DNA of 63,923 nt, filler included, from an uncultured bacterium (GTDB lineage Bacteria; Hinthialibacterota; Hinthialibacteria; Hinthialibacterales; Hinthialibacteraceae), in NCBI GenBank assembly GCA_964449065.1. It is 6 parts of 6 records of this genome, joined end to end, with 100 filler letters (N's around TTAATTAATTAA, not from the genome) between each part and the next. Parts side by side here need not be neighbours in the genome. Positions count along the whole stretch, not along the records: positions 11,575 to 22,983 come from CAYVAZ010000159.1; 5 more parts are not named here. The stretch is one strand, 5' to 3'. Numbering within the stretch: position 1 is the first letter of the stretch; each line of letters begins with the position of its first letter. Below are positions 1-63,923 of this stretch, piece by piece. The position numbers and the translations under genes were made by a program. The notes under the pieces were generated by a model. The model saw nothing but the letters and a program-made list of their open reading frames with translations. It had not been told where the DNA came from and made no database searches.

Positions 1-52
1 CTACGCAAAATCCCCCGGAGCCTACGGCTCCACCCCCTTATGCAAGGGGGTA
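1..52. repeat. Partial copy of GC-hairpin intergenic repeat (CCCCC-TT..AA-GGGGG type)
   Basis: acgcaaaatcccccggagcctacggctccacccc is shared with 11325-11360. Confidence 0.85.
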
Positions 53-114
53 TAAAACTACGCTTACACGTTTGAATGAATGATCCCACTCATTTCATTT
101 GGATGTGTAAGTTT

Positions 115-777
115 TCACCCATTATAACAGACTTGATGAACTACTAGAATTTCTTTCTCACTTTCAATTATATCCAAAAACGAATCAAATGGATGATGGA
201 GTAAATTGTTGGATTGGAAATACTTCAACAAATCGCGTTTGGCATAAACGGTTGAGCATTTTTGCGAAGCACAAATATCCGATTGGCCATCACCAATATA
301 AACGGAACGGATATCATCTCTGCCCGTAATGTGCTGGCACTTGCAATGCGCCATGCCGATATCACAGTCATCACGATTGAGAGGAAATTCAACTCTTACT
401 CCGCTTTCTTTCCATTCCATGCGGTTGCAATAATAGGGGATGCCTGATAATCCTTCCGTTTCCAACAGCATTTTTATGTAGTAGTCGTATCCATCCGAGA
501 GGATCATCATTTCAGCGTTTTGTTCGTCCACAAATTTCACAAACTCATGGAAGGTGGGATCGATGCCGATGGACATCACCACTTCGCGTGCTTCCGGCTC
601 TGTAGCCGTGACCATTTCCGCCAGCATACGGTTGCAATCCTGCGATTTCAGCTCACCCTTTAGGTAGCGGTCAATCAGCCGGCGCCATTCGGTGGGATTG
701 GACATTCGGGCAATCGCATCCCAGACATCTTTTTTTGATATGGTGTGATCAAAATCAACAAAATAGACAGTTTTCAT
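115..777 (-). CDS. HAD-IB phosphatase, MtnX-like
   Basis: DFDHT motif I, ILSDG motif II, CK and YIGDGQSD motif IV; ATG at 777 preceded by purine-rich RBS. Confidence 0.8.
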   Translation of the reverse strand: MKTVYFVDFDHTISKKDVWDAIARMSNPTEWRRLIDRYLKGELKSQDCNRMLAEMVTATEPEAREVVMSIGIDPTFHEFVKFVDEQNAEMMILSDGYDYYIKMLLETEGLSGIPYYCNRMEWKESGVRVEFPLNRDDCDIGMAHCKCQHITGRDDIRSVYIGDGQSDICASQKCSTVYAKRDLLKYFQSNNLLHHPFDSFLDIIESEKEILVVHQVCYNG

Positions 778-939
778 GAACCCTTCTCCGGTTTTCATCA
801 GATCAAATTAAGAAAAAAAAAGGCGAAGCAGACACACTTAGGGTTTAACTCTTTACCAAGTATGATATGAATTCTTTAGGATTGTGTAAAACCATTCTAT
901 TTTGGAAATCCATTCTGGTAAGCGGAATATAGAGTAGAT

Positions 940-1515
940 ATGCAAAACCCTTATACTGAAAAAATACACGCCACCACGATACTCACGGTTCGCCGCGATG
1001 ATGAAGTTGCCATAGCCGGTGACGGCCAAGTGACCATGGGCGACACCGTGATGAAAGGCAAAGCGAAGAAAATCCGTTCGATGTTTGACGGGGAAATTTT
1101 AGCCGGTTTTGCCGGAACATCCGCCGATGCGCTTACCTTGTTCGACAAGTTTGAAGCCAAGCTGGATGAATACAACGGCAAATTGGTGCGTTCTGCCGTG
1201 GAGCTGGCCAAAGAATGGCGAACGGACAAAATGCTGCGCCATTTGGAGGCGCTATTGCTGGTTTGCGATATCGATACTACATTGTTGATATCGGGTACAG
1301 GCGATGTGATCGAGCCGGATGACGGAATTATCGCGATTGGTTCAGGCGGCCCGTTTGCTCAAGCGGCGGCCAAGGCGTTGTATAAACACAGCAACCTGTC
1401 CGCGAAAGAGATTGCGATGGAGGCGATGAATATCGCCGCCGATATCTGCGTGTATACCAATCATGAAATATCGTTGGAAGTTTTAACCAATACCGAAGAT
1501 GAAAAAGAAGATTAG
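940..1515 (+). CDS. hslV: ATP-dependent protease subunit HslV
   Basis: [33 protein letters not shown] motifs. Confidence 0.97.
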
Positions 1516-1523
1516 GTGAACCC

Positions 1524-2921
1524 ATGGAAGAAGCCGTAACTTTATTGCAAAGTACCACGACAAACAACAACGTTCCCGGATTAACACCCAAACAGATTGT
1601 TGAGGAACTGGATAAATATATTGTCGGACAAGAGGACGCGAAAAAAGCGGTCGCGATTGCGTTGCGCAACCGGGCACGCCGTAAAATGCTGGACGATGAT
1701 ATACGCGATGAAGTCTATCCCAAAAACATTATTATGATCGGTGCTACCGGTGTGGGAAAAACGGAAATTGCCCGCCGGTTGGCAAAGTTGGAAGACGCAC
1801 CGTTTGTGAAAGTAGAAGCCTCCAAATTTACCGAAGTGGGCTATGTTGGCCGTGATGTCGAATCCATGATCCGCGATTTGGTGGAAATCGCCGTGACCCG
1901 CGAACGCGCCAAACAAATGGAAGCGAACCAAGAAGCAGCCGCGGCCGCGGCGGATGAACGCATTTTGGATTTGTTGGTTCCACGCAATGTTGCGCCCACA
2001 ACCAAACTCGAACCGGAAGAAGGGGAAGAAGACCGCCTGGAATCCACCCGGGACCGGTTTCGAACCATGTTAAAAGAAGGCAAACTAGAAGACAAAATGA
2101 TCGAACCGGAAATCTCGGAACGGTCCGGCAATGTGATTGTGGGCATGCCGCCCAACATGGGACTGGAAGAGATGGGCATGGACCTGAAAGACATGGTCGA
2201 AAAAATGATGCCTTCCCGAAAAAAACGGCAAAAAATGAAGGTAAAAGACGCCCGTCCTCATATTGTGCAGCAAGAGGCCGACCGGATGATCGACCAAGAA
2301 AAGATCGTCAGTGAAGCCATCAAAAAAGTGCAGGAATCGGGCATCGTTTTTTTGGATGAGATCGACAAAGTCGTGGCCAAAGATGGCGGTTCCGGCCCGG
2401 ATGTATCCCGCTCCGGCGTGCAGCGTGATATCTTGCCGTTGGTGGAAGGTTCCACCGTGTTCACCAAATACGGTATGCTGAAAACCGACCATATATTATT
2501 TATCGCGGCCGGCGCCTTTCACGGAACCAGTCCATCGGATCTGATACCGGAATTGCAGGGGCGTTTTCCGATCCGTGTGGAATTGGATGATTTAAACGAA
2601 GCCGATTTCAAGCGTATTTTAAAAGAACCGAAAAATTCATTGCTGCGCCAATACGAAGCGTTGATGAGAACCGAAAACGTTACCATTCAGTTTACGGAAG
2701 ACGCAATCGATAAGCTGGCTGAAATGGCATCGACCATTAACGAAGAAACCGAAAATATCGGCGCGAGACGGCTGCACACCATTTTAGAAGCATTGCTCGA
2801 TGAAATCTCATACACCGCCCCTGACCGTGCCGGTGAGACCATTGAAATCACCGAAAAAACCGTGGAAGAAAAACTGGGTGATATTGTTTCGGATACCGAT
2901 TTATCCAAATACATTCTGTAA
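1524..2921 (+). CDS. hslU: ATP-dependent protease ATPase subunit HslU
   Basis: Walker A GATGVGKT, EASKFTEVGYVGRDV, FLDEIDK, PELQGRFP, C-terminal LSKYIL. Confidence 0.97.
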   Translation: MEEAVTLLQSTTTNNNVPGLTPKQIVEELDKYIVGQEDAKKAVAIALRNRARRKMLDDDIRDEVYPKNIIMIGATGVGKTEIARRLAKLEDAPFVKVEASKFTEVGYVGRDVESMIRDLVEIAVTRERAKQMEANQEAAAAAADERILDLLVPRNVAPTTKLEPEEGEEDRLESTRDRFRTMLKEGKLEDKMIEPEISERSGNVIVGMPPNMGLEEMGMDLKDMVEKMMPSRKKRQKMKVKDARPHIVQQEADRMIDQEKIVSEAIKKVQESGIVFLDEIDKVVAKDGGSGPDVSRSGVQRDILPLVEGSTVFTKYGMLKTDHILFIAAGAFHGTSPSDLIPELQGRFPIRVELDDLNEADFKRILKEPKNSLLRQYEALMRTENVTIQFTEDAIDKLAEMASTINEETENIGARRLHTILEALLDEISYTAPDRAGETIEITEKTVEEKLGDIVSDTDLSKYIL

Positions 2922-2948
2922 TCCCTCGTGAATGCATGTTGAGCGCCG

Positions 2949-5900
2949 ATGACTGGAACGCGAAGCCGCCATAAAGAAGCCATAGTCTTTTGCCTGGTAT
3001 TGTTGGCGGCCGCGGCCTTGTTTTGGTGGCGCGTCTGGATTCCCAATGCCGGCGACCGCATGCACTTCACCGATGACATTTTCATCAAAGACTACGCCAC
3101 CCGCATCGGGATGTTTTCGACCGCCCTATCCGGATACATGCCGCTTTGGGACCCGTATCAATTCGGCGGCTGGCCGGGGATCGCGAATTGTGAAGCGGGT
3201 TTTTTTTATCCTCCCAATTGGGTCATTGTTCCCTTTTTAAACCAACCGCAAACCGCGTTTTTTGTGACGGAATTGTTGGTGCTGCTGCACATGGTTATCG
3301 CCGGATTGGGGGCCTTTCAGTTGGCGCGGTCAATCGGGTTGTCCATTCCTTCATCCGCCTTTGCGGGGTTTGCCTTTACCTTTTGCGGTTTTCATTGCGC
3401 TCATAAAAAGCATACCAATATGTTGTTTGCGCTGGTTTGGTTTCCTTGGATATTGCTTTGTATTGAGAATTGGTTAAGAGAACGCAAAGAGAAATTTCTT
3501 ATCATAGCAACCGTATTATTGGCGTTGGCGTTTGTTGCAGGACACCCGCAATCTGCTTTGTACATGTCTCTGATTCTATTTGCAAGACTGCTTTATGCCG
3601 GCATATCCAACAAGGATAACGTTTCCTGGTTATGTTCATTCTCATTTGCCGGACTAGGCGGCATGATTATCGCGTTGGCGTTTGGGTTAACCGCCGTGCA
3701 ATGGCTGCCGACCGCGGAATTAATCGAACAAAGCGCGCGCGCCGAGGCCGATCAATATCAGCGCAGTACGGAATTTTCTCTTCCGCCGCTGGAACTGGTT
3801 GATGCGATTTTGCCGGAAGCAGTCAGTCCCTGGCATCAAACCGAAGTGTTTTATTGGGGCATTGTTCCGCTGATATTAACGTTGCTTTGTTTACGGTTTT
3901 CTATATCAAATGCACTTTTGAAATTTTTGTTGGTTGTGGGAGTTGCCTCCGTGTTTTTTGCGCTGGGGGAGTATTTTTTCGTTTACGATCTTACCTATTT
4001 GCTCATCCCCGGCACCGCGTGGGTACGCGCCCCCAGCCGTTGGATCTACTTTGCCAGTCTGCCGGTTGCACTCACCGCCGCTTATGTATTGGACCGGTTT
4101 AACACCAGCGATATCCATCCCCCCGTATGGCTGCGGTCTTGGATCAAACCGGTATGGCTCGTTTGGGGTGTGCTGCTGCTTGGGGTATTGCTTTGGATTC
4201 TTTTGAATCCGGGCACGGCGAACGAACCGAATTCCGTGCAAAGGTTGACGCAATCCAAATTGATTCTGTTGGTGATCTTCTTTGGACTCTTTGCCGCTGC
4301 CATTCATGCCTATTCCAATCACCGGATACGCCACCGTACTTTGGTGTATGGTATGCTTTTGATAACGTGGGCGGATTTGGCAACGCATTATCATCAATTG
4401 GATTTGGCGCCGGGAGAGGGGGGTCATGCCGAATTAACGGAAACCGAAAAACATTTGCTGCAAGACGATGAACACCGAACCAAAGTGTTTTTGTATGAAG
4501 GTGGCAACCGTACCCGATACCACGGGGCCGCGCAGTTGTTTCGGGAACTGGATGGACAATCGCCTTTAACGCCCCGCATCCATTTGGAAATTCGCGAGGA
4601 TACCGCGGTGAAAAATCCCAAAATACCAAACGAAACATTGCTGAAGTTGTTTCATGCCGATTCTTTACTTCATGATCAAAGCGGTTTTCCCCCTTCGTTT
4701 CAAAACGTGGAGGATTTGTTATTTGCGTTTCAGAATCCCTATCCACGGGCAATGGTTTTGCCGGAAGAGTTTCATGTCGAAACGGCCTATCAACGCCGGT
4801 TGATGAGGCTGCAATCTTTTCCGTACAGCAAGGTATCCGTGATGGATCAATCGAAAAGCGCAATCGCGGAAACCTTTAAGCCATCCCCTGCCACTCCGTT
4901 TTTATCCAAACCATTCCTGTTGGCGAGCGCCTCATCCGACGCGGTACAATCTTCCGCCCGTCTGATCATTGATGGAGTGAATCATTTTGAAGAAACAACC
5001 CATGATACCGGCTACGCGGTGGCCGTGATCGATCCACAAACCGCTAGGGTCGAATCGGTCAACTCATTTAATTTGCCTTCCACAGAACCCAATCCAGACT
5101 TGCCGAAGGAACAAGAATATGCGGAACAAAAACGAATGCTGGCATTTATGGAATCGGTGCAGCCGGGCAAAACCGTCATGGCGGTTGTGCACGACAACGG
5201 GGCAAACAATTTAGGCGTGCAAGGCGTGCTGGCATTGCGGCAAATCGGTGTTATGAGCGATCTACGCAAAGCCCCGCTGCGCTTGGCGCATCTTATTATC
5301 GGAAAGAAAGGGGCTCCGGTTGGATCCGCGATTGAGATTACTTCTTCAACAGAAGCAATGGTGCTGCAAACCGGACATTCATTCTATTATTCCGGATTGA
5401 TTACCGGAAAGCCGAAACGAAGATTGTATGCCACCATCAATAACGCTCCGGAAATTTATGATTTGTATAACAAAACATTTCCTCAAAATTATGAAGGATT
5501 TCTGATTCAAAACTCCAGTGATATACAAAACGGGGAATTTCCTGTGCCGATTCTGGTTTACTCCGCCCCCAAAAAAACACCGCCTATCACGCCAGATCAA
5601 GCATCCATCCAAATTCGCGGGAAGGAATATTCACTCAATCAAACCGGTTATAATATTGTGGTGGCAGACGGGAACACCTTAGAAGTTAAAGATCAAAAAA
5701 TTTTCAATCTTTTGCTGGATTTACAAAATGTAGTAGAACGGCCTGTAAACAAAGAATTTCAGAACTATTTACGGTCCGTAGAAGAGGGGGATTATATTTT
5801 TGGTGCCATACGCGATGAAGCAATCGATTTGATGACTACCGAAACAAGAGATTTATTGCGTTCATTCGGCTCCACACTCAATGCCCCCATTGAATCCAAT

Positions 5901-6464
5901 AATCCCGATAACCGAAAGCGCTTTTCCCATGCCTTTATGATGATCAAAGGCACCAGCACCTGCATAGAAGCCTATGGGCAAGATACGGATGCCGTGCTGT
6001 ATACGCGATACTCCGGCGGACCGCGCTTAATGGACACCGATTTAAAGTACACCAACCAACTGAGCCAAAGCTTTGATACCTATCAAGAACTCATCACCGA
6101 AGCGAGCGGAACATTGAACATTTCACAACCGCCAGCCGGAACCGAATGGCTGGTGGAAGAAAACGGACCGGGTGAATTGTTAATTACCGGAAGAAGCAGT
6201 GGTGGTATTTTATTTGTAAGTGAGGTGTTTTATCCGGGGTGGAAAGTCTTTGTAGACGGGATTGAAGCACCGCTGCACCGGATCAACTATTTCTTTCGCG
6301 GGGTCGAGTTAGAGCCCGGGTATCATGAAATTCGGATGGTTTATACGCCGGAATCATTTTATTCCGGCGCAATGATCAGTTTGTTTTCTCTATTGCTGCT
6401 CTCGTTTTGGATCATTCGTGTCCGTTTTAATTTAATAACTCATGTTACGCATTCAACGCGATAG
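2949..6464 (+). CDS. YfhO-family multi-pass membrane protein (GT-C-like) with two ILEI-like domains
   Basis: N-terminal PLWDPYQFGG..FYP with many TM segments; C-terminal SEVFYPGWKVFVDG..RGVELEPGYHEIRMVYTP; two internal GY(A/N)..V.D..T domains. Confidence 0.75.
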   Translation: MTGTRSRHKEAIVFCLVLLAAAALFWWRVWIPNAGDRMHFTDDIFIKDYATRIGMFSTALSGYMPLWDPYQFGGWPGIANCEAGFFYPPNWVIVPFLNQPQTAFFVTELLVLLHMVIAGLGAFQLARSIGLSIPSSAFAGFAFTFCGFHCAHKKHTNMLFALVWFPWILLCIENWLRERKEKFLIIATVLLALAFVAGHPQSALYMSLILFARLLYAGISNKDNVSWLCSFSFAGLGGMIIALAFGLTAVQWLPTAELIEQSARAEADQYQRSTEFSLPPLELVDAILPEAVSPWHQTEVFYWGIVPLILTLLCLRFSISNALLKFLLVVGVASVFFALGEYFFVYDLTYLLIPGTAWVRAPSRWIYFASLPVALTAAYVLDRFNTSDIHPPVWLRSWIKPVWLVWGVLLLGVLLWILLNPGTANEPNSVQRLTQSKLILLVIFFGLFAAAIHAYSNHRIRHRTLVYGMLLITWADLATHYHQLDLAPGEGGHAELTETEKHLLQDDEHRTKVFLYEGGNRTRYHGAAQLFRELDGQSPLTPRIHLEIREDTAVKNPKIPNETLLKLFHADSLLHDQSGFPPSFQNVEDLLFAFQNPYPRAMVLPEEFHVETAYQRRLMRLQSFPYSKVSVMDQSKSAIAETFKPSPATPFLSKPFLLASASSDAVQSSARLIIDGVNHFEETTHDTGYAVAVIDPQTARVESVNSFNLPSTEPNPDLPKEQEYAEQKRMLAFMESVQPGKTVMAVVHDNGANNLGVQGVLALRQIGVMSDLRKAPLRLAHLIIGKKGAPVGSAIEITSSTEAMVLQTGHSFYYSGLITGKPKRRLYATINNAPEIYDLYNKTFPQNYEGFLIQNSSDIQNGEFPVPILVYSAPKKTPPITPDQASIQIRGKEYSLNQTGYNIVVADGNTLEVKDQKIFNLLLDLQNVVERPVNKEFQNYLRSVEEGDYIFGAIRDEAIDLMTTETRDLLRSFGSTLNAPIESNNPDNRKRFSHAFMMIKGTSTCIEAYGQDTDAVLYTRYSGGPRLMDTDLKYTNQLSQSFDTYQELITEASGTLNISQPPAGTEWLVEENGPGELLITGRSSGGILFVSEVFYPGWKVFVDGIEAPLHRINYFFRGVELEPGYHEIRMVYTPESFYSGAMISLFSLLLLSFWIIRVRFNLITHVTHSTR

Positions 6465-6716
6465 ACATATAGCGTTGATTTTTCGCTGCATATATCGCCC
6501 TCGCCCTTTGGGAGAGGGTTGGGGTGAGGGCTTATGGAGACAATCCCCTTTTTGTACGCTAATGAGTAGTAGGGAGCAACCGCTCTCTTCGCCCTCATCT
6601 CTTATCTTCTCCCATAGGGAGAAGACGATAGATCATCCGTTTGATTCAGATAGAACAGCTATTCAATCGAATCCTTTTTTTATCCAGTATTGATCCTCTT
6701 CCGCGTAAGGTGAGTT
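6437..6716. mobile_element. MITE-like element with imperfect 14-bp TIRs and internal REP-like hairpins
   Basis: AACTCATGTTACGC (6437-6450) vs GCGTAAGGTGAGTT (6703-6716), 12/14 inverted match; internal CCCTCGCCC..GGGAGAGGG hairpin. Confidence 0.55.
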
Positions 6717-6727
6717 CTTAAGTTTTT

Positions 6728-7372
6728 TCAGTTTTTTAATTGTTTCTTTTCATAGTATTCCGGCAAATCGGTTGAGGTTGGAGCCGTTTTCGTTCCATCG
6801 TCATGCCAGGTCATGCCGCGGCGGAACCATTCGGTTTTCTTTTCTTCCGGCACCAATAAGCGGTCTTTGGTGTAAATAAAATCCTCGCGTTGAGAACTGG
6901 CCGCTTCCCAGTTTGGCCCTAATACGATGGCGTCTTCCGGGCAGGCTTCTTCGCAAAACCCGCAGAAGATACAGCGCAGCATATCGATTTGATAATACGA
7001 GGCGTAACGCTCTCCATGTGAGACACGGTTTTCCGGTGTGTTTTCCGCGGCTTCCAAATAAATCGCGTCGGATGGGCAAACGACGGAACACAATCCGCAA
7101 CCCACACAACGCTCTAAGCCATCATCAAAGCGCTGCAAACGGTGCACACCGCGAAAGCGGATGGATTGATGGCGTTTTTGGTTGGGGTAATTGAACGTGA
7201 CCGGTTTGCGGAACAAATGCAGAAATGTTATGCGCATTCCGCACAAAATTGCTCCAATGATTTGAAACGCCTGCCCCCAGCTGAGCTTATGCAGTTCGCT
7301 GCGGCTTACACGCAATTTCACACCCGGACGCTTTTGCACCGCCGGCATCGGTTGAAAGGTTGTTTCTTGCAT
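6728..7372 (-). CDS. nuoI: NADH-quinone oxidoreductase subunit I
   Basis: RFRGVHRL, two CxxCxxCxxxCP clusters, YQIDMLRCIFCGFCEEACPEDAI. Confidence 0.92.
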   Translation of the reverse strand: MQETTFQPMPAVQKRPGVKLRVSRSELHKLSWGQAFQIIGAILCGMRITFLHLFRKPVTFNYPNQKRHQSIRFRGVHRLQRFDDGLERCVGCGLCSVVCPSDAIYLEAAENTPENRVSHGERYASYYQIDMLRCIFCGFCEEACPEDAIVLGPNWEAASSQREDFIYTKDRLLVPEEKKTEWFRRGMTWHDDGTKTAPTSTDLPEYYEKKQLKN

Positions 7373-7466
7373 CTCGATTGCACCTCAGATTGAGATCAAA
7401 ATTAAAGCATCAGTGTACTTGAGATTCCGGTTTCATGCAATGTTGTATGAAACCCGGCAGGATGTC

Positions 7467-7934
7467 TTATACGTTTTGGGGCGAATACTTCTTTTCCGCC
7501 GCCTGCAATCCGTCTTCATCCCAAATTTCAATCGTGTAGTAGACGCCGGGAGTTCGCGACCTTTGGAACGAATCGACGGTTTGGATGATTCGGTGTTTGT
7601 CTTTGGATGCATCGTTTTCTACGGCTAAAATAAACATCGCGGTGTGGTGGCGGCCCAGGGTTTTGCGGCACTTTAATGCCAGTGCTTCTATCTGATTTAT
7701 GGTTTCATCAAAACCGGGGTATTCCAACATCACAAAAAACACCGTGTCCCCTTTGATTTCCAAATACCCCATCGTGCGTTCCGCGTCTTCTTCGCGCACA
7801 AACGTTCGGAACGGGCCTTCTTCCGCGTCAAAGCTGCCAAAGCGGTACTCCAATTTCATGGGAGAATCAAACGTTCGCAGCCCCATCGCATCCAAAACAT
7901 CTTCCACGCGTTTCATATAGGGTTTTTCATTCAT
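7467..7934 (-). CDS. Hypothetical protein, translationally coupled to dprA
   Basis: ATG at 7934 overlaps the dprA stop (TGATG). Confidence 0.65.
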   Translation of the reverse strand: MNEKPYMKRVEDVLDAMGLRTFDSPMKLEYRFGSFDAEEGPFRTFVREEDAERTMGYLEIKGDTVFFVMLEYPGFDETINQIEALALKCRKTLGRHHTAMFILAVENDASKDKHRIIQTVDSFQRSRTPGVYYTIEIWDEDGLQAAEKKYSPQNV

Positions 7935-9157
7935 CAATTCTTCATGCGAAACCGCATTCCCCCTTCCCGAAGAATAACATCCTTGAATTCCAATAACCCT
8001 AACACCGACGACACTTTGGAGATATTCCACCCAACCTCACGGCATAACTCATCAATATGCTTGGGTTCCGTTGATAAATTGCCATACAAAAACTTTTCAT
8101 CCTCGGATAAGTCCACTTGCGTTGGAACGGATTTTTTTGCCGGTTGAGGCTGCTTTGATGGTTCTTTCACAATTGGCTTTTGTTTGGGCGGTGGAGGGGC
8201 AGAAATATCGATACGGGGAATTTTACCATCCAGCTCATTGCGGTAATAAGTGATTTTGTCTTCCAGCTCGCTCAAAATATCAGCCGCCGACGTAATCAAC
8301 TTCGCGGCGCTGTCTTGGATGAGCTTGTTTGTTCCGGGGCTGGTTTTCGGCTCAATTGTTCCGGGCAGTGCAAACACTTCTTTGCCTTGTTCCAAGGCAT
8401 AGTCTGCTGTAATTAAAGAACCGCTTCTTTCGGACGCTTCTACAACCAAAACACCGAGTGATAAACCGCTGATGATGCGGTTGCGTGGTGGGAAATTCCG
8501 CCCTTGGGGGGTCACATTATAAAACAGTTCAGAAATTAAAGCCCCCCGTTTTTCAACTTGGTCTGCCAGCAAACCATGTTCTTTGGGGTAAACCATATTT
8601 AACCCGTTCCCCATGACGGCAAAGGTGCGGCCGGATTTGCTGCGCAACGCGCCTTTGTGCGCGGATGCATCCACGCCCCATGCGAGACCGCTGATAATGG
8701 TGATGCCGGCCTCCGCCAATTCGCAGGCGATTTTGCTGGAGAGACGCCGGGCGGAATCGCTGGCCCCCCGCGAACCGACTATCCCAAACGCCAATATATC
8801 TTCCGGCTGAATCGATCCTTTCACATACAATATGGCCGGAGGAGATGGAATATGGCGCAGCGAATTGGGGTATCCCTCATCTGAATGTAATAAAATGGAT
8901 ACGCCTTCTTTCTCGGCCCATTTGAGTTCGTTTTCAATCTCCCGGTCGAACTTGCCCTTCGCGGCTTCTTTAATGGAATTGCCGATGTCCATCGAAAAGC
9001 GGTTGACTTTCGCGATTTCTTCAGGGGATGCCTTCAAGGCTTTTTCAATCGAGCCGAAGTGTTTTTCCAACGCCATCGCCCTGCCGCTTCCCATAAACTT
9101 CGCGCGGAGTATTGCTAACCAAGGGTAGAGTTTTTCACGATCAATGGGCACTTTCAT
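7934..9157 (-). CDS. dprA: DNA-processing protein DprA
   Basis: IVGSR, ISGLAWGVDASAH, FPPRNRIISGLS, VEASERSGSLITA, C-terminal winged helix. Confidence 0.95.
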   Translation of the reverse strand: MKVPIDREKLYPWLAILRAKFMGSGRAMALEKHFGSIEKALKASPEEIAKVNRFSMDIGNSIKEAAKGKFDREIENELKWAEKEGVSILLHSDEGYPNSLRHIPSPPAILYVKGSIQPEDILAFGIVGSRGASDSARRLSSKIACELAEAGITIISGLAWGVDASAHKGALRSKSGRTFAVMGNGLNMVYPKEHGLLADQVEKRGALISELFYNVTPQGRNFPPRNRIISGLSLGVLVVEASERSGSLITADYALEQGKEVFALPGTIEPKTSPGTNKLIQDSAAKLITSAADILSELEDKITYYRNELDGKIPRIDISAPPPPKQKPIVKEPSKQPQPAKKSVPTQVDLSEDEKFLYGNLSTEPKHIDELCREVGWNISKVSSVLGLLEFKDVILREGGMRFRMKN

Positions 9158-11190
9158 ATACCTTCATAGACAAATTGTTCTTGCGGCTTTGTTTCCTTTA
9201 AATGCTTTGAAAAATCCGATATCTGCTGCCGGTTACCCAGCACCACCAATACATCTTCCGGTTCAATTGTCAGGCTGCTTTCCGGATTGGAAATGAACTT
9301 CCCTTTCCGGCGAACCGCCATAACGGATAAACCAAAGGTTTGGCGTATATTTAACTCTTTTAAGCTGTAATTGACTAGATCTGAGTCATTTGGCACACAA
9401 AGGGGCATAATCTCCATATCGGTGATTTGGGCTTGCAAATCGCTCATGGTTGCCGGACGGTGGCTTTCGGGGTCACGAAACCACTCATAATCATCAGAGC
9501 GAATGCTGTTGAGCAACTCTTGAATTTGCTCATCCGGAATGAGATATTTTTTGAGCAAGCGGTGAAAGATCGCAACCGCGGTTTCGTATTCTTCCGGGAT
9601 CACTTCATTCGCTCCCAGTTCATGCAGCGGTTGCACCTCTCCGACAAAACGCGTACGCGCGATGATGTATAAATCTGGATTTATCGACCGGGCAACTTCG
9701 GTAATACGCCGGGTGGCGCTGGCATCGCCGATGGCAATGACCATTACTCTGGCCCGTGTAATATTGGTGTGATCCAGCACCGGCTTTTGGGTGGCGTCTC
9801 CGTAAAAGATAGGCTCTCCTTTTTTGCGTTCGATCATAACCGTATCCGGATTCATTTCACAGATGATATAAGGAATATCGATCGTCTTGGCTGCTTTGGC
9901 AAGGTTGCGGCCATTGATGCCGAATCCGATGATGACCAAATGATTGGTTAGATGCTCGTATTCGGATGCATCCGAATACTGCTTACCGGAACGGTAGCCG
10001 TTGCGCAAGATCATGGGGAACGGCAGGGTTAATGTCATGTTGGCGATGTTTCGGGAATACGCGATGATTATCGGTGTCACCAACATGGTAGTCACCGATA
10101 CCGATAAAAATAGTTGAAAAAACTCATCGGATACCAAATTGAATTTTCTGCCGAATTCAATTAAAACAAATGAAAACTCACCGATTTGGCTGATGGCCAA
10201 CCCTGCGATGATGGCATTTTTGAATGGCAATCCTAATACAACCAATGCCAGCGCAGCTAAAATTGCTTTTGCCGCTAATACAGAAACAGCCAAACCAAGC
10301 ACTTGTGGAAACATAACGATCATGTTTTGCATATCCAGCAGCATGCCAATGGATACGAAAAAGAAACTCAAAAACACATCGCGAAAGGGAATAATCCCTT
10401 CCAGCGCTTGGTGGCTGTATTCCGATTCAGAGATAATGAGCCCCGCCAAAAAGGCCCCCAATCCCAGCGACAACCCCAGCCATGAAGATGCATAGGCTAC
10501 CCCGCAGCCTGTGGCAATAACCATCAACAAAAACAACTCGCGGTTGCGCAGGCGGATAATTTGATACAGCAATTGCGGGAAGATATATTTGGAGATCAAG
10601 AATCCCGCGGCGATCAGGATAAATCCCTTGCCGGTCATAAGCAGCAACGCTTGCGTAACGTTTTCGGATCGCCCCCCCAAAATCGGGGTAATGAGCAGCA
10701 TGGGGATGATGATGATGTCTTGGAAAATCAGCAGCGATAAAGCGCTTCGGCCAAAAGGACTGTTGATCTCACCACGTTCTTGCAACAGCTTCAACACGAT
10801 GGCTGTACTACTCAAGGCAACAAGGAATCCGATAAAGACAGATTGATTGGATGAAAATCCCAGCTGTGTCAGTATTAAATAGACAAGTGTGATCGATAGC
10901 CCGGTTTGCAGCAAGCCACCAAATACCACCACCGATTTTTGCCTCATAAATTGTTCGATGGAGAATTCGATCCCGATGGCAAACAGCAACAGAACCACAC
11001 CGATTTCCGCCAGAATTTCTACAGCGTGAACATCCGATACCCCGCCAAGTCCATAGGGGCCGACAATCATTCCTGTTAGCAAATACCCAATAATAACGGG
11101 GATTCGAAAGGAGCTGCACACGAACAAGACAACAATCGAAATACACAGGATAACGACCAAATCACTTAATACAGGTATATCCATAACCAA
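9154..11190 (-). CDS. CPA2 cation:proton antiporter (KefB/C-like) with TrkA_N and TrkA_C domains
   Basis: AEIGVVLLLFAIGIE, ALSSTAIV, QIGEFSF, IIGFGING, YGDAT. Confidence 0.9.
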   Translation of the reverse strand: MVMDIPVLSDLVVILCISIVVLFVCSSFRIPVIIGYLLTGMIVGPYGLGGVSDVHAVEILAEIGVVLLLFAIGIEFSIEQFMRQKSVVVFGGLLQTGLSITLVYLILTQLGFSSNQSVFIGFLVALSSTAIVLKLLQERGEINSPFGRSALSLLIFQDIIIIPMLLITPILGGRSENVTQALLLMTGKGFILIAAGFLISKYIFPQLLYQIIRLRNRELFLLMVIATGCGVAYASSWLGLSLGLGAFLAGLIISESEYSHQALEGIIPFRDVFLSFFFVSIGMLLDMQNMIVMFPQVLGLAVSVLAAKAILAALALVVLGLPFKNAIIAGLAISQIGEFSFVLIEFGRKFNLVSDEFFQLFLSVSVTTMLVTPIIIAYSRNIANMTLTLPFPMILRNGYRSGKQYSDASEYEHLTNHLVIIGFGINGRNLAKAAKTIDIPYIICEMNPDTVMIERKKGEPIFYGDATQKPVLDHTNITRARVMVIAIGDASATRRITEVARSINPDLYIIARTRFVGEVQPLHELGANEVIPEEYETAVAIFHRLLKKYLIPDEQIQELLNSIRSDDYEWFRDPESHRPATMSDLQAQITDMEIMPLCVPNDSDLVNYSLKELNIRQTFGLSVMAVRRKGKFISNPESSLTIEPEDVLVVLGNRQQISDFSKHLKETKPQEQFVYEGI

Positions 11191-11239
11191 TGAGTCCTAC
11201 CATAAACAATTTGTGTTGACGTTTATTGTGCTGATTTGA

Positions 11240-11372
11240 TAACTCATGTTACACAACGAAGAGACTGTCGTTGTTATCCCCCCTTATTAAGGGGGGTAGG
11301 GGGGATCAAAGCACGCTTTCAACAACGCAAAATCCCCCGGAGCCTACGGCTCCACCCCCTTACATAAGGGGG
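11240..11372. repeat. GC-hairpin repeat / MITE copy
   Basis: Near-identical to 34345-34438 (TAACTCATGTTAC..gaagagactgtcgttgttatcccc..) and overlaps the motif at 1-52. Confidence 0.85.
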
Positions 11373-11574
11373 TTATTGTACTGCATTTCAAATTTCTCAA
11401 CGTTTTCATACGGGCATTTCTGCTTCCATATTTTGTTGTATTTCTTCTTATTTAGTGACTATCGAAACGGATTTNNNNNNNNNNNNNNNNNNNNNNNNNN
11501 NNNNNNNNNNNNNNNNNNTTAATTAATTAANNNNNNNNNNNNNNNNNNNNNNNNNNNNNNNNNNNNNNNNNNNN

Positions 11575-11625
11575 AAGGACAAATTGCACCTGCTACAAAA
11601 TTACCCTACTTTTGCAACAGGTCTA
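11575..11625. repeat. Left copy of perfect 51-bp inverted repeat, probably an IS end
   Basis: Exact reverse complement of 22933-22983. Confidence 0.9.
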
Positions 11626-11714
11626 TTGATTACGAAGCAATCGCCCGTGATTTAGCAATGGATTACGCCGAGGCCGTTGTTGCCGGTACACGCTACATTT
11701 ACCGCATTGATTAG
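11625..11714 (+). pseudogene. ardA: 3' fragment of ArdA antirestriction protein, cut by the repeat
   Basis: IDYEAIARDLAMDYAEAVVAGTRYIYRID*, matching the typical ArdA C-terminal YIDYxAIARDL motif. Confidence 0.7.
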
Positions 11715-11725
11715 GAGGTGCAGCC

Positions 11726-12016
11726 ATGAAAAAGACAATCAACTGGCAAGGCATAGATATTGAAATCACTTATATTGAAAGCTATTCCAAAGCCTATCTG
11801 GATACCTACGGCGACCATTTGACACATATTGAGTTGAGAGCCGAAGAGCCGTTGCCGGTCACAGAAACCGGCTATCGGTCATATTTCACCCCTGCCCCGC
11901 TTATATCAAATTTTGATACGCCGGAAGATTTCGTTAGGGCTTGGCTCGATCAGGAAGCAGAGCGACCCGCTTGGAAACAATCCCAAGCGAAACGCGACCA
12001 ATATACTTTGTTTTGA
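11726..12016 (+). CDS. Hypothetical plasmid leading-region protein
   Basis: AGGAGG RBS, 96-aa ORF with LPVTETGYRSYF motif. Confidence 0.8.
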   Translation: MKKTINWQGIDIEITYIESYSKAYLDTYGDHLTHIELRAEEPLPVTETGYRSYFTPAPLISNFDTPEDFVRAWLDQEAERPAWKQSQAKRDQYTLF

Positions 12017-12018
12017 TT

Positions 12019-12315
12019 TTAGGCGTTTTCGCCCACAAGCGTCCGGCGTACTGCGTCCGGCTCTTTGTCAATCACGAACAGGAAGTTTTTGGATGCCCCA
12101 GTCGGAACACGCCGCCCCTGCTCCCAATCTTGAATGGTGCGCAGGTTTACGCCAAAATAATCGGCAAAAACGGCTTGGCTCATATTGAGTTTTTTGCGGA
12201 TGCGCCGGACATTGATTTCCTCTGGAATATGAACAACACCGCCCGTTTTCTCGCCTTTAGCAAAGGCAAGGGCTTCTTCCATACCCTTAATAATGCTTTC
12301 GCCTACTTCGCTCAT
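12019..12315 (-). CDS. HigA-like XRE HTH antitoxin
   Basis: IRKKLNMSQAVFADYFGVNLRTIQDWEQGRRVP; coupled to the upstream toxin. Confidence 0.88.
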   Translation of the reverse strand: MSEVGESIIKGMEEALAFAKGEKTGGVVHIPEEINVRRIRKKLNMSQAVFADYFGVNLRTIQDWEQGRRVPTGASKNFLFVIDKEPDAVRRTLVGENA

Positions 12316-12539
12316 TTCTTCTGACTCCTGTATATATTTACAATGGCTCTATATCCGCCACTTTTGCCTTTGTCCTTACCGGCTATTCTTAACTTTCGCA
12401 TCCCGCCAGTGCCGGAAATCTCATCACCTGCATCCGGATTAGAAGCAATCAGATCAACAATCGCCTCGCGTTCTTCATCCGATAAGCCCAATTTCTTGGT
12501 GCATCTAATAAATTCCGGCAGCTCTACAACAGAATGCAT
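12312..12539 (-). pseudogene. RelE/HigB-family toxin, C-terminally truncated (75 aa)
   Basis: NPDAGDEISGTGGMRKLR..GKSGGYR present, then the frame ends without the usual C-terminal strands. Confidence 0.65.
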
Positions 12540-12988
12540 CTTATACCCTTACTATACGGCATTGCCGTAGTTTTATCAAGTTTTTAGGGAAGCTACATAT
12601 GCCCTAATATAGGCTTTCACATACGTGTGTATATCCCTAGCTTGCACTTTTGTACATAGAAATCACATAGCTATGAAAAATAACCTTTTGTATCATGTTG
12701 TGGCTCAAACGCCTGCAATAAAATGCTTTTATTAAAATCCGCGCTTTCAGGATTGTGGTAATAATCAGGTAAATTCAGGCATACATTTGCATTCCATCCC
12801 TTTTCTCTCAAACAGCCCTGGCGTTCTTTTTTTGCTAAGCTAGAGGCACGATCTGATTTTGCAATGACGGATTTTCCCTTGCCCTACCGGTCATTCCTCG
12901 CGGAACAAAATTCTATGCAAAATCATTCCTTCACCTCTGTTCGCCACGCACAAAGATCGCAATGGTGCTGATCTCGAATTAAAGGAGA

Positions 12989-13198
12989 ATGAAAATGAAG
13001 AACACTGAATATAAAGCTTATCTGGTTACACCACGCAAAGAGAAAGACGATTTTTGGAATGGCATTGGTAGCGCATTCCCATTTGAAACTAAAGATGGTC
13101 GTATAGGTTTTAAAGTTCCTTCGCTGAATTTGGTCGTTATCGAACCAAAAGACAATGAGGAAAGCAATCAAGAGCCCCCCGCAGAAGCACAATCATAA
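12989..13198 (+). CDS. Small PC4/DUF736-like putative ssDNA-binding protein
   Basis: AAGGAG RBS; WNGIGSAFP motif and acidic tail. Confidence 0.55.
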   Translation: MKMKNTEYKAYLVTPRKEKDDFWNGIGSAFPFETKDGRIGFKVPSLNLVVIEPKDNEESNQEPPAEAQS

Positions 13199-13229
13199 TC
13201 AACAAATCAGGGGAGGCTGCCCGCCTCCC

Positions 13230-13394
13230 CTTTATTTTTAATAAAAAATAATAAAAAGAGGTTTCACAGGCATGTTTCCCCCCTAATCTCATAAAACATA
13301 GAGTTATCAACACGGTTGCACGCGGTTGCGGGTTGCATAAGGGGCAAAATCCGGTTGCAACTAGGCAGTTGCACGTGGTTGCATTTGTGGATAA
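13230..13394. promoter_or_regulatory. Putative origin or centromere-like region
   Basis: AT-rich tract, six GTTGC(A/G) repeats in 13314-13383, perfect DnaA box TGTGGATAA at 13386-13394. Confidence 0.55.
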
Positions 13395-13494
13395 CTTGGT
13401 GCATATTATATGAAACGATTCTGAATCACTCAGAGAATCGGTCACACTTTGAACCTACCTCTTCCTATTTCAGGAAGTTTTAGAGCCTAAACAT

Positions 13495-13552
13495 AAGAAA
13501 ACCCGCTCGATGGCGGGGTTTCTAAAAATCTTTGGCAATGCGCCGATGTGGT
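13495..13552 (-). ncRNA. Putative counter-transcribed RNA (ctRNA) controlling repC
   Basis: Minus-strand TTGCAT-N17-AATGCT promoter (13587-13559) and terminator hairpin at about 13496-13521, just upstream of repC as in repABC/repC plasmids. Confidence 0.55.
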
Positions 13553-13664
13553 AGTCCAAGCATTGCCGATTTCCGAATCGGATGCAAGTCTTTTTTGCAT
13601 TTTTCCGAACAGATTTTTAGTGCCTCATAAAAGTGCGGTTTTCTCTTAACAAAAGGAGAATCGC

Positions 13665-15014
13665 ATGTTGAACCAAGTTCAAACATCACTGGCTGGCATA
13701 TCCATGCCCGCGATCCCGCCAGCTTCCAAAAAGCCGACCGGAGGCCGCATATCAACCCCGAAAATTCGCTCTTATCTGCGTGATCCTGATAGCGAGGAAT
13801 ACGGCCTCGATCAGGACTATGACCGCTATGAGCTATTATTGCTGGTAAAACGTGCCGGTAAAGCCGCCGGTTTTTCAAGAAGCATGACAGCCCTTCTTGA
13901 ACATTACATCATGTACACGCAGGATATTGACTGGCAGGAAGGCAGCTTCCCTATCGTTTTCAAATCGCTTGAAAACATTGCCCTCGATATGGGGTTATCA
14001 CCGCGCCAGATACAAAACCTAGAAAACCACCTTCACGAAGCCGGTGCAATTACGTGGAATGATAGCGGTAATCACAGACGTTATGGCCGCCGGTGTTCTG
14101 AAACCGGCATGATCGAGTTTGCTTTCGGTGTGGAGTTGACCCCCCTCGCCGCTTTAAAGCCGGTTCTGGAGCAGAAATTGACCGAAAAACAAGCCTATGA
14201 TAAAGCTTGGAAAGAGGCCAAGCGTCAGATTTCTTATTACCGCCGCCAAATTAGAGCCGGACTTGATGCCCTTGAGCAAATCGAGAGCCGTGAGCTGGCC
14301 AAATTAAGCAAGGAATATGATGAAATCAGCCTATCTATCCGCGCCCATATGGACTTAGAGCGTCTTAATGACCTTTTGGCAAGCCATAAAGAGCTGTATA
14401 GTGCGGTAGATAGTCAATTCGATATGAAGAACGAGCCTTGTGAACAAAACAGTGAATTGTCACAAGAAATTTCGCCCAAGGACGTAAATAATTGCGCCCA
14501 CATAGAATCTACAATCCAAAAACAAATCTTTAAAAAGATTACTTGTAGCGACAAGCGCATATGCTTTCAGAAAAGCCGTAGTCGAATTTCGGAACATAAA
14601 ACCGAAAAGCCGGTGCAAACGGATAGTTCAGGAAAACATAGTTTAGTGGAATCCGCAGGATTACAGCATATAACACTCAAACAGCTTCTTAATGCCGCAA
14701 CACCGGAGTTTAAAGATCATATTCCTTTAGCAAATCGGGCTATGGAATGGGGCGATTTTGTTGAAGCGGCCAGTAAACGCAAAGATCACCTTGGCATCAG
14801 TAATGCCGCATGGGGGCGGGCTTGCCAAACCCTTACGCGAAACGGTGCTGCCATCTGCCTTTTGCTGGTCGATCAGGGTGCGCAGCGTGAAGAAAACCGT
14901 GTGAGAAGCCCTATTCGCTACTTTAACGCTATGGTTAGCCGCGCCAAATCCGGCGAGTTGCACTTACAAAAATCAGTTATGGGGATTTTGAAACGGGAGT
15001 ATGAATATGCCTAG
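13665..15014 (+). CDS. repC: Plasmid replication protein RepC
   Basis: DWQEGSFPIVF, DSGNHRRYGRR..AFGVELTPL, LGISNAAW, VRSPIRYF motifs; AAGGAG RBS. Confidence 0.88.
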   Translation: MLNQVQTSLAGISMPAIPPASKKPTGGRISTPKIRSYLRDPDSEEYGLDQDYDRYELLLLVKRAGKAAGFSRSMTALLEHYIMYTQDIDWQEGSFPIVFKSLENIALDMGLSPRQIQNLENHLHEAGAITWNDSGNHRRYGRRCSETGMIEFAFGVELTPLAALKPVLEQKLTEKQAYDKAWKEAKRQISYYRRQIRAGLDALEQIESRELAKLSKEYDEISLSIRAHMDLERLNDLLASHKELYSAVDSQFDMKNEPCEQNSELSQEISPKDVNNCAHIESTIQKQIFKKITCSDKRICFQKSRSRISEHKTEKPVQTDSSGKHSLVESAGLQHITLKQLLNAATPEFKDHIPLANRAMEWGDFVEAASKRKDHLGISNAAWGRACQTLTRNGAAICLLLVDQGAQREENRVRSPIRYFNAMVSRAKSGELHLQKSVMGILKREYEYA

Positions 15015-15691
15015 CGGCCGTCCTTCTGATGCGCTTCTAGAATATCCAGTGCGCTTTGGACTGAATCATGTGCCGGTTTGTTTTCGTTTCCGGCTAGATT
15101 GTTCTTCATTTTAACGTATTGGCAAATTTCTTGGAGCTGGCGTTTATTGGTCGTGATTTCATCGCTCGTATATAAAGGAAGAAAGGCTGTATGTACCGGT
15201 ATGTTATTGATACAGATAACCAGATAATGAAGATTGCGCCGCCAGTGTGGCACTAAATCTTCGGTTCGGCCATTGTTGGAATTATAATAGCTTTTTGACT
15301 CATATGGTTCAGGAGCAAGATTAAAGCTCAAGATTGAATCTTTCAGTGGAAACGACTTATTATTGATAATAATTTCATCGTCATAGACATCAATACTGGT
15401 TTTATACCGGAATTTTAAACGGGGTAATATTCGTATCAGAATATAACGAACACATTTCGGCCCTGCGAAAAACATAAAGACCGGCACAATAAAGGGATCA
15501 TATCCAAAAAATATCGGAAATTCATCGTTAGTTGCGTATTGATGCCCCAGAAACCCTGCTATTCCCCACGCAATAACAAGGCTCATAAGCCCTAAAGAAA
15601 TCCAACGTGCGCCTGTTATTGTGAATTTTTGCTTTGGATTGAATTTAGATTGAGTGGCTATGTAGTAGGAACTTCTTCCCGTGCTTACCAT
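15011..15691 (-). CDS. Hypothetical membrane protein, paralog of 15693-16475
   Basis: Two TM segments; shared PxWR.., P(L/I)YT, YVK motifs. Confidence 0.75.
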   Translation of the reverse strand: MVSTGRSSYYIATQSKFNPKQKFTITGARWISLGLMSLVIAWGIAGFLGHQYATNDEFPIFFGYDPFIVPVFMFFAGPKCVRYILIRILPRLKFRYKTSIDVYDDEIIINNKSFPLKDSILSFNLAPEPYESKSYYNSNNGRTEDLVPHWRRNLHYLVICINNIPVHTAFLPLYTSDEITTNKRQLQEICQYVKMKNNLAGNENKPAHDSVQSALDILEAHQKDGR

Positions 15692-15692
15692 T

Positions 15693-16475
15693 TTATTGTC
15701 CCCCCATAGTCATGCTATTTGGAAGGCGAACAATAGAATCTTCGTATGTTTGCAAAACTTCTAAGGTTTCAGCAAGCCGGTCGCGGGCAACTGTATTATC
15801 TATATTTTTACGTCGTTGCATGGCTTTGACATAGAAGGTTAAAAAGTCTAGCTTTGATTCTGCTTTAAAGGCATCCGCGCCTGTATAAATTGGCACGAAT
15901 ATTTTGGCAACGGTGCTGTCATTGATAATAAAGCTAATATTGTAGAGGTGTTTTCGCCATTCAGGGGTTATGTCTTTGGTATATCCCCGCCATGCCCAAT
16001 AATGCTTTATGGGTTCATGTTGTTCTTTTTGAATGAGGGTTTCAAATATGGAATCTTCTATGGCATAAGTCCGGCCATCTATAACGATTTCATCATCTGT
16101 AATTTTCAGATCAGTGCGGGTTTTCTTCCTTCCAAAGAGCAAAAAGCCAGTAAGAAAACGAAATACAAAATAAAATGCTATCCCCCCTATTATAACAGAT
16201 ATGAAATTGCGCATTTCCTTGTCGTCAGGAAGGTTTTGGTTAATAAAAGCTACTTCATACGTCAAATCAACTAAGGGAAAATATAGCTCTTTTGTGGCAC
16301 TGAAATACGTGAAAGCCAATGCTATAATGATCGAAGCCATTTTCACGCGATCAAGGGCGTGGCTGGATGAAGGGTGATATGGCCAAAATGTTTTTATTGT
16401 CATTTCCAGACTATCATCGTTCCAGATAATTGCCGGAAAGCCTCTCTTCATAAACCGTTTCAAGGTTTCGTTCAT
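15693..16475 (-). CDS. Hypothetical membrane protein
   Basis: Two TM segments; coupled to virD4 (ATGA overlap). Confidence 0.75.
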   Translation of the reverse strand: MNETLKRFMKRGFPAIIWNDDSLEMTIKTFWPYHPSSSHALDRVKMASIIIALAFTYFSATKELYFPLVDLTYEVAFINQNLPDDKEMRNFISVIIGGIAFYFVFRFLTGFLLFGRKKTRTDLKITDDEIVIDGRTYAIEDSIFETLIQKEQHEPIKHYWAWRGYTKDITPEWRKHLYNISFIINDSTVAKIFVPIYTGADAFKAESKLDFLTFYVKAMQRRKNIDNTVARDRLAETLEVLQTYEDSIVRLPNSMTMGGQ

Positions 16476-18070
16476 GACAAATGCTCCTTGAAAAGATCGA
16501 AGAAAAATCTGTTTTCTTTGCTATCGTCATAATGAATTATGCGTTGCAGGATCATCGGGCTGTGCCCGCTATGAATGATAAGTTGCCGGTGCAAGGGATC
16601 ATCTCGCCCGAAATACCGGCTGGCTTCCTCTGCGGAAATCAGGTCTGTAACAGTCAATGAACGTGTTAAACGCTCTATCGGGGCATCTTTGCGCTGTTCT
16701 TGCGGGGTTGTTGAGCCAATTTGTTCAAGAAAAATCGCTGTTTTTCCAACACGCCGTTCTATAAATTCCAGTGTTTTTGTGTCGTTGTTACCAAAAAACT
16801 GGATTATTCCCGAATTTCCGAGGAATGTTTGCCATCTGTCTTTGTATAACGCTTCCAGTTGCCCTAAATCCTGTAGAATCGTCCACATTTTAACCCCGAA
16901 ACCGGCCATAAGCCCCGCCGCCGTTTCGAGCTGTTTCATATAGCCAAGCACTGGAAACTCATCCAGAGCCATTAAAACCGGTGGTTTTTCAAGGCTATGA
17001 TCGACTTCCCCTACTCTTTCCATTGCATCTATGGTGAGATTGATAAAGAGCCTTAGCCATCTGTTACAGGTTTCTAGCTTTGACGCGGGAAGGCACATGT
17101 AGATTGTTGCGCCATTCGGGTTGGTTTTGAGTTCCGATAAATCAAAACTGCGTTCGCCATCACTTAAAACATCTTGCATTTCCCGATAGCGCAAAAAGGA
17201 TAGATGCCGTCTGGCTGTAGAGAGAACAGAGTATTTTTCATTATCTGGACGCTCTGAAAAATCCAGAGCCGCCGCCTGTATATTGAAAGCCACATCGGTC
17301 AAATTGTGATTATTCGATTTTTCACCCTTTGTTTTTAACCGGCTGGCGTTTTGTTGCATTTCGCAGATCAAACCATGAATGCCGGTATGATCGACCTTCT
17401 TGCCGCTTTTGCTTTCACTGCAATCTGTACCGTTGGCGATCAGTTGCCATACCGTTACAAGGTTTCGGTTGTTCTCATAAGCTTTGATTTTCGCTGTGCA
17501 GACGTGAAGGATCACGCCTTCGATCAGTGTTGCCGCAGACATATCCCAATGGGGGTCTTTGCTGTCCGGATTCGGAACAACCAGTGCATCCGTAATAATG
17601 GCGGCATTCTCGATTATATCGGGATCATTTTCCCCCATATTGGAAAGCGGGTTAAAAGAAGCTCTGTAATCGGTTGCATCACCGTTGCAACGCTTATAGG
17701 GATCGAGGATATAAACGTCCTGTCCAAGCCCCCTACCCCGCCGAATGGCCGTTGAGCTGGCCAGTTCTGCTTTAGGATCAATAACCAGTACCGAGCCACG
17801 GTAAAAAACAAGGTTTTGCTTTAATGCAACTGACTTTCCGCTTCGTGATCCTGCGACTGTCGTAATATGCCGGTCGTCATTTATTCCGATCGGTTTTTCA
17901 TCAATGCAACCGAGCAAGATTTTCTTGCCGTGGTCGTCAGGATTATCAATGTTGTATGTTAAACGGGAATCATTCAGGATTTTTTCCAATGGCCGCCATC
18001 TAGCCGTTGGAAGTGTATTTAAAGGCCGCTTTGCTAAATCGCGCGGTAGATCATACAGTAAATCCTTCAT
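16472..18070 (-). CDS. virD4: Type IV coupling protein, VirD4/TraG family
   Basis: Walker A AGSRSGKS, VIDPKAE, LDEFPVLG, QDLGQL..Y. Confidence 0.9.
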   Translation of the reverse strand: MKDLLYDLPRDLAKRPLNTLPTARWRPLEKILNDSRLTYNIDNPDDHGKKILLGCIDEKPIGINDDRHITTVAGSRSGKSVALKQNLVFYRGSVLVIDPKAELASSTAIRRGRGLGQDVYILDPYKRCNGDATDYRASFNPLSNMGENDPDIIENAAIITDALVVPNPDSKDPHWDMSAATLIEGVILHVCTAKIKAYENNRNLVTVWQLIANGTDCSESKSGKKVDHTGIHGLICEMQQNASRLKTKGEKSNNHNLTDVAFNIQAAALDFSERPDNEKYSVLSTARRHLSFLRYREMQDVLSDGERSFDLSELKTNPNGATIYMCLPASKLETCNRWLRLFINLTIDAMERVGEVDHSLEKPPVLMALDEFPVLGYMKQLETAAGLMAGFGVKMWTILQDLGQLEALYKDRWQTFLGNSGIIQFFGNNDTKTLEFIERRVGKTAIFLEQIGSTTPQEQRKDAPIERLTRSLTVTDLISAEEASRYFGRDDPLHRQLIIHSGHSPMILQRIIHYDDSKENRFFFDLFKEHLS

Positions 18071-18108
18071 TGTGCTCTATTAAGCAAAAAAAGAGCGCAA
18101 AAGGCAAT

Positions 18109-18762
18109 CTAGTTTCCGGCTGCCGGTTCAATAGTTGCAGCGTCAATTTTTGCACTCGCAACTGTTAATTGACCGGAATACAAGGCATAGCCCCCTACTC
18201 CGACTATTAACGCAATCACTGCAACTGCAACCATAGCCGTCATATTTCTGGATTTATTTTCGTTTGCCGGTTCTACAGGCTTTTCTTCTTTTTGGGCGAG
18301 TTCTTTTTTGGTTAAGTCCTCGATAAGCCGGTCATGCCTTGAAACGGTATCAATCAGGTTGTTGATTTGGTCTGTGTAATTTTCTTCTTTGCCCCTACGC
18401 TCACGAATATCATCTTCCAGACGGCGATTAGTGTCTGTGAGGGCTTCCAATCTGATTTCAAGTTTCTCTTTTTCGTGCAATGCTTCTTGCAACTCGCCTT
18501 TTAAATCCGAGATTTTAGGGTTTTTGCCGACAGTTGCGGAGCTGTTGCTTTTGGTTGTTTTCTTACCGCCCTTCCCTTTTTGGGAATCTTTAAGCCTCTG
18601 CACTTCGGCGGCAGAAACTTTAAATTCGCCGGTTGCATCATCTTTATCGGCAGAGAAAACCCCGCTTTTATGCCATCTTGAGATAGTAGATTTATTCTTC
18701 CCAAGGATTTCTGCGGTTTCCTGAAAGTTAAAAAATGGCTTGTCTTGTATGTTCAATGTCAT
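18109..18762 (-). CDS. HTH DNA-binding protein with coiled coil and C-terminal TM helix
   Basis: ETAEILGKNKSTISRW HTH, heptad region, hydrophobic MVAVAVIALIVGVGGYALY; start uncertain. Confidence 0.75.
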   Translation of the reverse strand: MTLNIQDKPFFNFQETAEILGKNKSTISRWHKSGVFSADKDDATGEFKVSAAEVQRLKDSQKGKGGKKTTKSNSSATVGKNPKISDLKGELQEALHEKEKLEIRLEALTDTNRRLEDDIRERRGKEENYTDQINNLIDTVSRHDRLIEDLTKKELAQKEEKPVEPANENKSRNMTAMVAVAVIALIVGVGGYALYSGQLTVASAKIDAATIEPAAGN

Positions 18763-19146
18763 GGTTGCACCTAGTTTCATAGCTTGTTGCGCAATTAGAT
18801 ATGCAATCAACTGTACAACTCTACCAAGTTTTGATGGAAAAATGAATCTGGTTTTTCCAAAAATTATGAGAAACCCACATGCAACTATGCGCAACCAATT
18901 TTAAGGGTGTTTTTAATGTGTGATAAGGAAGCGGTTGCGCAACTGGTTGCGCATATGATGTGGAGTAGGGTAGGGCGGTTGCAATACACGGCCAACATCA
19001 AAATCATAATAAAAACAGCACTTTGCGGGAGTGTGATTGCCAGTTGCATAAAATAAGTTACCGTTGCATCCAGTTGCGCAACTAAAAATCGTTTAGTTGC
19101 AACGGGTTATTTGCAACCGTTAAAGTGTTGTTGCAACTTAGTTGCC
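18763..19146. repeat. Dense GTTGCA/TGCAAC/GTTGCGCAAC repeat cluster upstream of the HTH gene
   Basis: More than 12 copies in both orientations within about 380 bp. Confidence 0.75.
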
Positions 19147-19455
19147 TGTGATTCCAAATTGTCGTTTTATGAGCTTGAGCAACCGGTCGGTTTCTTCAAA
19201 TCTCCTATAAGGCTCAGGAATATCCAGGCATTGTATAAATCGTTTGAGGAGTAGGGCGGTTTTTTGATCTTTTTTGAAGTATGCAAGGCAGTCTTCGTAT
19301 TCGTAAGGCTCGATAGGGCGATCCATAGATTCTGTTTGTATTCGTTCTAATTGTTCGATCAAATCCCGCGTATATAGATTATCGGCTTCTTGATCCTTCC
19401 AGGAAGCAAAGGGCATGTTTGCCATGAATTTCTGATATGGGTTAGATGAGAACAT
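19138..19455 (-). CDS. Hypothetical protein
   Basis: ORF 19138-19518; the track's GTG start lies inside a terminator hairpin, so ATG 19455 or a later start is more likely. Confidence 0.55.
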   Translation of the reverse strand: MFSSNPYQKFMANMPFASWKDQEADNLYTRDLIEQLERIQTESMDRPIEPYEYEDCLAYFKKDQKTALLLKRFIQCLDIPEPYRRFEETDRLLKLIKRQFGITGN

Positions 19456-19494
19456 AACAAGAACATTTATCACGTCATATTCTGGAAGGCAATT

Positions 19495-19520
19495 AAAAAG
19501 GGTGGCCTTGTGAGCCACCC
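19495..19520 (-). terminator. Intrinsic terminator of the sRNA
   Basis: 7-bp stem GGGTGGC/GCCACCC followed by U5 on the minus strand. Confidence 0.75.
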
Positions 19521-19538
19521 CCGCATCGTAACGAAATA
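19495..19538 (-). ncRNA. Putative ~43-nt antisense sRNA against the tRNA-like RNA
   Basis: 5'-ATTTCGTTACGATGC-GG-GGGTGGC-TCACAAG-GCCACCC-TTTTT; the first 15 nt are complementary to 19648-19662. Confidence 0.65.
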
Positions 19539-19544
19539 TGAATA

Positions 19545-19574
19545 ATTTTACCTTCTTTAACCGATTAAAGTCAA
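19545..19574 (-). promoter_or_regulatory. Sigma70-like promoter of the sRNA
   Basis: TTGACT-N18-TAAAAT. Confidence 0.65.
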
Positions 19575-19620
19575 GGCGTGAAGCCCTGACTTAGGTGCGG
19601 GCTTGTGACGGGAGGCGGGT

Positions 19621-19694
19621 GCGCCGATAGCTTAATCGGATAGAGCAGCATCGTAACGAAATGCGAGGTGTGGGTTCAAATCCCGCTCGGCGTG
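19621..19694 (+). tRNA. Atypical tRNA-like RNA (Arg-like body, nominal anticodon AAC, no encoded CCA)
   Basis: Acceptor GCGCCGA/TCGGCGT, D arm GCTT-AATCGGATA-GAGC, anticodon arm GCAT(C)-GTAACGA-(A)ATGC, T arm GTGGG-TTCAAAT-CCCGC. Confidence 0.8.
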
Positions 19695-19848
19695 GCCTTC
19701 CTATCGGCGGCATATAATTTTACCACAAGCCCGCACTGGAATGACTCCTTGATTAAAAATCCTGCAACCGGATGAGAGAAAATACCTATGAAGCGGGGCA
19801 GGGGTGTCAAAGAAAAATAGGACGGTGCAATTTAGCCCGAAGACTTGA

Positions 19849-19883
19849 GGGCGCAATAATTGCTGTTTGCGCCCGCATTTTTA
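19849..19883 (+). terminator. Possible terminator downstream of the tRNA-like RNA
   Basis: GGGCGCAA..TTGCGCCC stem followed by a T-rich tract. Confidence 0.45.
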
Positions 19884-20074
19884 TTGATAGCCCTGACAGG
19901 CTATAGATCATGTCGTTCCCGCGTTGCAGAAACTTAAATAATGAATCTTTCGATGCTTTGTGGTACATTACTTCGTAATGTTTTTTATAAAGCAAGCCAT
20001 GTATTGTCATGACAATACAGCTTGGCAAGGGGGTAACGCCCCCCGTTGCATCCAACTAAAAAAGCGCAGGGAAG

Positions 20075-20488
20075 ATGGAAGAAACAACTGAACCAGCTAC
20101 GCAAAAACGCCCCGTTTATGATGATAAGATCGAGCTGCGGTGTTACAAGCATGAGCGTGAAAACGCGCTCGAAAATGCGAGGCTGGCAGGGTTCAGGTTT
20201 CTATCTGCTTACATTCGTCATCGTTGCTTTTTTGATCCTGTGACCGGTGAGGCACATGACCAGCCCAAAAGAAAGCCAAGCAAAAAAATGCCATTGGCTA
20301 CGATGGACGAGCTGGCCAAAATGACCAGAGAGTTGAACGCGATTGGAAACAATTTAAATCAGCTTGCAACTCTAGCGCATACAGACCGCATTCCTAATGC
20401 GGATCGTTATGAAGCCCGATTGGAAGAGGGGGTGTTTGAGTTGCAAACCTGCGTTGCAACCATCATGAAATATGTAGGGGGTACATAA
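20075..20488 (+). CDS. mobC: Mobilization accessory protein MobC
   Basis: RHH-like LSAYIR and ELNAIGNNLNQLA motifs; directly upstream of the relaxase. Confidence 0.88.
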   Translation: MEETTEPATQKRPVYDDKIELRCYKHERENALENARLAGFRFLSAYIRHRCFFDPVTGEAHDQPKRKPSKKMPLATMDELAKMTRELNAIGNNLNQLATLAHTDRIPNADRYEARLEEGVFELQTCVATIMKYVGGT

Positions 20489-20491
20489 ATC

Positions 20492-22195
20492 ATGATTATT
20501 AAATCAAGTATCAGAGGATATTCCGGCGAGTTGGCGCGGCATTTAGGAAACGGGCATGATAACGAACAAGTCCGGATTATTGGTGCAAGCAACAATTTTA
20601 TGCGTTTTGACCGGCTTGGATTGTCCAATTCAGAAGAATTGCACCTGCTTCTAAAACAGATGGATTTGGAAGCAACCGGTCATAAAAAGGACAGCAACCA
20701 TCTTTGTCATGTGAGCATAAGTCCGGAAGTTGAAATGGACGAGATACAATATGCCCGTTCTTGGGAGCTGTATGAACGTGAGTTCAAGCTAGAGGGTAGA
20801 ATGTATATCGAGGTTGAGCATGAAAAAGAAGGCCGCACACACCGGCACCGCGTATATTATGCCTTGGACGAGAAGGGGCGTTATATGAATAATTCCAGCA
20901 GTTATCCCCGCAACGAGAAAGTTGCACGGTTGCTTGAATTTGAATTTGGCCATGATCCTACGGCAGGGCGGTTTAATCAGGCCGTCCATAACTGGCTCTT
21001 AAGCCGTGATAAAGAGATCGAGGTCGCGGAATGGATGGAAGATTGCGGGTTGCTTTATTGTGAAAGGCCGGTTGCACAACAGACATTTCGGGAAAAGCAG
21101 ATTTCCGAGCGCACCGGCCTCGATCAGGCCGCCATAAAAGAATTTGTGGCTCTATCCTACGAAAATTCAGATACCGGCAAGGCTTTTGAAGCATCACTGG
21201 CCGAACATAATCTTTATCTGACCAGAGGTGATCGTGATTCAAGGCGCGGCAGGGCAGGGCGGTTTGTTATTGTTGATGGTGGCGGTACGGCAACGTCTTT
21301 AAATCGTTGCGGCGTTAAGATTAAGGAATTTTCCGAAAAGTTTTCAGACATACGATATGAGCATTTGCCGACCGCTTCTTCCGTTCAGGATCATGTTCGT
21401 GAACAAAATAAGGATCAGGATAAAGAGCGCGAGGGCAAAGATGGTGGCGGTGAAAACTGGCGCGAGTTAAAAGCACAGAACAAATTGTTAAAATCTGAAT
21501 CTGAAAACCTGAAAAACCTGGATGAAAAATTCGCGAGGCACATACAGGGGCTTTGGGATCAATACCACAAAGCCAAAGAGCCGTATCAGGATAAGATTGA
21601 TAAGGTTTACTATTACAAGAAGGAAAAGCTTAAAAAATCTTATAAGCCCCAATGGAGGAAGCTTTTTCGGAAGCATGAGAATGATATTAGGCGCGCCAAA
21701 GCCGACTATATCAATATTCCGAACAAGTTAGTGCTACTATACAAATATAGAAAAGAGATCAGGCAGCACTATGGCCAAAAAGAGTTTTGGAAATATGCCC
21801 GTTTTTGGTTCAGTAAGAAGAAGCAGTTGGATTTTATTGAAAAAGGCCATCTGGCAGATAAGAAAAATCTTATGGAGCGATATAGCCGTGATTGCCTTGA
21901 GCTATATCAAAGAGAGATACCCAAAACCAAGCATTACATGAAAATCCAGACTTTGCGTTTTGAAACAAAGGCGGCTGTAAGTCAGTTGAAGAAAAAACAG
22001 GATGTTGTCCGTGAAACACGCAAGCAAGGATATATTGAACAAAAAAGACAGTTCTTGGAAAGGCAAAAAGAGCATGGCGCATCCTTGCGAGACGATATAG
22101 CCAAAATGAAGGGTAGGGGAATGGGGTTCCGGCCAAAACTGCGCCGGATTGATTTTGAAAAAATGCGCGAACAAGATATTGAGCGCAAAAGATAA
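20492..22195 (+). CDS. Relaxase (MOBP-like HUH)
   Basis: MIIKS N-terminus, HVSISP, EHEKEGRTHRHRVY; basic C-terminus. Confidence 0.85.
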   Translation: MIIKSSIRGYSGELARHLGNGHDNEQVRIIGASNNFMRFDRLGLSNSEELHLLLKQMDLEATGHKKDSNHLCHVSISPEVEMDEIQYARSWELYEREFKLEGRMYIEVEHEKEGRTHRHRVYYALDEKGRYMNNSSSYPRNEKVARLLEFEFGHDPTAGRFNQAVHNWLLSRDKEIEVAEWMEDCGLLYCERPVAQQTFREKQISERTGLDQAAIKEFVALSYENSDTGKAFEASLAEHNLYLTRGDRDSRRGRAGRFVIVDGGGTATSLNRCGVKIKEFSEKFSDIRYEHLPTASSVQDHVREQNKDQDKEREGKDGGGENWRELKAQNKLLKSESENLKNLDEKFARHIQGLWDQYHKAKEPYQDKIDKVYYYKKEKLKKSYKPQWRKLFRKHENDIRRAKADYINIPNKLVLLYKYRKEIRQHYGQKEFWKYARFWFSKKKQLDFIEKGHLADKKNLMERYSRDCLELYQREIPKTKHYMKIQTLRFETKAAVSQLKKKQDVVRETRKQGYIEQKRQFLERQKEHGASLRDDIAKMKGRGMGFRPKLRRIDFEKMREQDIERKR

Positions 22196-22268
22196 TGTAA
22201 ATAATTTACATTTTTTGACATTTTATGTGGTATAATGATAGGAGTTATCGTTGAAAGGATAAACAATC

Positions 22269-22559
22269 ATGGGAATACACGTATCTTTACCCGATGAGCT
22301 GGAATTAAAAATTCACCAGAAAGTCAGCACAGGCATGTATGGCAGTGCAAGCGAAGTTGTGCGCGAGGCCTTGCGCAATTTTTTTGCTGGCGATACCGCG
22401 ACCGAAGAAGTCGATATCACCGATGAAGAATTTCTTACATTTTTCGGACCGATGATCGAAGAAGCCGACGCCACGCCTGATGAGGATTATATTTCTTGGG
22501 ACGAGCTGCAAGCCGGTAAAGACAAAATACGCCAGAAATACCATGACAATGGCCAGTAA
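22269..22559 (+). CDS. parD: ParD-family antitoxin
   Basis: VSLP..KVSTGMYGSASEVVREALR RHH motif with acidic tail. Confidence 0.85.
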   Translation: MGIHVSLPDELELKIHQKVSTGMYGSASEVVREALRNFFAGDTATEEVDITDEEFLTFFGPMIEEADATPDEDYISWDELQAGKDKIRQKYHDNGQ

Positions 22560-22905
22560 ATACGAAATTCTTCTATCGCCTAAATTCAAGCGGGAATACG
22601 AAAAACAATATGAATGGTCGGTCGGAAGACACGGGCAGGTTCAGACCGATGATTTTTTCAATCAACTCGACAAAAAGATTAACAATCTAAAACAAGATCC
22701 AAAGCTTTTTGCTGAAAGAGCGGGCACCGGCTACCGCTTAATGCCAATCAAATCGGCGGTCGTTTTATACAAAGTGGATGATAGAAATAAGCAGGTTAAG
22801 CTTGCTAGTCTGGTTAAAGGCGAGCGTATGAAACAGATATATCAGGAAAGAGGAAGAGAACTCAAAAGAGAGAAGAAGGGCAGGGAATTAGGGCGGTCAA
22901 GATAA
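22549..22905 (+). CDS. parE: ParE/RelE-family toxin with basic C-terminal extension
   Basis: YEILLSP..WSVGRHGQVQTDDF..LKQDP..GYR..VVLYKV; overlaps parD; start 22543 or 22549. Confidence 0.75.
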   Translation: MASKYEILLSPKFKREYEKQYEWSVGRHGQVQTDDFFNQLDKKINNLKQDPKLFAERAGTGYRLMPIKSAVVLYKVDDRNKQVKLASLVKGERMKQIYQERGRELKREKKGRELGRSR

Positions 22906-22932
22906 AAACGAAACGAATTGTTTTACTTATAT

Positions 22933-22983
22933 TAGACCTGTTGCAAAAGTAGGGTAATTTTGTAGCAGGTGCAATTTGTCCTT
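22933..22983. repeat. Right copy of 51-bp inverted repeat
   Basis: TAGACCTGTTGCAAAAGTAGGG..GTCCTT, exact reverse complement of 11575-11625. Confidence 0.9.
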
Positions 22984-23083
22984 NNNNNNNNNNNNNNNNN
23001 NNNNNNNNNNNNNNNNNNNNNNNNNNNTTAATTAATTAANNNNNNNNNNNNNNNNNNNNNNNNNNNNNNNNNNNNNNNNNNNN

Positions 23084-25067
23084 ACGCATTGTATTTCCGG
23101 TTTTGAATGAACACATCTAGCGGGATGATCTCATGCTGCACATAGGTTTCTACTGTCTTGCGCACCATGATCTGATGCGGGACATCACTTACCAAATAGC
23201 GCAAAATCTGCCGCCATAACCGTTCATGATACGGGTCTTCCAATTCCTTTTGCATTTGCCATTGCCAGGTATCGGCAACCGCCATCACGGCGCATTTTCC
23301 TTTTCCATACCGGTGCGATGCCAGCAAAACTTTATCGGCTTCTCCAGGCTTTTCCGTAACCGCCTTTCCCAACAACGCCCCGCCGATGCTCTTCATTCGC
23401 AGCGAATTCACTCCATACAATGGCGGCATCTGCTGCCACAAATACTGATTCTCATCCGGATTCGAAGACAGCGAAAGCGTTCCGCTCAACTCGCCTTCGA
23501 GAGTAGCCGTTAAATAATGCGGTGATGGATCATGGGGATTAAACGAATCATGCGAATCCGGCAGCGCCGGAATCATCCCCGCCAAAATCCCGGTCGAATC
23601 CTGCTCGGATAGAAAGGAGCGGTCCCCACCCAAAATCAACAACGCCCCGCCCCGTTTATCCACGAACTCCTTGGTCAACTCCAACTGTTTCAACGAAAAA
23701 TAATCCGGTTCAATATCGCCAAAGATGATTCCATCATATTCAAACAACTCCTCCGCTTCACGGGGAAAGCCTTTAACCAGTTCATGTTCTTTCGCACCCA
23801 AGCGCAAAAACACAGCCTCATCATAACGGCTATACTTCTCTTGATCCTGCTCAAATCCGTCAAACAATGGGTTGGTTAAACTGGTATCGGCACCTTTATA
23901 TTCAAATTTGGTTTCCGCTGCCGAAATACGTATTAAACTGGTAATCCGAAATTCCGGCTCATCAACAATCGCGCTACGGATAAACTTATTCTCCCAATTG
24001 GGACGGCCGCTAAAATACAATATGCGGTATTCTTTCTTGGATGCATCCACAAGAATTTCATGCTCATTATTCTGTGTAACAAAATCCTTACCCCGCACGG
24101 CTATATCCTGCACCGCCGCTTTCGTCGTACCGGTGGAGCTCTCCTTTAAACGAACCCGTGCCTTATACGCAATCCATTCCTGCCGGTCCGGCACAAACTC
24201 AAACTGCACTGTATTCTTTTGTGTTTCCGAATCCACAACAATCTCTTTAGAATCAATCACTTTATTTCCGTCAATGATTTCAACAATAACCGTCTCGCCA
24301 TCCAATCCGTATGATTCGATATCCACATTCGCGATCACTGGATTCTTATCAAAATCCGAACGCGAATACGAAATATGCGCGATCGACGTATCGCTCCAAT
24401 CTACTACATCTCCCGTTCCGACGGTATAAACCGGCACGGCAAAATCATCCAATGATTGCACCGGGTAACCGGTTACACTTCCTTGATCCTGGCCGTCTGA
24501 AAACAGCACGATCGCCGATACCCCCATCCCGCTTATATCCATCTTTGCCAAATGCGTGGACGCAACCAGATTCGATTCCGGCTGTTGAAACGTTAACTGC
24601 TTCTCATCCCGAATCCGCTCGATTGACCGTCCCACACGGTATTTCATAATACGGTAGCGGTCGGATAACTTATCTTCAAATGTTTCCGATTGCGCTTCAT
24701 ACTCTTGCAACAAGCGGTCACCCCGCGATTCTACCGTCTTGCCGGATATCTGCATGCTCTTGCTGTCATCAAATAAAATCAGAACATATTGATCGCCGGG
24801 CTCGGATAAATATCCGGTAATGGTTGGATTCATCGCCAGAAACAAAGCCAGCAATGTGATCAATGTTCTGGAACCGGTTAAATAAAGTTTTAGAAAAAAG
24901 GGAGTCTTTCTCAAATGAAGAAAATAGTAGTAGGCACAAAACAGCGATACCGCGATCAGCAATAAAACCGCCGATTGCGTATTAAACCAGAACTGAAATT
25001 CAAAACGCGGCTGAATGACAGAAGACGCATCCTCAATCCCCAACCACTGCATAAGGGTCTCTAACAT
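23084..25067 (-). CDS. Membrane vWA-like / glutamine-amidotransferase-like protein, 3' end truncated by contig edge
   Basis: DDSKSM MIDAS-like, FSDG, YDGIIFGD, GGALLILGG, YGKGK..DTWQW. Confidence 0.75.
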
Positions 25068-25089
25068 AAATCGTATTTAGTCCATCGGT

Positions 25090-28000
25090 TTATTGCACCG
25101 TCTCCACTTCGGATAAGTGCTTGAAGTATTCCGCTACAAATTCTTCATACTGATGCGGCACGCTGCCTTCATCGGCAATAAAGACTTCTTGATCTTTCAA
25201 CCGTTCGTTGATCTCACGCTGCAATTCGGATGCCGTCATCGCCAAAGGCATAGCGATTTTTTCCAAAAACAGATCATACTTCGGTAAACTGTTTTCATCG
25301 CGGTACCTCTTGCGCAGTTCTTCCAACTCTTCCCGGATACGGCTCACCTCATCCCGGTACCGTTCGTTATCCGCCAAAAACCCTTCCGCGTTTCGCAATG
25401 AATCCAGCCAATCCCGGTAGCCGCTGTCTAAAAAGTCATCCAATTCACTCTCATTGATCTGAGGCATAAACCCATCAAACGGGGCTGTATCGCGGTCATA
25501 CCCGCCGCCATTTTGTCTTCCACCGGCTTGGCGGTTTTGTGCATCACCCGGTTGCATGCGGTCTAATTGACGGTCACTACGCTGTCCGTTTTGATTGCCT
25601 CGACTTTCGCCGTCTTGACCTTCACCACCTTGCTGTCCCTGTCCTGGTTGAAATTGTCCTGGTTGAAATTGTCCTGGTTGAAATTGTCCTGGTTNNNNNN
25701 NNNNNNNNNNNNNNNNNNNNNNNNNNNNNNNNNNNNNNNNNNNNNNNNNNNNNNNNNNNNNNNNNNNNNNNNNNNNNNNNNNNNNNNNNNNNNNTCCTGG
25801 TTGAAATTGTCCTGGTTGAAATTGTCCTGGTTGAAATTGTCCTGGTTGAGATTGTCCTGGTTGAGATTGTCCTTGTGGAGATTGTCCTGGCTGCTGACCT
25901 TGTCCCTGTTGACTTTGCCCCTGTTGGCCTTGTCCTTCTTGTTCTTGTCCCTGCTGATTTTGACGCTGAGATTCCTGGCCGCTTTGCCCGCTCTGTTCTT
26001 GTTGAGATTGCTGTGCCTGCGCTTGTCCCTGCTGCCCTTGCTGACTTTCTCCCTGCTGAGATTGAGAATCGTTCTCACCCGGATTTCCCATCGCAATGGA
26101 ACGGGTCGTTTCACCAATACCAGCCTCCGCGGATGAAGCCTGTGTTTCCGAATCCAGCATATCCTTCATTTCTGACAGCGCCCGCCGCATTCCTTCCAAA
26201 TCATCATCCACCATCAATTCGGCGACGTCCTTCAATTCGCCGGCAGCCGATGCCAGTTTATCCCCAATGGCTTCTTCATTCTCTAACGCCTTATCATAAA
26301 TGCCATACTTCAACAAAGGCATTCGTTCTTCTTCCTGCATGTCTTCCAATATTCCCTTTTGGCTGGTGCGCCGCAGCCAATCGCCCAATTTTTGCGACAT
26401 CAATTCCTGGCTTTCATTTGAGCGTTCCGCCAATTCTGCCGCTTCATCCATCAACCGGCGAAAATCTTGGGCCAATTCTTGTTTCTTTTTTAAGAGTTCT
26501 TCTTTGTTGTCTTGGCTGTTGTCTTCCAATGAGCCGCCGCTTTGTTCTTGTGATTCCTGAATCCCGTTTATGCTGGAAATAATATCATCCTGCTTTTCCA
26601 CCATCGTTTGCATATCGTCCTGCAAGCGTCTCATGCGCTGTTCCGCCGCATCCCGCGATAGATTCTCAATCTCCCTCTCCATATCGTTCAACGCGCTCAC
26701 CGCGCGTGAGCCGGATGTCCTCGCTTCCTGCAACTGTTCCTCATTCAGTTGTTCCAGCGTTTCATTCATTCGTTCGCGTGCTTCGTTCATGGCCTGCTCT
26801 GCTTGGCGTGTTTCCTCCGTATTCATATTATTCCGCGCCAATTCACGTTGGAGTTCATCCAGGCTTTCTAAATTGTTGCGCTCTTCTTCCCGCAACCGTT
26901 CCAGTTGCCGCTCCAACTCTTCTTTATCCTTTTCTTGCTGAAGTTCCGAAATCAACCGCGCGATCTCTTCATTCACATTCTTTTGCCGCTGCGTTAGTTC
27001 TTTTAATTTGTTTAATACTTCATTGGATTGCTGCATCTGCTGGCCGGTACGCGATTCTTCTTCATAAAAATTACGCTGGCGGTTCATCTCCAATTCATTT
27101 AACTCAGCCAACTGATTTTGTTGGCCTCCACCGCCGCCCCCGCCGCCGCCTTGCTGGCGTGTTTGCTGGACCTGACGTTCTTCCGGTTCCATCTTCAACA
27201 AATAGTGATGGGCTAACTGCGCATTCTCTAACGCTTCGGTTAAGTTCCCCTCCGGTTTTGGAAGTTCTGACTTCTCCATTTCCACAATAACGGTATTCAT
27301 CGCCTCGATCATACTGTCCCAATAGGGCGAACCGGTTTGTCCGTTCTGTGCCGTTTGCTGCAAGATGCCGGCTTGCGCTTCCACAACGGCATCCCGTTTT
27401 TCGGTATATTCCTCTTCGTTATAGTCCGCAGCCGATTTCCGCAGATTCCAAATGGCAATCGTCACATCCTTCTGCTCCCCGGCTTGTGTTTCTTGGTTGC
27501 CCTGCTGCTGTTGTTGTTGACCGCCGCCGGCATTGCTCATCGCCTCTTGAAACAGACGGCGGTAGGGACGGATCTCGATAAAGAACGGATCGCCATAAGC
27601 CTCATACTCATTGCGCCCCGGCATCTGGTCTTCCGCCCAAGCGCTCCATGTTATCAAATCCCCCGGTTCTACACCAATTTGTTCCAACATCATCTTATGG
27701 TTTACGGTAACGTTATGCGGATCATGCCCAGATTCTTTCAAAGAAACACTTACCGCATCTACTTTTCCGGCAATCTCATAGATCAAGCCATAATCTTTCA
27801 AGCCATAATCATCCGAAAACGCGATCTCATACGGAATCTCTTCCAGCATCGTCACTTCCAAATCATCCCGTGGGAACGCAACCTGAATCTCCGGTGCATG
27901 ATCTTGTTCAACCGTAATCTTATATTTGATCTTCAACTCATTTTCATTGCCGTCCGCATCCAGCAAACGCAGATAATATTCATCATTTTCGCTTAATTCC

Positions 28001-29082
28001 AAAACGCAGCTCCACAACGAATCTTCTTCCTCATTAAGCCCCATCCGGCTGCCGTCATCATATACCATATCTACCACAGCCAGTTTTTTGTTGACCCAAA
28101 CATCGACCTTAACCTTCGTCCCCTCAATCCCGGATATCTCACCGCCATTTGGAACATGCTTCTTTTGCCGGTTCAAATACTCCGGATATGTATAGGTCAA
28201 ATCAATCGATTCCACTTTGGGCGGCACCCAAGTTTCGATCTGAAAAATCTCCGATGTCATATCCCCAAAAACGACCTGATACTCCAAATCGCTCTGAACA
28301 TTTCTAAATTGGTGGTACGCGGCGTTCCGCGTGGCATTTGCTTCCATCACCGCGCTTTCCCAATCCGCGTTGGACAACCGCCAGCGAATCGCCGAAGGCT
28401 TCAGTTCTTTCTCGGCTTTGACCAGAACAATTTGATTTTCCCCCTGCTGAATCCGCGCATTCCCCGGTTCAACCGCAAACCCGTCTATCGCAATCCGATC
28501 AAACGGCTCACCAGCCGTGGTATCCGGCTTTGCGGAAAACGTAGGCACCCAGACCGAATATGTCCCGGTAAAGATCGCCGCAACAATAAGCGCGAAGCAA
28601 GCGGTAACCATCAGCATCTTAATGATCTGGTCCGAATCAATCACATCATAAAACGATACTTTGGTAGTCAGGTCTTTTGATTCTTGAAAAAACTTCTCAA
28701 TCATCCAAGTGGTATCATGTTCATTCGAGAAAGACTGCGCGCTGATAATCCGGTTTTCCAAATCCGGATAATACTCTTCGATATGCAGGGCGATTTGCTC
28801 ATCCCTCACCGGCTGCATCAACGGCTGGCTCACCAAAAAGTAAAAAAGAAACATTTCAACAGCAACAAATCCGCCTATCGTATAAACCTTATTCCAGCCT
28901 TCAATCGGGAACATTCCCAGCAAAACGGCAGCGGCAATCACCAACAAAATAGAAGCAAACCCAAACCGTACCCAGCATTTCATCAAGCGGGCATGATGAT
29001 ATTGCACCGCAACCTGGCGGATCTGAAATTTCAATTTATCCGATACGCGTTTGCCTTCATTCATAGCCACTCTCCTGCTCAT
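25090..29082 (-). CDS. DUF4175-like coiled-coil membrane protein with Q/G-rich region (spans internal gap)
   Basis: N-terminal TMs, DDYGL motif, long coiled coil, C-terminal VPHQYEEFVAEYFKHL. Confidence 0.8.
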   Translation of the reverse strand: MSRRVAMNEGKRVSDKLKFQIRQVAVQYHHARLMKCWVRFGFASILLVIAAAVLLGMFPIEGWNKVYTIGGFVAVEMFLFYFLVSQPLMQPVRDEQIALHIEEYYPDLENRIISAQSFSNEHDTTWMIEKFFQESKDLTTKVSFYDVIDSDQIIKMLMVTACFALIVAAIFTGTYSVWVPTFSAKPDTTAGEPFDRIAIDGFAVEPGNARIQQGENQIVLVKAEKELKPSAIRWRLSNADWESAVMEANATRNAAYHQFRNVQSDLEYQVVFGDMTSEIFQIETWVPPKVESIDLTYTYPEYLNRQKKHVPNGGEISGIEGTKVKVDVWVNKKLAVVDMVYDDGSRMGLNEEEDSLWSCVLELSENDEYYLRLLDADGNENELKIKYKITVEQDHAPEIQVAFPRDDLEVTMLEEIPYEIAFSDDYGLKDYGLIYEIAGKVDAVSVSLKESGHDPHNVTVNHKMMLEQIGVEPGDLITWSAWAEDQMPGRNEYEAYGDPFFIEIRPYRRLFQEAMSNAGGGQQQQQQGNQETQAGEQKDVTIAIWNLRKSAADYNEEEYTEKRDAVVEAQAGILQQTAQNGQTGSPYWDSMIEAMNTVIVEMEKSELPKPEGNLTEALENAQLAHHYLLKMEPEERQVQQTRQQGGGGGGGGGQQNQLAELNELEMNRQRNFYEEESRTGQQMQQSNEVLNKLKELTQRQKNVNEEIARLISELQQEKDKEELERQLERLREEERNNLESLDELQRELARNNMNTEETRQAEQAMNEARERMNETLEQLNEEQLQEARTSGSRAVSALNDMEREIENLSRDAAEQRMRRLQDDMQTMVEKQDDIISSINGIQESQEQSGGSLEDNSQDNKEELLKKKQELAQDFRRLMDEAAELAERSNESQELMSQKLGDWLRRTSQKGILEDMQEEERMPLLKYGIYDKALENEEAIGDKLASAAGELKDVAELMVDDDLEGMRRALSEMKDMLDSETQASSAEAGIGETTRSIAMGNPGENDSQSQQGESQQGQQGQAQAQQSQQEQSGQSGQESQRQNQQGQEQEGQGQQGQSQQGQGQQPGQSPQGQSQPGQSQPGQFQPGQFQPGQFQPGXXXXXXXXXXXXXXXXXXXXXXXXXXXXXXXXXXPGQFQPGQFQPGQFQPGQGQQGGEGQDGESRGNQNGQRSDRQLDRMQPGDAQNRQAGGRQNGGGYDRDTAPFDGFMPQINESELDDFLDSGYRDWLDSLRNAEGFLADNERYRDEVSRIREELEELRKRYRDENSLPKYDLFLEKIAMPLAMTASELQREINERLKDQEVFIADEGSVPHQYEEFVAEYFKHLSEVETVQ
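25641..25890 (-). repeat. 15-bp coding tandem repeat (QPGQF/QPGQS)
   Basis: TGTCCTGGTTGAAAT units flank an N gap. Confidence 0.9.
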
Positions 29083-29109
29083 CTCTCACAGCGTTCATTG
29101 TGTTTTTCT

Positions 29110-31230
29110 TTACGTTAACCGGGATGAATACCACATCTCCAGCATCAACAACCCTGCCACCGCGATCACAAAAAAAATACCATACTCATTCCTCTGAACC
29201 GTTTCTTCTTCAATTAGTGTATCTTCCTTCGTATCAATCCGTTCCAAATTGGGCGAAGCACAATACCGCAGCACAAACTCATCGGCCGGCACCGGCTCCA
29301 CATCCGCTTCTTCGCTATCTACATTAATCGCATAAACATAGTGTTTTTGTTCATTCTCTATTTCCTGTCTCCACTGCAATAACCCCGGTTCATCATAAAC
29401 CGTTTTCTCATTCCCAACCCAATCCTGCCATGTATTGCTTTCTTGGGTAGAGTAGCGGTACGATGCACTCTCCTCATTTCCTTCCATTTCAGGATACACT
29501 GCAATCGCTTCGCCAACTGTCCAATGATCCTGATGCCCGGTCTCTCCATACAAATAGAATAACATTTCATGCAGCAACGGCACAAATTTTTTGCTTTTCG
29601 GAAAATTTGTCCAATCCAACTTCATCGCATACGGCACAATCAATATTCGCGAATTCTCATTCGACATCTCGACCAATGAAGGGTATGCGGTATCATTCTC
29701 TTCGCTCTCAAAATACGATATCACCCGCGCCATCCGGTTGGATTGTTCGGAAGATTCTTCTACATTCAAACGGTAATAACGGTAAAACCGGTAAGACGTA
29801 AAATCGTTAAACTTCTCTCCCTGAAAGATGGTAAACACGGGATGATCAAAATCGATTCGTGAAATCAACGAATAGCGTCTGGGATCAAATGTCTCACGGC
29901 TTACACCGTCATTTCTGATGTTTAAACCGGTTAGATAAGCGGTAAGCGTATCTTGGTTTGCCGTCTCATCCAAAAAGAAAATGGCTTTCATACCGGCATT
30001 CCACGTTTGCAGCAGGATATCCAACCGGTTTGAATTCAATCCGCTCCAATCACTAACCAACAGGATGGATGAATCATCATTGGCTTCTACCAATGCATCA
30101 GCCAGTGGTAAGGTGGTAACATCCCACGGCATCTTCTCCGAATATGTCAGCGCTTGATGAATAAACCAAGCGGAAGAATTAACATCCTGATAGAAATTCG
30201 ATACCAAAGTAACCGGTATTTCCGCATCCGGATTCTTGACAAAATAATGTCTGTTATCCCTATTAAGATCGTCTTCATCCACTTCAAGCCGACCGGAAAA
30301 TACTTGCTTCGTCTTTTGCATATTAAAAAACACTTGCGAGGCATTCCCCGCCTTCACATACACATCACGGGTGGCTGCCATTTCATTGTTTACCCACAAA
30401 TCAACCGGTATCTCTTTGTCCTCACCAGTCCAATTCTTTATCTTTCCAACCACACGCAGGTTATCCTGCCGATCGCGAACATGGGTATCCAAAACCGAAA
30501 CATTGTTCGGCGCTTCATATTCTTCTTGCAGTGAAACCACTTCCAACTCCATCTTCGATGACAACTTCCACCCCGAAGTCTCTTTCGCCATCCCCACACG
30601 CTGCATATCCGAGATCAAATAAATCTTTAACCGCGGCTCATTCTCATCCATCCCCTGCACCGCGTTCAACAGCTCTCTCTCAACATCCTGCAAGCAGGAT
30701 ACAAAATCAGTGGATTCATTGCTTAACGCCGCGCGCTGCAATTCCCGCGCCATCGTCTCTTGCGACGCGGCCGCAGAAACCTCTCTCATATTCAAGTCAA
30801 AATCAGCCAATGGTTTTCGATGAAAAGGGATCAACTTTACATAATCGTTTGTGGATAATGATGACAATATTGATGCCGCTTTTTCTTTTCCTTCTGCAAA
30901 CCGCCCATCCATTCCCATGCTGTATGATACATCCAATAAAATCGCGTTAATGGTTGTATTCTCATCAATCTCAGCCGCGATATCGCTTGTCCAAAAAGGC
31001 CTTGAGAACGCAAGGAACAACAGCAGAAACAACAGCATCCGCAACAGCATTAACAGCCAATGCTGAATCCGCCGCCTCTCAATCACTTCTTTCTTCACAT
31101 GCGGCACAAACAACAAACTGCTGAACTCCACCGGTTCCCGTTCGGGCCTGCGGATATGATGCAAGATCCACGGCACCACCACCATCACCGTACCGGCCAA
31201 CAATGCAGGAAAGAGAAACGAAACCATCAC
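29110..31230 (-). CDS. BatA N-terminal plus vWA domain protein
   Basis: FLFP..PWILH..FSSLLF..LLLFLAFSRP; DVSYSM MIDAS; ISD. Confidence 0.85.
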   Translation of the reverse strand: MMVSFLFPALLAGTVMVVVPWILHHIRRPEREPVEFSSLLFVPHVKKEVIERRRIQHWLLMLLRMLLFLLLFLAFSRPFWTSDIAAEIDENTTINAILLDVSYSMGMDGRFAEGKEKAASILSSLSTNDYVKLIPFHRKPLADFDLNMREVSAAASQETMARELQRAALSNESTDFVSCLQDVERELLNAVQGMDENEPRLKIYLISDMQRVGMAKETSGWKLSSKMELEVVSLQEEYEAPNNVSVLDTHVRDRQDNLRVVGKIKNWTGEDKEIPVDLWVNNEMAATRDVYVKAGNASQVFFNMQKTKQVFSGRLEVDEDDLNRDNRHYFVKNPDAEIPVTLVSNFYQDVNSSAWFIHQALTYSEKMPWDVTTLPLADALVEANDDSSILLVSDWSGLNSNRLDILLQTWNAGMKAIFFLDETANQDTLTAYLTGLNIRNDGVSRETFDPRRYSLISRIDFDHPVFTIFQGEKFNDFTSYRFYRYYRLNVEESSEQSNRMARVISYFESEENDTAYPSLVEMSNENSRILIVPYAMKLDWTNFPKSKKFVPLLHEMLFYLYGETGHQDHWTVGEAIAVYPEMEGNEESASYRYSTQESNTWQDWVGNEKTVYDEPGLLQWRQEIENEQKHYVYAINVDSEEADVEPVPADEFVLRYCASPNLERIDTKEDTLIEEETVQRNEYGIFFVIAVAGLLMLEMWYSSRLT

Positions 31231-32165
31231 GCCCCTCCTGCCGAAATGTTTTTATTCACACTGGATGTATACAACGCGTGGTTCCTGCGGTGCAAAAAAT
31301 GATGCAGCGCGCGGTCCAGCGGTTCGGTCGTCACAAACTCTTCCACATCAATCTCCGCCGCGCGGCACTCCCGCTGAATTCCGGCAAAATGATTCCGCCG
31401 GTTCTCCAAATACCCGCCGCGAACCGCGTCCGGTACCACAAACTGCTCATCCTGCGATTCCACATCCACCAGCGTCACCGTCCGGTCAAACGGAAACGTC
31501 TGTTCCGCCGGGTCGCTGATCTGCAAAACCAGCACATCATGCCGCCGCGCCCGCAGCGATTTTAAATGCTTCAGCATCTCATCCAGCGGATGCAGCAAAT
31601 CCGATATCAACACCACCATCCCGCGCGGCTTTAACACATTTCCTACGTAAGCCAATGATTTATCCGTATCGGTCTTGCCCTGCGGCTTTACATTATCCAA
31701 CGCGGTCAATACATGAAACAAATGCTGCGGGCTGCTTTTGGGATGCAAGTGCTCAAAAACGCTGTGATGATAAGCCATAAACCCTAACGAATCGTTCTGC
31801 TTAAACAGCATCATGGTTAAACAAGCCGCCAGCATTCTTGCGTACTGAAATTTGGTAAGTTTCCCCGACCCGTAATTCATCGAAGAACTGCAATCCAACA
31901 AAATCGTGCATTGCAAATTGGTTTCTTCATGAAACATCTTCACATGCAGTCGGTCAGACCGCCCATACAAGTTCCAATCCACAAAGCGCAGGTCATCGCC
32001 TTGCACATAGGGCCGGTATTGTGCAAATTCCAATGAAGAACCATGCAGGGGGCTGCGGTGCATACCGCTGAATGAGCCTTCAACCACCGTCCGCGCCAGC
32101 AATTGAAGATCGGATATGTTCATTAAATCGGCTGGATCTACATGCTTAAATTTCTTGGAATTCAT
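31227..32165 (-). CDS. DUF58 (vWA-like) protein
   Basis: GMHRSPLHGSSLEFAQYRPYVQGDDLRFVDW, DCSSSM. Confidence 0.9.
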   Translation of the reverse strand: MNSKKFKHVDPADLMNISDLQLLARTVVEGSFSGMHRSPLHGSSLEFAQYRPYVQGDDLRFVDWNLYGRSDRLHVKMFHEETNLQCTILLDCSSSMNYGSGKLTKFQYARMLAACLTMMLFKQNDSLGFMAYHHSVFEHLHPKSSPQHLFHVLTALDNVKPQGKTDTDKSLAYVGNVLKPRGMVVLISDLLHPLDEMLKHLKSLRARRHDVLVLQISDPAEQTFPFDRTVTLVDVESQDEQFVVPDAVRGGYLENRRNHFAGIQRECRAAEIDVEEFVTTEPLDRALHHFLHRRNHALYTSSVNKNISAGGA

Positions 32166-32172
32166 ACAGACA

Positions 32173-33204
32173 TTATGCCAAACCCGATTTCGGCTCGGCA
32201 ACCGTTTCTAAGATTTTTTCAATGATGTGATGAACCGTAATGTGATCGGCTTCCGCCCTAAAGTTGGTCAAGACGCGGTGATTCAATACATGCGGTGCCA
32301 CCGCGCGAATATCCGCAAACGTTACATGAAAACGCCCCTGCAGCAGCGCACGCGTTTTCGATCCCAATATCAAATACTGCGTCCCCCGTGTTCCCGCGCC
32401 CCAGCTGACCCACTCCTTCACAAAATCCGGCGCATTGGGAGATTCCGGCCGCGACGCATGAATAATCTGCACCGCATACCGCGCGATCGGCTCCGCGATC
32501 GGAACCATCCGCACCAGCCGCGCAAAGTTGATCATATCCTCACCGCTAAACACTGGAGTTAATGTATAATCCGTAACCGCGGTGGTTTTGGTGGCAACTT
32601 CCAACTCTTCTTCTACACTCAAATAATCGATCTTCACGTTAAACATAAAGCGGTCGAGCTGCGCTTCCGGCAGTGGATATGTTCCTTCCAATTCAATCGG
32701 GTTCTGCGTCGCGAACACATAAAACGGCTTATCCAGCGGACGACCCACACCGGCCGCGGTAACTTGCTTTTCTTCCATCGCCTCTAATAAAGCCGATTGC
32801 GTCTTCGGCGGCGTCCGGTTAATCTCATCCGCCAGTAATATATTCGTAAAAATCGGCCCTGGGATATACCGCAACTCCCGGTGACCGGTGGTACGGTCTT
32901 CATCAATGATTTCCGTTCCCGTAATATCGGAAGGCATCAAATCCGGCGTAAACTGAATCCGCTTGAACTGCAAATCCAAAATGTCAGACAGCGAACGAAT
33001 CAAAAGCGTTTTTGCCAGCCCCGGCGCTCCCGTCAGCAAACAATGAGACCCGGAAAACAGTACAACCATCAGCTGCTCAATAACCTTATCCTGCCCCACA
33101 ATAACTTTCCGCAATTCGGCGTTCAGTTTTTCTCTACCCTGGTTAAATTTTTCCAGAATTTCTTCTTCTTGCGTAATGTGCGGTATAGCGGTTTCGTTTT
33201 GCAA
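32173..33204 (-). CDS. MoxR-family AAA+ ATPase
   Basis: GAPGLAKT, RIQFTPDLMPSD, LADEINRTPPKTQSALLEAM; probable TTG start at 33204. Confidence 0.93.
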   Translation of the reverse strand: MQNETAIPHITQEEEILEKFNQGREKLNAELRKVIVGQDKVIEQLMVVLFSGSHCLLTGAPGLAKTLLIRSLSDILDLQFKRIQFTPDLMPSDITGTEIIDEDRTTGHRELRYIPGPIFTNILLADEINRTPPKTQSALLEAMEEKQVTAAGVGRPLDKPFYVFATQNPIELEGTYPLPEAQLDRFMFNVKIDYLSVEEELEVATKTTAVTDYTLTPVFSGEDMINFARLVRMVPIAEPIARYAVQIIHASRPESPNAPDFVKEWVSWGAGTRGTQYLILGSKTRALLQGRFHVTFADIRAVAPHVLNHRVLTNFRAEADHITVHHIIEKILETVAEPKSGLA

Positions 33205-33354
33205 TGTGCCTCTCTCTTTCTGAAATGATCGTAACAGGCCAGCGGTATGAAATGAAAAAAGTTGATACTTATCACTCCTATTTAATACTCTATTTAACCC
33301 GTTTGACAAATCGAGTTGTTTGTCAATCAAAAAATGACGGCTGGCTATCCGTTG

Positions 33355-33394
33355 TACCCCCTTGTTAAGGGGCTTCTAGGGGGGATCGATCCCC
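33355..33394. repeat. Degenerate copy of the GC-hairpin repeat
   Basis: CCCCTTGTTAAGGGG..TAGGGGGGATC resembles 11278-11307. Confidence 0.6.
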
Positions 33395-33487
33395 GTCATT
33401 TAATCGTTGACACAATACTTGAAGTTTATTGTTCCATGCGATGGACGGTTTCGCGAGCCACTCTTTTTCATCTCTCATCCCTAATCC

Positions 33488-34336
33488 CTAATGCGTCATC
33501 GCATATACAACAATATTGATTCCCAATGGATAGGCTTTCTTTTTGGATATTTCTTCAAAATATTGTGGATTTTTAGCTTCTTCTTCCCAGCCGTCGCCTA
33601 GATCGGAATTATGGTTGATCACCGCCATCAACCGCCCATTCTTATCCCACACCCCTTTCAGGGAAACTTTGCCGTCACCATCTCCATACCGGACTTCTGA
33701 AGTCCGTCCGCCCGAACCGGCCCAATACCCAATCCCCGGTATCTGCGGCACTTCTTTCAACTCAAATACAATATGAAATAATTCATGCTCCAGCGGGATA
33801 TCAATCATGGGATAGTCTTCCGGTGGAAACACCTTACTGAACTCAAATTCCCAGTTTTGCCAATCCCGCTGTCCCCAAAAATCATCCACCAGCAAAAATC
33901 CCCCGCGCAACAAATACTCGCGCAGATTTTCCGCCTCTTGTTCGGTAAAATACAAATCACCGACTTCCAGCATGTAGATGAAGGGATAATTAAATAATTC
34001 TTCGTCGGTCAACCGCACCACGGCATGTTGATAGTTGCCGTATTCATCCGTATTGACTTTAATCGTGGTCAGTTCCGATAAACGAATGGAAAAATTCTCT
34101 TCCGATTCCGGAAAATCAACCGCCCATCTGCCGCCGCCCCGGCCCCAGCCTCTGCCGCCGCTGTTATACATCACCCGGCAAAACGTAAAACTGTCCGTTG
34201 GAAAAATATCTCTCTCGGGAAGGGAAAGCGAGCGGTCTCTTCTTCCACGCCAACGCTGCGCATTGGATTCTTCCACCATGAAAAATGGAACAATCAGCAG
34301 ACTAAGCAATACGATGGGTAAAATGTATTTCGTCAT
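33488..34336 (-). CDS. DUF4159 domain protein with signal peptide
   Basis: YPFIY, LREYLLRGGFLLVDDF, HNSDLGDGWE, GINIVVYAMTH. Confidence 0.88.
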   Translation of the reverse strand: MTKYILPIVLLSLLIVPFFMVEESNAQRWRGRRDRSLSLPERDIFPTDSFTFCRVMYNSGGRGWGRGGGRWAVDFPESEENFSIRLSELTTIKVNTDEYGNYQHAVVRLTDEELFNYPFIYMLEVGDLYFTEQEAENLREYLLRGGFLLVDDFWGQRDWQNWEFEFSKVFPPEDYPMIDIPLEHELFHIVFELKEVPQIPGIGYWAGSGGRTSEVRYGDGDGKVSLKGVWDKNGRLMAVINHNSDLGDGWEEEAKNPQYFEEISKKKAYPLGINIVVYAMTH

Positions 34337-34344
34337 AATTTATT

Positions 34345-34438
34345 TAACTCATGTTACGCAACGAAGAGACTGTCGTTGTTATCCCCCCCCTTATTAAGGG
34401 GGGGTAGGGGGGGATCGAAGCACGCTTTCAACAACGCA
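34345..34438. repeat. GC-hairpin repeat copy at contig end
   Basis: Near-identical to 11240-11330. Confidence 0.85.
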
Positions 34439-34538
34439 NNNNNNNNNNNNNNNNNNNNNNNNNNNNNNNNNNNNNNNNNNNNTTAATTAATTAANNNNNN
34501 NNNNNNNNNNNNNNNNNNNNNNNNNNNNNNNNNNNNNN

Positions 34539-35077
34539 CCACCAAATACACAAATCCGCGCGGCAAGGGGATGTACGTGATATCCGTCATCCATGACGGT
34601 CCAACATGCGATACACGGTGGACTTGGGCACGGGATGTCCAGTCCTTTTCTCATAGGCTGCTTTCACTTCACTTACCACCAAAACGCCACCCGCTTTTTC
34701 CTGCTCATGAAAGTCTGCTACGAGGGAATTCTCTTGGTCTAAGGTTAGATTTTCATGACGCCGCCCTCCGCGCCCCACGCCAAAGAACGCCTCCGCTCCT
34801 TCGCGGAAATATTGCCCTTGAACGGCTTTGACTCGACTCACACTCCAGCCAATGGCTCGAGCGACCTGATCCGCATTCAAAGAAAGAGTGGCTCGAAGCC
34901 ACATACACATTACCCAACGAAAATCGTCCTTGGTTTTCGCCCGGTTCAAGCACTCTTGCAATTCGTTTTGTTGCTCTTTGGTTAGGGGTCTGGAGGGGCG
35001 CATTTCTTTTCCTTCGATGTAGAGTTTCATCAAAGGTTATTTGAGTATAATATTTTTTTGAATGCAACTTAGTATTA
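34539..35077 (-). mobile_element. IS630-family remnant (HTH part of transposase at 34587-35033)
   Basis: QVARAIGWS, GRGGRRHENLT, STVYRMLDRHG*R where Trp is expected at the stop; candidate end TA-ATACTAAGTTGCATTCAAA near 35077. Confidence 0.75.
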
Positions 35078-35229
35078 GATTCCTAACCTCCATAAAATTA
35101 ACTGGCAAAAACCGAATGCTGGTAATTTAGGATTATTTCAACTCTTGCAAATATCTAAAAAGTGCATGATTCTTGTTTGCAGTAAAATATGTTGCGCACT
35201 TCACACAAAAATGATTTAATTATTTCGCT

Positions 35230-38200
35230 ATGAAATTTAGAATTATTTTATTTATATTTTTATTGTCTAGCCACAATTCTTTTTCAGAACCGACTGGCCA
35301 AGTACGCTTTTGGGACGTGGAGGATGGTTTCGATGAACGGTTTCTTCACAAAATCAGTGTGACTCACGATGACAACGTCATAGCCGTTCAAGGGCATGTA
35401 AATCATATTAACGTACTCAATGGGTACGAACGAAAACCATTGGATACCCCAGGATATTGGCAGACTACACTAGAGAGTCCGGATGGAACCTTGTGGGCGG
35501 GTTATGGGGATTATTTAACAAATCGGGTACATGGTCTGCAACGGCGGGTAAACGGAGAATGGCAAAGGTATCGCATTCCGAAACTTGCATCACAGAAAAT
35601 TCCTACGGTAATGCATCCGCTTCCTTTTATCCCTTTATCCGCTTCACACTCATTATTTCTTTCGACATCTTCACTACACCTGTTTAATGCGGATTTAGAC
35701 TTGAGCCGTCTGGTACTTCATGCAACCGAAACAAAATTGGCTGCCTTTCATCATATTGTGGCTGACTCCACTACTACTTTTTGGATTACAGGCGCCAAAG
35801 GATTGCAGCGCTTTGCAAAAAGCAAGGACGGTTCCGAACGAGTTATACCCAAAAACGAATTGTTATTCGATCCCGCTTCCGGATACAACCGGTTACGCAG
35901 GGTGACTATCCAATCTAACAATGATATATATGGACTGGTTGATTCTCTTTTCAATCCCGGCGAAATTCTTTTTATTCGATACCAGAACGGTACATGGGAG
36001 TGTTTGGAACGTTTGCAGCCAGAGCGGTATATTGATCCGGTCGTTATGCCGACTCAACAGGGATATATCTATGAAGCCGCCGGAACGCTTTACCATAAAA
36101 TAGAAGACCAAACCATCCCGTTATCTCAGTCATGGCATTTGCAATCTCCTTATACGGATTATAAACAGCATGAAGACAATTCGTTGTTCATTGGCACATC
36201 TACCGGCCTCTCCCGCTGGTCTCCCTCACTTTGGAGAAAACCGAATTACTTCTATGCCAATCCGGAACCGGTGTTGGATGCGTTTTTAGATGCGGAAGAG
36301 CGGGTTTGGTTTCGGATGAGCAATCAGTTGGCGCTTGTGGATGGGGAAGAATGGACATCGTTTCCGTTTCGGGTGCATTCCTGCTATGCAGACAAACGTG
36401 GCAATGTATGGGCCATCCAAGATGATGCATTGCTTCGTTATAATCAAACCGGCTGGGTCAGATATCCTATGACTGATGAGTTGCGTTTAGAAAGCGAACT
36501 GATTGAAAGGCCCTTCCCCAAAACAAATCTTATCGCTCAATTGCCGGATGGTAAAATCGCGATTACAAAATCGTCCAATTCGGTTGCGTTATTTGATCCA
36601 CAAACAGAACGGTTCCATACGTCCATCACTCTCCCCATACCAGAGGATCAGTGGATTGGCCGAATCTATGATTCGCCTGAGGGCATTTGGATCGAAACGA
36701 GTTTCCATTTATTTCGATATGACGGAACCGAAGTTCAAGTGTTGTTTCGAAAAAGCAACCAGCGGGATACAGCCAATTGGCTGATTGATTATTTTGTCAC
36801 GGCCGGTAACGAAATTTGGATCACTGAATTTGAACGTGTTTCCCGCTTTGTGGATGATACCTTATCTTCTTTTAAAGAAATGGACGGCCACACCATTGAT
36901 GGAGCGGGGGAAATTCAGCAATTGCGGAATGGCCATATTTGGATCGGAGGCTGGCAAGGCGCCACCCAACGTTTTGATGGCCAACGGTGGAGCACAGTTT
37001 CCGGACCGAAATTTTATGGCTGCAAAGATATTCTTGAATCGAGAGACGGAACAATTTATGTCGCTTCGGGCAATCATATTTATCATTTCAGAAACCAATC
37101 ATGGATTTCTCACGGAAGAGAAGAAGGCTTGCCGGATCTTTGGGTACGAAAGATTCTGCAGGATCGACATAACAGAATATGGGCATTGTCATCGTTATTT
37201 GATAAACAAAACACACAAAATGAAGTCCGGTTATACAATCCGCAAGTGGATATTGACCCACCCGAAACCAACATCGATGAATCGGTCAAAGACAATGAAC
37301 AGTATATTGCCGGGTCCGCAATTCAAATTCCCATCCAAGGTATGGACAAATGGAAGTATACTGAACAAGACCGTCTGTATTATTCTTACCGTATCAATGA
37401 CGAACCGTGGTCTCCCTTTCAATCCAACCGGGTTATTACAAGGACATTGCCGGCAGGCCGCTATGCATTTGAAGTGAAAGCGATGGACCGGAATTGGAAC
37501 GAAGATCCAACCCCGGCGTTTGTCCAATTTCAGGTGGTCTCGCCCTGGTATCAAGATCCGCAATTTTTGGTTGTGGTTTGTTTTTTATTGATCGTGATTT
37601 TACTTTTGACTGCATTGCATTTTCGCCATCACATCAATCTTGGAACTATGGTCAAACGACGAACATGGGAACTAAGCTCAGCCAACAAGAAACTGAAAGA
37701 AAACCAGATGCAATTGCGGTCTTTAGCAAATGAATTGATTGTCACCGAAGACCGGGAACGGCAAAAACTGGCATCGGATTTACACGACCGCATCGGGCAG
37801 TCGCTGGCCATGTGCCAGATTCAGCTCGATGCCATGCGGGACAAAACCAATCAGAAAGAAATGAAAGACTTTTTGGACGGGATATCCAAAGAAGTGGAAC
37901 AAACGATTGATGATGCCCGCACGCTGTCGTTTGAAATCAGCCCGCCGGTATTGTACAAAGTCGGGCTGGAATTTGCGCTTCGGGAACTCCTGCGCCAATT
38001 ACAAGAAAAATACAGTCTAAACGTGAAATTACAATACAAGAGCATTGACAATGTATTGGAAGATGATCTGAAATCGTTCTTATTCCGTGCTGTGCGGGAA
38101 TTGCTGTTCAATGTTATTAAACATGCCCACACCAAAGATGCATCCGTAATTATCCAGCAACATGACAGTGACGTTCAAGTCGTGGTAGAAGATCAAGGAA

Positions 38201-38349
38201 GAGGAATTAAAAAACTTCCCACCAAACCCAGCGGTTTCGGTTTGATGAGTATAGAAGAGCGCGTTAAATTTTTGAGGGGGACGTTTACGATCACAACTTC
38301 TTCCCATTCAGGCACCAGGATCGAATTTTCTGTCCCCTATCACAATTAA
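35230..38349 (+). CDS. Sensor histidine kinase with extracellular beta-propeller and Y_Y_Y domain, HisKA_3, HATPase
   Basis: Signal peptide, G.IW repeats, YYSYRIN..YAFEVKAMD, TM, ERQKLASDLHD, ELLFNVIKHA, DQGRG, GFGL. Confidence 0.9.
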   Translation: MKFRIILFIFLLSSHNSFSEPTGQVRFWDVEDGFDERFLHKISVTHDDNVIAVQGHVNHINVLNGYERKPLDTPGYWQTTLESPDGTLWAGYGDYLTNRVHGLQRRVNGEWQRYRIPKLASQKIPTVMHPLPFIPLSASHSLFLSTSSLHLFNADLDLSRLVLHATETKLAAFHHIVADSTTTFWITGAKGLQRFAKSKDGSERVIPKNELLFDPASGYNRLRRVTIQSNNDIYGLVDSLFNPGEILFIRYQNGTWECLERLQPERYIDPVVMPTQQGYIYEAAGTLYHKIEDQTIPLSQSWHLQSPYTDYKQHEDNSLFIGTSTGLSRWSPSLWRKPNYFYANPEPVLDAFLDAEERVWFRMSNQLALVDGEEWTSFPFRVHSCYADKRGNVWAIQDDALLRYNQTGWVRYPMTDELRLESELIERPFPKTNLIAQLPDGKIAITKSSNSVALFDPQTERFHTSITLPIPEDQWIGRIYDSPEGIWIETSFHLFRYDGTEVQVLFRKSNQRDTANWLIDYFVTAGNEIWITEFERVSRFVDDTLSSFKEMDGHTIDGAGEIQQLRNGHIWIGGWQGATQRFDGQRWSTVSGPKFYGCKDILESRDGTIYVASGNHIYHFRNQSWISHGREEGLPDLWVRKILQDRHNRIWALSSLFDKQNTQNEVRLYNPQVDIDPPETNIDESVKDNEQYIAGSAIQIPIQGMDKWKYTEQDRLYYSYRINDEPWSPFQSNRVITRTLPAGRYAFEVKAMDRNWNEDPTPAFVQFQVVSPWYQDPQFLVVVCFLLIVILLLTALHFRHHINLGTMVKRRTWELSSANKKLKENQMQLRSLANELIVTEDRERQKLASDLHDRIGQSLAMCQIQLDAMRDKTNQKEMKDFLDGISKEVEQTIDDARTLSFEISPPVLYKVGLEFALRELLRQLQEKYSLNVKLQYKSIDNVLEDDLKSFLFRAVRELLFNVIKHAHTKDASVIIQQHDSDVQVVVEDQGRGIKKLPTKPSGFGLMSIEERVKFLRGTFTITTSSHSGTRIEFSVPYHN

Positions 38350-38506
38350 TCCTTGACGTAATATCACCGTTTATACTCCATTGGATTATTCCGTTTTACT
38401 CCAAGCGACTAGCGCGAAATATAGAACATTATGAATATCAAACCCGCTACTTTTTCTCTATCCTATAGCCGTATTGCCAATCCAACAAAATATGGAGAGA
38501 TAGAAA

Positions 38507-40396
38507 ATGATGATACCAGCAAAAAACCTTGGGCTTTATGTCCTACTTATTGTACTTTTTCTTCGTGTGCTCAATCTCAACCTCCATGCGCAAGAACTGA
38601 TGGGAGAGGGGCCGCAATTCGATAACCCGGTGGCAATGGATATCGATCAAAACGGAAACCTATTTGTTGTTGATAATGTAGATGGAAAGCGCGAATTTGA
38701 AATGATTCAGGTTGATCTCCAAACCGGGAACCGGGAAATCGTCCATACTTATAATCTTTATAACGTGTTGAAACGGTATCAAAACTTTTCCTATTCTATT
38801 GTCGATATCGCGCTTAGCAGCGGCAATAATCATTTTGTCGTTGTGAAAAACAGGAGACGTTCTTACATCGTACGGGTCAATCCGTTTGAACAAACCCAAA
38901 CAATACTAACCGAAGGAAGGTCCGACGACACATTTAATCAAATTTTGTACACAAAATCCGATCGACTGTTTGCTGCTTCTGCCCATGCAGGCATATTAGA
39001 AATCGATCTTGAAACGGGGTCGCCCACTCTGGTATCCGGTGAGAATAAAGGCGAGGGAGTTGATTTTCGTAGTTTCTATGATTTTGAAGCGGATACGAAC
39101 GGTTATTTATACGTATCTGAATTCAGCATCACTCCTTTTTCATTTTATGGTGTTGGGATAACCCGCATTGACATAGAAACCGGAAACCGGCACCGGTTTT
39201 ATGAATTCCCTCCCTTCATGCATGGTGATTATGTGCCGTGTATGACCCTATCTGAAGAAGGTCATTTGGTGATTGTCGATAGAACCTTTGACAAACGCCA
39301 AGTCATAGAAATTAACCCAACGAATTTTGAACAACGGATCATGAGTGACTTTACCCAAACCGAAGGACCGGGGTTTATAAATCCAACCGAAATTGTGCAG
39401 CATAATGGAGATTTCTATATTTTGGAACAAGCAAATCGTTCCCCGCAAGAAGGAATCGGGGTTGTTATGGTGAATGGAGAAACGGGACAAATGAATATGA
39501 TTTCTGGGTACAACATGAAACCGCAAGAGGAATTAAACAGTCTTACAGCAGTAGAAGCCTTACCCGATGGAGAGGTTTTACTCCTGAAACATCATCATTC
39601 TTTCTGGTTTTCCGGTTTTGGAACATTGTTCAGAATGAATCCGGATACTGGAGAACGCACAATCATTTCTAACCGCACTCAAGGCGTTTGCCGTGAACTG
39701 AGGTACCCTCATGATCTTGCAATTGATGCGCTCGGAAGAGTTCTTGCTGTCGACCCCTATTCAACACCAAGAAAAAACGTGAAGCAGTTTGACCCCGTTA
39801 CAGGTCAAATGATTGGAGCATACGAATTGAAAGGAATTTTATTCGGATCGCGAATCGTATTAGAGCCGGATGGCTCATTTGTAATGGCTGGGGGTGATTC
39901 CGTATACCGTTTTGATGAACGAAGCAAACGGATAGAAGAATTCGCAACGTATCAAAGCGATCAGTACTCTGATGACCAATACACATCGGCCGCAGTGAAA
40001 CAGGATGGGATAATCTTGGTTGGCCGCAGTTGGACCAATACGATTCTTGCCATTGATCCCGTATCCGGAGAAGTAAATGAACTGAAGGTAGAAACAACAA
40101 ATGAACCGTACCGGATTTTCAATGTCAGGAACATGATTGTCAATACAAAAGATGAAATCTTTGCCGTTGTTGGAAGTGAAGAACGGGGCCGTTTGGTAAA
40201 AATCGATGAGATGAATGGAAAAATCATGTCCGTATCCAATCAACCCGTTGGCTATAAAGATATGACCGTTCTTCCCAATGGGGACATTATCACAATCTCA
40301 AATGATAAAGTATTTCGAGTCAACACACAAAACGGTGATGTTGAAATTATCAATGAAAACGTGATGACCAACGTCGATCATTGGACACGGTTTTAA
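38507..40396 (+). CDS. Secreted NHL/beta-propeller protein
   Basis: Signal peptide; repeated ID..TG.R..IS and P.D.AID motifs. Confidence 0.75.
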   Translation: MMIPAKNLGLYVLLIVLFLRVLNLNLHAQELMGEGPQFDNPVAMDIDQNGNLFVVDNVDGKREFEMIQVDLQTGNREIVHTYNLYNVLKRYQNFSYSIVDIALSSGNNHFVVVKNRRRSYIVRVNPFEQTQTILTEGRSDDTFNQILYTKSDRLFAASAHAGILEIDLETGSPTLVSGENKGEGVDFRSFYDFEADTNGYLYVSEFSITPFSFYGVGITRIDIETGNRHRFYEFPPFMHGDYVPCMTLSEEGHLVIVDRTFDKRQVIEINPTNFEQRIMSDFTQTEGPGFINPTEIVQHNGDFYILEQANRSPQEGIGVVMVNGETGQMNMISGYNMKPQEELNSLTAVEALPDGEVLLLKHHHSFWFSGFGTLFRMNPDTGERTIISNRTQGVCRELRYPHDLAIDALGRVLAVDPYSTPRKNVKQFDPVTGQMIGAYELKGILFGSRIVLEPDGSFVMAGGDSVYRFDERSKRIEEFATYQSDQYSDDQYTSAAVKQDGIILVGRSWTNTILAIDPVSGEVNELKVETTNEPYRIFNVRNMIVNTKDEIFAVVGSEERGRLVKIDEMNGKIMSVSNQPVGYKDMTVLPNGDIITISNDKVFRVNTQNGDVEIINENVMTNVDHWTRF

Positions 40397-40411
40397 TCAG
40401 AGTCCTTCATT

Positions 40412-40448
40412 AAAAAAGAACCCCTCTGAATATATGGAGGGGTTTTTT
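40412..40448 (+). terminator. Intrinsic terminator
   Basis: AACCCCTC..GAGGGGTT followed by T tract. Confidence 0.8.
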
Positions 40449-40586
40449 ATGAATATGTTTCACTCCTCCTCTTTTGGAGTATGCCGAAATACACCAAAAC
40501 ATCTTTCAAAATGAGCAATATTCCGAATAGAAAATTCTTCGCCAATCCAATAGAATTTCTCTAAATCAAATGAAAGGAGAACCGAT

Positions 40587-40892
40587 ATGGATAATTCAGA
40601 GAAAAACATGAGTCGAATGAAGGTACTCATCAATCTATGCTTGCTCATCATCATAATTTTGCTGTGCATCATGGGGTACGCGATGTTCAATCTGATTCAA
40701 ATCAATCAGGTGGTAGGGATTCAAAGCAAGCGAATCCGGTCGTTGGAATTGGATGGACTTCACTATCAAGCCGCGATGGATTATTACCGGCAGCAAGTAT
40801 CCCAAGATGATCTGAGTGATGAGAATCGTAAAACCAACACGCAAATGGATTCAACGTTATCGCTACTCAGTATTCCCGATTCAAATTCTTAA
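40587..40892 (+). CDS. Small single-TM protein
   Basis: AAGGAG RBS; hydrophobic helix. Confidence 0.6.
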   Translation: MDNSEKNMSRMKVLINLCLLIIIILLCIMGYAMFNLIQINQVVGIQSKRIRSLELDGLHYQAAMDYYRQQVSQDDLSDENRKTNTQMDSTLSLLSIPDSNS

Positions 40893-40934
40893 TTCCAGAT
40901 TTAAAAAAAATACAAATAAAAAGGAGAAAAAAAC

Positions 40935-42149
40935 ATGAGACATACACAAGCAATTACTATTACGGCATTTATCGTATTATTCATTGGATCAAACAACAGC
41001 GAAGGCCGTATTATCACCATCAATCCAAACGGCGGTGCCGAATTCACAACCATTACAGCAGCGTTAGAAGCTTCAGCGGAAGGGGATCGGTTGCTCATCC
41101 AAGAAGGGAAGTATACAGAAGAAATTGTCCTCAAAAACCATCAAACATTGGAAGGAGAAGGCAATGTTATCCTTTCCAATCCAAACGGAACAACCATCAC
41201 TACGGCGGGCAATAATGAAATCCGAAACATCAGCATTATTGGTTCGGGGCAGCATGGAATTGCGGGGACCGACGTGGAATCCATCGTCATCGAATCGGTA
41301 TTGATTGAATCATTTAATCTTCAAAAAAGTATTGCACGAAAAGTAGTTCCCTTTGGGTATGATGCCACGTATGAAGCAATTTATTTGAACTCATCTGGCA
41401 CGATCGCTTCCAAGATATTTTTAAAAAAAATCCAAATTATGAATGGTTTTGGAGGGGGAATCAATATTTCATCATATAAATCTTCATCTATACAATGCAT
41501 ACTTGATAATGTTGAGGTAAGGAATATCGACGCCTCGAAGTTTATTACTTTTCCATCTGATTTCCCTGCAAGTCCTGGATTTCCCGGATTGTTTCTATTC
41601 AGTGCGGATATCAGCACACTTGAATGCACCATTGAAAATATGGAAGCAAAGGAAATTGGCAATTCAGGTGACGGCATTCTTGTTCAAACCAATGATACAA
41701 GCACAATGAAACTGACCATTCGTAGATACTTTTTTGACGATCCCACCGATATTGGTGGTCCCATTTCACAAGGTTTAGAATTTGCATCAGGTTCTCCCAA
41801 TTCATCCATTTATGCTATGATGGAAAATTCAGATATCTTGAATGCCCAACGTTCTTCAATAGGGAATTTCAATTGGTTTGGCACAAACAATGGATTAATC
41901 GATTTAGGAGGAGGCGAGTTGGGGAGTGAAGGTCGAAATCGATTTATCGGCAGTCCGTTTCACTTTGATGGAGCAGATTCTCTTCCGATAACGGCAAAGA
42001 ACAATTTTTGGGGGGAGAATTTCGAAAGCGACCTTTCGATTCACAGTTGGCAAGGCAAATTATCGGTCGACTATGAACCTTTTTTAGAGGATGATCCCCG
42101 GCCGAACGGATTCGATTCTTCAGTCAGCAATTGGGATATTTATGAATAA
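40935..42149 (+). CDS. Secreted right-handed beta-helix (pectin-lyase-fold) protein
   Basis: FTTITAAL..GDRLLIQEGKYTE, IDLGGG..S.GRNRF, AKNNFWG. Confidence 0.75.
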   Translation: MRHTQAITITAFIVLFIGSNNSEGRIITINPNGGAEFTTITAALEASAEGDRLLIQEGKYTEEIVLKNHQTLEGEGNVILSNPNGTTITTAGNNEIRNISIIGSGQHGIAGTDVESIVIESVLIESFNLQKSIARKVVPFGYDATYEAIYLNSSGTIASKIFLKKIQIMNGFGGGINISSYKSSSIQCILDNVEVRNIDASKFITFPSDFPASPGFPGLFLFSADISTLECTIENMEAKEIGNSGDGILVQTNDTSTMKLTIRRYFFDDPTDIGGPISQGLEFASGSPNSSIYAMMENSDILNAQRSSIGNFNWFGTNNGLIDLGGGELGSEGRNRFIGSPFHFDGADSLPITAKNNFWGENFESDLSIHSWQGKLSVDYEPFLEDDPRPNGFDSSVSNWDIYE

Positions 42150-42801
42150 CAAAACGAAGATCATTCTGGCGGATGACCATGAAATTATGGTCGAAGGATT
42201 GCGGGTTTTGTTAGAGAAGCAAGAGGGCTTTGAGGTCATTGGCATTGCAAACGATGGCCTCGAAGCCCTGCAAATGATTCAACAAGCCAATCCGGATATT
42301 GCCATACTGGATATCTCGATGCCTAATTTGAACGGATTGGACGCATCGGCACGAATTCATAAAGAGTTCCCGGATGTGAAAGTAATCATTTTGTCAATGC
42401 ACAAAGATGACGGATTTATTACCAAGGCCTTTGGAGGTGGGGCGAAAGGATATGTTCTGAAAAACAGCGCGTACCAAGAACTTGTTCAAGCAATCCAAAC
42501 CGTACTCAAAAACGAAGTGTATGTAAGTCCCAAACTGATGAGTACAGTCATGATGCAGTTCATATCCAAAAGTGATCCTACCAAGCAGAAATCACAACCC
42601 GAACTGACTCTGCGGGAACGGGAAGTACTTCAGATCATCGCCGAAGGCAAAACCGCGAAAGAAATCGCTTCCATGTTAAATATAAGTGTAAAAACAGCCG
42701 AAATTCACCGCCGGAATATCATGAATAAATTGAATGCCAAAAGTACGGCTGAACTGACGAAATACGCCATCAAAGAAGGGTTGACTGGTTTAGACTCTTG
42801 A
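42142..42801 (+). CDS. NarL/LuxR-family response regulator
   Basis: LADDH, LDISMP.LNG, GYVLK, LTLREREVLQ..G. Confidence 0.93.
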   Translation: MNNKTKIILADDHEIMVEGLRVLLEKQEGFEVIGIANDGLEALQMIQQANPDIAILDISMPNLNGLDASARIHKEFPDVKVIILSMHKDDGFITKAFGGGAKGYVLKNSAYQELVQAIQTVLKNEVYVSPKLMSTVMMQFISKSDPTKQKSQPELTLREREVLQIIAEGKTAKEIASMLNISVKTAEIHRRNIMNKLNAKSTAELTKYAIKEGLTGLDS

Positions 42802-42916
42802 TTTCCGATTAACTAATCCATGTTGCTTTTGCTACATTTGGACAACTGCTTTCTATGCAGAACTCTTGCATCCAATACAATAAGATAATTTTGCAATTTT
42901 TAAAAATCCGGGTATC

Positions 42917-43064
42917 AGGTCAGCCGTTTGAAGTAATGTTTCATTAAGTGTAATATATACAGCAAGTTACGAAAATTCTTATTAAACGATTCTTGAGTTT
43001 TTCTTTTTGTTTAACTAACTGAATATACTTGTGTTATAAAAAATCCACTTCATACCGCTGACCT
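42917..43064. mobile_element. 148-bp MITE with 18-bp imperfect TIRs
   Basis: AGGTCAGCCGTTTGAAGT vs reverse complement AGGTCAGCGGTATGAAGT (16/18); related end at 63875. Confidence 0.65.
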
Positions 43065-43304
43065 ATTACAAATGCTTCTTGGCAAATACACAAATAGAGA
43101 ATCAATAGATGGAAATCATAAAATGTTAGAATCAATGAAACCTTTAGAACCAGAGCAAGCGCAAATTAAAAGTTTAATCAATATTTAGTAGCGGATATAA
43201 TAGCAAATAAAAGGGATGCAGAATTATGGGGAAAGAGAATATGCAAACATGCCTCAATTGTATATTCATGGGGTAGTGGATTTGATCCATTCTTCGGTCA
43301 TGAC

Positions 43305-43888
43305 ATGTTAAAGCAAAATGATTTAGAGGATAAAATCCATCCCTTAAGTATTGATGAACAACAACGTCTGATTGATAGTATCGAATCATTCTGGAAACCC
43401 TACTTGCTTGTTGCGTTACTAACAGGGATGAGATTAAGTGAGTTATGGGGTTTAAAATTGAATGATATTGATATGGAAAATAGAGTAATTCATCTACTAC
43501 GTATGATCACAAGGAGTCTTGGCGGTCAATATGTTGAAGGACCAACCAAGAATGAATACAGCAAACGAGATATCGACATCAAAAACGATATATTGTGGAA
43601 AGCGATTGCTGATCAGAAGAAAACAGCAGAAGAGTTAGATTCTGAGTACTTCTTCTGCACGAAAGAAGGGTATCTATTTCATCAATCGAATTACAGATCA
43701 CGTATTGGATACCAGCCTTAGAAAAATCTGGATTGGAGTATCGTTCCCCTAAACAAACAAGACCCTCGTTTGCTACCAATTGTCTTTCTTTCAATGAAAA
43801 TCCTTCATGGATTGCAAAGATAATGGGACACAGATATCCTGAGATGGTGATAAAATTACTCAAGCGTATAGCAAATTGGATGGAATAA
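43305..43888 (+). pseudogene. Frameshifted tyrosine integrase remnant
   Basis: LLTGMRLSELWGL; after a shift near 43705, WIPALEKSGLEYRSPKQTRPSFAT..GH. Confidence 0.8.
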
Positions 43889-43940
43889 GTTAGGCGAAAT
43901 AATTAAATTCATTTACTATATGTTACAAATCTGAAGATGT

Positions 43941-43962
43941 ATTTGGTCAAAATTTGGTCAAA
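43941..43962 (+). repeat. Tandem 11-bp ATTTGGTCAAA, integrase arm-site-like
   Basis: Two copies between the integrase remnant and the tRNA. Confidence 0.55.
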
Positions 43963-44018
43963 AAGTGGATTGAAAAAGGCTAGCATTTATAAACAAAGCG
44001 AGTAAAATCAAGGAATAA

Positions 44019-44091
<73 letters not shown>

Positions 44092-44271
44092 TACTATTTT
44101 TTTCTGAGTTCAATTTCATCGCATATCACCAAAGCTATTTCGAATTCGCCATTATAATTCTTGCGTAGCAAACCAATTTTCTTTAGAATTGTTCAGAAAA
44201 AAAACATCTGCATCTTTCTTTCGCTGAGACCAATCGCCGCGCTTTCTCTACAATCCAAACTGGAATCGGTA

Positions 44272-45660
44272 TTATTCGTTTGAAAATTGATCCGGAAACC
44301 AGTCATACGTGGGCAGCCATGTTCCGTCTTTCAGTTGTATGCCTCTTAGAGAATATATGGTTTTGCCGTGATTGGCTTCCGGCTGCGTGGATAACTTTTG
44401 GATAATCGTTTGTTCGATTGGAGTTACCTCGCCCAAGTCAGAGATTCCGTTTTGATTCGCGTCTGCCCACAATGCGAGACCGCGTAACTCATGGCCGGAT
44501 AGATATCCATCTAAATTATCATCCAGCATGCTCATTGCTTGATAGCCGTTTTCCCAAAACAACCACCATGTGACCGAGCCGAACAATTGTTTGCCGGATG
44601 TGATTTTTCCACGCTGTTCCGGGTCCCACACCAAAATACAAGTATTCGGTTTTACCCATGACCAATAGGTCTCATTGCTGAAACCGTCCATCATAAATTG
44701 AACGTATGTATGAGGGGAAAGCAGTTCATCAATGCTTTTTGACGGCTGCAAAGACAGAATGATGGGTGTAATAAATCCTCCTTTTTCCTTTGCTATTTTA
44801 ATGGCTTTTGTTATCGCCTCCACTTCCCAGGCGTATTTTGGTTGGTTGGATTTGCTGCCAAGTACGCGAATAATACCCTGACCGGCTTCTATACCGATTT
44901 GGTTATCCCGGTTGTTTAAATTTCTGTATTCAACTGAAAGGTCTCTTGCGATCCCAATCGTAAACGCGCTGCGGTAGAACCGCAAACACTCTTGTTCCCA
45001 TATATTTGGGATAAACGCGGAGAGGGCCTGTTTTTGTTGGTCATCAATAGTTTTCCATGCTTGTTTGTAGGTATGAAAATGACTATGTTGATAGTTATTG
45101 AGCCAATATTCAAAGTTTATTGTTTCAGGATCACCTATCAAACGGTCATATAAAAGGTCAAAAATTTCATCGGATTGACTTTGCAAAGGTGGAAGCCCGA
45201 TCTCATTGTTGAATGGAAGCGCTTGTTCCATCATCCAGCCCAGACCTAAAAAATATAACCCCCGGGTTGGGTTTAATTCCGTCGCTGTTTGGTAATGTTT
45301 AATGGATAACAATAAATGGTTCTTTTGGGAATCACTGATGGAACCGTTCTCTACTTTAGCTTCGAGCAGTGAATCCCACGGCGCGAAACGGGGGACGGTT
45401 TTACGTATGGTTTTTTCATAATCCTCATACAGTTGAACGTTGATTGTGTCTTGTTTCGCGAAGGCCAGGCTGTGAGCCCTGCCCAAGAGATAATGTCCAT
45501 GTGCATCATCCGGATGGCTTTTAACATACGTTGATAGGTTCTCAATTAAGCGGTTTACCGGTACCGGATCGGTTAAGTCAACAAAAGTTGTGAAACCTTG
45601 ACGGGATAAAAAAACGGTGATTAAAATTGTCATCATCCATAGTTTGTTCATACCATTCAC
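44272..45660 (-). CDS. Secreted TPR protein with C-terminal calcium-binding domain of the kind found in RTX-type proteins
   Basis: HYLLGRAH and YFLGLGW TPR-like helices; TPIIL, QLFG, LDDNLDG, WADANQNGISDLGE. Confidence 0.7.
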   Translation of the reverse strand: MNGMNKLWMMTILITVFLSRQGFTTFVDLTDPVPVNRLIENLSTYVKSHPDDAHGHYLLGRAHSLAFAKQDTINVQLYEDYEKTIRKTVPRFAPWDSLLEAKVENGSISDSQKNHLLLSIKHYQTATELNPTRGLYFLGLGWMMEQALPFNNEIGLPPLQSQSDEIFDLLYDRLIGDPETINFEYWLNNYQHSHFHTYKQAWKTIDDQQKQALSAFIPNIWEQECLRFYRSAFTIGIARDLSVEYRNLNNRDNQIGIEAGQGIIRVLGSKSNQPKYAWEVEAITKAIKIAKEKGGFITPIILSLQPSKSIDELLSPHTYVQFMMDGFSNETYWSWVKPNTCILVWDPEQRGKITSGKQLFGSVTWWLFWENGYQAMSMLDDNLDGYLSGHELRGLALWADANQNGISDLGEVTPIEQTIIQKLSTQPEANHGKTIYSLRGIQLKDGTWLPTYDWFPDQFSNE

Positions 45661-45960
45661 CTCTGATGTCGCTTAAAAAAGTCGGAAATGAAATTATACC
45701 CCCAAAATTTTTGTGAAAATCATAGTGTTCCGTTTTGATTCTATGGCATTTAAGAATAAACGTACTTGTAGAGCATGAAGTCATGCACACGGCAGAGAAA
45801 ACGATCTGCCGGTTAAAAAAGTGTTTATACAGACGTGATTTGAGGTTGTTGCACGTTGAANNNNNNNNNNNNNNNNNNNNNNNNNNNNNNNNNNNNNNNN
45901 NNNNTTAATTAATTAANNNNNNNNNNNNNNNNNNNNNNNNNNNNNNNNNNNNNNNNNNNN

Positions 45961-47000
45961 ATAAATATTCCATCCGCGGACTCGCTAGGACCAAAGAATT
46001 CACTGATATCTTCAATAAAGCGTCTCGTTGTTGTACCGGTTTCTAAATCAACTTTAACCACTTCATCTTGAGGTTGAGAAGTAGATTGGCCGATGACAGC
46101 ATATAAGAATGAACCGGAAGGATCGACAACAATGTCACGAATGAAGTCTAATCCTGAAGGTGGAGTGAAGACAGAAATTTGATTCAATACCGGATTGCTT
46201 TCCTCCTCAAAAAGCGCTTCCGTATCGAATATATATAAGTCCCCATCTTTTGCTGTGGCGTAAATCCGGTTTTGATTCGGGCTTGGTGCTAAATCCAATA
46301 GATTAAATTCTACTGCAAGCGAATCCGCAAATGATTCTGTTTCAGGATCATAAACGGGAATAAAAGAATTGGATGTTGGATCAAATACAAAGATTTGATT
46401 TACAATGTTTTGTTTGTCATCACGGCCACCATAACCAAAGTATAATAAATTTGAAACAGGATGGATCACAAAACCACCTAATGTAAATAATGTAGATCTG
46501 CCCACATCCGAAAATAAATCTATGGTTTCGATAACCGTATCCGTGTTTGGATCAATGATATCCAATTTAAAATCACCTTTATCAACAGGATTTCCAACGA
46601 AATAAAGCACATAAATTCGATCGCCTTGGGGGGTAATCTCAACTTTATTAATATGCGTTTGGTCGGTTTCACCGATTGGTATTTCTTTTAGCAACGAGAA
46701 TGTGGCGGTATCTCTTACAACGACTCTATCCGGTGGGCCCGCTACATGTAAGTAAAGTTTGGTGGCTTCATGGTTTACCACCGATGATAAACCACCAGCC
46801 ATTATTTTTTGGTTAATGATTCGATCAGTGCTCGTATCCAGACTACTAAGCCCTGAACCGCCTGTTAAAAATGCAGTGATATCTTGAGAAAAAGTAAACT
46901 GCGATACGATGGCAATCACAAGAAGTGAATAACCGAAATATCTAATTGCATAAAACAATTGGAAGATTGTTACGGTAATTGATTTGATATTATATATCAT
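45961..47000 (-). CDS. YncE-like beta-propeller protein, truncated by contig edge
   Basis: TPQGDRIYV, IDPNTDTVIETI, SPNQNRIYA, DPSGSFLYA repeats. Confidence 0.75.
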
Positions 47001-47446
47001 GTTCTGTCTCCGTGTTTCAATGATGGATATACGTTAACGATAAGTATCATATCAAAAAGTTAAAAAATATCAGTCGTGGATTTTACCATTTTTTGTGGTA
47101 ATGATCAGGACGGAAATTGTAGGAAAATCCACCACAGGTTGTATACAAATCCACCACAGCACGGGGGGGCAATGTCATTGACTTAATAAAATTCCGGGCG
47201 ATTTGTGTAATAAAATAAGTTTTTGCGTTCTTCACACCACCCTCTGTCCTCCTTACACCGGACATTTTCCTCAATCATTTTGGGGGAGACAACGGCATCG
47301 GCAGGCTGGAAACCTGCACCACCATAAAAGACTGTTTGCTGTTCCGTCATTCATCGTGAACTTTTTCTATTTGAAAAATGGTATAACGCAATAAAGGAAT
47401 GACAATGACAGTATTTGTCTATCCAACTCTGAGACCTCTAGGGGCA

Positions 47447-47482
47447 TAAAAAAAGCCTCTTTCCCGAAGGAAAGAGGCTTTC
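47447..47482 (-). terminator. Intrinsic terminator
   Basis: AAAGCCTCTTTCC/GGAAAGAGGCTTT stem with A tract. Confidence 0.85.
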
Positions 47483-47500
47483 TCGTGATCATGGAAACAA

Positions 47501-50500
47501 CTACTGCAAGTTCGCGTCAATAAACGCGGCCCCGTCAACAAATACTTCTCCGCTGGACGGGTTAAACTGGTTCAAGAACGCCGGCAGGATGAAGTCTAAG
47601 TTTTTCGGCGGCCCGATTAAGTAACTCAGATCGGTAATCGCGCCATTCTCGCCTTGGTTCGGGTCGTAGGTGAGTTTGAGGATGCGGTAGAAGGATTGCG
47701 GTGCGCCCGCCCCGCTGCCGATGATGATTTCATCGCCGTTGGAGGAATCGCCGTCAAACTCTCCCTTGCCAACATTCAACGCGCCACCCGGATTCAAGGA
47801 GATATCACCGATCAACTGCTGTACGGAATTGGCAGGCCGTACAAAACCGGTTACCACGCCGCCTTCAATCACCGGAACGATTACGCTGATGAGGTTGCCC
47901 GGCTGGCCTTCGATCACGCTCTTGCTGGTGACAACGATTTCATTGGTGCCATTGCCGTCAAGATCCGCGACCACCACTTCAATCCCGCCGCGGCCTCGAA
48001 AGCCCGCGGGGAAGCCGACGAAGTTCCGGCGGACATGATTGCCGTCCGCGTCCACATCAATCACGGTGAATTGTGTTAATGAGGTCTCGCTGTTGGTTTG
48101 TCCCGCCAAGAGTTCATCCAGCCCGTCGTTGTCCACATCACCAGCCGCCAATGTGACGCCGCCGTTGGCGTTGTTATTCGCCGGGGTGTTATCCAATGGC
48201 TGGAACTGCACGACCGGACGCCATCTATTCTCGTCGGTGTTAAGTTCCCAAATCCGAACCAAACCACGTTCGCTGCTGGCGCCTTGGGCGGTGGCGATGA
48301 GGTTTTGGCCATCCGCCAAGAAGTCGCCGATGGCGGTACGGATTTCACCGCCGCTAAAGCGAACCGGATCACCGGTTCCAGCGGGGAACGCGTTGAAGGT
48401 TCGGCCGATTGGTCTTCGTTCAAACATATTGAACGGAATCACGATGTTCGGGAAGTTGGCGTTTTCCAGCACGGTACCGAAGGAGAATACGATATCCGTT
48501 TTGCTGTCGCCATCCAAATCACCGATTGAGAAGTATGTGGTACGGCCCCGGCCGCCACCGATGGCATTTAAGAACGGATCTGGAACTACCGGAAAGCCGG
48601 TAATGACTTGGTTTAGCCGGAATGGAGAATTCGGATCGAAGTTGCGGATTTGAACGCGGTTGCGGCCGCCTTGTCCTTGTCCCAAAACGATTTCATCTAC
48701 CGCTGGAACTTCGCCCGGGGTTTCGCCCGGTACCGGTGTTACGGTCGGGGTTGGTGTCGGCGGTGTTGGAACTTGGCTTTCGATAACAACGTTATCAATG
48801 GCCCACCACCAGTCGTTGGTCGCGTTCAACATGCCCCAATTTACCACCATCGTGGAAGCACCCGCGGGATTGTTTAATGCAACGGTCACGGTTTCATTGG
48901 GGAAGTCATCATGGAAGTCCGGTGAACTCGGATCCGATGACCAACGCAAGACTTCAACCGGAGAGGTTCCATCATACGAAACGGTAATATTCGCGGATTG
49001 TGTGTCCTCATCGCGCCAGCTGGAATCGAAAGTTAGGTTCACCGTGTTCGCTTCCACGCCAACCAATGAAATCGGCGGTGTGGTCAAGAAACTGTTGAAG
49101 GTGCCCAGATCGCCCGGCGAATCGATGTCATCCCATTCATCCGGGTCGGCAATCGCAACGGTTCCGATTCCATTGACAAATTCGGACCGTCTTTGATCGC
49201 CGGCGGTTTGTACCCACCAGTCTTTGTTGGCGAAGGACCAGCCGATCCATTCGTCAACGCCCAAACCAGTGTCGGCTCCGACAACGCCTAAGTTATCAAT
49301 GCTCCATCCATCCGGCGGGGTGTTGGTCCAAACGCCGGTGGCGGAGACTTCTTCTTCCACACTGTCACCAAGAGTTAAGCCTTCAAAGTCTTCGGTGAAC
49401 GGCAGCGGAAGCCCAGGTACAGGTGTTGGGGTTAAGGTTGGCGTTGGTGTAGGGGTCGGAATCAGAGGCTGCACGTCAACGTTTGATGGAATCAGCACAT
49501 TGTCAATAACATGGATCACACCGTTGGAGGCATCAATGTCAACAGACGTTATGTTGGATTGGTCAATTTGGATGGATTCGCCGCCTACAGTGACGGTTAA
49601 TGGGTCTCCGTTTACGGTTGCCAATTCCGTGGCACTTGCGACTTCAGAAGAAATGACTTGATCTGCCACAACGTGATAGGTCAGGATTTGTGTTAAAACC
49701 TCCAAGTTTTCTTCTAACAATAAGGCTTCCAATAGTCCTTCCGGAAGCGCTTGAAATGCATCATCGGAAGGCGCGAACACGGTAAACGGACCCGTGCCGG
49801 AGAGGGTTTCATCCAAAGCGGTAAGTTGCAGTGCCGCAACCAGGGTTGTGAAGGTACCCGCATTTGTTGCCACATCAACAATGTTTGGTAAATTTTCGGG
49901 GATCAGAACGGTATCGATGGCGTGAATAATGCCGTTCGAGGCTTCTATATCGGGATCGATAATATTGGCACCGTTAATTTGGATACCGGTATCTGTCTGG
50001 GAAAATGTAACCAATTGCTGATTGGTCGTTGCGGTTTCCGCAGATGACAACTGAGACACCGCAGAAGAGTTGAATTGACCCGGCAAAACATGATACAGAA
50101 GAATGTTTGCGAGTTCCGCTTGATTTTCCGGTAAAAGCAGCGATTCCAATGTTCCTTCAGGCAGGGCGTTGAACGCGTCGTTGGTTGGTGCAAACACAGT
50201 AAATGGACCTTCACCCTTTAACACTTCAACCAGATTCGCTGCTTCAATCGCCGCGACCAATGTCGAAAATGTTTCCACGCTGGTTGCGGTATCAACAATG
50301 TCTGCCAAGACCACAGGAGTAGGCGTTGGAGTAGGGGTTGGCGTAAAAGTTTCCGTAGGTGTAGGTGTTGGCTCTGCCGCATCGACGGCGATGTTTCGAA
50401 CTGTTGCGTCGCTGCCATCATATGCGAAAAGTGAGAAAGAAACTTGAGCGATTGTTGCCGAACTGATTTCCAGCCTTGCACTGACATTACCGCCGGCTTG

Positions 50501-52771
50501 GACAACATTCAAGATTTCTGCTGGCGCGCCGCTGGAAAGGGATAATGTTACCGCATCGCCATCTGCGTCTGTAACAAATAATTGGGTGGTGAATATTGTC
50601 CCCACAATGATTGAAGCCGGTATTTCAGGGCTAAAGGTAATGACAGGGGCACTGTTCCCCGGTCTCGGTGTGTTGGTAGGCGTTGGCAATGGAGTGGGAG
50701 TTTGCGTGAATGTTGCCGTTGGAGTCGGAGTCGCCGTTGGTTCGTCGTCTGTGGCCTGGGCGATTTCAGTATGGGCGTAGAAACCGGTGGAGTTGCCGCT
50801 CACCAATTCATCCCAAAACAACACAAAAATTTCTTCGCCATTCAACCCGGAGGAGAAGAGAGTCCAAGTGTTGGAGGTTGTGTTGAATTCGTATATGTCT
50901 TGATCGAAAGCCGCAAACACTTTGGTTCCGGTATCGTTGGTTTCTACTGCCGTCAGGTTTTTGCCGGTGGGGCCGCCAAACGCGGTGGTGACATTGGTCA
51001 TAGCGGCAATGTTCAAGCCGGAGGTTGCGTATTCGATTTGATACAAACCGTTGCTAGCTCCGCCGGTAATCGTGGCGTATTGGAATAAGGGATTGACGGG
51101 ATCTTGAGCGAGATCCGACACGATACCGTCGATGGCGGAACCACCGAATGTTAACTGCGTCCAATTCGAACCGCTGTCAACCGAGCCGTATATCCCTTGG
51201 TTGGAAGCATTGGATACATCCTTCTGGTTTCCTACCGCGGCATAAACCAGGGTGGCGCCCACAACTTCCAGCGCGTTGACGTGCACACCGGTTAACGCGG
51301 TTTCGGTCCAGGTCGCACCGCGGTCGTCGCTGCGAACCACAACGCCATCGGTTCCATTTTCCCAGAATCCCAATCCGGCATATACCACATTGCTGGATGC
51401 CGCGCTGTCAATATCGTTGACCGATGAGCGGTCTTTGATCGGTGAGCCGGACCAGGTGAAGGTCTTGGTCCATGTCGAGCCGCCGTCGGTTGAGGTGTAG
51501 ATGTTTTCGGAATTTTCTCCCACGATCATTTCATTGGTAGTTCCCCAAATGAAGGCCGCGGCGGTTAAGGGTGCGCCGCCCGTGCCTTGTGGAAAGACCG
51601 GGAAGGTCCAATCGGCCGGCGTTGGCGGTTTTTGGAACACGCTGGTTAACGCCACCCCGCTTTTGGTGGCAACCAGAGCATAATTTTTGGAACCGGCAAC
51701 CAAGTCGACATCCACATCGTTGACTTGAACGCCCAATAAACCGTTGTTGGCTTCCGTCCATGTTGCCCCGTTATCGAGCGACCGGGCAACGCCGACATCA
51801 CTGGTGGTATATACTTCCGACGCATTGTCCGGATCGAAGGCGATCGCGCCGTCGTTGAGATTGGTGCCGTTCGTGGTTTTCGGGAAGGCGGTCCAGGTTG
51901 CAGTCGATGGATCGTAGGTATGCGCTGTGGTCCAGGTTAAACCGTTGCTGAATTCAATGTATTGCGGAAAGCGGCTTGCAAATGAAGCGGGCGTAATATT
52001 CTTTAATGAGGATGTCAGACCGTCCGTGCTTAAATAAATCGTCGCCTGTGCGGAACTTCCCGCCAAGTAAATATGATCCGTGTTGTTCGGATCGATACCG
52101 ATTTCTTGAATGGGCTGAGTGACAGAACCGGGCAATGTGACTGCCGCCCACGTTGTGCCGCTATCGGTTGATTTAAAGATTTGGTTGGATGCGGAGGCGG
52201 GTTTTACAACGTTTTGCACAACAGCGAAGAGGGTGCTGGCCATACCCGGTACGGATGTGATGGCAACCACCGCGTCATCTTCCGTCGCCGAAGTGATTGC
52301 GTAGCGCGACCAACCGGCGGGATCGCCATCGGTGCTGGAATACACGACCGCGGAGGCCGCACCGATCATCAAGCGATGGCCGTCATGCTGAATCGAGTGA
52401 AACGCTTCTCCCTGATAAACGGATGTAGTCGCGTTTAACACTTCCGTCCAGTTCCGTCCATCATCACCGGCCGACCGCCATATCGTATCGTTTACGATGG
52501 AATAAACAAAAGTGGCGTCGGTCACCACGCCGCGGGTTTCTTGTGCCGTGATGGATTCGATCCAGGTGGCGGCATCCACATCGCTATAATACAAAGCGTT
52601 CGGGCCGCGCAAATCCGCGTACACGCGGTTCGAGCCGCTGGCGATATCAAACGTGGCTAGGGCTTCAACTTGTCCCCCAAATAAGCCCAGGTTTGAACGG
52701 GCGGCCAGATCGGCAAAGGTCTGCGGTGCAATGGCCGCAATTGTACAAATAAGAATGATAAGACGGTTCAT
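47501..52771 (-). CDS. Large secreted multidomain protein: BNR/Asp-box propeller, PT linkers, two fasciclin domains, beta-sandwich, FG-GAP domain
   Basis: S.D.G.TW repeats; two GPFTVFAP(T/S).DAF..ASNG.IH.ID.VL domains; GD.D.DG repeats; GGAGG RBS before ATG 52771. Confidence 0.85.
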   Translation of the reverse strand: MNRLIILICTIAAIAPQTFADLAARSNLGLFGGQVEALATFDIASGSNRVYADLRGPNALYYSDVDAATWIESITAQETRGVVTDATFVYSIVNDTIWRSAGDDGRNWTEVLNATTSVYQGEAFHSIQHDGHRLMIGAASAVVYSSTDGDPAGWSRYAITSATEDDAVVAITSVPGMASTLFAVVQNVVKPASASNQIFKSTDSGTTWAAVTLPGSVTQPIQEIGIDPNNTDHIYLAGSSAQATIYLSTDGLTSSLKNITPASFASRFPQYIEFSNGLTWTTAHTYDPSTATWTAFPKTTNGTNLNDGAIAFDPDNASEVYTTSDVGVARSLDNGATWTEANNGLLGVQVNDVDVDLVAGSKNYALVATKSGVALTSVFQKPPTPADWTFPVFPQGTGGAPLTAAAFIWGTTNEMIVGENSENIYTSTDGGSTWTKTFTWSGSPIKDRSSVNDIDSAASSNVVYAGLGFWENGTDGVVVRSDDRGATWTETALTGVHVNALEVVGATLVYAAVGNQKDVSNASNQGIYGSVDSGSNWTQLTFGGSAIDGIVSDLAQDPVNPLFQYATITGGASNGLYQIEYATSGLNIAAMTNVTTAFGGPTGKNLTAVETNDTGTKVFAAFDQDIYEFNTTSNTWTLFSSGLNGEEIFVLFWDELVSGNSTGFYAHTEIAQATDDEPTATPTPTATFTQTPTPLPTPTNTPRPGNSAPVITFSPEIPASIIVGTIFTTQLFVTDADGDAVTLSLSSGAPAEILNVVQAGGNVSARLEISSATIAQVSFSLFAYDGSDATVRNIAVDAAEPTPTPTETFTPTPTPTPTPVVLADIVDTATSVETFSTLVAAIEAANLVEVLKGEGPFTVFAPTNDAFNALPEGTLESLLLPENQAELANILLYHVLPGQFNSSAVSQLSSAETATTNQQLVTFSQTDTGIQINGANIIDPDIEASNGIIHAIDTVLIPENLPNIVDVATNAGTFTTLVAALQLTALDETLSGTGPFTVFAPSDDAFQALPEGLLEALLLEENLEVLTQILTYHVVADQVISSEVASATELATVNGDPLTVTVGGESIQIDQSNITSVDIDASNGVIHVIDNVLIPSNVDVQPLIPTPTPTPTLTPTPVPGLPLPFTEDFEGLTLGDSVEEEVSATGVWTNTPPDGWSIDNLGVVGADTGLGVDEWIGWSFANKDWWVQTAGDQRRSEFVNGIGTVAIADPDEWDDIDSPGDLGTFNSFLTTPPISLVGVEANTVNLTFDSSWRDEDTQSANITVSYDGTSPVEVLRWSSDPSSPDFHDDFPNETVTVALNNPAGASTMVVNWGMLNATNDWWWAIDNVVIESQVPTPPTPTPTVTPVPGETPGEVPAVDEIVLGQGQGGRNRVQIRNFDPNSPFRLNQVITGFPVVPDPFLNAIGGGRGRTTYFSIGDLDGDSKTDIVFSFGTVLENANFPNIVIPFNMFERRPIGRTFNAFPAGTGDPVRFSGGEIRTAIGDFLADGQNLIATAQGASSERGLVRIWELNTDENRWRPVVQFQPLDNTPANNNANGGVTLAAGDVDNDGLDELLAGQTNSETSLTQFTVIDVDADGNHVRRNFVGFPAGFRGRGGIEVVVADLDGNGTNEIVVTSKSVIEGQPGNLISVIVPVIEGGVVTGFVRPANSVQQLIGDISLNPGGALNVGKGEFDGDSSNGDEIIIGSGAGAPQSFYRILKLTYDPNQGENGAITDLSYLIGPPKNLDFILPAFLNQFNPSSGEVFVDGAAFIDANLQ

Positions 52772-53002
52772 GAGTTGCCTCCAATAATAATAAAAAAATG
52801 TGATTAGTAAAACATAATAACACAAAAATAGAAGAGATGATAGATTAATCTTTATTAAATTTTAATTAAGATTAAAGGGTGAGGTGACAACGTAAGTATC
52901 TGGAAAATTGTCATGTGTTATTGCTCTAATGGATACCCTCTTCATTATCGACAGACTACTAGTCACTCAGCACTGTTTTTAGGATTATTGCGACTTTTAG
53001 AA

Positions 53003-53563
53003 TTATTGCGACTGATTGCACTCTCTGCCCGGAAGGTTGCCGCCGGGAATTCCCTTCCCGCGGATGCTGGCTTTTACGATCCGTCCGTTGCTCATGAGCC
53101 CATTGCTGACATCGTAATCATCCCAAGAGGGGATGCCCGGTCCCTCACCAAAGATGATATACCCCCGTTTGTTGCGAATCCATTCTTCATGCAGACGTGG
53201 ATTGATTCGGGCCACATCGCCTGGGCTGCGCAGGTGCGTGCTGTGATACATCCCCTGATGACTGGTTAGGTGAACTTCCGGGTCGTCAATGGTAAACGGG
53301 TCGGTTAAGGGGCCGCTAATATAATTGAGAATGATGTAAGGGCAGTGTTCTTCTCTACCGTCATAATGGCCGGGTATATCATTGTGATCCATAAAATACA
53401 GGTTTTGGATTTGAATATAAGTACGCAGTTCTGCCTTTGAGTGAGCGACTTTTGCCCGAATTTGCGCCCCCAAAAAATTGGGAACGGCAATCGCCGCGAG
53501 AATGCCGATGATCGCAACCACGATTAATAATTCAATTAAAGTGAATCCGGTTGTTTTGTGCAT
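53003..53563 (-). CDS. Prepilin-type N-terminal cleavage/methylation protein (pseudopilin-like)
   Basis: GFTLIELLIVVAIIGILAAIAVPNF. Confidence 0.9.
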   Translation of the reverse strand: MHKTTGFTLIELLIVVAIIGILAAIAVPNFLGAQIRAKVAHSKAELRTYIQIQNLYFMDHNDIPGHYDGREEHCPYIILNYISGPLTDPFTIDDPEVHLTSHQGMYHSTHLRSPGDVARINPRLHEEWIRNKRGYIIFGEGPGIPSWDDYDVSNGLMSNGRIVKASIRGKGIPGGNLPGRECNQSQ

Positions 53564-53730
53564 GACGGCTCCTTTGTGATTTGATTATTTCTCATACGAG
53601 CGTTTGTTTCGGGCAGCACCGGCTTACCTCCGGCTCGTGAAAAACCGTTTTCAAACAGACCGTATTATTAGCATACGCTTGTAAGAAAAGATAGTATTCA
53701 AGCCGATTGTAAGATTCGTGTTAAAACAAA

Positions 53731-53763
53731 CAAAAAACCGCCCATGAAATTCATGAGCGGTTT
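53731..53763 (-). terminator. Intrinsic terminator
   Basis: AAACCGCCCATGA..TCATGAGCGGTTT stem with A tract. Confidence 0.75.
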
Positions 53764-53787
53764 AGGGATTTGAGTTATCTATTCAAC

Positions 53788-54807
53788 TTAATACAAAGAC
53801 CACCCGCCGACTTTTTGCGGGCCGGGGCCTTGAGAACCGGCAAAGGTCGGTTCACTGTCTGGCAAGGCATCGCCGAAGTCATCGACAGAGGTCGCGCCTA
53901 CTGTGAGCGCCGGTGAACCGGGCTGCAAGCGTAAATCCATTTCTGTCAATTGGTTGCCGAAGCTGGGACGTGCCACATACAAGGGATCCACACCCAAGTC
54001 GGAATCGTCAATGGTTAATTCTCCATTGGTTCCAACTACGGTCATACCGCCATCGTTTGGACTGGGAAACTGGTTTTCGCGGTCGTCCGGCACAGCATCA
54101 AACACAATGGAGTTGCGAATAGCGATGATGCCGTTTTCATTCTCAAAGTTGTCGGAAGACACACCGCTGCCGGTGTAAAAAATACAGTTGTTGAACAGCA
54201 AGTCAGAACCAGCTTCAGCTTCTACTAAGTTTACGGTCGAGCAGAAGAAGTCGCAGTTGTTAAAGCGCATGATGGAGGTTCCACCGCCTTCGGCTTTAAT
54301 TAATTCATCCCCATCGTACCCGAATACACAATTGTTAAACTCAAAATCCAACACCCCGGTGATTTCTATCAATTCGTCAAAGCAGCCGATCATCCAAACA
54401 TTGTTGCAGGTAATCGAGTCGCCGGGCCTGGCTTGCAGAATATGTCCGGTGCAGCGCAATAAGGTGATATCTTCAATCAAAATATCAAATCCGCCCTCAG
54501 CGGTACGCAAGCCATTGGAAAAGTTATACTCAAAATCCAAAATGGTTGCGGTTGCGGGATCAAATCCGTTTCCGGCACCTTTAAAAGTTGTCCCTGCTGG
54601 CAGGGTAATCAATTGAGATTTCGTGCCGGCGGTGGGCAATACGCTATAAAAGCCGGCTTCAAATGTTATGGTGCTTCCTTCTTCGGTCACATTGGCCAAC
54701 ATTTGCGCAACATCATCTCCGGGAGCGATATTGACCGTTTGTTGTGCAAAGGCCGTTTGGCTTATCAATACTACGGTTAACGTGATTCCACATAAAGTTT
54801 TAATCAT
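53788..54807 (-). CDS. Secreted right-handed beta-helix protein
   Basis: Signal peptide AFA-QQ; F.NC.F repeats; RLQPGSPALT; AAGGAG RBS. Confidence 0.8.
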   Translation of the reverse strand: MIKTLCGITLTVVLISQTAFAQQTVNIAPGDDVAQMLANVTEEGSTITFEAGFYSVLPTAGTKSQLITLPAGTTFKGAGNGFDPATATILDFEYNFSNGLRTAEGGFDILIEDITLLRCTGHILQARPGDSITCNNVWMIGCFDELIEITGVLDFEFNNCVFGYDGDELIKAEGGGTSIMRFNNCDFFCSTVNLVEAEAGSDLLFNNCIFYTGSGVSSDNFENENGIIAIRNSIVFDAVPDDRENQFPSPNDGGMTVVGTNGELTIDDSDLGVDPLYVARPSFGNQLTEMDLRLQPGSPALTVGATSVDDFGDALPDSEPTFAGSQGPGPQKVGGWSLY

Positions 54808-54835
54808 AATGTTCTCCTTTCGAACGTAAGTTGGG

Positions 54836-55801
54836 TTATTGTGCTGGTCCTGCGGATCCCGCAAATGTCGGATTGCCGTTTTCATCTATTCCCGCTGTTA
54901 AAGCTGGTGATCCCGGCTGTAGGGTGAAATCCCAATCCAATATCGAAACATCAAAATTTACATTGGTGTACAATGGATTGGCAAAAATGCTGGCATCATC
55001 TAAAAATGTTGCGCCGGAAAGATCAAATACCGAGTCAATCGGCACTCCATCTTCCTCACCCGGGTTATAAAACACAGAATTTTGAATCTCAATAACTGAA
55101 CTGCCGTCAGCCTGAATGTCATTGGCGTTCAGAGCGCGGTCAATAATGCAGTTGCGCACCAAAATTTCGCCTGCTTCTTCCGGTTCAAAAATATCACCGC
55201 CGGAATCACGGATATCACAGTTGATCAATGCCATAAAACTGTTACCAAACGCTTCTATAATGTCGCTTCCCTTGGCAATGACGCAGTTTCTAAACCGGAC
55301 TGCCTGAGAAATATCCTCCAAGGTTGCCCCCAAACCGGCTTCGTTGTTGGTTTGAACAGCACCATCGTTGGCGATGATCCAACAGTTGCGGATTTCTACA
55401 TTGTTGCCGCCATCAACTTCAACCGCATCATCCCAGAAGTTGGTGATGGTGAAGCCGTCAACCGTAACATTATCCGCTTCGATTTCAAACGCGCTTCCTA
55501 AAAAGCCCGCGTTTCCATCGAGAATCGAAGCCGTGTTGGGATCAAATCCCGGCCCCGCGCCTTGAAACGTGATTCCAGCCAAATCCGGACCGACAACCAC
55601 CGCGTCCCCTTGCTGAATATCGTTGGGAAACAACGCGTAAGTTCCAGGCGCAAAGACCACGGTCCCCCCCGCGCCGGCCTGGGCAATGGCCGCCTCTACA
55701 TCATCACCAGGGCTGACATTGACGGTTTGCTGCGCATATGCACTGCTTCCCATCAATATACCTAGAGATACCCAACATGAAAAAGTAAGTCTGTTGAACA
55801 T
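54836..55801 (-). CDS. Secreted right-handed beta-helix protein, tandem paralog
   Basis: AYA-QQTVNVSPGDDV, GAG.GFDP.TA.ILD, LQPGSPALT, PTFAGS.GP shared with neighbour. Confidence 0.8.
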   Translation of the reverse strand: MFNRLTFSCWVSLGILMGSSAYAQQTVNVSPGDDVEAAIAQAGAGGTVVFAPGTYALFPNDIQQGDAVVVGPDLAGITFQGAGPGFDPNTASILDGNAGFLGSAFEIEADNVTVDGFTITNFWDDAVEVDGGNNVEIRNCWIIANDGAVQTNNEAGLGATLEDISQAVRFRNCVIAKGSDIIEAFGNSFMALINCDIRDSGGDIFEPEEAGEILVRNCIIDRALNANDIQADGSSVIEIQNSVFYNPGEEDGVPIDSVFDLSGATFLDDASIFANPLYTNVNFDVSILDWDFTLQPGSPALTAGIDENGNPTFAGSAGPAQ

Positions 55802-56121
55802 AGAAAACCTCCGTATAATTTTTTTTTAATACCATAAATATAGTAATCCAAGAATGTTAACGGATTGTCCAGAACTGATTAGTAAAGTGTTAGAATTCGT
55901 TTTAATATTAAATATTAATAATGAAATAATCATTTAACTATTAAAGACATAAAAATATCGAAGGATTTTTTAATCGCAACTAAAATAAATTCAATTGGTA
56001 AAAGCGGGTTCTTTATACAATTTTAACAATATCCTTATAAAAACTTAAACATTCACTGCCAACCTGTGAAGAAACAATGCCGAATCTGATTCGGCAAAAA
56101 ACTATTTTAAAGGAGTATTTT

Positions 56122-57264
56122 ATGCGTAACGTATCAATTTGGACTGCATCAGCGGCACTTGTGTTGGGAGGCGCTTTGTTTTCCAATGCGCAAACCACAA
56201 CACTCACATTTCAGCAAGGCGTAAACGGGTATTCAGGGACTGCGGACACGTTTTTCCTGACAGGTGATCCTGTGAGAAAAGTGGGAGAGGCGTTTGAATG
56301 GGAATGGGACGGCTCGGATGCCGGTGGTTTTAATGTCGGGGTTTTGCGTTTTGATGACATCATTGGAGATGGGCCTAATCAAATCCCGGCGGGCAGCACA
56401 GTGGTCGAGGCGTTTTTAACGCTGACCATCACCAACTCAGGGAGTGCGGATCAAATCGCAACAGTCCATGAACTGTTAAAACCATTTAATGAAGATTCGG
56501 ATTTCATTGACTTTACCGCAAACTTTGAGCCGTTGCCAGGGGATGATTTTAAAGAAGAAGTGGTGACTGAAATTCCCGGTCCTAGTTCGGGAGACATCAT
56601 CGATGTTGACGTGACCACCAGCTTGCAGAATTGGCTTTCCGGTGAAGATAACTTGGGGTGGATGTTCTTCCCCAGCCCCACTGGAAGTAACGGTGTAGGT
56701 GCTCAGTCTTCAGAAGCGGCTGAACTTCCCATCCCCACATTGGTTGTGGATACACCCGAAGGAACCTTCCAGTTTCGTGATGGAGAAAACGGATACGATG
56801 GAACGGTAGATACCTTCGTCAACACGGCGGAAGGAGCCGCAATAGTCTTTGGTGAAAGCGACGAATTTGAGTGGGACGGCGGCGATATGGGAGGTGCCAA
56901 CTTTGGGCTGCTTCGATTCGATGACATTTTTGGAACCGCTCCCAATCAAATTCCTCCCGGAACAACCATTAACGCAGCGCAAATTATCTTGACCTTGATT
57001 AATCCGGGTAGTATCGGCAGTTTACATGAAATCCTGGAAGGTTCAGATAACGAGCCCACATTCTTTGACAATTCGACAACAACCATGCTTGACTTTGGCG
57101 ATAGTTTTGAACCCCGTCCTGGCGTTGATTACACGGAAGCACCGGTTGTTCCAGAAGTTCCTGGAGACGTTGGATTGGTGGAATTGGATGTAACATCAAC
57201 CATCCAAAACATTTCCAGCGGTGGCGCGGAAAACCGCGGCTGGATTTTTGTGCCGGGTGGCGGT
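56122..57264 (+). CDS. Secreted protein with two DNRLRE/CBM96-like repeats, truncated by contig edge
   Basis: Duplicated NGY.GT.DTF..EWDG..LRFDDI.G..PNQIP.G..DVT..Q..N.GW domain; AAGGAG RBS. Confidence 0.75.
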
Positions 57265-57368
57265 NNNNNNNNNNNNNNNNNNNNNNNNNNNNNNNNNNNN
57301 NNNNNNNNTTAATTAATTAANNNNNNNNNNNNNNNNNNNNNNNNNNNNNNNNNNNNNNNNNNNNACCC

Positions 57369-57394
57369 TGGGAGGGCGAGGCTCCCGCCGAGCC
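57369..57394. repeat. REP-like palindromic unit
   Basis: GGGAGGGCGAGGCTCCCGCCGAGCC at a contig edge; single copy in this window. Confidence 0.45.
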
Positions 57395-57918
57395 AGCGGC
57401 ACGCTTTCCTTCCCAATCACACCAACTTGCAGTATTTTGATATCTATAATTGCCTTATTCTTGTAGGCGCTGCTCTGCTGTGGGGTAACCACAGAGAATG
57501 ACTCCTGCAAACTAAAAGATGGAATCACTCACTTTCTTTTTGCAACCTGTTTTTTATAACCCTCCAGTGTATGAGTACCGATTTCTTGGACACAGAGTTC
57601 GAATCCATCCGATTTTTCCCGTCGGTTTCCATCGCCGAATTCGGCGGAATCCGCAACGCGGCTTCTATTACCCTAAAATTTAGAAGACTTTCCTATATGA
57701 TGAAGAATAACATATAATACACTTCTGTTTTTTAGATGAAAATCGTAAAACGAAATTTCTTGTCGGGTTGAGTATAAGCATAATCACACAGAGCTTCCGT
57801 ATTGAATGGATATGAGATGTATGCATATCAAGCGGATTTGCTCATACCTCTCATACACGTACCATACCCTTCCCACATAAATTTCTATTCGCGGAATCTT
57901 TTTTGTTAGGAGTGAAAC

Positions 57919-60637
57919 GTGGCATCAAAAAAGAAAAAACGAAAATGCAATCTACCGGATGAGGTCAACGCTGAAACGGTAACTCTTCAAATCGAGAGGG
58001 AAAACTCGCAAAAAGCGCTTGACCTCGCAAAACGGTTTCATAAACAATGTCAAGATAAGAAATCCGAGGAATTGTTAGCAAAGGCGTATCAACTTCGGAT
58101 TCAACAACTCGAAGCAGGCGGTTTGGGTGAAGAAGCCTTTCAATTAATTGAAGTAGCAAGTCAAAAGTGTCCCAATTTTCAATCCCTTTTTGAGGGAAAT
58201 GAGTTCGATACCGTTTCCTTTCCATTAAAAGCGCAAGATGTGACACGGCTGCTGTGCGTTTTACAGCAGCATCAATCCTCACAAAAAAAGACCGATCACC
58301 TCTACGGTATATTAAAAAATGGATTGAGCGATGTTCGTCATATTTTACAATGCGGTAAATTAGCGGACGATCATCCACTCAAGCGGGAGGCAGCAATCGT
58401 ATGGGAAGCATTCGAAGCCACTGCCGCAGAATGGCCGGAAGCGGAACGCGAACAGCGTTTGCAGCGTTTGGCCCAAGTTTCAAGACAGTCTGTTTTTGTA
58501 AACTGGTGTTATTTTATCCGGGCGTTGGATGCTTTTCATCGTTTTGACGATGCCAGAGCCTGGTTGTTTTTAGAGCGTGTTTCTGAAGAATCGGCGGTTT
58601 CCAGAGCCGCGCTTTTTTTACAAGAACAATTGGAAGGCAATCAAGTACCAAAAGGGCTTACCTCTAAACCGACACGCATGTTATGGAATGCGTTGACGGA
58701 GGATTCCTTGCGCAATCAATGGATGAAAATATGCAATATGATCAAAAACCGCCAAGGACAAAGATTATACAATACGTTACAACCCTTCTTTAAGTCCCCG
58801 TACTTTTCTTCTCCGGTCATGTTGCGATGGGCATTACAATCGTTTATAGATGAAATGATGTACATCGACTTTTTTAAACCAAAATGTGCGGAATTAGTGG
58901 AACGTGAATTTGAACGAAAGTGGGGGAAGGCTGGAAATAAACTTTTCAGTCTCAGTATATGTTGCGGGTTTGAAAAAAATGAAGAACCGTTTGTAATCGC
59001 GAACGAATTTAAAAACACTGAGCACGAATTTCAGAATCTTTTTACAAAACAAGAACGGTCCATGATACTAGCACGGGCGGCTAAATGGTACGAAATAGAG
59101 GAACAACAAGTCGAATCGCTGCCCTGTTCATTTCTGATCAAGGACGATCCCGAAAAGTACGATAATGCCATCCGTCTATACCAGAAGGCAAATCGTCTGT
59201 GGCCAAAGGTGGAGTATTATCAGAAATTGGTGAATTTGCAGCGCAACTCGAATGGGAATTGGAAAGAGATTGAATCCACATTGCTGCAATGGAAACAATC
59301 ATTCCCGAATGACACCACTCCTTTGATTCAACTTTTTGAATACGCGGAAGAACGCAACACATTGCAAAAAGCTATCCAATATCTGGAACAAGCGGAACAA
59401 ATTGATCATTTGAATCCCAAAGTGCGGGATGCCAGACACCGGCTGGTCTGGAAAAACATCCAAAAGCATTTGAAGCAAAAGAAATGGCATCTGGTCAGGC
59501 GGGACTTAAGCATGGTCAATCTGCTGGATATGAAACCAGACAAACAAACGTTGTTTCAGGGTGTCGTACAGTTCCTGTCTTATTTGGAAGACGATGTAAG
59601 AAAAATGGCGAATGCAGATATTTCGTTGCTTCAAATTCTTTTGCTTCACCATCTCAATTATGCCTCCGAAATGAAACTGGAAAACGAACTGAATCAAGTC
59701 ATTCCATTGCCGAAACTATGCGATGCAGATGGGCTAGGGACCTATTATAACTTTCTGGAACTTTTGAAATCGGTTCATGATACCCCCGCCTTTCCGGAAA
59801 AATGGCTTGCGAATTTCCCAAAATGGATCGAGAAAGCGCCTACGATACCTGATGAACTGCTTCTTCGAATCTGTCAAAGAGAAACCGACCATCATTCCAA
59901 AGCCAATATCATGGCCGCGACAGGACGGGGGTTGCGGGAAGGCGGCCCCAATATCCACAAATTCATGTACTACCGCACCTATTTACTTGTTGTGAACCGG
60001 TGGGATTCCGACGTAGTTCAAATAGAAAACTATTTTGCCGCTCTGCATCTATCCAAGCAAAAACAGGATTCCGAATTTATAAAACGTTGCCAGATGTTTT
60101 TCGGAAACATGTTTCATTCAATGCTGGAATTAGTGGGAGTAGATACCAAAGCAATTAATTTGGAGCAGTATATTGATTTAAATGATAAAGAATTGGAGGA
60201 AATCCTTCGGCGGGAAAAAAAGAGAAAATTTCAACCGGGTATGATTTCCCGTTTCGCCTTGTTTAAAGAAACAAAATCAAAATCAAAAATTGTCGACCGA
60301 ATTATCAACACTCTCCTGATAGATGCCCCCAGCTTGTTTGATGAAGATGACTNNNNNNNNNNNNNNNNNNNNNNNNNNNNNNNNNNNNNNNNNNNNNNNN
60401 NNNNNNNNNNNNNNNNNNNNNNNNNNNNNNNNNNNNNNNNNNNNNNNNNNNNTGGATGAGGATGACTTGGATGAGGATGACTTGGATGAGGATGACTTGG
60501 ATGAGGATGACTTGGATGAGGACGACTTGGATGAGGACGACTTGGATGAGGATAATGTGATACTATTTGAAAAGGTTTTAGAAGAATTGGAAAAAACTGG
60601 AGATAAAAAAAAATTCCAGCAGCAAAAACTCTGGTAA
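57919..60637 (+). CDS. Large helical TPR-like protein with (DEDDL)n acidic tail, spanning an N gap
   Basis: TPR-like KAIQYLEQAEQIDHLNP; 15-bp GATGAGGATGACTTG repeats; the post-gap frame ends QQQKLW*. Confidence 0.75.
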
Positions 60638-60654
60638 AATAAGAGGAAATTGTT

Positions 60655-60987
60655 ATGATGGCGAAATGGAAAGATATGGACCCTTATCAAATATTGAAGA
60701 TTGACGACAACAATGTTTCGGATGAGAGAATCCATCAAGCTTATCTGAAAGCCGTTCAGCAGTACCCTCCCGACAAAAACCCGGATGCGTTTCAACAAAT
60801 TCGGGAGGCGTATGAAATGATCAAAACCCAAGAGGATAGAACCAGAATTTATTTATTTGGAATCGAAACCTCACAATCCTTTTCGGAGGTTCTTCCCGAC
60901 GGGAAAAAACGCATAAGGGCGGGTGTGGGAATGTGGATTTCCATGATTGAATCGGAAGCCAAACGGATGAAAACGAATTCCCAATAA
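60655..60987 (+). CDS. Small J-domain-like protein with non-canonical YPPD instead of HPD
   Basis: DPYQIL..IHQAYLKAVQQYPPDKNPDAFQQIREAYE. Confidence 0.85.
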   Translation: MMAKWKDMDPYQILKIDDNNVSDERIHQAYLKAVQQYPPDKNPDAFQQIREAYEMIKTQEDRTRIYLFGIETSQSFSEVLPDGKKRIRAGVGMWISMIESEAKRMKTNSQ

Positions 60988-61080
60988 CCCCCGATTGCTA
61001 AAAAACCCCGACTCAACAATTGTCTTCTAAAAAGTGGTTAGGGGGATTAACCATTCAAGTGGAAGGAGAGTTTTAAAGAT

Positions 61081-61827
61081 TTGGAACAGTTAAATGAACA
61101 TAAAAACCTAACGGAAATCGTAACGGCGTTCGTGCAAAAACTGCAACAGCGTGAGGAATTGCCGCAAGGAATCGAGGCTTCCAGTCAAGACATAAAACCG
61201 CCGGATTTGCTTTCCCTGTTCTCGGCATTAACCGCCTTGAAGCAAGAAGTCTCGTTGCAAGGGCGAAGTTTTGGCAAACTGGATCAAAATCTGGCGCTTG
61301 TGAATTCTCAATTCGAGAAAATTCAAACCGTGGGTGAACAAGTACAACGATTAAACGAAAACATGCATCAGGTGCGTTCGTCTATTGAATCGGTTTCTTC
61401 CCTGGCATTGTCGAACATGCGGACAGTGGGGAAAGAAGAAGCCCGGAAAGAACTGTTCGACTCATTGATCGATCCGCTGCTGGACACTCATGATCAAATG
61501 AGGCGTTTGGTGGAACAATATAAAAACCGGCTAAACCGGATATCAGGTTGGCACACATGGTTTGGACACCGAACGCTGCTGCAAGACACACTGCACACTC
61601 AAACGATTTGTGAAACCAAACTCCGGCAAAAGTTGGAGTCTTTGGGGGTTGAGGTTACAGCGTTTATTGACAAACCGTTTGATCCCAACAGCATGAAAGC
61701 GGTCGAACTGGAGTACCCAGCAGGAAAGTCTTCCGGTGTGGTGCTTGAAATTTACCGTCAGGGATACCGGTTGGAAGACCATATTCTCCGGTTTGCTGAA
61801 GTGAAAGTGTCGGGAAAAAAAGAATAG
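61081..61827 (+). CDS. grpE: GrpE-like nucleotide exchange factor
   Basis: KPFDPNSMKAV..VLEIYRQGYRLEDHILRFAEVKV; TTG start with GGAG RBS. Confidence 0.85.
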   Translation: MEQLNEHKNLTEIVTAFVQKLQQREELPQGIEASSQDIKPPDLLSLFSALTALKQEVSLQGRSFGKLDQNLALVNSQFEKIQTVGEQVQRLNENMHQVRSSIESVSSLALSNMRTVGKEEARKELFDSLIDPLLDTHDQMRRLVEQYKNRLNRISGWHTWFGHRTLLQDTLHTQTICETKLRQKLESLGVEVTAFIDKPFDPNSMKAVELEYPAGKSSGVVLEIYRQGYRLEDHILRFAEVKVSGKKE

Positions 61828-61886
61828 AAATCCATTCATGACCTACCATTGGGTTTTACAATTTCATAGAAACGGGGGATAAACAA

Positions 61887-63686
61887 ATGAATGATCTCGC
61901 CAGTCAAACACAGAATGAAACCATAGCCGGAATTGATTTAGGAACCACAAACTCATCCATTGCGGTGTATCATGAGGGAACCATCAACGTATTGGAATTG
62001 GATGGAAGTTCTCTAGTGCCTTCCTACGTTGGCATCTCACCTGATAATGAATTGATGGTGGGGCATCCCGCCCGCAACCAGTATATCCTGTATCCGGAGC
62101 GGACGATCAAATCCATTAAAAGACGAATGGGAAGTACGATAAAAGTTGAGTTGGGGGAACGCGAATTACTCCCGGAGGAGGTATCCGCTTTAATTTTGAA
62201 TCACCTCAAGAAACGGGCGGAAGCAATAATTGAAACTCCCATTCGCAAAGCCGTGATTACTGTCCCCGCGTTCTTTAATGATCAACAACGGCAAGCCACA
62301 AAAGCCGCCGGTGAAATCGCGGGGATGGAAGTAGTGCGTATACTCAATGAACCGACCGCCGCGTCCTTAGCGTATGACAAAAGCGTTCTGCAAGAAACAT
62401 CGGATCAACGCAGCCTATCCGTCGTGTACGATTTAGGAGGCGGGACGTTTGATGTTTCCATCGTTCGCAAAGAGGGGGATATTACGGAAGTTCTTGCCAG
62501 TCATGGTGATACAGAACTGGGGGGAGATGATTTTGACCGGGAAATCCTTGATCTGATTCTCGATCATATCCGCGACACATATCATGTAGACCTTTCCGAC
62601 AATAAAACCGTAATGAACCGGCTGATTCATGCTGCGGAAGCGGCAAAGATTGGTTTATCGTCACATCCCCATGTCCGTGTGCTTGAAGAAGAATTAACCG
62701 TTATCAATAATAAAACCATCCAAGTAGATCTTGAAATATCCCGCGATCAATACAATGAACGGATTCAATCGTACATTGACAAAACCGAACAATGTGTCCA
62801 TCAGGCATTGGAGGATGCGGGCTTATCTCCATCCCAAATCGACCATGTGTTGCTGGTTGGAGGGTCAACCCGTACGCCTTTGGTAAAAGAAATTCTATTT
62901 GAACTTTTTGAAAAAGAACCGCATTCCGAACTGCACCCGGATACGTGTGTTGCACTGGGAGCGGGGGTTTTGGCCTCCAGGATTCAAGGGGTGGAAGTCG
63001 AACAGATTTTGGTCGATATCACACCGCACAGTTTTGGGGTACAGGCTATTCAACGTGATGAATTTGGAATCCCCGATTTCAATCGTTATGTTTGCCTCAT
63101 ACCACGAAACACACCCTTACCGGTTACCCGGTCCGAACAATTTTATACGAATCACGACAATCAAGAAAAAGTCCTTGTGGATGTGTTTCAGGGTGAAGAA
63201 CCGGATGTAAGGAACAATACGAAAATCGGTACGTTTCGTGTTGAAGGACTGTCAAAAGTCCCCGCGGGGAATATTGTGGTTAAAAAGATGTCTTTGGATT
63301 TAAACGGAATTTTGACGGTGACCGCAACCGAAAAAAGTACAGGGCTGAACAAATCCATAACGATCGAAGACGCGTTTCAAGCGGGACGTGAGCATAATAT
63401 AAGCCATTCGCAACAAGCATTACAAGATTTTATCAATATTGAAGAGGCCGAATGGAAAGACCAACCGGCTGAAAAAGACAACCCGGATTCTTCCCATGCT
63501 GATTTACCCTCAGAAGTGGTTGCTTTGTTTGACAAATTGGAATCCATCAAAGGTTCGATGCATCCCGATGACCGAAACGAAGCCGAAGACCTATGTTTAA
63601 AAATCAAACAAAATGCAGAACAGAAAGAACCCTATGAAGATTTAATCCGTGAATTAGAGGAGTTACTATACTTTGTCGGCGCATAA
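61887..63686 (+). CDS. Hsp70-family chaperone (specialised DnaK paralog)
   Basis: GIDLGTTNS, ITVPAFFND.QR, NEPTAA, YDLGGGTFDVS, LVGGSTRTP, substrate-binding domain. Confidence 0.93.
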   Translation: MNDLASQTQNETIAGIDLGTTNSSIAVYHEGTINVLELDGSSLVPSYVGISPDNELMVGHPARNQYILYPERTIKSIKRRMGSTIKVELGERELLPEEVSALILNHLKKRAEAIIETPIRKAVITVPAFFNDQQRQATKAAGEIAGMEVVRILNEPTAASLAYDKSVLQETSDQRSLSVVYDLGGGTFDVSIVRKEGDITEVLASHGDTELGGDDFDREILDLILDHIRDTYHVDLSDNKTVMNRLIHAAEAAKIGLSSHPHVRVLEEELTVINNKTIQVDLEISRDQYNERIQSYIDKTEQCVHQALEDAGLSPSQIDHVLLVGGSTRTPLVKEILFELFEKEPHSELHPDTCVALGAGVLASRIQGVEVEQILVDITPHSFGVQAIQRDEFGIPDFNRYVCLIPRNTPLPVTRSEQFYTNHDNQEKVLVDVFQGEEPDVRNNTKIGTFRVEGLSKVPAGNIVVKKMSLDLNGILTVTATEKSTGLNKSITIEDAFQAGREHNISHSQQALQDFINIEEAEWKDQPAEKDNPDSSHADLPSEVVALFDKLESIKGSMHPDDRNEAEDLCLKIKQNAEQKEPYEDLIRELEELLYFVGA

Positions 63687-63716
63687 TTAGCACAAAATTA
63701 GCACAAAATTAGCACA
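63685..63716 (+). repeat. About three tandem 11-bp AATTAGCACAA units
   Basis: Seen directly, overlapping the Hsp70 stop codon. Confidence 0.8.
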
Positions 63717-63874
63717 TAGTTGGCTCGTAATTTAAGCGAAATTTATTCAAGCCAAATACAAGCGACTGTGCATATTGGCAACCTATAAACACTCGCAACG
63801 GCTGGTTTTCGTGGAAGAATTGCGCGATTGCAAAAGCCGATATGGTTCTAATCCAAAACTTCTGCTATGGTAAT

Positions 63875-63923
63875 AGGTCAGCCGCTTGAAGAGAAATTTC
63901 CCCTCCCAAAGGTGGGAGGGGTT
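63875..63923. mobile_element. End of a MITE/IS related to 42917-43064
   Basis: AGGTCAGCCGCTTGAAG followed by CCCTCCCA..TGGGAGGG hairpin at the window end. Confidence 0.55.

Follow-up and report, generated by a model that had tools for sequence, protein, structure and literature searches.

Type VIII toxin-antitoxin systems are RNA-RNA pairs, and include SdsR/RyeA and CreTA. The C4 RNAs of phages P1 and P7 and the CI RNA of phage P4 are cloverleaf antisense RNAs, and their complementary targets lie on the same transcript. Plasmids have antisense control pairs such as hok/sok, RNAI/RNAII, and FinP/traJ. Work by Masai and Arai in 1997 is reportedly associated with the Frpo/ssi single-stranded-DNA promoters. 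In our search of the literature, which was not exhaustive, we did not find any plasmid tRNA-like RNA with a dedicated antisense RNA.

The locus that we describe here is a 258-bp module beside the oriT-like region of a plasmid. One strand carries a gene for a tRNA-shaped RNA, and the opposite strand carries a putative gene for a small RNA complementary to the anticodon arm of that RNA. Like the type VIII systems, the module would consist of two complementary non-coding RNAs (complementary in silico), and it is compact and protein-free. It differs from them in that the target is tRNA-shaped, the antisense gene lies 125 nt away as a separate copy of the seed, and there is no link to CRISPR. As with C4 and CI, a tRNA-like fold exposes a short sequence that matches a nearby site, and differing matches define specificity among related elements. 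However, the copies at this locus are in direct orientation, which means that they can pair only if the opposite strand is transcribed, and the target is not on the same transcript; also, the context is a plasmid oriT and not a phage immunity region. With hok/sok, RNAI/RNAII, and FinP/traJ, the locus would share a small terminator-ended antisense RNA with a constitutive-looking promoter, and changes in the pairing region give new specificities. In contrast to those pairs, the target is not an mRNA or a replication primer, and the antisense RNA is encoded in trans by the duplicated seed. There is also some likeness to a T-box, as a tRNA anticodon region would pair with a terminator-ended leader, but the pairing would cover 14-15 nt and include one strand of the stem (versus a 3-nt specifier), and the module itself supplies the tRNA-like partner. 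(Rfam gave no T-box match on either strand of 19400-20100 with E up to 5.) Finally, parts of PMC11541004 describe Frpo/ssi features that this locus may share: a hairpin by oriT on the presumed transferred strand, -35/-10-like elements (in the window, only a -10-like element), and an A+T-rich upstream stretch. The orientation would make the transferred strand the template, as with Frpo/ssi, but the product would be a tRNA-shaped RNA instead of an mRNA, and the -10 is in an internal loop.

Results

The plasmid and its oriT-like region

The window (the whole stretch of DNA that we analyzed, 63,923 nucleotides) is a chain of MAG contigs, and the tRNA-like locus is on one plasmid-like contig of 11.4 kb. 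This contig encodes RepC, T4CP, MobC, a relaxase, and ParDE, which bears out the proposal in the initial annotation that the locus is plasmid-borne. The stretch is present in 7 runs, none of them listed as an RNA run. The module adjoins the oriT-like region, on the side opposite the relaxase genes (Table 1). The core of this region (~19990-20057) is common to locus L005 and to the Do28_2, Methylomagnum, and Nitrosospira plasmids. An RSF1010-like nick motif (TGCG/CCCT) and an RP4-like nick motif (ATCCTG/C) are both present, on opposite strands (motif sequences from PMC4814116). The relaxase has 30 relatives in a large protein database, the nearest at 46% identity, and relatives at 3 loci in genome_contigs. 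We found none in metagenome_contigs or viral_contigs, and none in the 34 other genomes of the MAG's phylum.

Table 1. Features of the module and its surroundings. Positions are in the window, except for the last two rows, which are in plasmid Do28_2.
Feature	Position	Strand	Comment
ORF105	19138..19455	-	Starts 40 nt past the terminator; outside the module
Intrinsic-terminator-like hairpin, GGGGGTGGC/GCCACCC then U5	19495..19522	-	3' end of the predicted small RNA
Whole module, presence/absence segment	19497..19754	no strand	258 bp
Seed	19523..19537	-	Fully complementary to tRNA-like RNA nucleotides 27-41
11-mer ATAATTTTACC, copy A	19542..19552	no strand	Spans the minus-strand -10 of P1
P1, sigma-70-like promoter, TTGACT-18-TAAAAT	19545..19574	-	7 nt between -10 and seed
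Outer inverted repeat, left arm	19594..19607		Pairs with 19724-19737
tRNA-shaped RNA gene	19621..19694	+	Arg-type body, aberrant anticodon arm
Anticodon-arm copy of the 15-mer	19648..19662	+	tRNA positions 27-41
Inner inverted repeat, trailer segment CTATCGGCG	19701..19709		Complementary to tRNA 5' strand 19622-19630
11-mer, copy B	19714..19724	no strand	TAATTTTAC kept in Do28_2
Outer inverted repeat, right arm	19724..19737
oriT-like region, conserved	19759..20070		Core ~19990-20057
NikA/MobC-like accessory gene and MobA/VirD2-type relaxase	20075..22195	+
Do28_2 tRNA-like gene	4001-4074		Rfam tRNA, 54.4 bits (gathering score 29)
Do28_2 upstream copy of tRNA positions 27-40	3900-3913		14 nt, exact

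A predicted tRNA-shaped RNA with an unusual anticodon arm

A complete plus-strand cloverleaf had been proposed at 19621-19694, and two tools agree: ARAGORN reports a tRNA-Val with anticodon AAC at 19620-19697 (+), and the Rfam tRNA family (RF00005) matches 19621-19694 with 47.1 bits (the gathering score is 29). A similar gene is present on plasmid Do28_2 (see below), where ARAGORN reports anticodon GAC, again Val. The body of the tRNA is closest to tRNA-Arg. The T-loop and D-loop are intact, while the anticodon arm has the loop GUAACGA, with G32, and a C31.A39 mismatch. Almost all decoding tRNAs have U33, and a decoding loop also has a purine at position 37 and a closed 31-39 pair. Neither the window nor Do28_2, whose loop has C33 and U37, has a canonical loop of this kind, which argues against a miscoding tRNA. 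We also considered a +1 frameshift-suppressor tRNA-Arg with an expanded loop and rejected it, as the arm has the canonical 17 nt and the loop differs in Do28_2. The promoter scan found no plus-strand promoter for the tRNA-like gene in double-stranded DNA.

Comparing the two sequences indicates that the cloverleaf is conserved as a plus-strand RNA. When they are read as plus-strand RNA, 97.6% of the pair cells are paired, and four pairs change on both sides (versus none in slid controls). Also, the G1.U72 and U13.G22 wobbles, which are kept in both plasmids, work only in the plus-strand RNA.

A copy of the anticodon arm within a putative small-RNA gene

The 15-mer GCATCGTAACGAAAT occurs exactly at both 19523-19537 and 19648-19662, as direct repeats 125 nt apart, so the recurrence of the anticodon-arm sequence noted in the initial annotation is correct. 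There are no other copies in the window when up to 2 mismatches are allowed (0.27 are expected by chance) or in the 5.2-Mb MAG when 1 is allowed. Across 2,000 shuffles of 19300-19900, there were no direct repeats of at least 15 nt; the longest was 14 nt and occurred once.

On the minus strand, the seed occupies the gap between the best promoter-like site and a strong terminator-like hairpin. The promoter-copy-terminator layout described in the initial annotation is thus present, as TTGACT-18-TAAAAT, the 15-nt copy, and a hairpin of 10 pairs (19522-19498) that is followed by T5. P1 matches 10 of 12 promoter positions and is the best of 4 promoter-like sites in 18500-20500, but shuffled sequences have 3.7 such sites on average, so a single hit is not significant. 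The predicted RNA of ~44 nt folds at -18.4 kcal/mol (z = -2.97), and its 5' 15-17 nt are essentially unpaired. If the tRNA-like RNA is kept in its flanking stem, then cofolding gives no net gain (-80.0 versus -80.0 kcal/mol). The upstream half of the module is collinear with the tRNA half (score 45.25 versus 24.3 ± 4.3 for shuffled sequences; 0 of 1,000 shuffles reach it), as in a degenerate duplicate, so shared descent could account for some of the identity.

The module is a discrete and dispensable segment

In a ~95% identical relative (a 159-nt contig from run X4), 19496 is joined directly to 19755, with flanks of 105 and 54 nt. A contig from run X5 has the same joint, with one flank of only 24 nt. 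The tRNA-like gene and the small minus-strand unit had been treated as one system, and they do form one discrete unit of DNA, as the X4 relative lacks exactly 19497-19754; the span originally noted (19495-19737) is nearly the same as this independently defined indel. The module is dispensable, since it is missing from the X4 relative and from 8 related loci. It is most likely a self-contained and portable non-coding segment. Direct repeats of ATTAAAAA bound it (19492-19499 and 19752-19759), but they are ambiguous as a target-site duplication because the empty site reads with 7 A. Within the module, the tRNA-like gene is nested inside both the outer and the inner inverted repeats. On the minus strand, copy B of the 11-mer reads TAAAAT (19722-19717), directly after the outer stem.

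Six ORFs of at least 20 amino acids overlap the module. These are either an upstream extension of ORF105 or short frames across the tRNA-like gene, and we did not take them for genes. There were no type I toxin-like small ORFs inside the module among frames of at least 20 amino acids or in an 18-amino-acid frame that we read by eye. (This plus-strand frame starts right after the 15-mer and is not hydrophobic.) As no protein encoded by the module could co-vary with the arm, the matching partner is most simply a nucleic acid.

Two kinds of mobile element were considered and rejected. A MITE or transposon does not fit, as the 13-nt inverted repeat lies at either end of the tRNA part instead of the 258-bp indel, and the module is single copy in the MAG. 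The remnant of an integrase att site does not fit either: the identity ends at tRNA position 40/41, the complete tRNA is the downstream copy, and the repeats are 125 nt apart. There was no integrase among the ORFs that we scanned on the 11.4-kb contig.

A second plasmid has a different arm with a matching copy

Plasmid Do28_2 of the cultured strain Desulfosarcina ovata 28bB2T has the same architecture, adjoining its own mobC-relaxase genes. Its relaxase is only 28% identical to the relaxase in the window (over 125 amino acids). The spacing from the arm to the copy is 128 nt, versus 125 nt in the window, and the register is identical. Among 2,000 shuffles of the Do28_2 sequence, just two had a repeat of at least 14 nt. 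The inverted repeats (39 nt outer, 21 nt inner) are placed as in the window. Reading the minus strand by hand, we see TTTACA-18-TAATCT, 6 nt, the seed, a hairpin of -19.4 kcal/mol, and U6; this -10 has 3 of the 6 consensus bases, and an internal loop interrupts the hairpin. At the expected place in Do28_2, the scanning tool did not report a promoter or a terminator.

The anticodon arms of the two genes are identical at only 6 of 17 positions, versus 47 of 57 positions for the rest of the tRNA (P = 4e-4, Fisher's exact test). Within the first 14 positions of the arm there are 9 differences, and at all 9 of them the upstream copy tracks the arm of its own plasmid. The initial annotation had asked whether arm and upstream 15-mer co-vary in homologs, and they do, in the single comparison that the two known members provide. 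The small RNA would be complementary to the tRNA-like RNA at 15/15 positions in the window and 14/14 in Do28_2. In predictions, cofolding with the cognate partner gains -13.9 and -14.0 kcal/mol, versus -0.1 and -2.4 kcal/mol if the small RNAs are swapped, although in Do28_2 shuffled seeds sometimes equal the cognate energy (minimum -15.4). The match between arm and copy recurs with a different sequence on the second plasmid, so it looks selected.

Searches for other members of the family

The tRNA-like gene is absent from the related backbones L005, L006, L007, and L013-L018, and Rfam found no tRNA-like gene in L013, L014, L016, L017, or L018. An exact 25-mer search of genome_contigs and gapped tRNA patterns in metagenome_contigs and viral_contigs gave no further member. 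The trailer pattern occurs at 43 loci in viral_contigs, none of which has a tRNA (0/43). With a pattern that allowed up to 3 mismatches, we found two ordinary tRNAs and no member in 401 genomes of the class of G035, nothing in 401 genomes of the phylum of G037, and nothing in the 3 genomes that carry L005-L007. In 20 genomes of the MAG's family, a DNA search gave only a 28-nt match to tRNA-Arg. Searching plasmids with blastn gave nothing for the 1-kb region (E of 1e-5), and for the Do28_2 module it gave only the module itself and 6 short matches (at most 20% of the query). Against phages, blastn found phage tRNA-Arg genes (~76% identity) and no new member.

Discussion

We lean towards the view that this is a portable RNA-RNA module whose selected feature is the pairing of a ~44-nt antisense RNA with nucleotides 27-41 of the tRNA-shaped RNA, as the co-variation between arm and copy suggests. 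We infer the production of both RNAs, the direction of the regulation, and its biological role, as follows. The plus-strand gene would give a tRNA-shaped RNA with an Arg-type body and a non-canonical, fast-evolving anticodon arm. The minimal unit on the minus strand (promoter, single-stranded 5' seed of 15 nt, and terminator) would give the ~44-nt RNA. This small RNA would open the weak anticodon stem in the tRNA-shaped RNA from the same plasmid, and opening the stem might neutralize the RNA, titrate it, or mark it for cleavage. The role that we favor is tight control of an RNA that may be transiently useful or harmful during plasmid establishment or maintenance.

If this is real, then a protein-free, portable RNA-RNA module joins the accessory repertoire of plasmid transfer regions, and the anticodon arm is a freely evolving address, which on each plasmid is matched by a dedicated antisense RNA. 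On the predicted energies, the two natural modules should behave as orthogonal systems (about -14 kcal/mol with the cognate partner versus about 0 if swapped), so the idea can be tested directly by swapping seeds.

A more tentative reading concerns when the tRNA-shaped RNA is made. By analogy to Frpo/ssi, the inverted repeats might allow the transferred strand to form a promoter-like hairpin, from which polymerase would make the tRNA-shaped RNA, or a primer for the complementary strand, only while the DNA is single-stranded; an antisense RNA that depends on double-stranded DNA would then shut this off. (Such a promoter is compatible with the antisense pairing.) In Do28_2, the minus-strand DNA is predicted to fold at -69.3 kcal/mol (z = -13.2), with a 32-bp outer stem that contains an A+T-rich stretch and a perfect TTGACA, then TAAAAT in an internal loop, and then a 23-bp inner stem. 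The window has the same topology (-31.6 kcal/mol, z = -3.1): its stem spans 13 bp, its loop contains TGG-TAAAAT, and its inner stem is 9-10 bp long. However, the stem in the window lacks a -35, and the -35/-10 spacer in Do28_2 is 15 nt. TAATTTTAC is kept at the -10 spot in both plasmids, and in both, counting 6-8 nt onward from the -10 into the inner stem leads to positions 1-3 of the tRNA-like RNA. But this -10 might do no more than promote antisense transcription from double-stranded DNA, and the stems could act in RNA instead, for its processing or to sequester the 5' half. The hairpin would work on the minus strand only, which is the transferred strand if the relaxase gene enters last; parts of PMC11541004 give this as the usual case. 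Also, the tRNA-like gene faces oriT, as is required of genes that use the T-strand as template. Against this, the transferred strand is deduced from the position of the relaxase gene, and the RSF1010-like and RP4-like motifs are on opposite strands. Taken further, the module might be an RNA switch timed to entry: the tRNA-shaped RNA would be made in a new host only as long as the DNA was single-stranded, as an establishment or anti-defense factor or as a primer, and would then be turned off by the plasmid-specific antisense RNA that depends on double-stranded DNA. Once the complementary strand was made, the hairpin promoter would disappear. We regard this scenario as doubtful. If it were true, a single-stranded-DNA promoter would be yielding a non-coding product and would come with its own off-switch, and single-strand promoters in leading regions could drive non-coding effectors as well as anti-defense proteins.

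The remaining explanations seem less probable. It is unlikely that the promoter, seed, and terminator on the minus strand are the 5' leader of a leftward operon, with the tRNA-shaped RNA acting in trans, via its anticodon arm, to set read-through. In both plasmids a minus-strand ORF begins soon after the terminator (40 nt here and ~27 nt in Do28_2), and the co-variation of arm and copy would support pairing with a leader equally well. ORF105 has no homolog, no Pfam family, and no usable Atlas match, yet it is a real gene: the X4 relative has 12 substitutions in it, 10 of them synonymous, and by this measure it is under purifying selection. However, the X4 relative keeps ORF105 without the module, and ORF105 and the Do28_2 ORFs are unrelated. 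The fold has no visible alternative anti-terminator structure, a duplex upstream of the hairpin would have no obvious effect on termination, and there is no Rfam leader match (the best other match was the L20 leader, with 18.4 bits and E = 0.62). We think it quite improbable that the module is an all-RNA toxin-antitoxin pair, in which a stable and toxic tRNA-shaped RNA would be neutralized by a short-lived antisense RNA, leading to plasmid addiction. A structured, probably stable RNA and a small RNA with little besides a terminator fit this architecture, the pairs are plasmid-specific, the module is a discrete accessory unit, and the plasmid also has a classical ParDE pair, so addiction modules are at home here. 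But there is no sign of toxicity, the anticodon loops are not kept as decoding loops (C33 and U37 in Do28_2), which makes miscoding unlikely, and the lack of an evident double-stranded promoter is odd for a toxin that needs to persist after plasmid loss. Least probable of all is a non-functional scar, in which a captured tRNA-Arg pseudogene would be accompanied by a rearranged partial duplicate that arose through site-specific recombination at the anticodon arm, through template switching, or through replication slippage. The halves are indeed collinear (the inverted-repeat-like, 15-mer, 11-mer, AAGCCC, and TGACT blocks, at the score that no shuffle reached), the upstream half has an inverted D-arm-like piece (matched in 15 of 1,000 shuffles), the module is dispensable, and a passage of PMC13478746 describes tRNA genes on plasmids as rare and attributes them to integration and excision. 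However, a scar does not account for the agreement in register, spacing, strand, and flanking hairpins with a distant plasmid that has a replaced arm and a re-matched copy; gene conversion cannot move 9 differences across a 14-nt island without flanking homology; and neither an integrase (among the ORFs scanned on the contig) nor another copy in the MAG was found.

We note that the leftward operon would begin with ORF105 here, while in Do28_2 it would begin with a 48-amino-acid ORF and a DUF3991/TOPRIM gene. We also note that tRNA hits on small plasmids are not necessarily translational tRNAs or integration scars.

The tRNA-like gene and the upstream copy of its anticodon arm

The initial annotation had described a plus-strand cloverleaf, an exact upstream copy of its anticodon arm, and a promoter and terminator on the minus strand around that copy, and we found all of these elements again. 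ARAGORN calls a tRNA at 19620-19697 (Val, anticodon AAC), and 19621-19694 matches the Rfam tRNA model at 47.1 bits. Compared with the 42 tRNAs of the metagenome-assembled genome (MAG), the body is of the Arg type: its nearest matches, Arg(CCG) and Arg(ACG), both share 56 of 78 positions with it. Over 28 nt, it also matches a tRNA-Arg(TCT) from a related genome at 93% identity. The T-loop, the GG of the D-loop, U8, A14, and the 15-48 pair are all preserved, and the anticodon arm is aberrant (a C31.A39 mismatch and G32).

The 15-mer that the arm shares with its copy occurs at 19523-19537 and 19648-19662, as claimed, with no further copy in the window or the MAG. Shuffling the 600 nt around it 2000 times never gave a repeat of at least this length. 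The proposed promoter (TTGACT-18-TAAAAT, 19574-19545) is the top-ranked promoter-like site in 2 kb, where the count of such sites (4 versus 3.7 expected) is no higher than chance. The proposed terminator, a hairpin plus T5 at 19522-19498, has a clear intrinsic-terminator shape. Several repeats had not been listed before. The 11-mer ATAATTTTACC occurs exactly at both 19542 and 19714. The tRNA stands between the arms of a perfect 13-nt inverted repeat (19595-19607 / 19724-19736), and 9 nt of its 5' strand (19622-19630) recur inverted in its trailer (19701-19709). A further inverted match, of 17 nt (82%), links the D-arm and 19552-19568. We accepted no protein gene in the module, whose frames either extend the neighboring ORF105 upstream or are short and cross the tRNA-like gene.

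A second plasmid with a different, re-matched arm

A permissive blastn search of 72,556 plasmids with 19594-19737 gave one match (E = 0.03), to plasmid Do28_2 of Desulfosarcina ovata (L008). This plasmid is 16.4 kb, mobilizable, and typed as MOBP. It shares an oriT-core motif with the window plasmid, and the two relaxases are only 28% identical, over 125 residues. Its tRNA-like gene (4001-4074; Rfam 54.4 bits; ARAGORN Val-GAC) lies across oriT from mobC-relaxase and is oriented like the window copy. CCA is encoded after G73 (4075-4077), where the window copy has GCC.

A repeat finder, run blind on this region, returned the same architecture: a 14-nt exact direct repeat (3900-3913 and 4028-4041) whose second copy is tRNA positions 27-40, a 39-nt inverted repeat (92%) around the tRNA, and a 21-nt inverted repeat (95%) between the 5' part of the tRNA and the trailer. 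The copies are 128 nt apart, versus 125 in the window, and a 14-nt repeat arose in 2 of 2000 shuffles. Reading the minus strand by hand, we find TTTACA-18-TAATCT, 6 nt, the seed copy (the minus-strand copy of the arm), a hairpin of -19.4 kcal/mol, and U6; the scanning tool listed neither this promoter nor this terminator. Wider searches, in which the patterns used on the genome and metagenome collections came from the window member alone, found no third member (n=2 for the module).

The annotation had suggested checking for co-variation between the arm and the upstream copy, and Do28_2 provides it, with n=2 members. Outside the anticodon arm, the two tRNA-like genes are identical at 47/57 positions, versus 6/17 inside it (Fisher p = 4e-4). 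The plasmids differ at nine of the first 14 arm positions, and at 9/9 of these each upstream copy follows its own arm. Cognate partners have predicted cofolding gains of -13.9 and -14.0 kcal/mol, versus -0.1 and -2.4 kcal/mol after swapping. The cloverleaf fold is retained, with 97.6% of cells paired and 4 pairs changed on both sides, versus 0 in slid controls. The conserved G.U pairs are possible in the plus-strand RNA only, and the part of the trailer that is complementary to the acceptor strand has changed in step with G3-to-A3. Gene conversion cannot keep a 14-15-nt island matched without flanking homology. The matched arms are most simply explained by selection for base pairing with an opposite-strand transcript.

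The module as a discrete segment of DNA

We compared public assemblies with 19100-20100 at 80% likeness. Two runs that share their study with the probable source contain the left part, including the module: an X2 contig covers 19100-19794 with 0 differences, and an X3 contig covers 19439-19612 with G>A at 19488. In a 159-nt contig from a wastewater run (X4), 19496 is joined straight to 19755, so that 258 nt are missing; the flanks are 105 nt (6 differences) and 54 nt (1 difference). A contig from a marine run (X5) has an identical joint, which we count as weak because one side is only 24 nt, below the 31-nt limit of the comparison tool. Both contigs have a depth of 2. They represent close relatives rather than the same molecule.

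The missing segment begins at the base of the terminator and extends 17 nt past the right arm of the inverted repeat, which is almost exactly the span that was initially annotated. ATTAAAAA borders it on both sides. The empty site has 7 A, versus 5; a deletion between repeats would therefore look the same as an insertion, whether or not the target was duplicated. The module is also missing from 8 related loci. The nearest sequenced backbone, in an alphaproteobacterial MAG (L005; relaxase 46% identical), is syntenic with the window and shares the oriT-like region (window ~19759-20070), and it contains no tRNA.

Possible roles

We propose that a minus-strand RNA of about 44 nt, consisting of a 5' seed and a terminator, would pair with nucleotides 27-41 of its own plasmid's plus-strand tRNA-shaped RNA. 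The fast-evolving arm would be an address that keeps each plasmid's RNA pair private. The sequences show the anatomy, the discreteness of the unit, its recurrence, and the co-variation; that both RNAs are transcribed, which one controls the other, and what their biological role would be are inferred. With C33 and U37 in Do28_2, the loops are not kept in decoding form, and we therefore think that codon decoding is unlikely. We found no description of such an RNA pair in the literature that we searched, which was not exhaustive.

It is possible, although we consider it doubtful, that the tRNA-shaped RNA is made from an Frpo-like single-strand promoter, formed by a hairpin of the minus strand; the antisense promoter, which requires double-stranded DNA, would then come into play only afterwards. 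Immediately before the right outer-repeat arm, both modules have conserved TAATTTTAC (minus strand TAAAAT). For Do28_2, the predicted single-stranded DNA fold of the minus strand (-69.3 kcal/mol, z -13) consists of a 32-bp stem with an A+T-rich stretch and TTGACA, TAAAAT in an internal loop, and a 23-bp inner stem; the window's predicted fold is a weaker form of the same topology. In both plasmids, 6-8 nt past the -10 along the inner stem are tRNA positions 1-3. A relaxase gene usually enters last, by the account in PMC11541004; if so, the minus strand would be the transferred strand. Our promoter scan showed no double-stranded-DNA promoter for the tRNA-shaped RNA, which a single-strand promoter would explain. 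However, the candidate nick motifs, RSF1010-like and RP4-like (sequences: PMC4814116), are on opposite strands, and the -10 of the hairpin could simply drive antisense transcription.

An open reading frame begins 27-40 nt past the terminator in both plasmids, as expected if the minus-strand unit were the leader or attenuator of a leftward operon; this seems unlikely to us. We give still less credence to an all-RNA toxin-antitoxin system, which was the main reading of the initial annotation: the architecture is compatible with it, but nothing points to toxicity. Least probable is a non-functional scar. The upstream half does align collinearly with the tRNA half, but a scar leaves the re-matched arm on the second plasmid unexplained.

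Replicon and host

The window (1-63923) chains contigs C158, C159, C160, C161, C162, and C298 with N spacers and so represents several molecules; neighborhood arguments hold only inside 11575-22983. This is contig C159 (11.4 kb), which carries the module and, by its gene content, looks like a plasmid. No integrase was found among the ORFs scanned on it.

Features of contig C159
Feature	Position	Strand
RepC-type initiator	13665-15014	+
TraG/VirD4 coupling protein	16472-18070	-
Coiled-coil/HTH protein	18109-18894	-
Orphan ORF (ORF105)	19138-19455	-
NikA/MobC-like accessory protein	20075-20488	+
MobA/VirD2-type relaxase	20492-22195	+
ParDE pair	22269-22905	
HTH/MqsA-like ORF		

The MAG consists of 515 contigs, with a completeness of 86.7%. 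The relaxase has only 30 relatives at E <= 1e-10 in a large protein database (nearest, 46% identity), and none of the 34 other genomes from the MAG's phylum has a counterpart, which makes the link from plasmid to binned host uncertain. Separately, contig C160 contains an aerotolerance-type cluster (BatA / VWA / DUF58 / MoxR-AAA / DUF4159; 29110-34336, minus strand) that is unrelated to the module.

ORF105, just outside the module, encodes an acidic protein of 105 amino acids with no homologs among 5.8 billion proteins. Of its 12 substitutions listed for the X4 relative, 10 are synonymous, and on this pattern we consider it a real gene under purifying selection. It comes first among the genes on what is presumably the leading side of oriT and is therefore a candidate establishment gene.

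The oriT-like region

The oriT-like core is conserved (window 19990-20057; L008 4609-4700; L005 5520-5580), in the order inverted repeat, CTTGGCAAGGGG, GC hairpin, CCCCGTTGCATCC. About 45 nt of it recur at 86-92% identity in plasmids from Methylomagnum, Nitrosospira, Devosia, Rhizobium, and Tritonibacter. Two X3 contigs match 20021-20057 only, between unrelated flanks; these 37 nt are therefore present in other replicons of that sample.

About eight GTTGCA(A/T)C repeats cluster just downstream of ORF105 (19040-19145), and CGTTGCATCCA...ACTAAAAA occurs at 19062-19090 and again at 20043-20065. The repeats at 19040-19145 and 20021-20065 are probably bound by a protein of the relaxosome or by a regulatory protein.

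At 19845-19885, a hairpin (TGAGGGCGCAA/TTGCGCCCGCA) is followed by a T-run on the plus strand and is kept in L005. Its minus strand reads TGCGCCCTC, which matches the nick region of RSF1010 (TAAGTGCG/CCCTCCC; PMC4814116). This hairpin could be a nick site or a terminator for a plus-strand RNA. Also, TCCTG(C/T)AACCGGATG is common to the window (19759-19773) and L005 (5275-5290); it starts exactly at the module's right boundary and resembles the RP4 nick motif (ATCCTG/C; PMC4814116).
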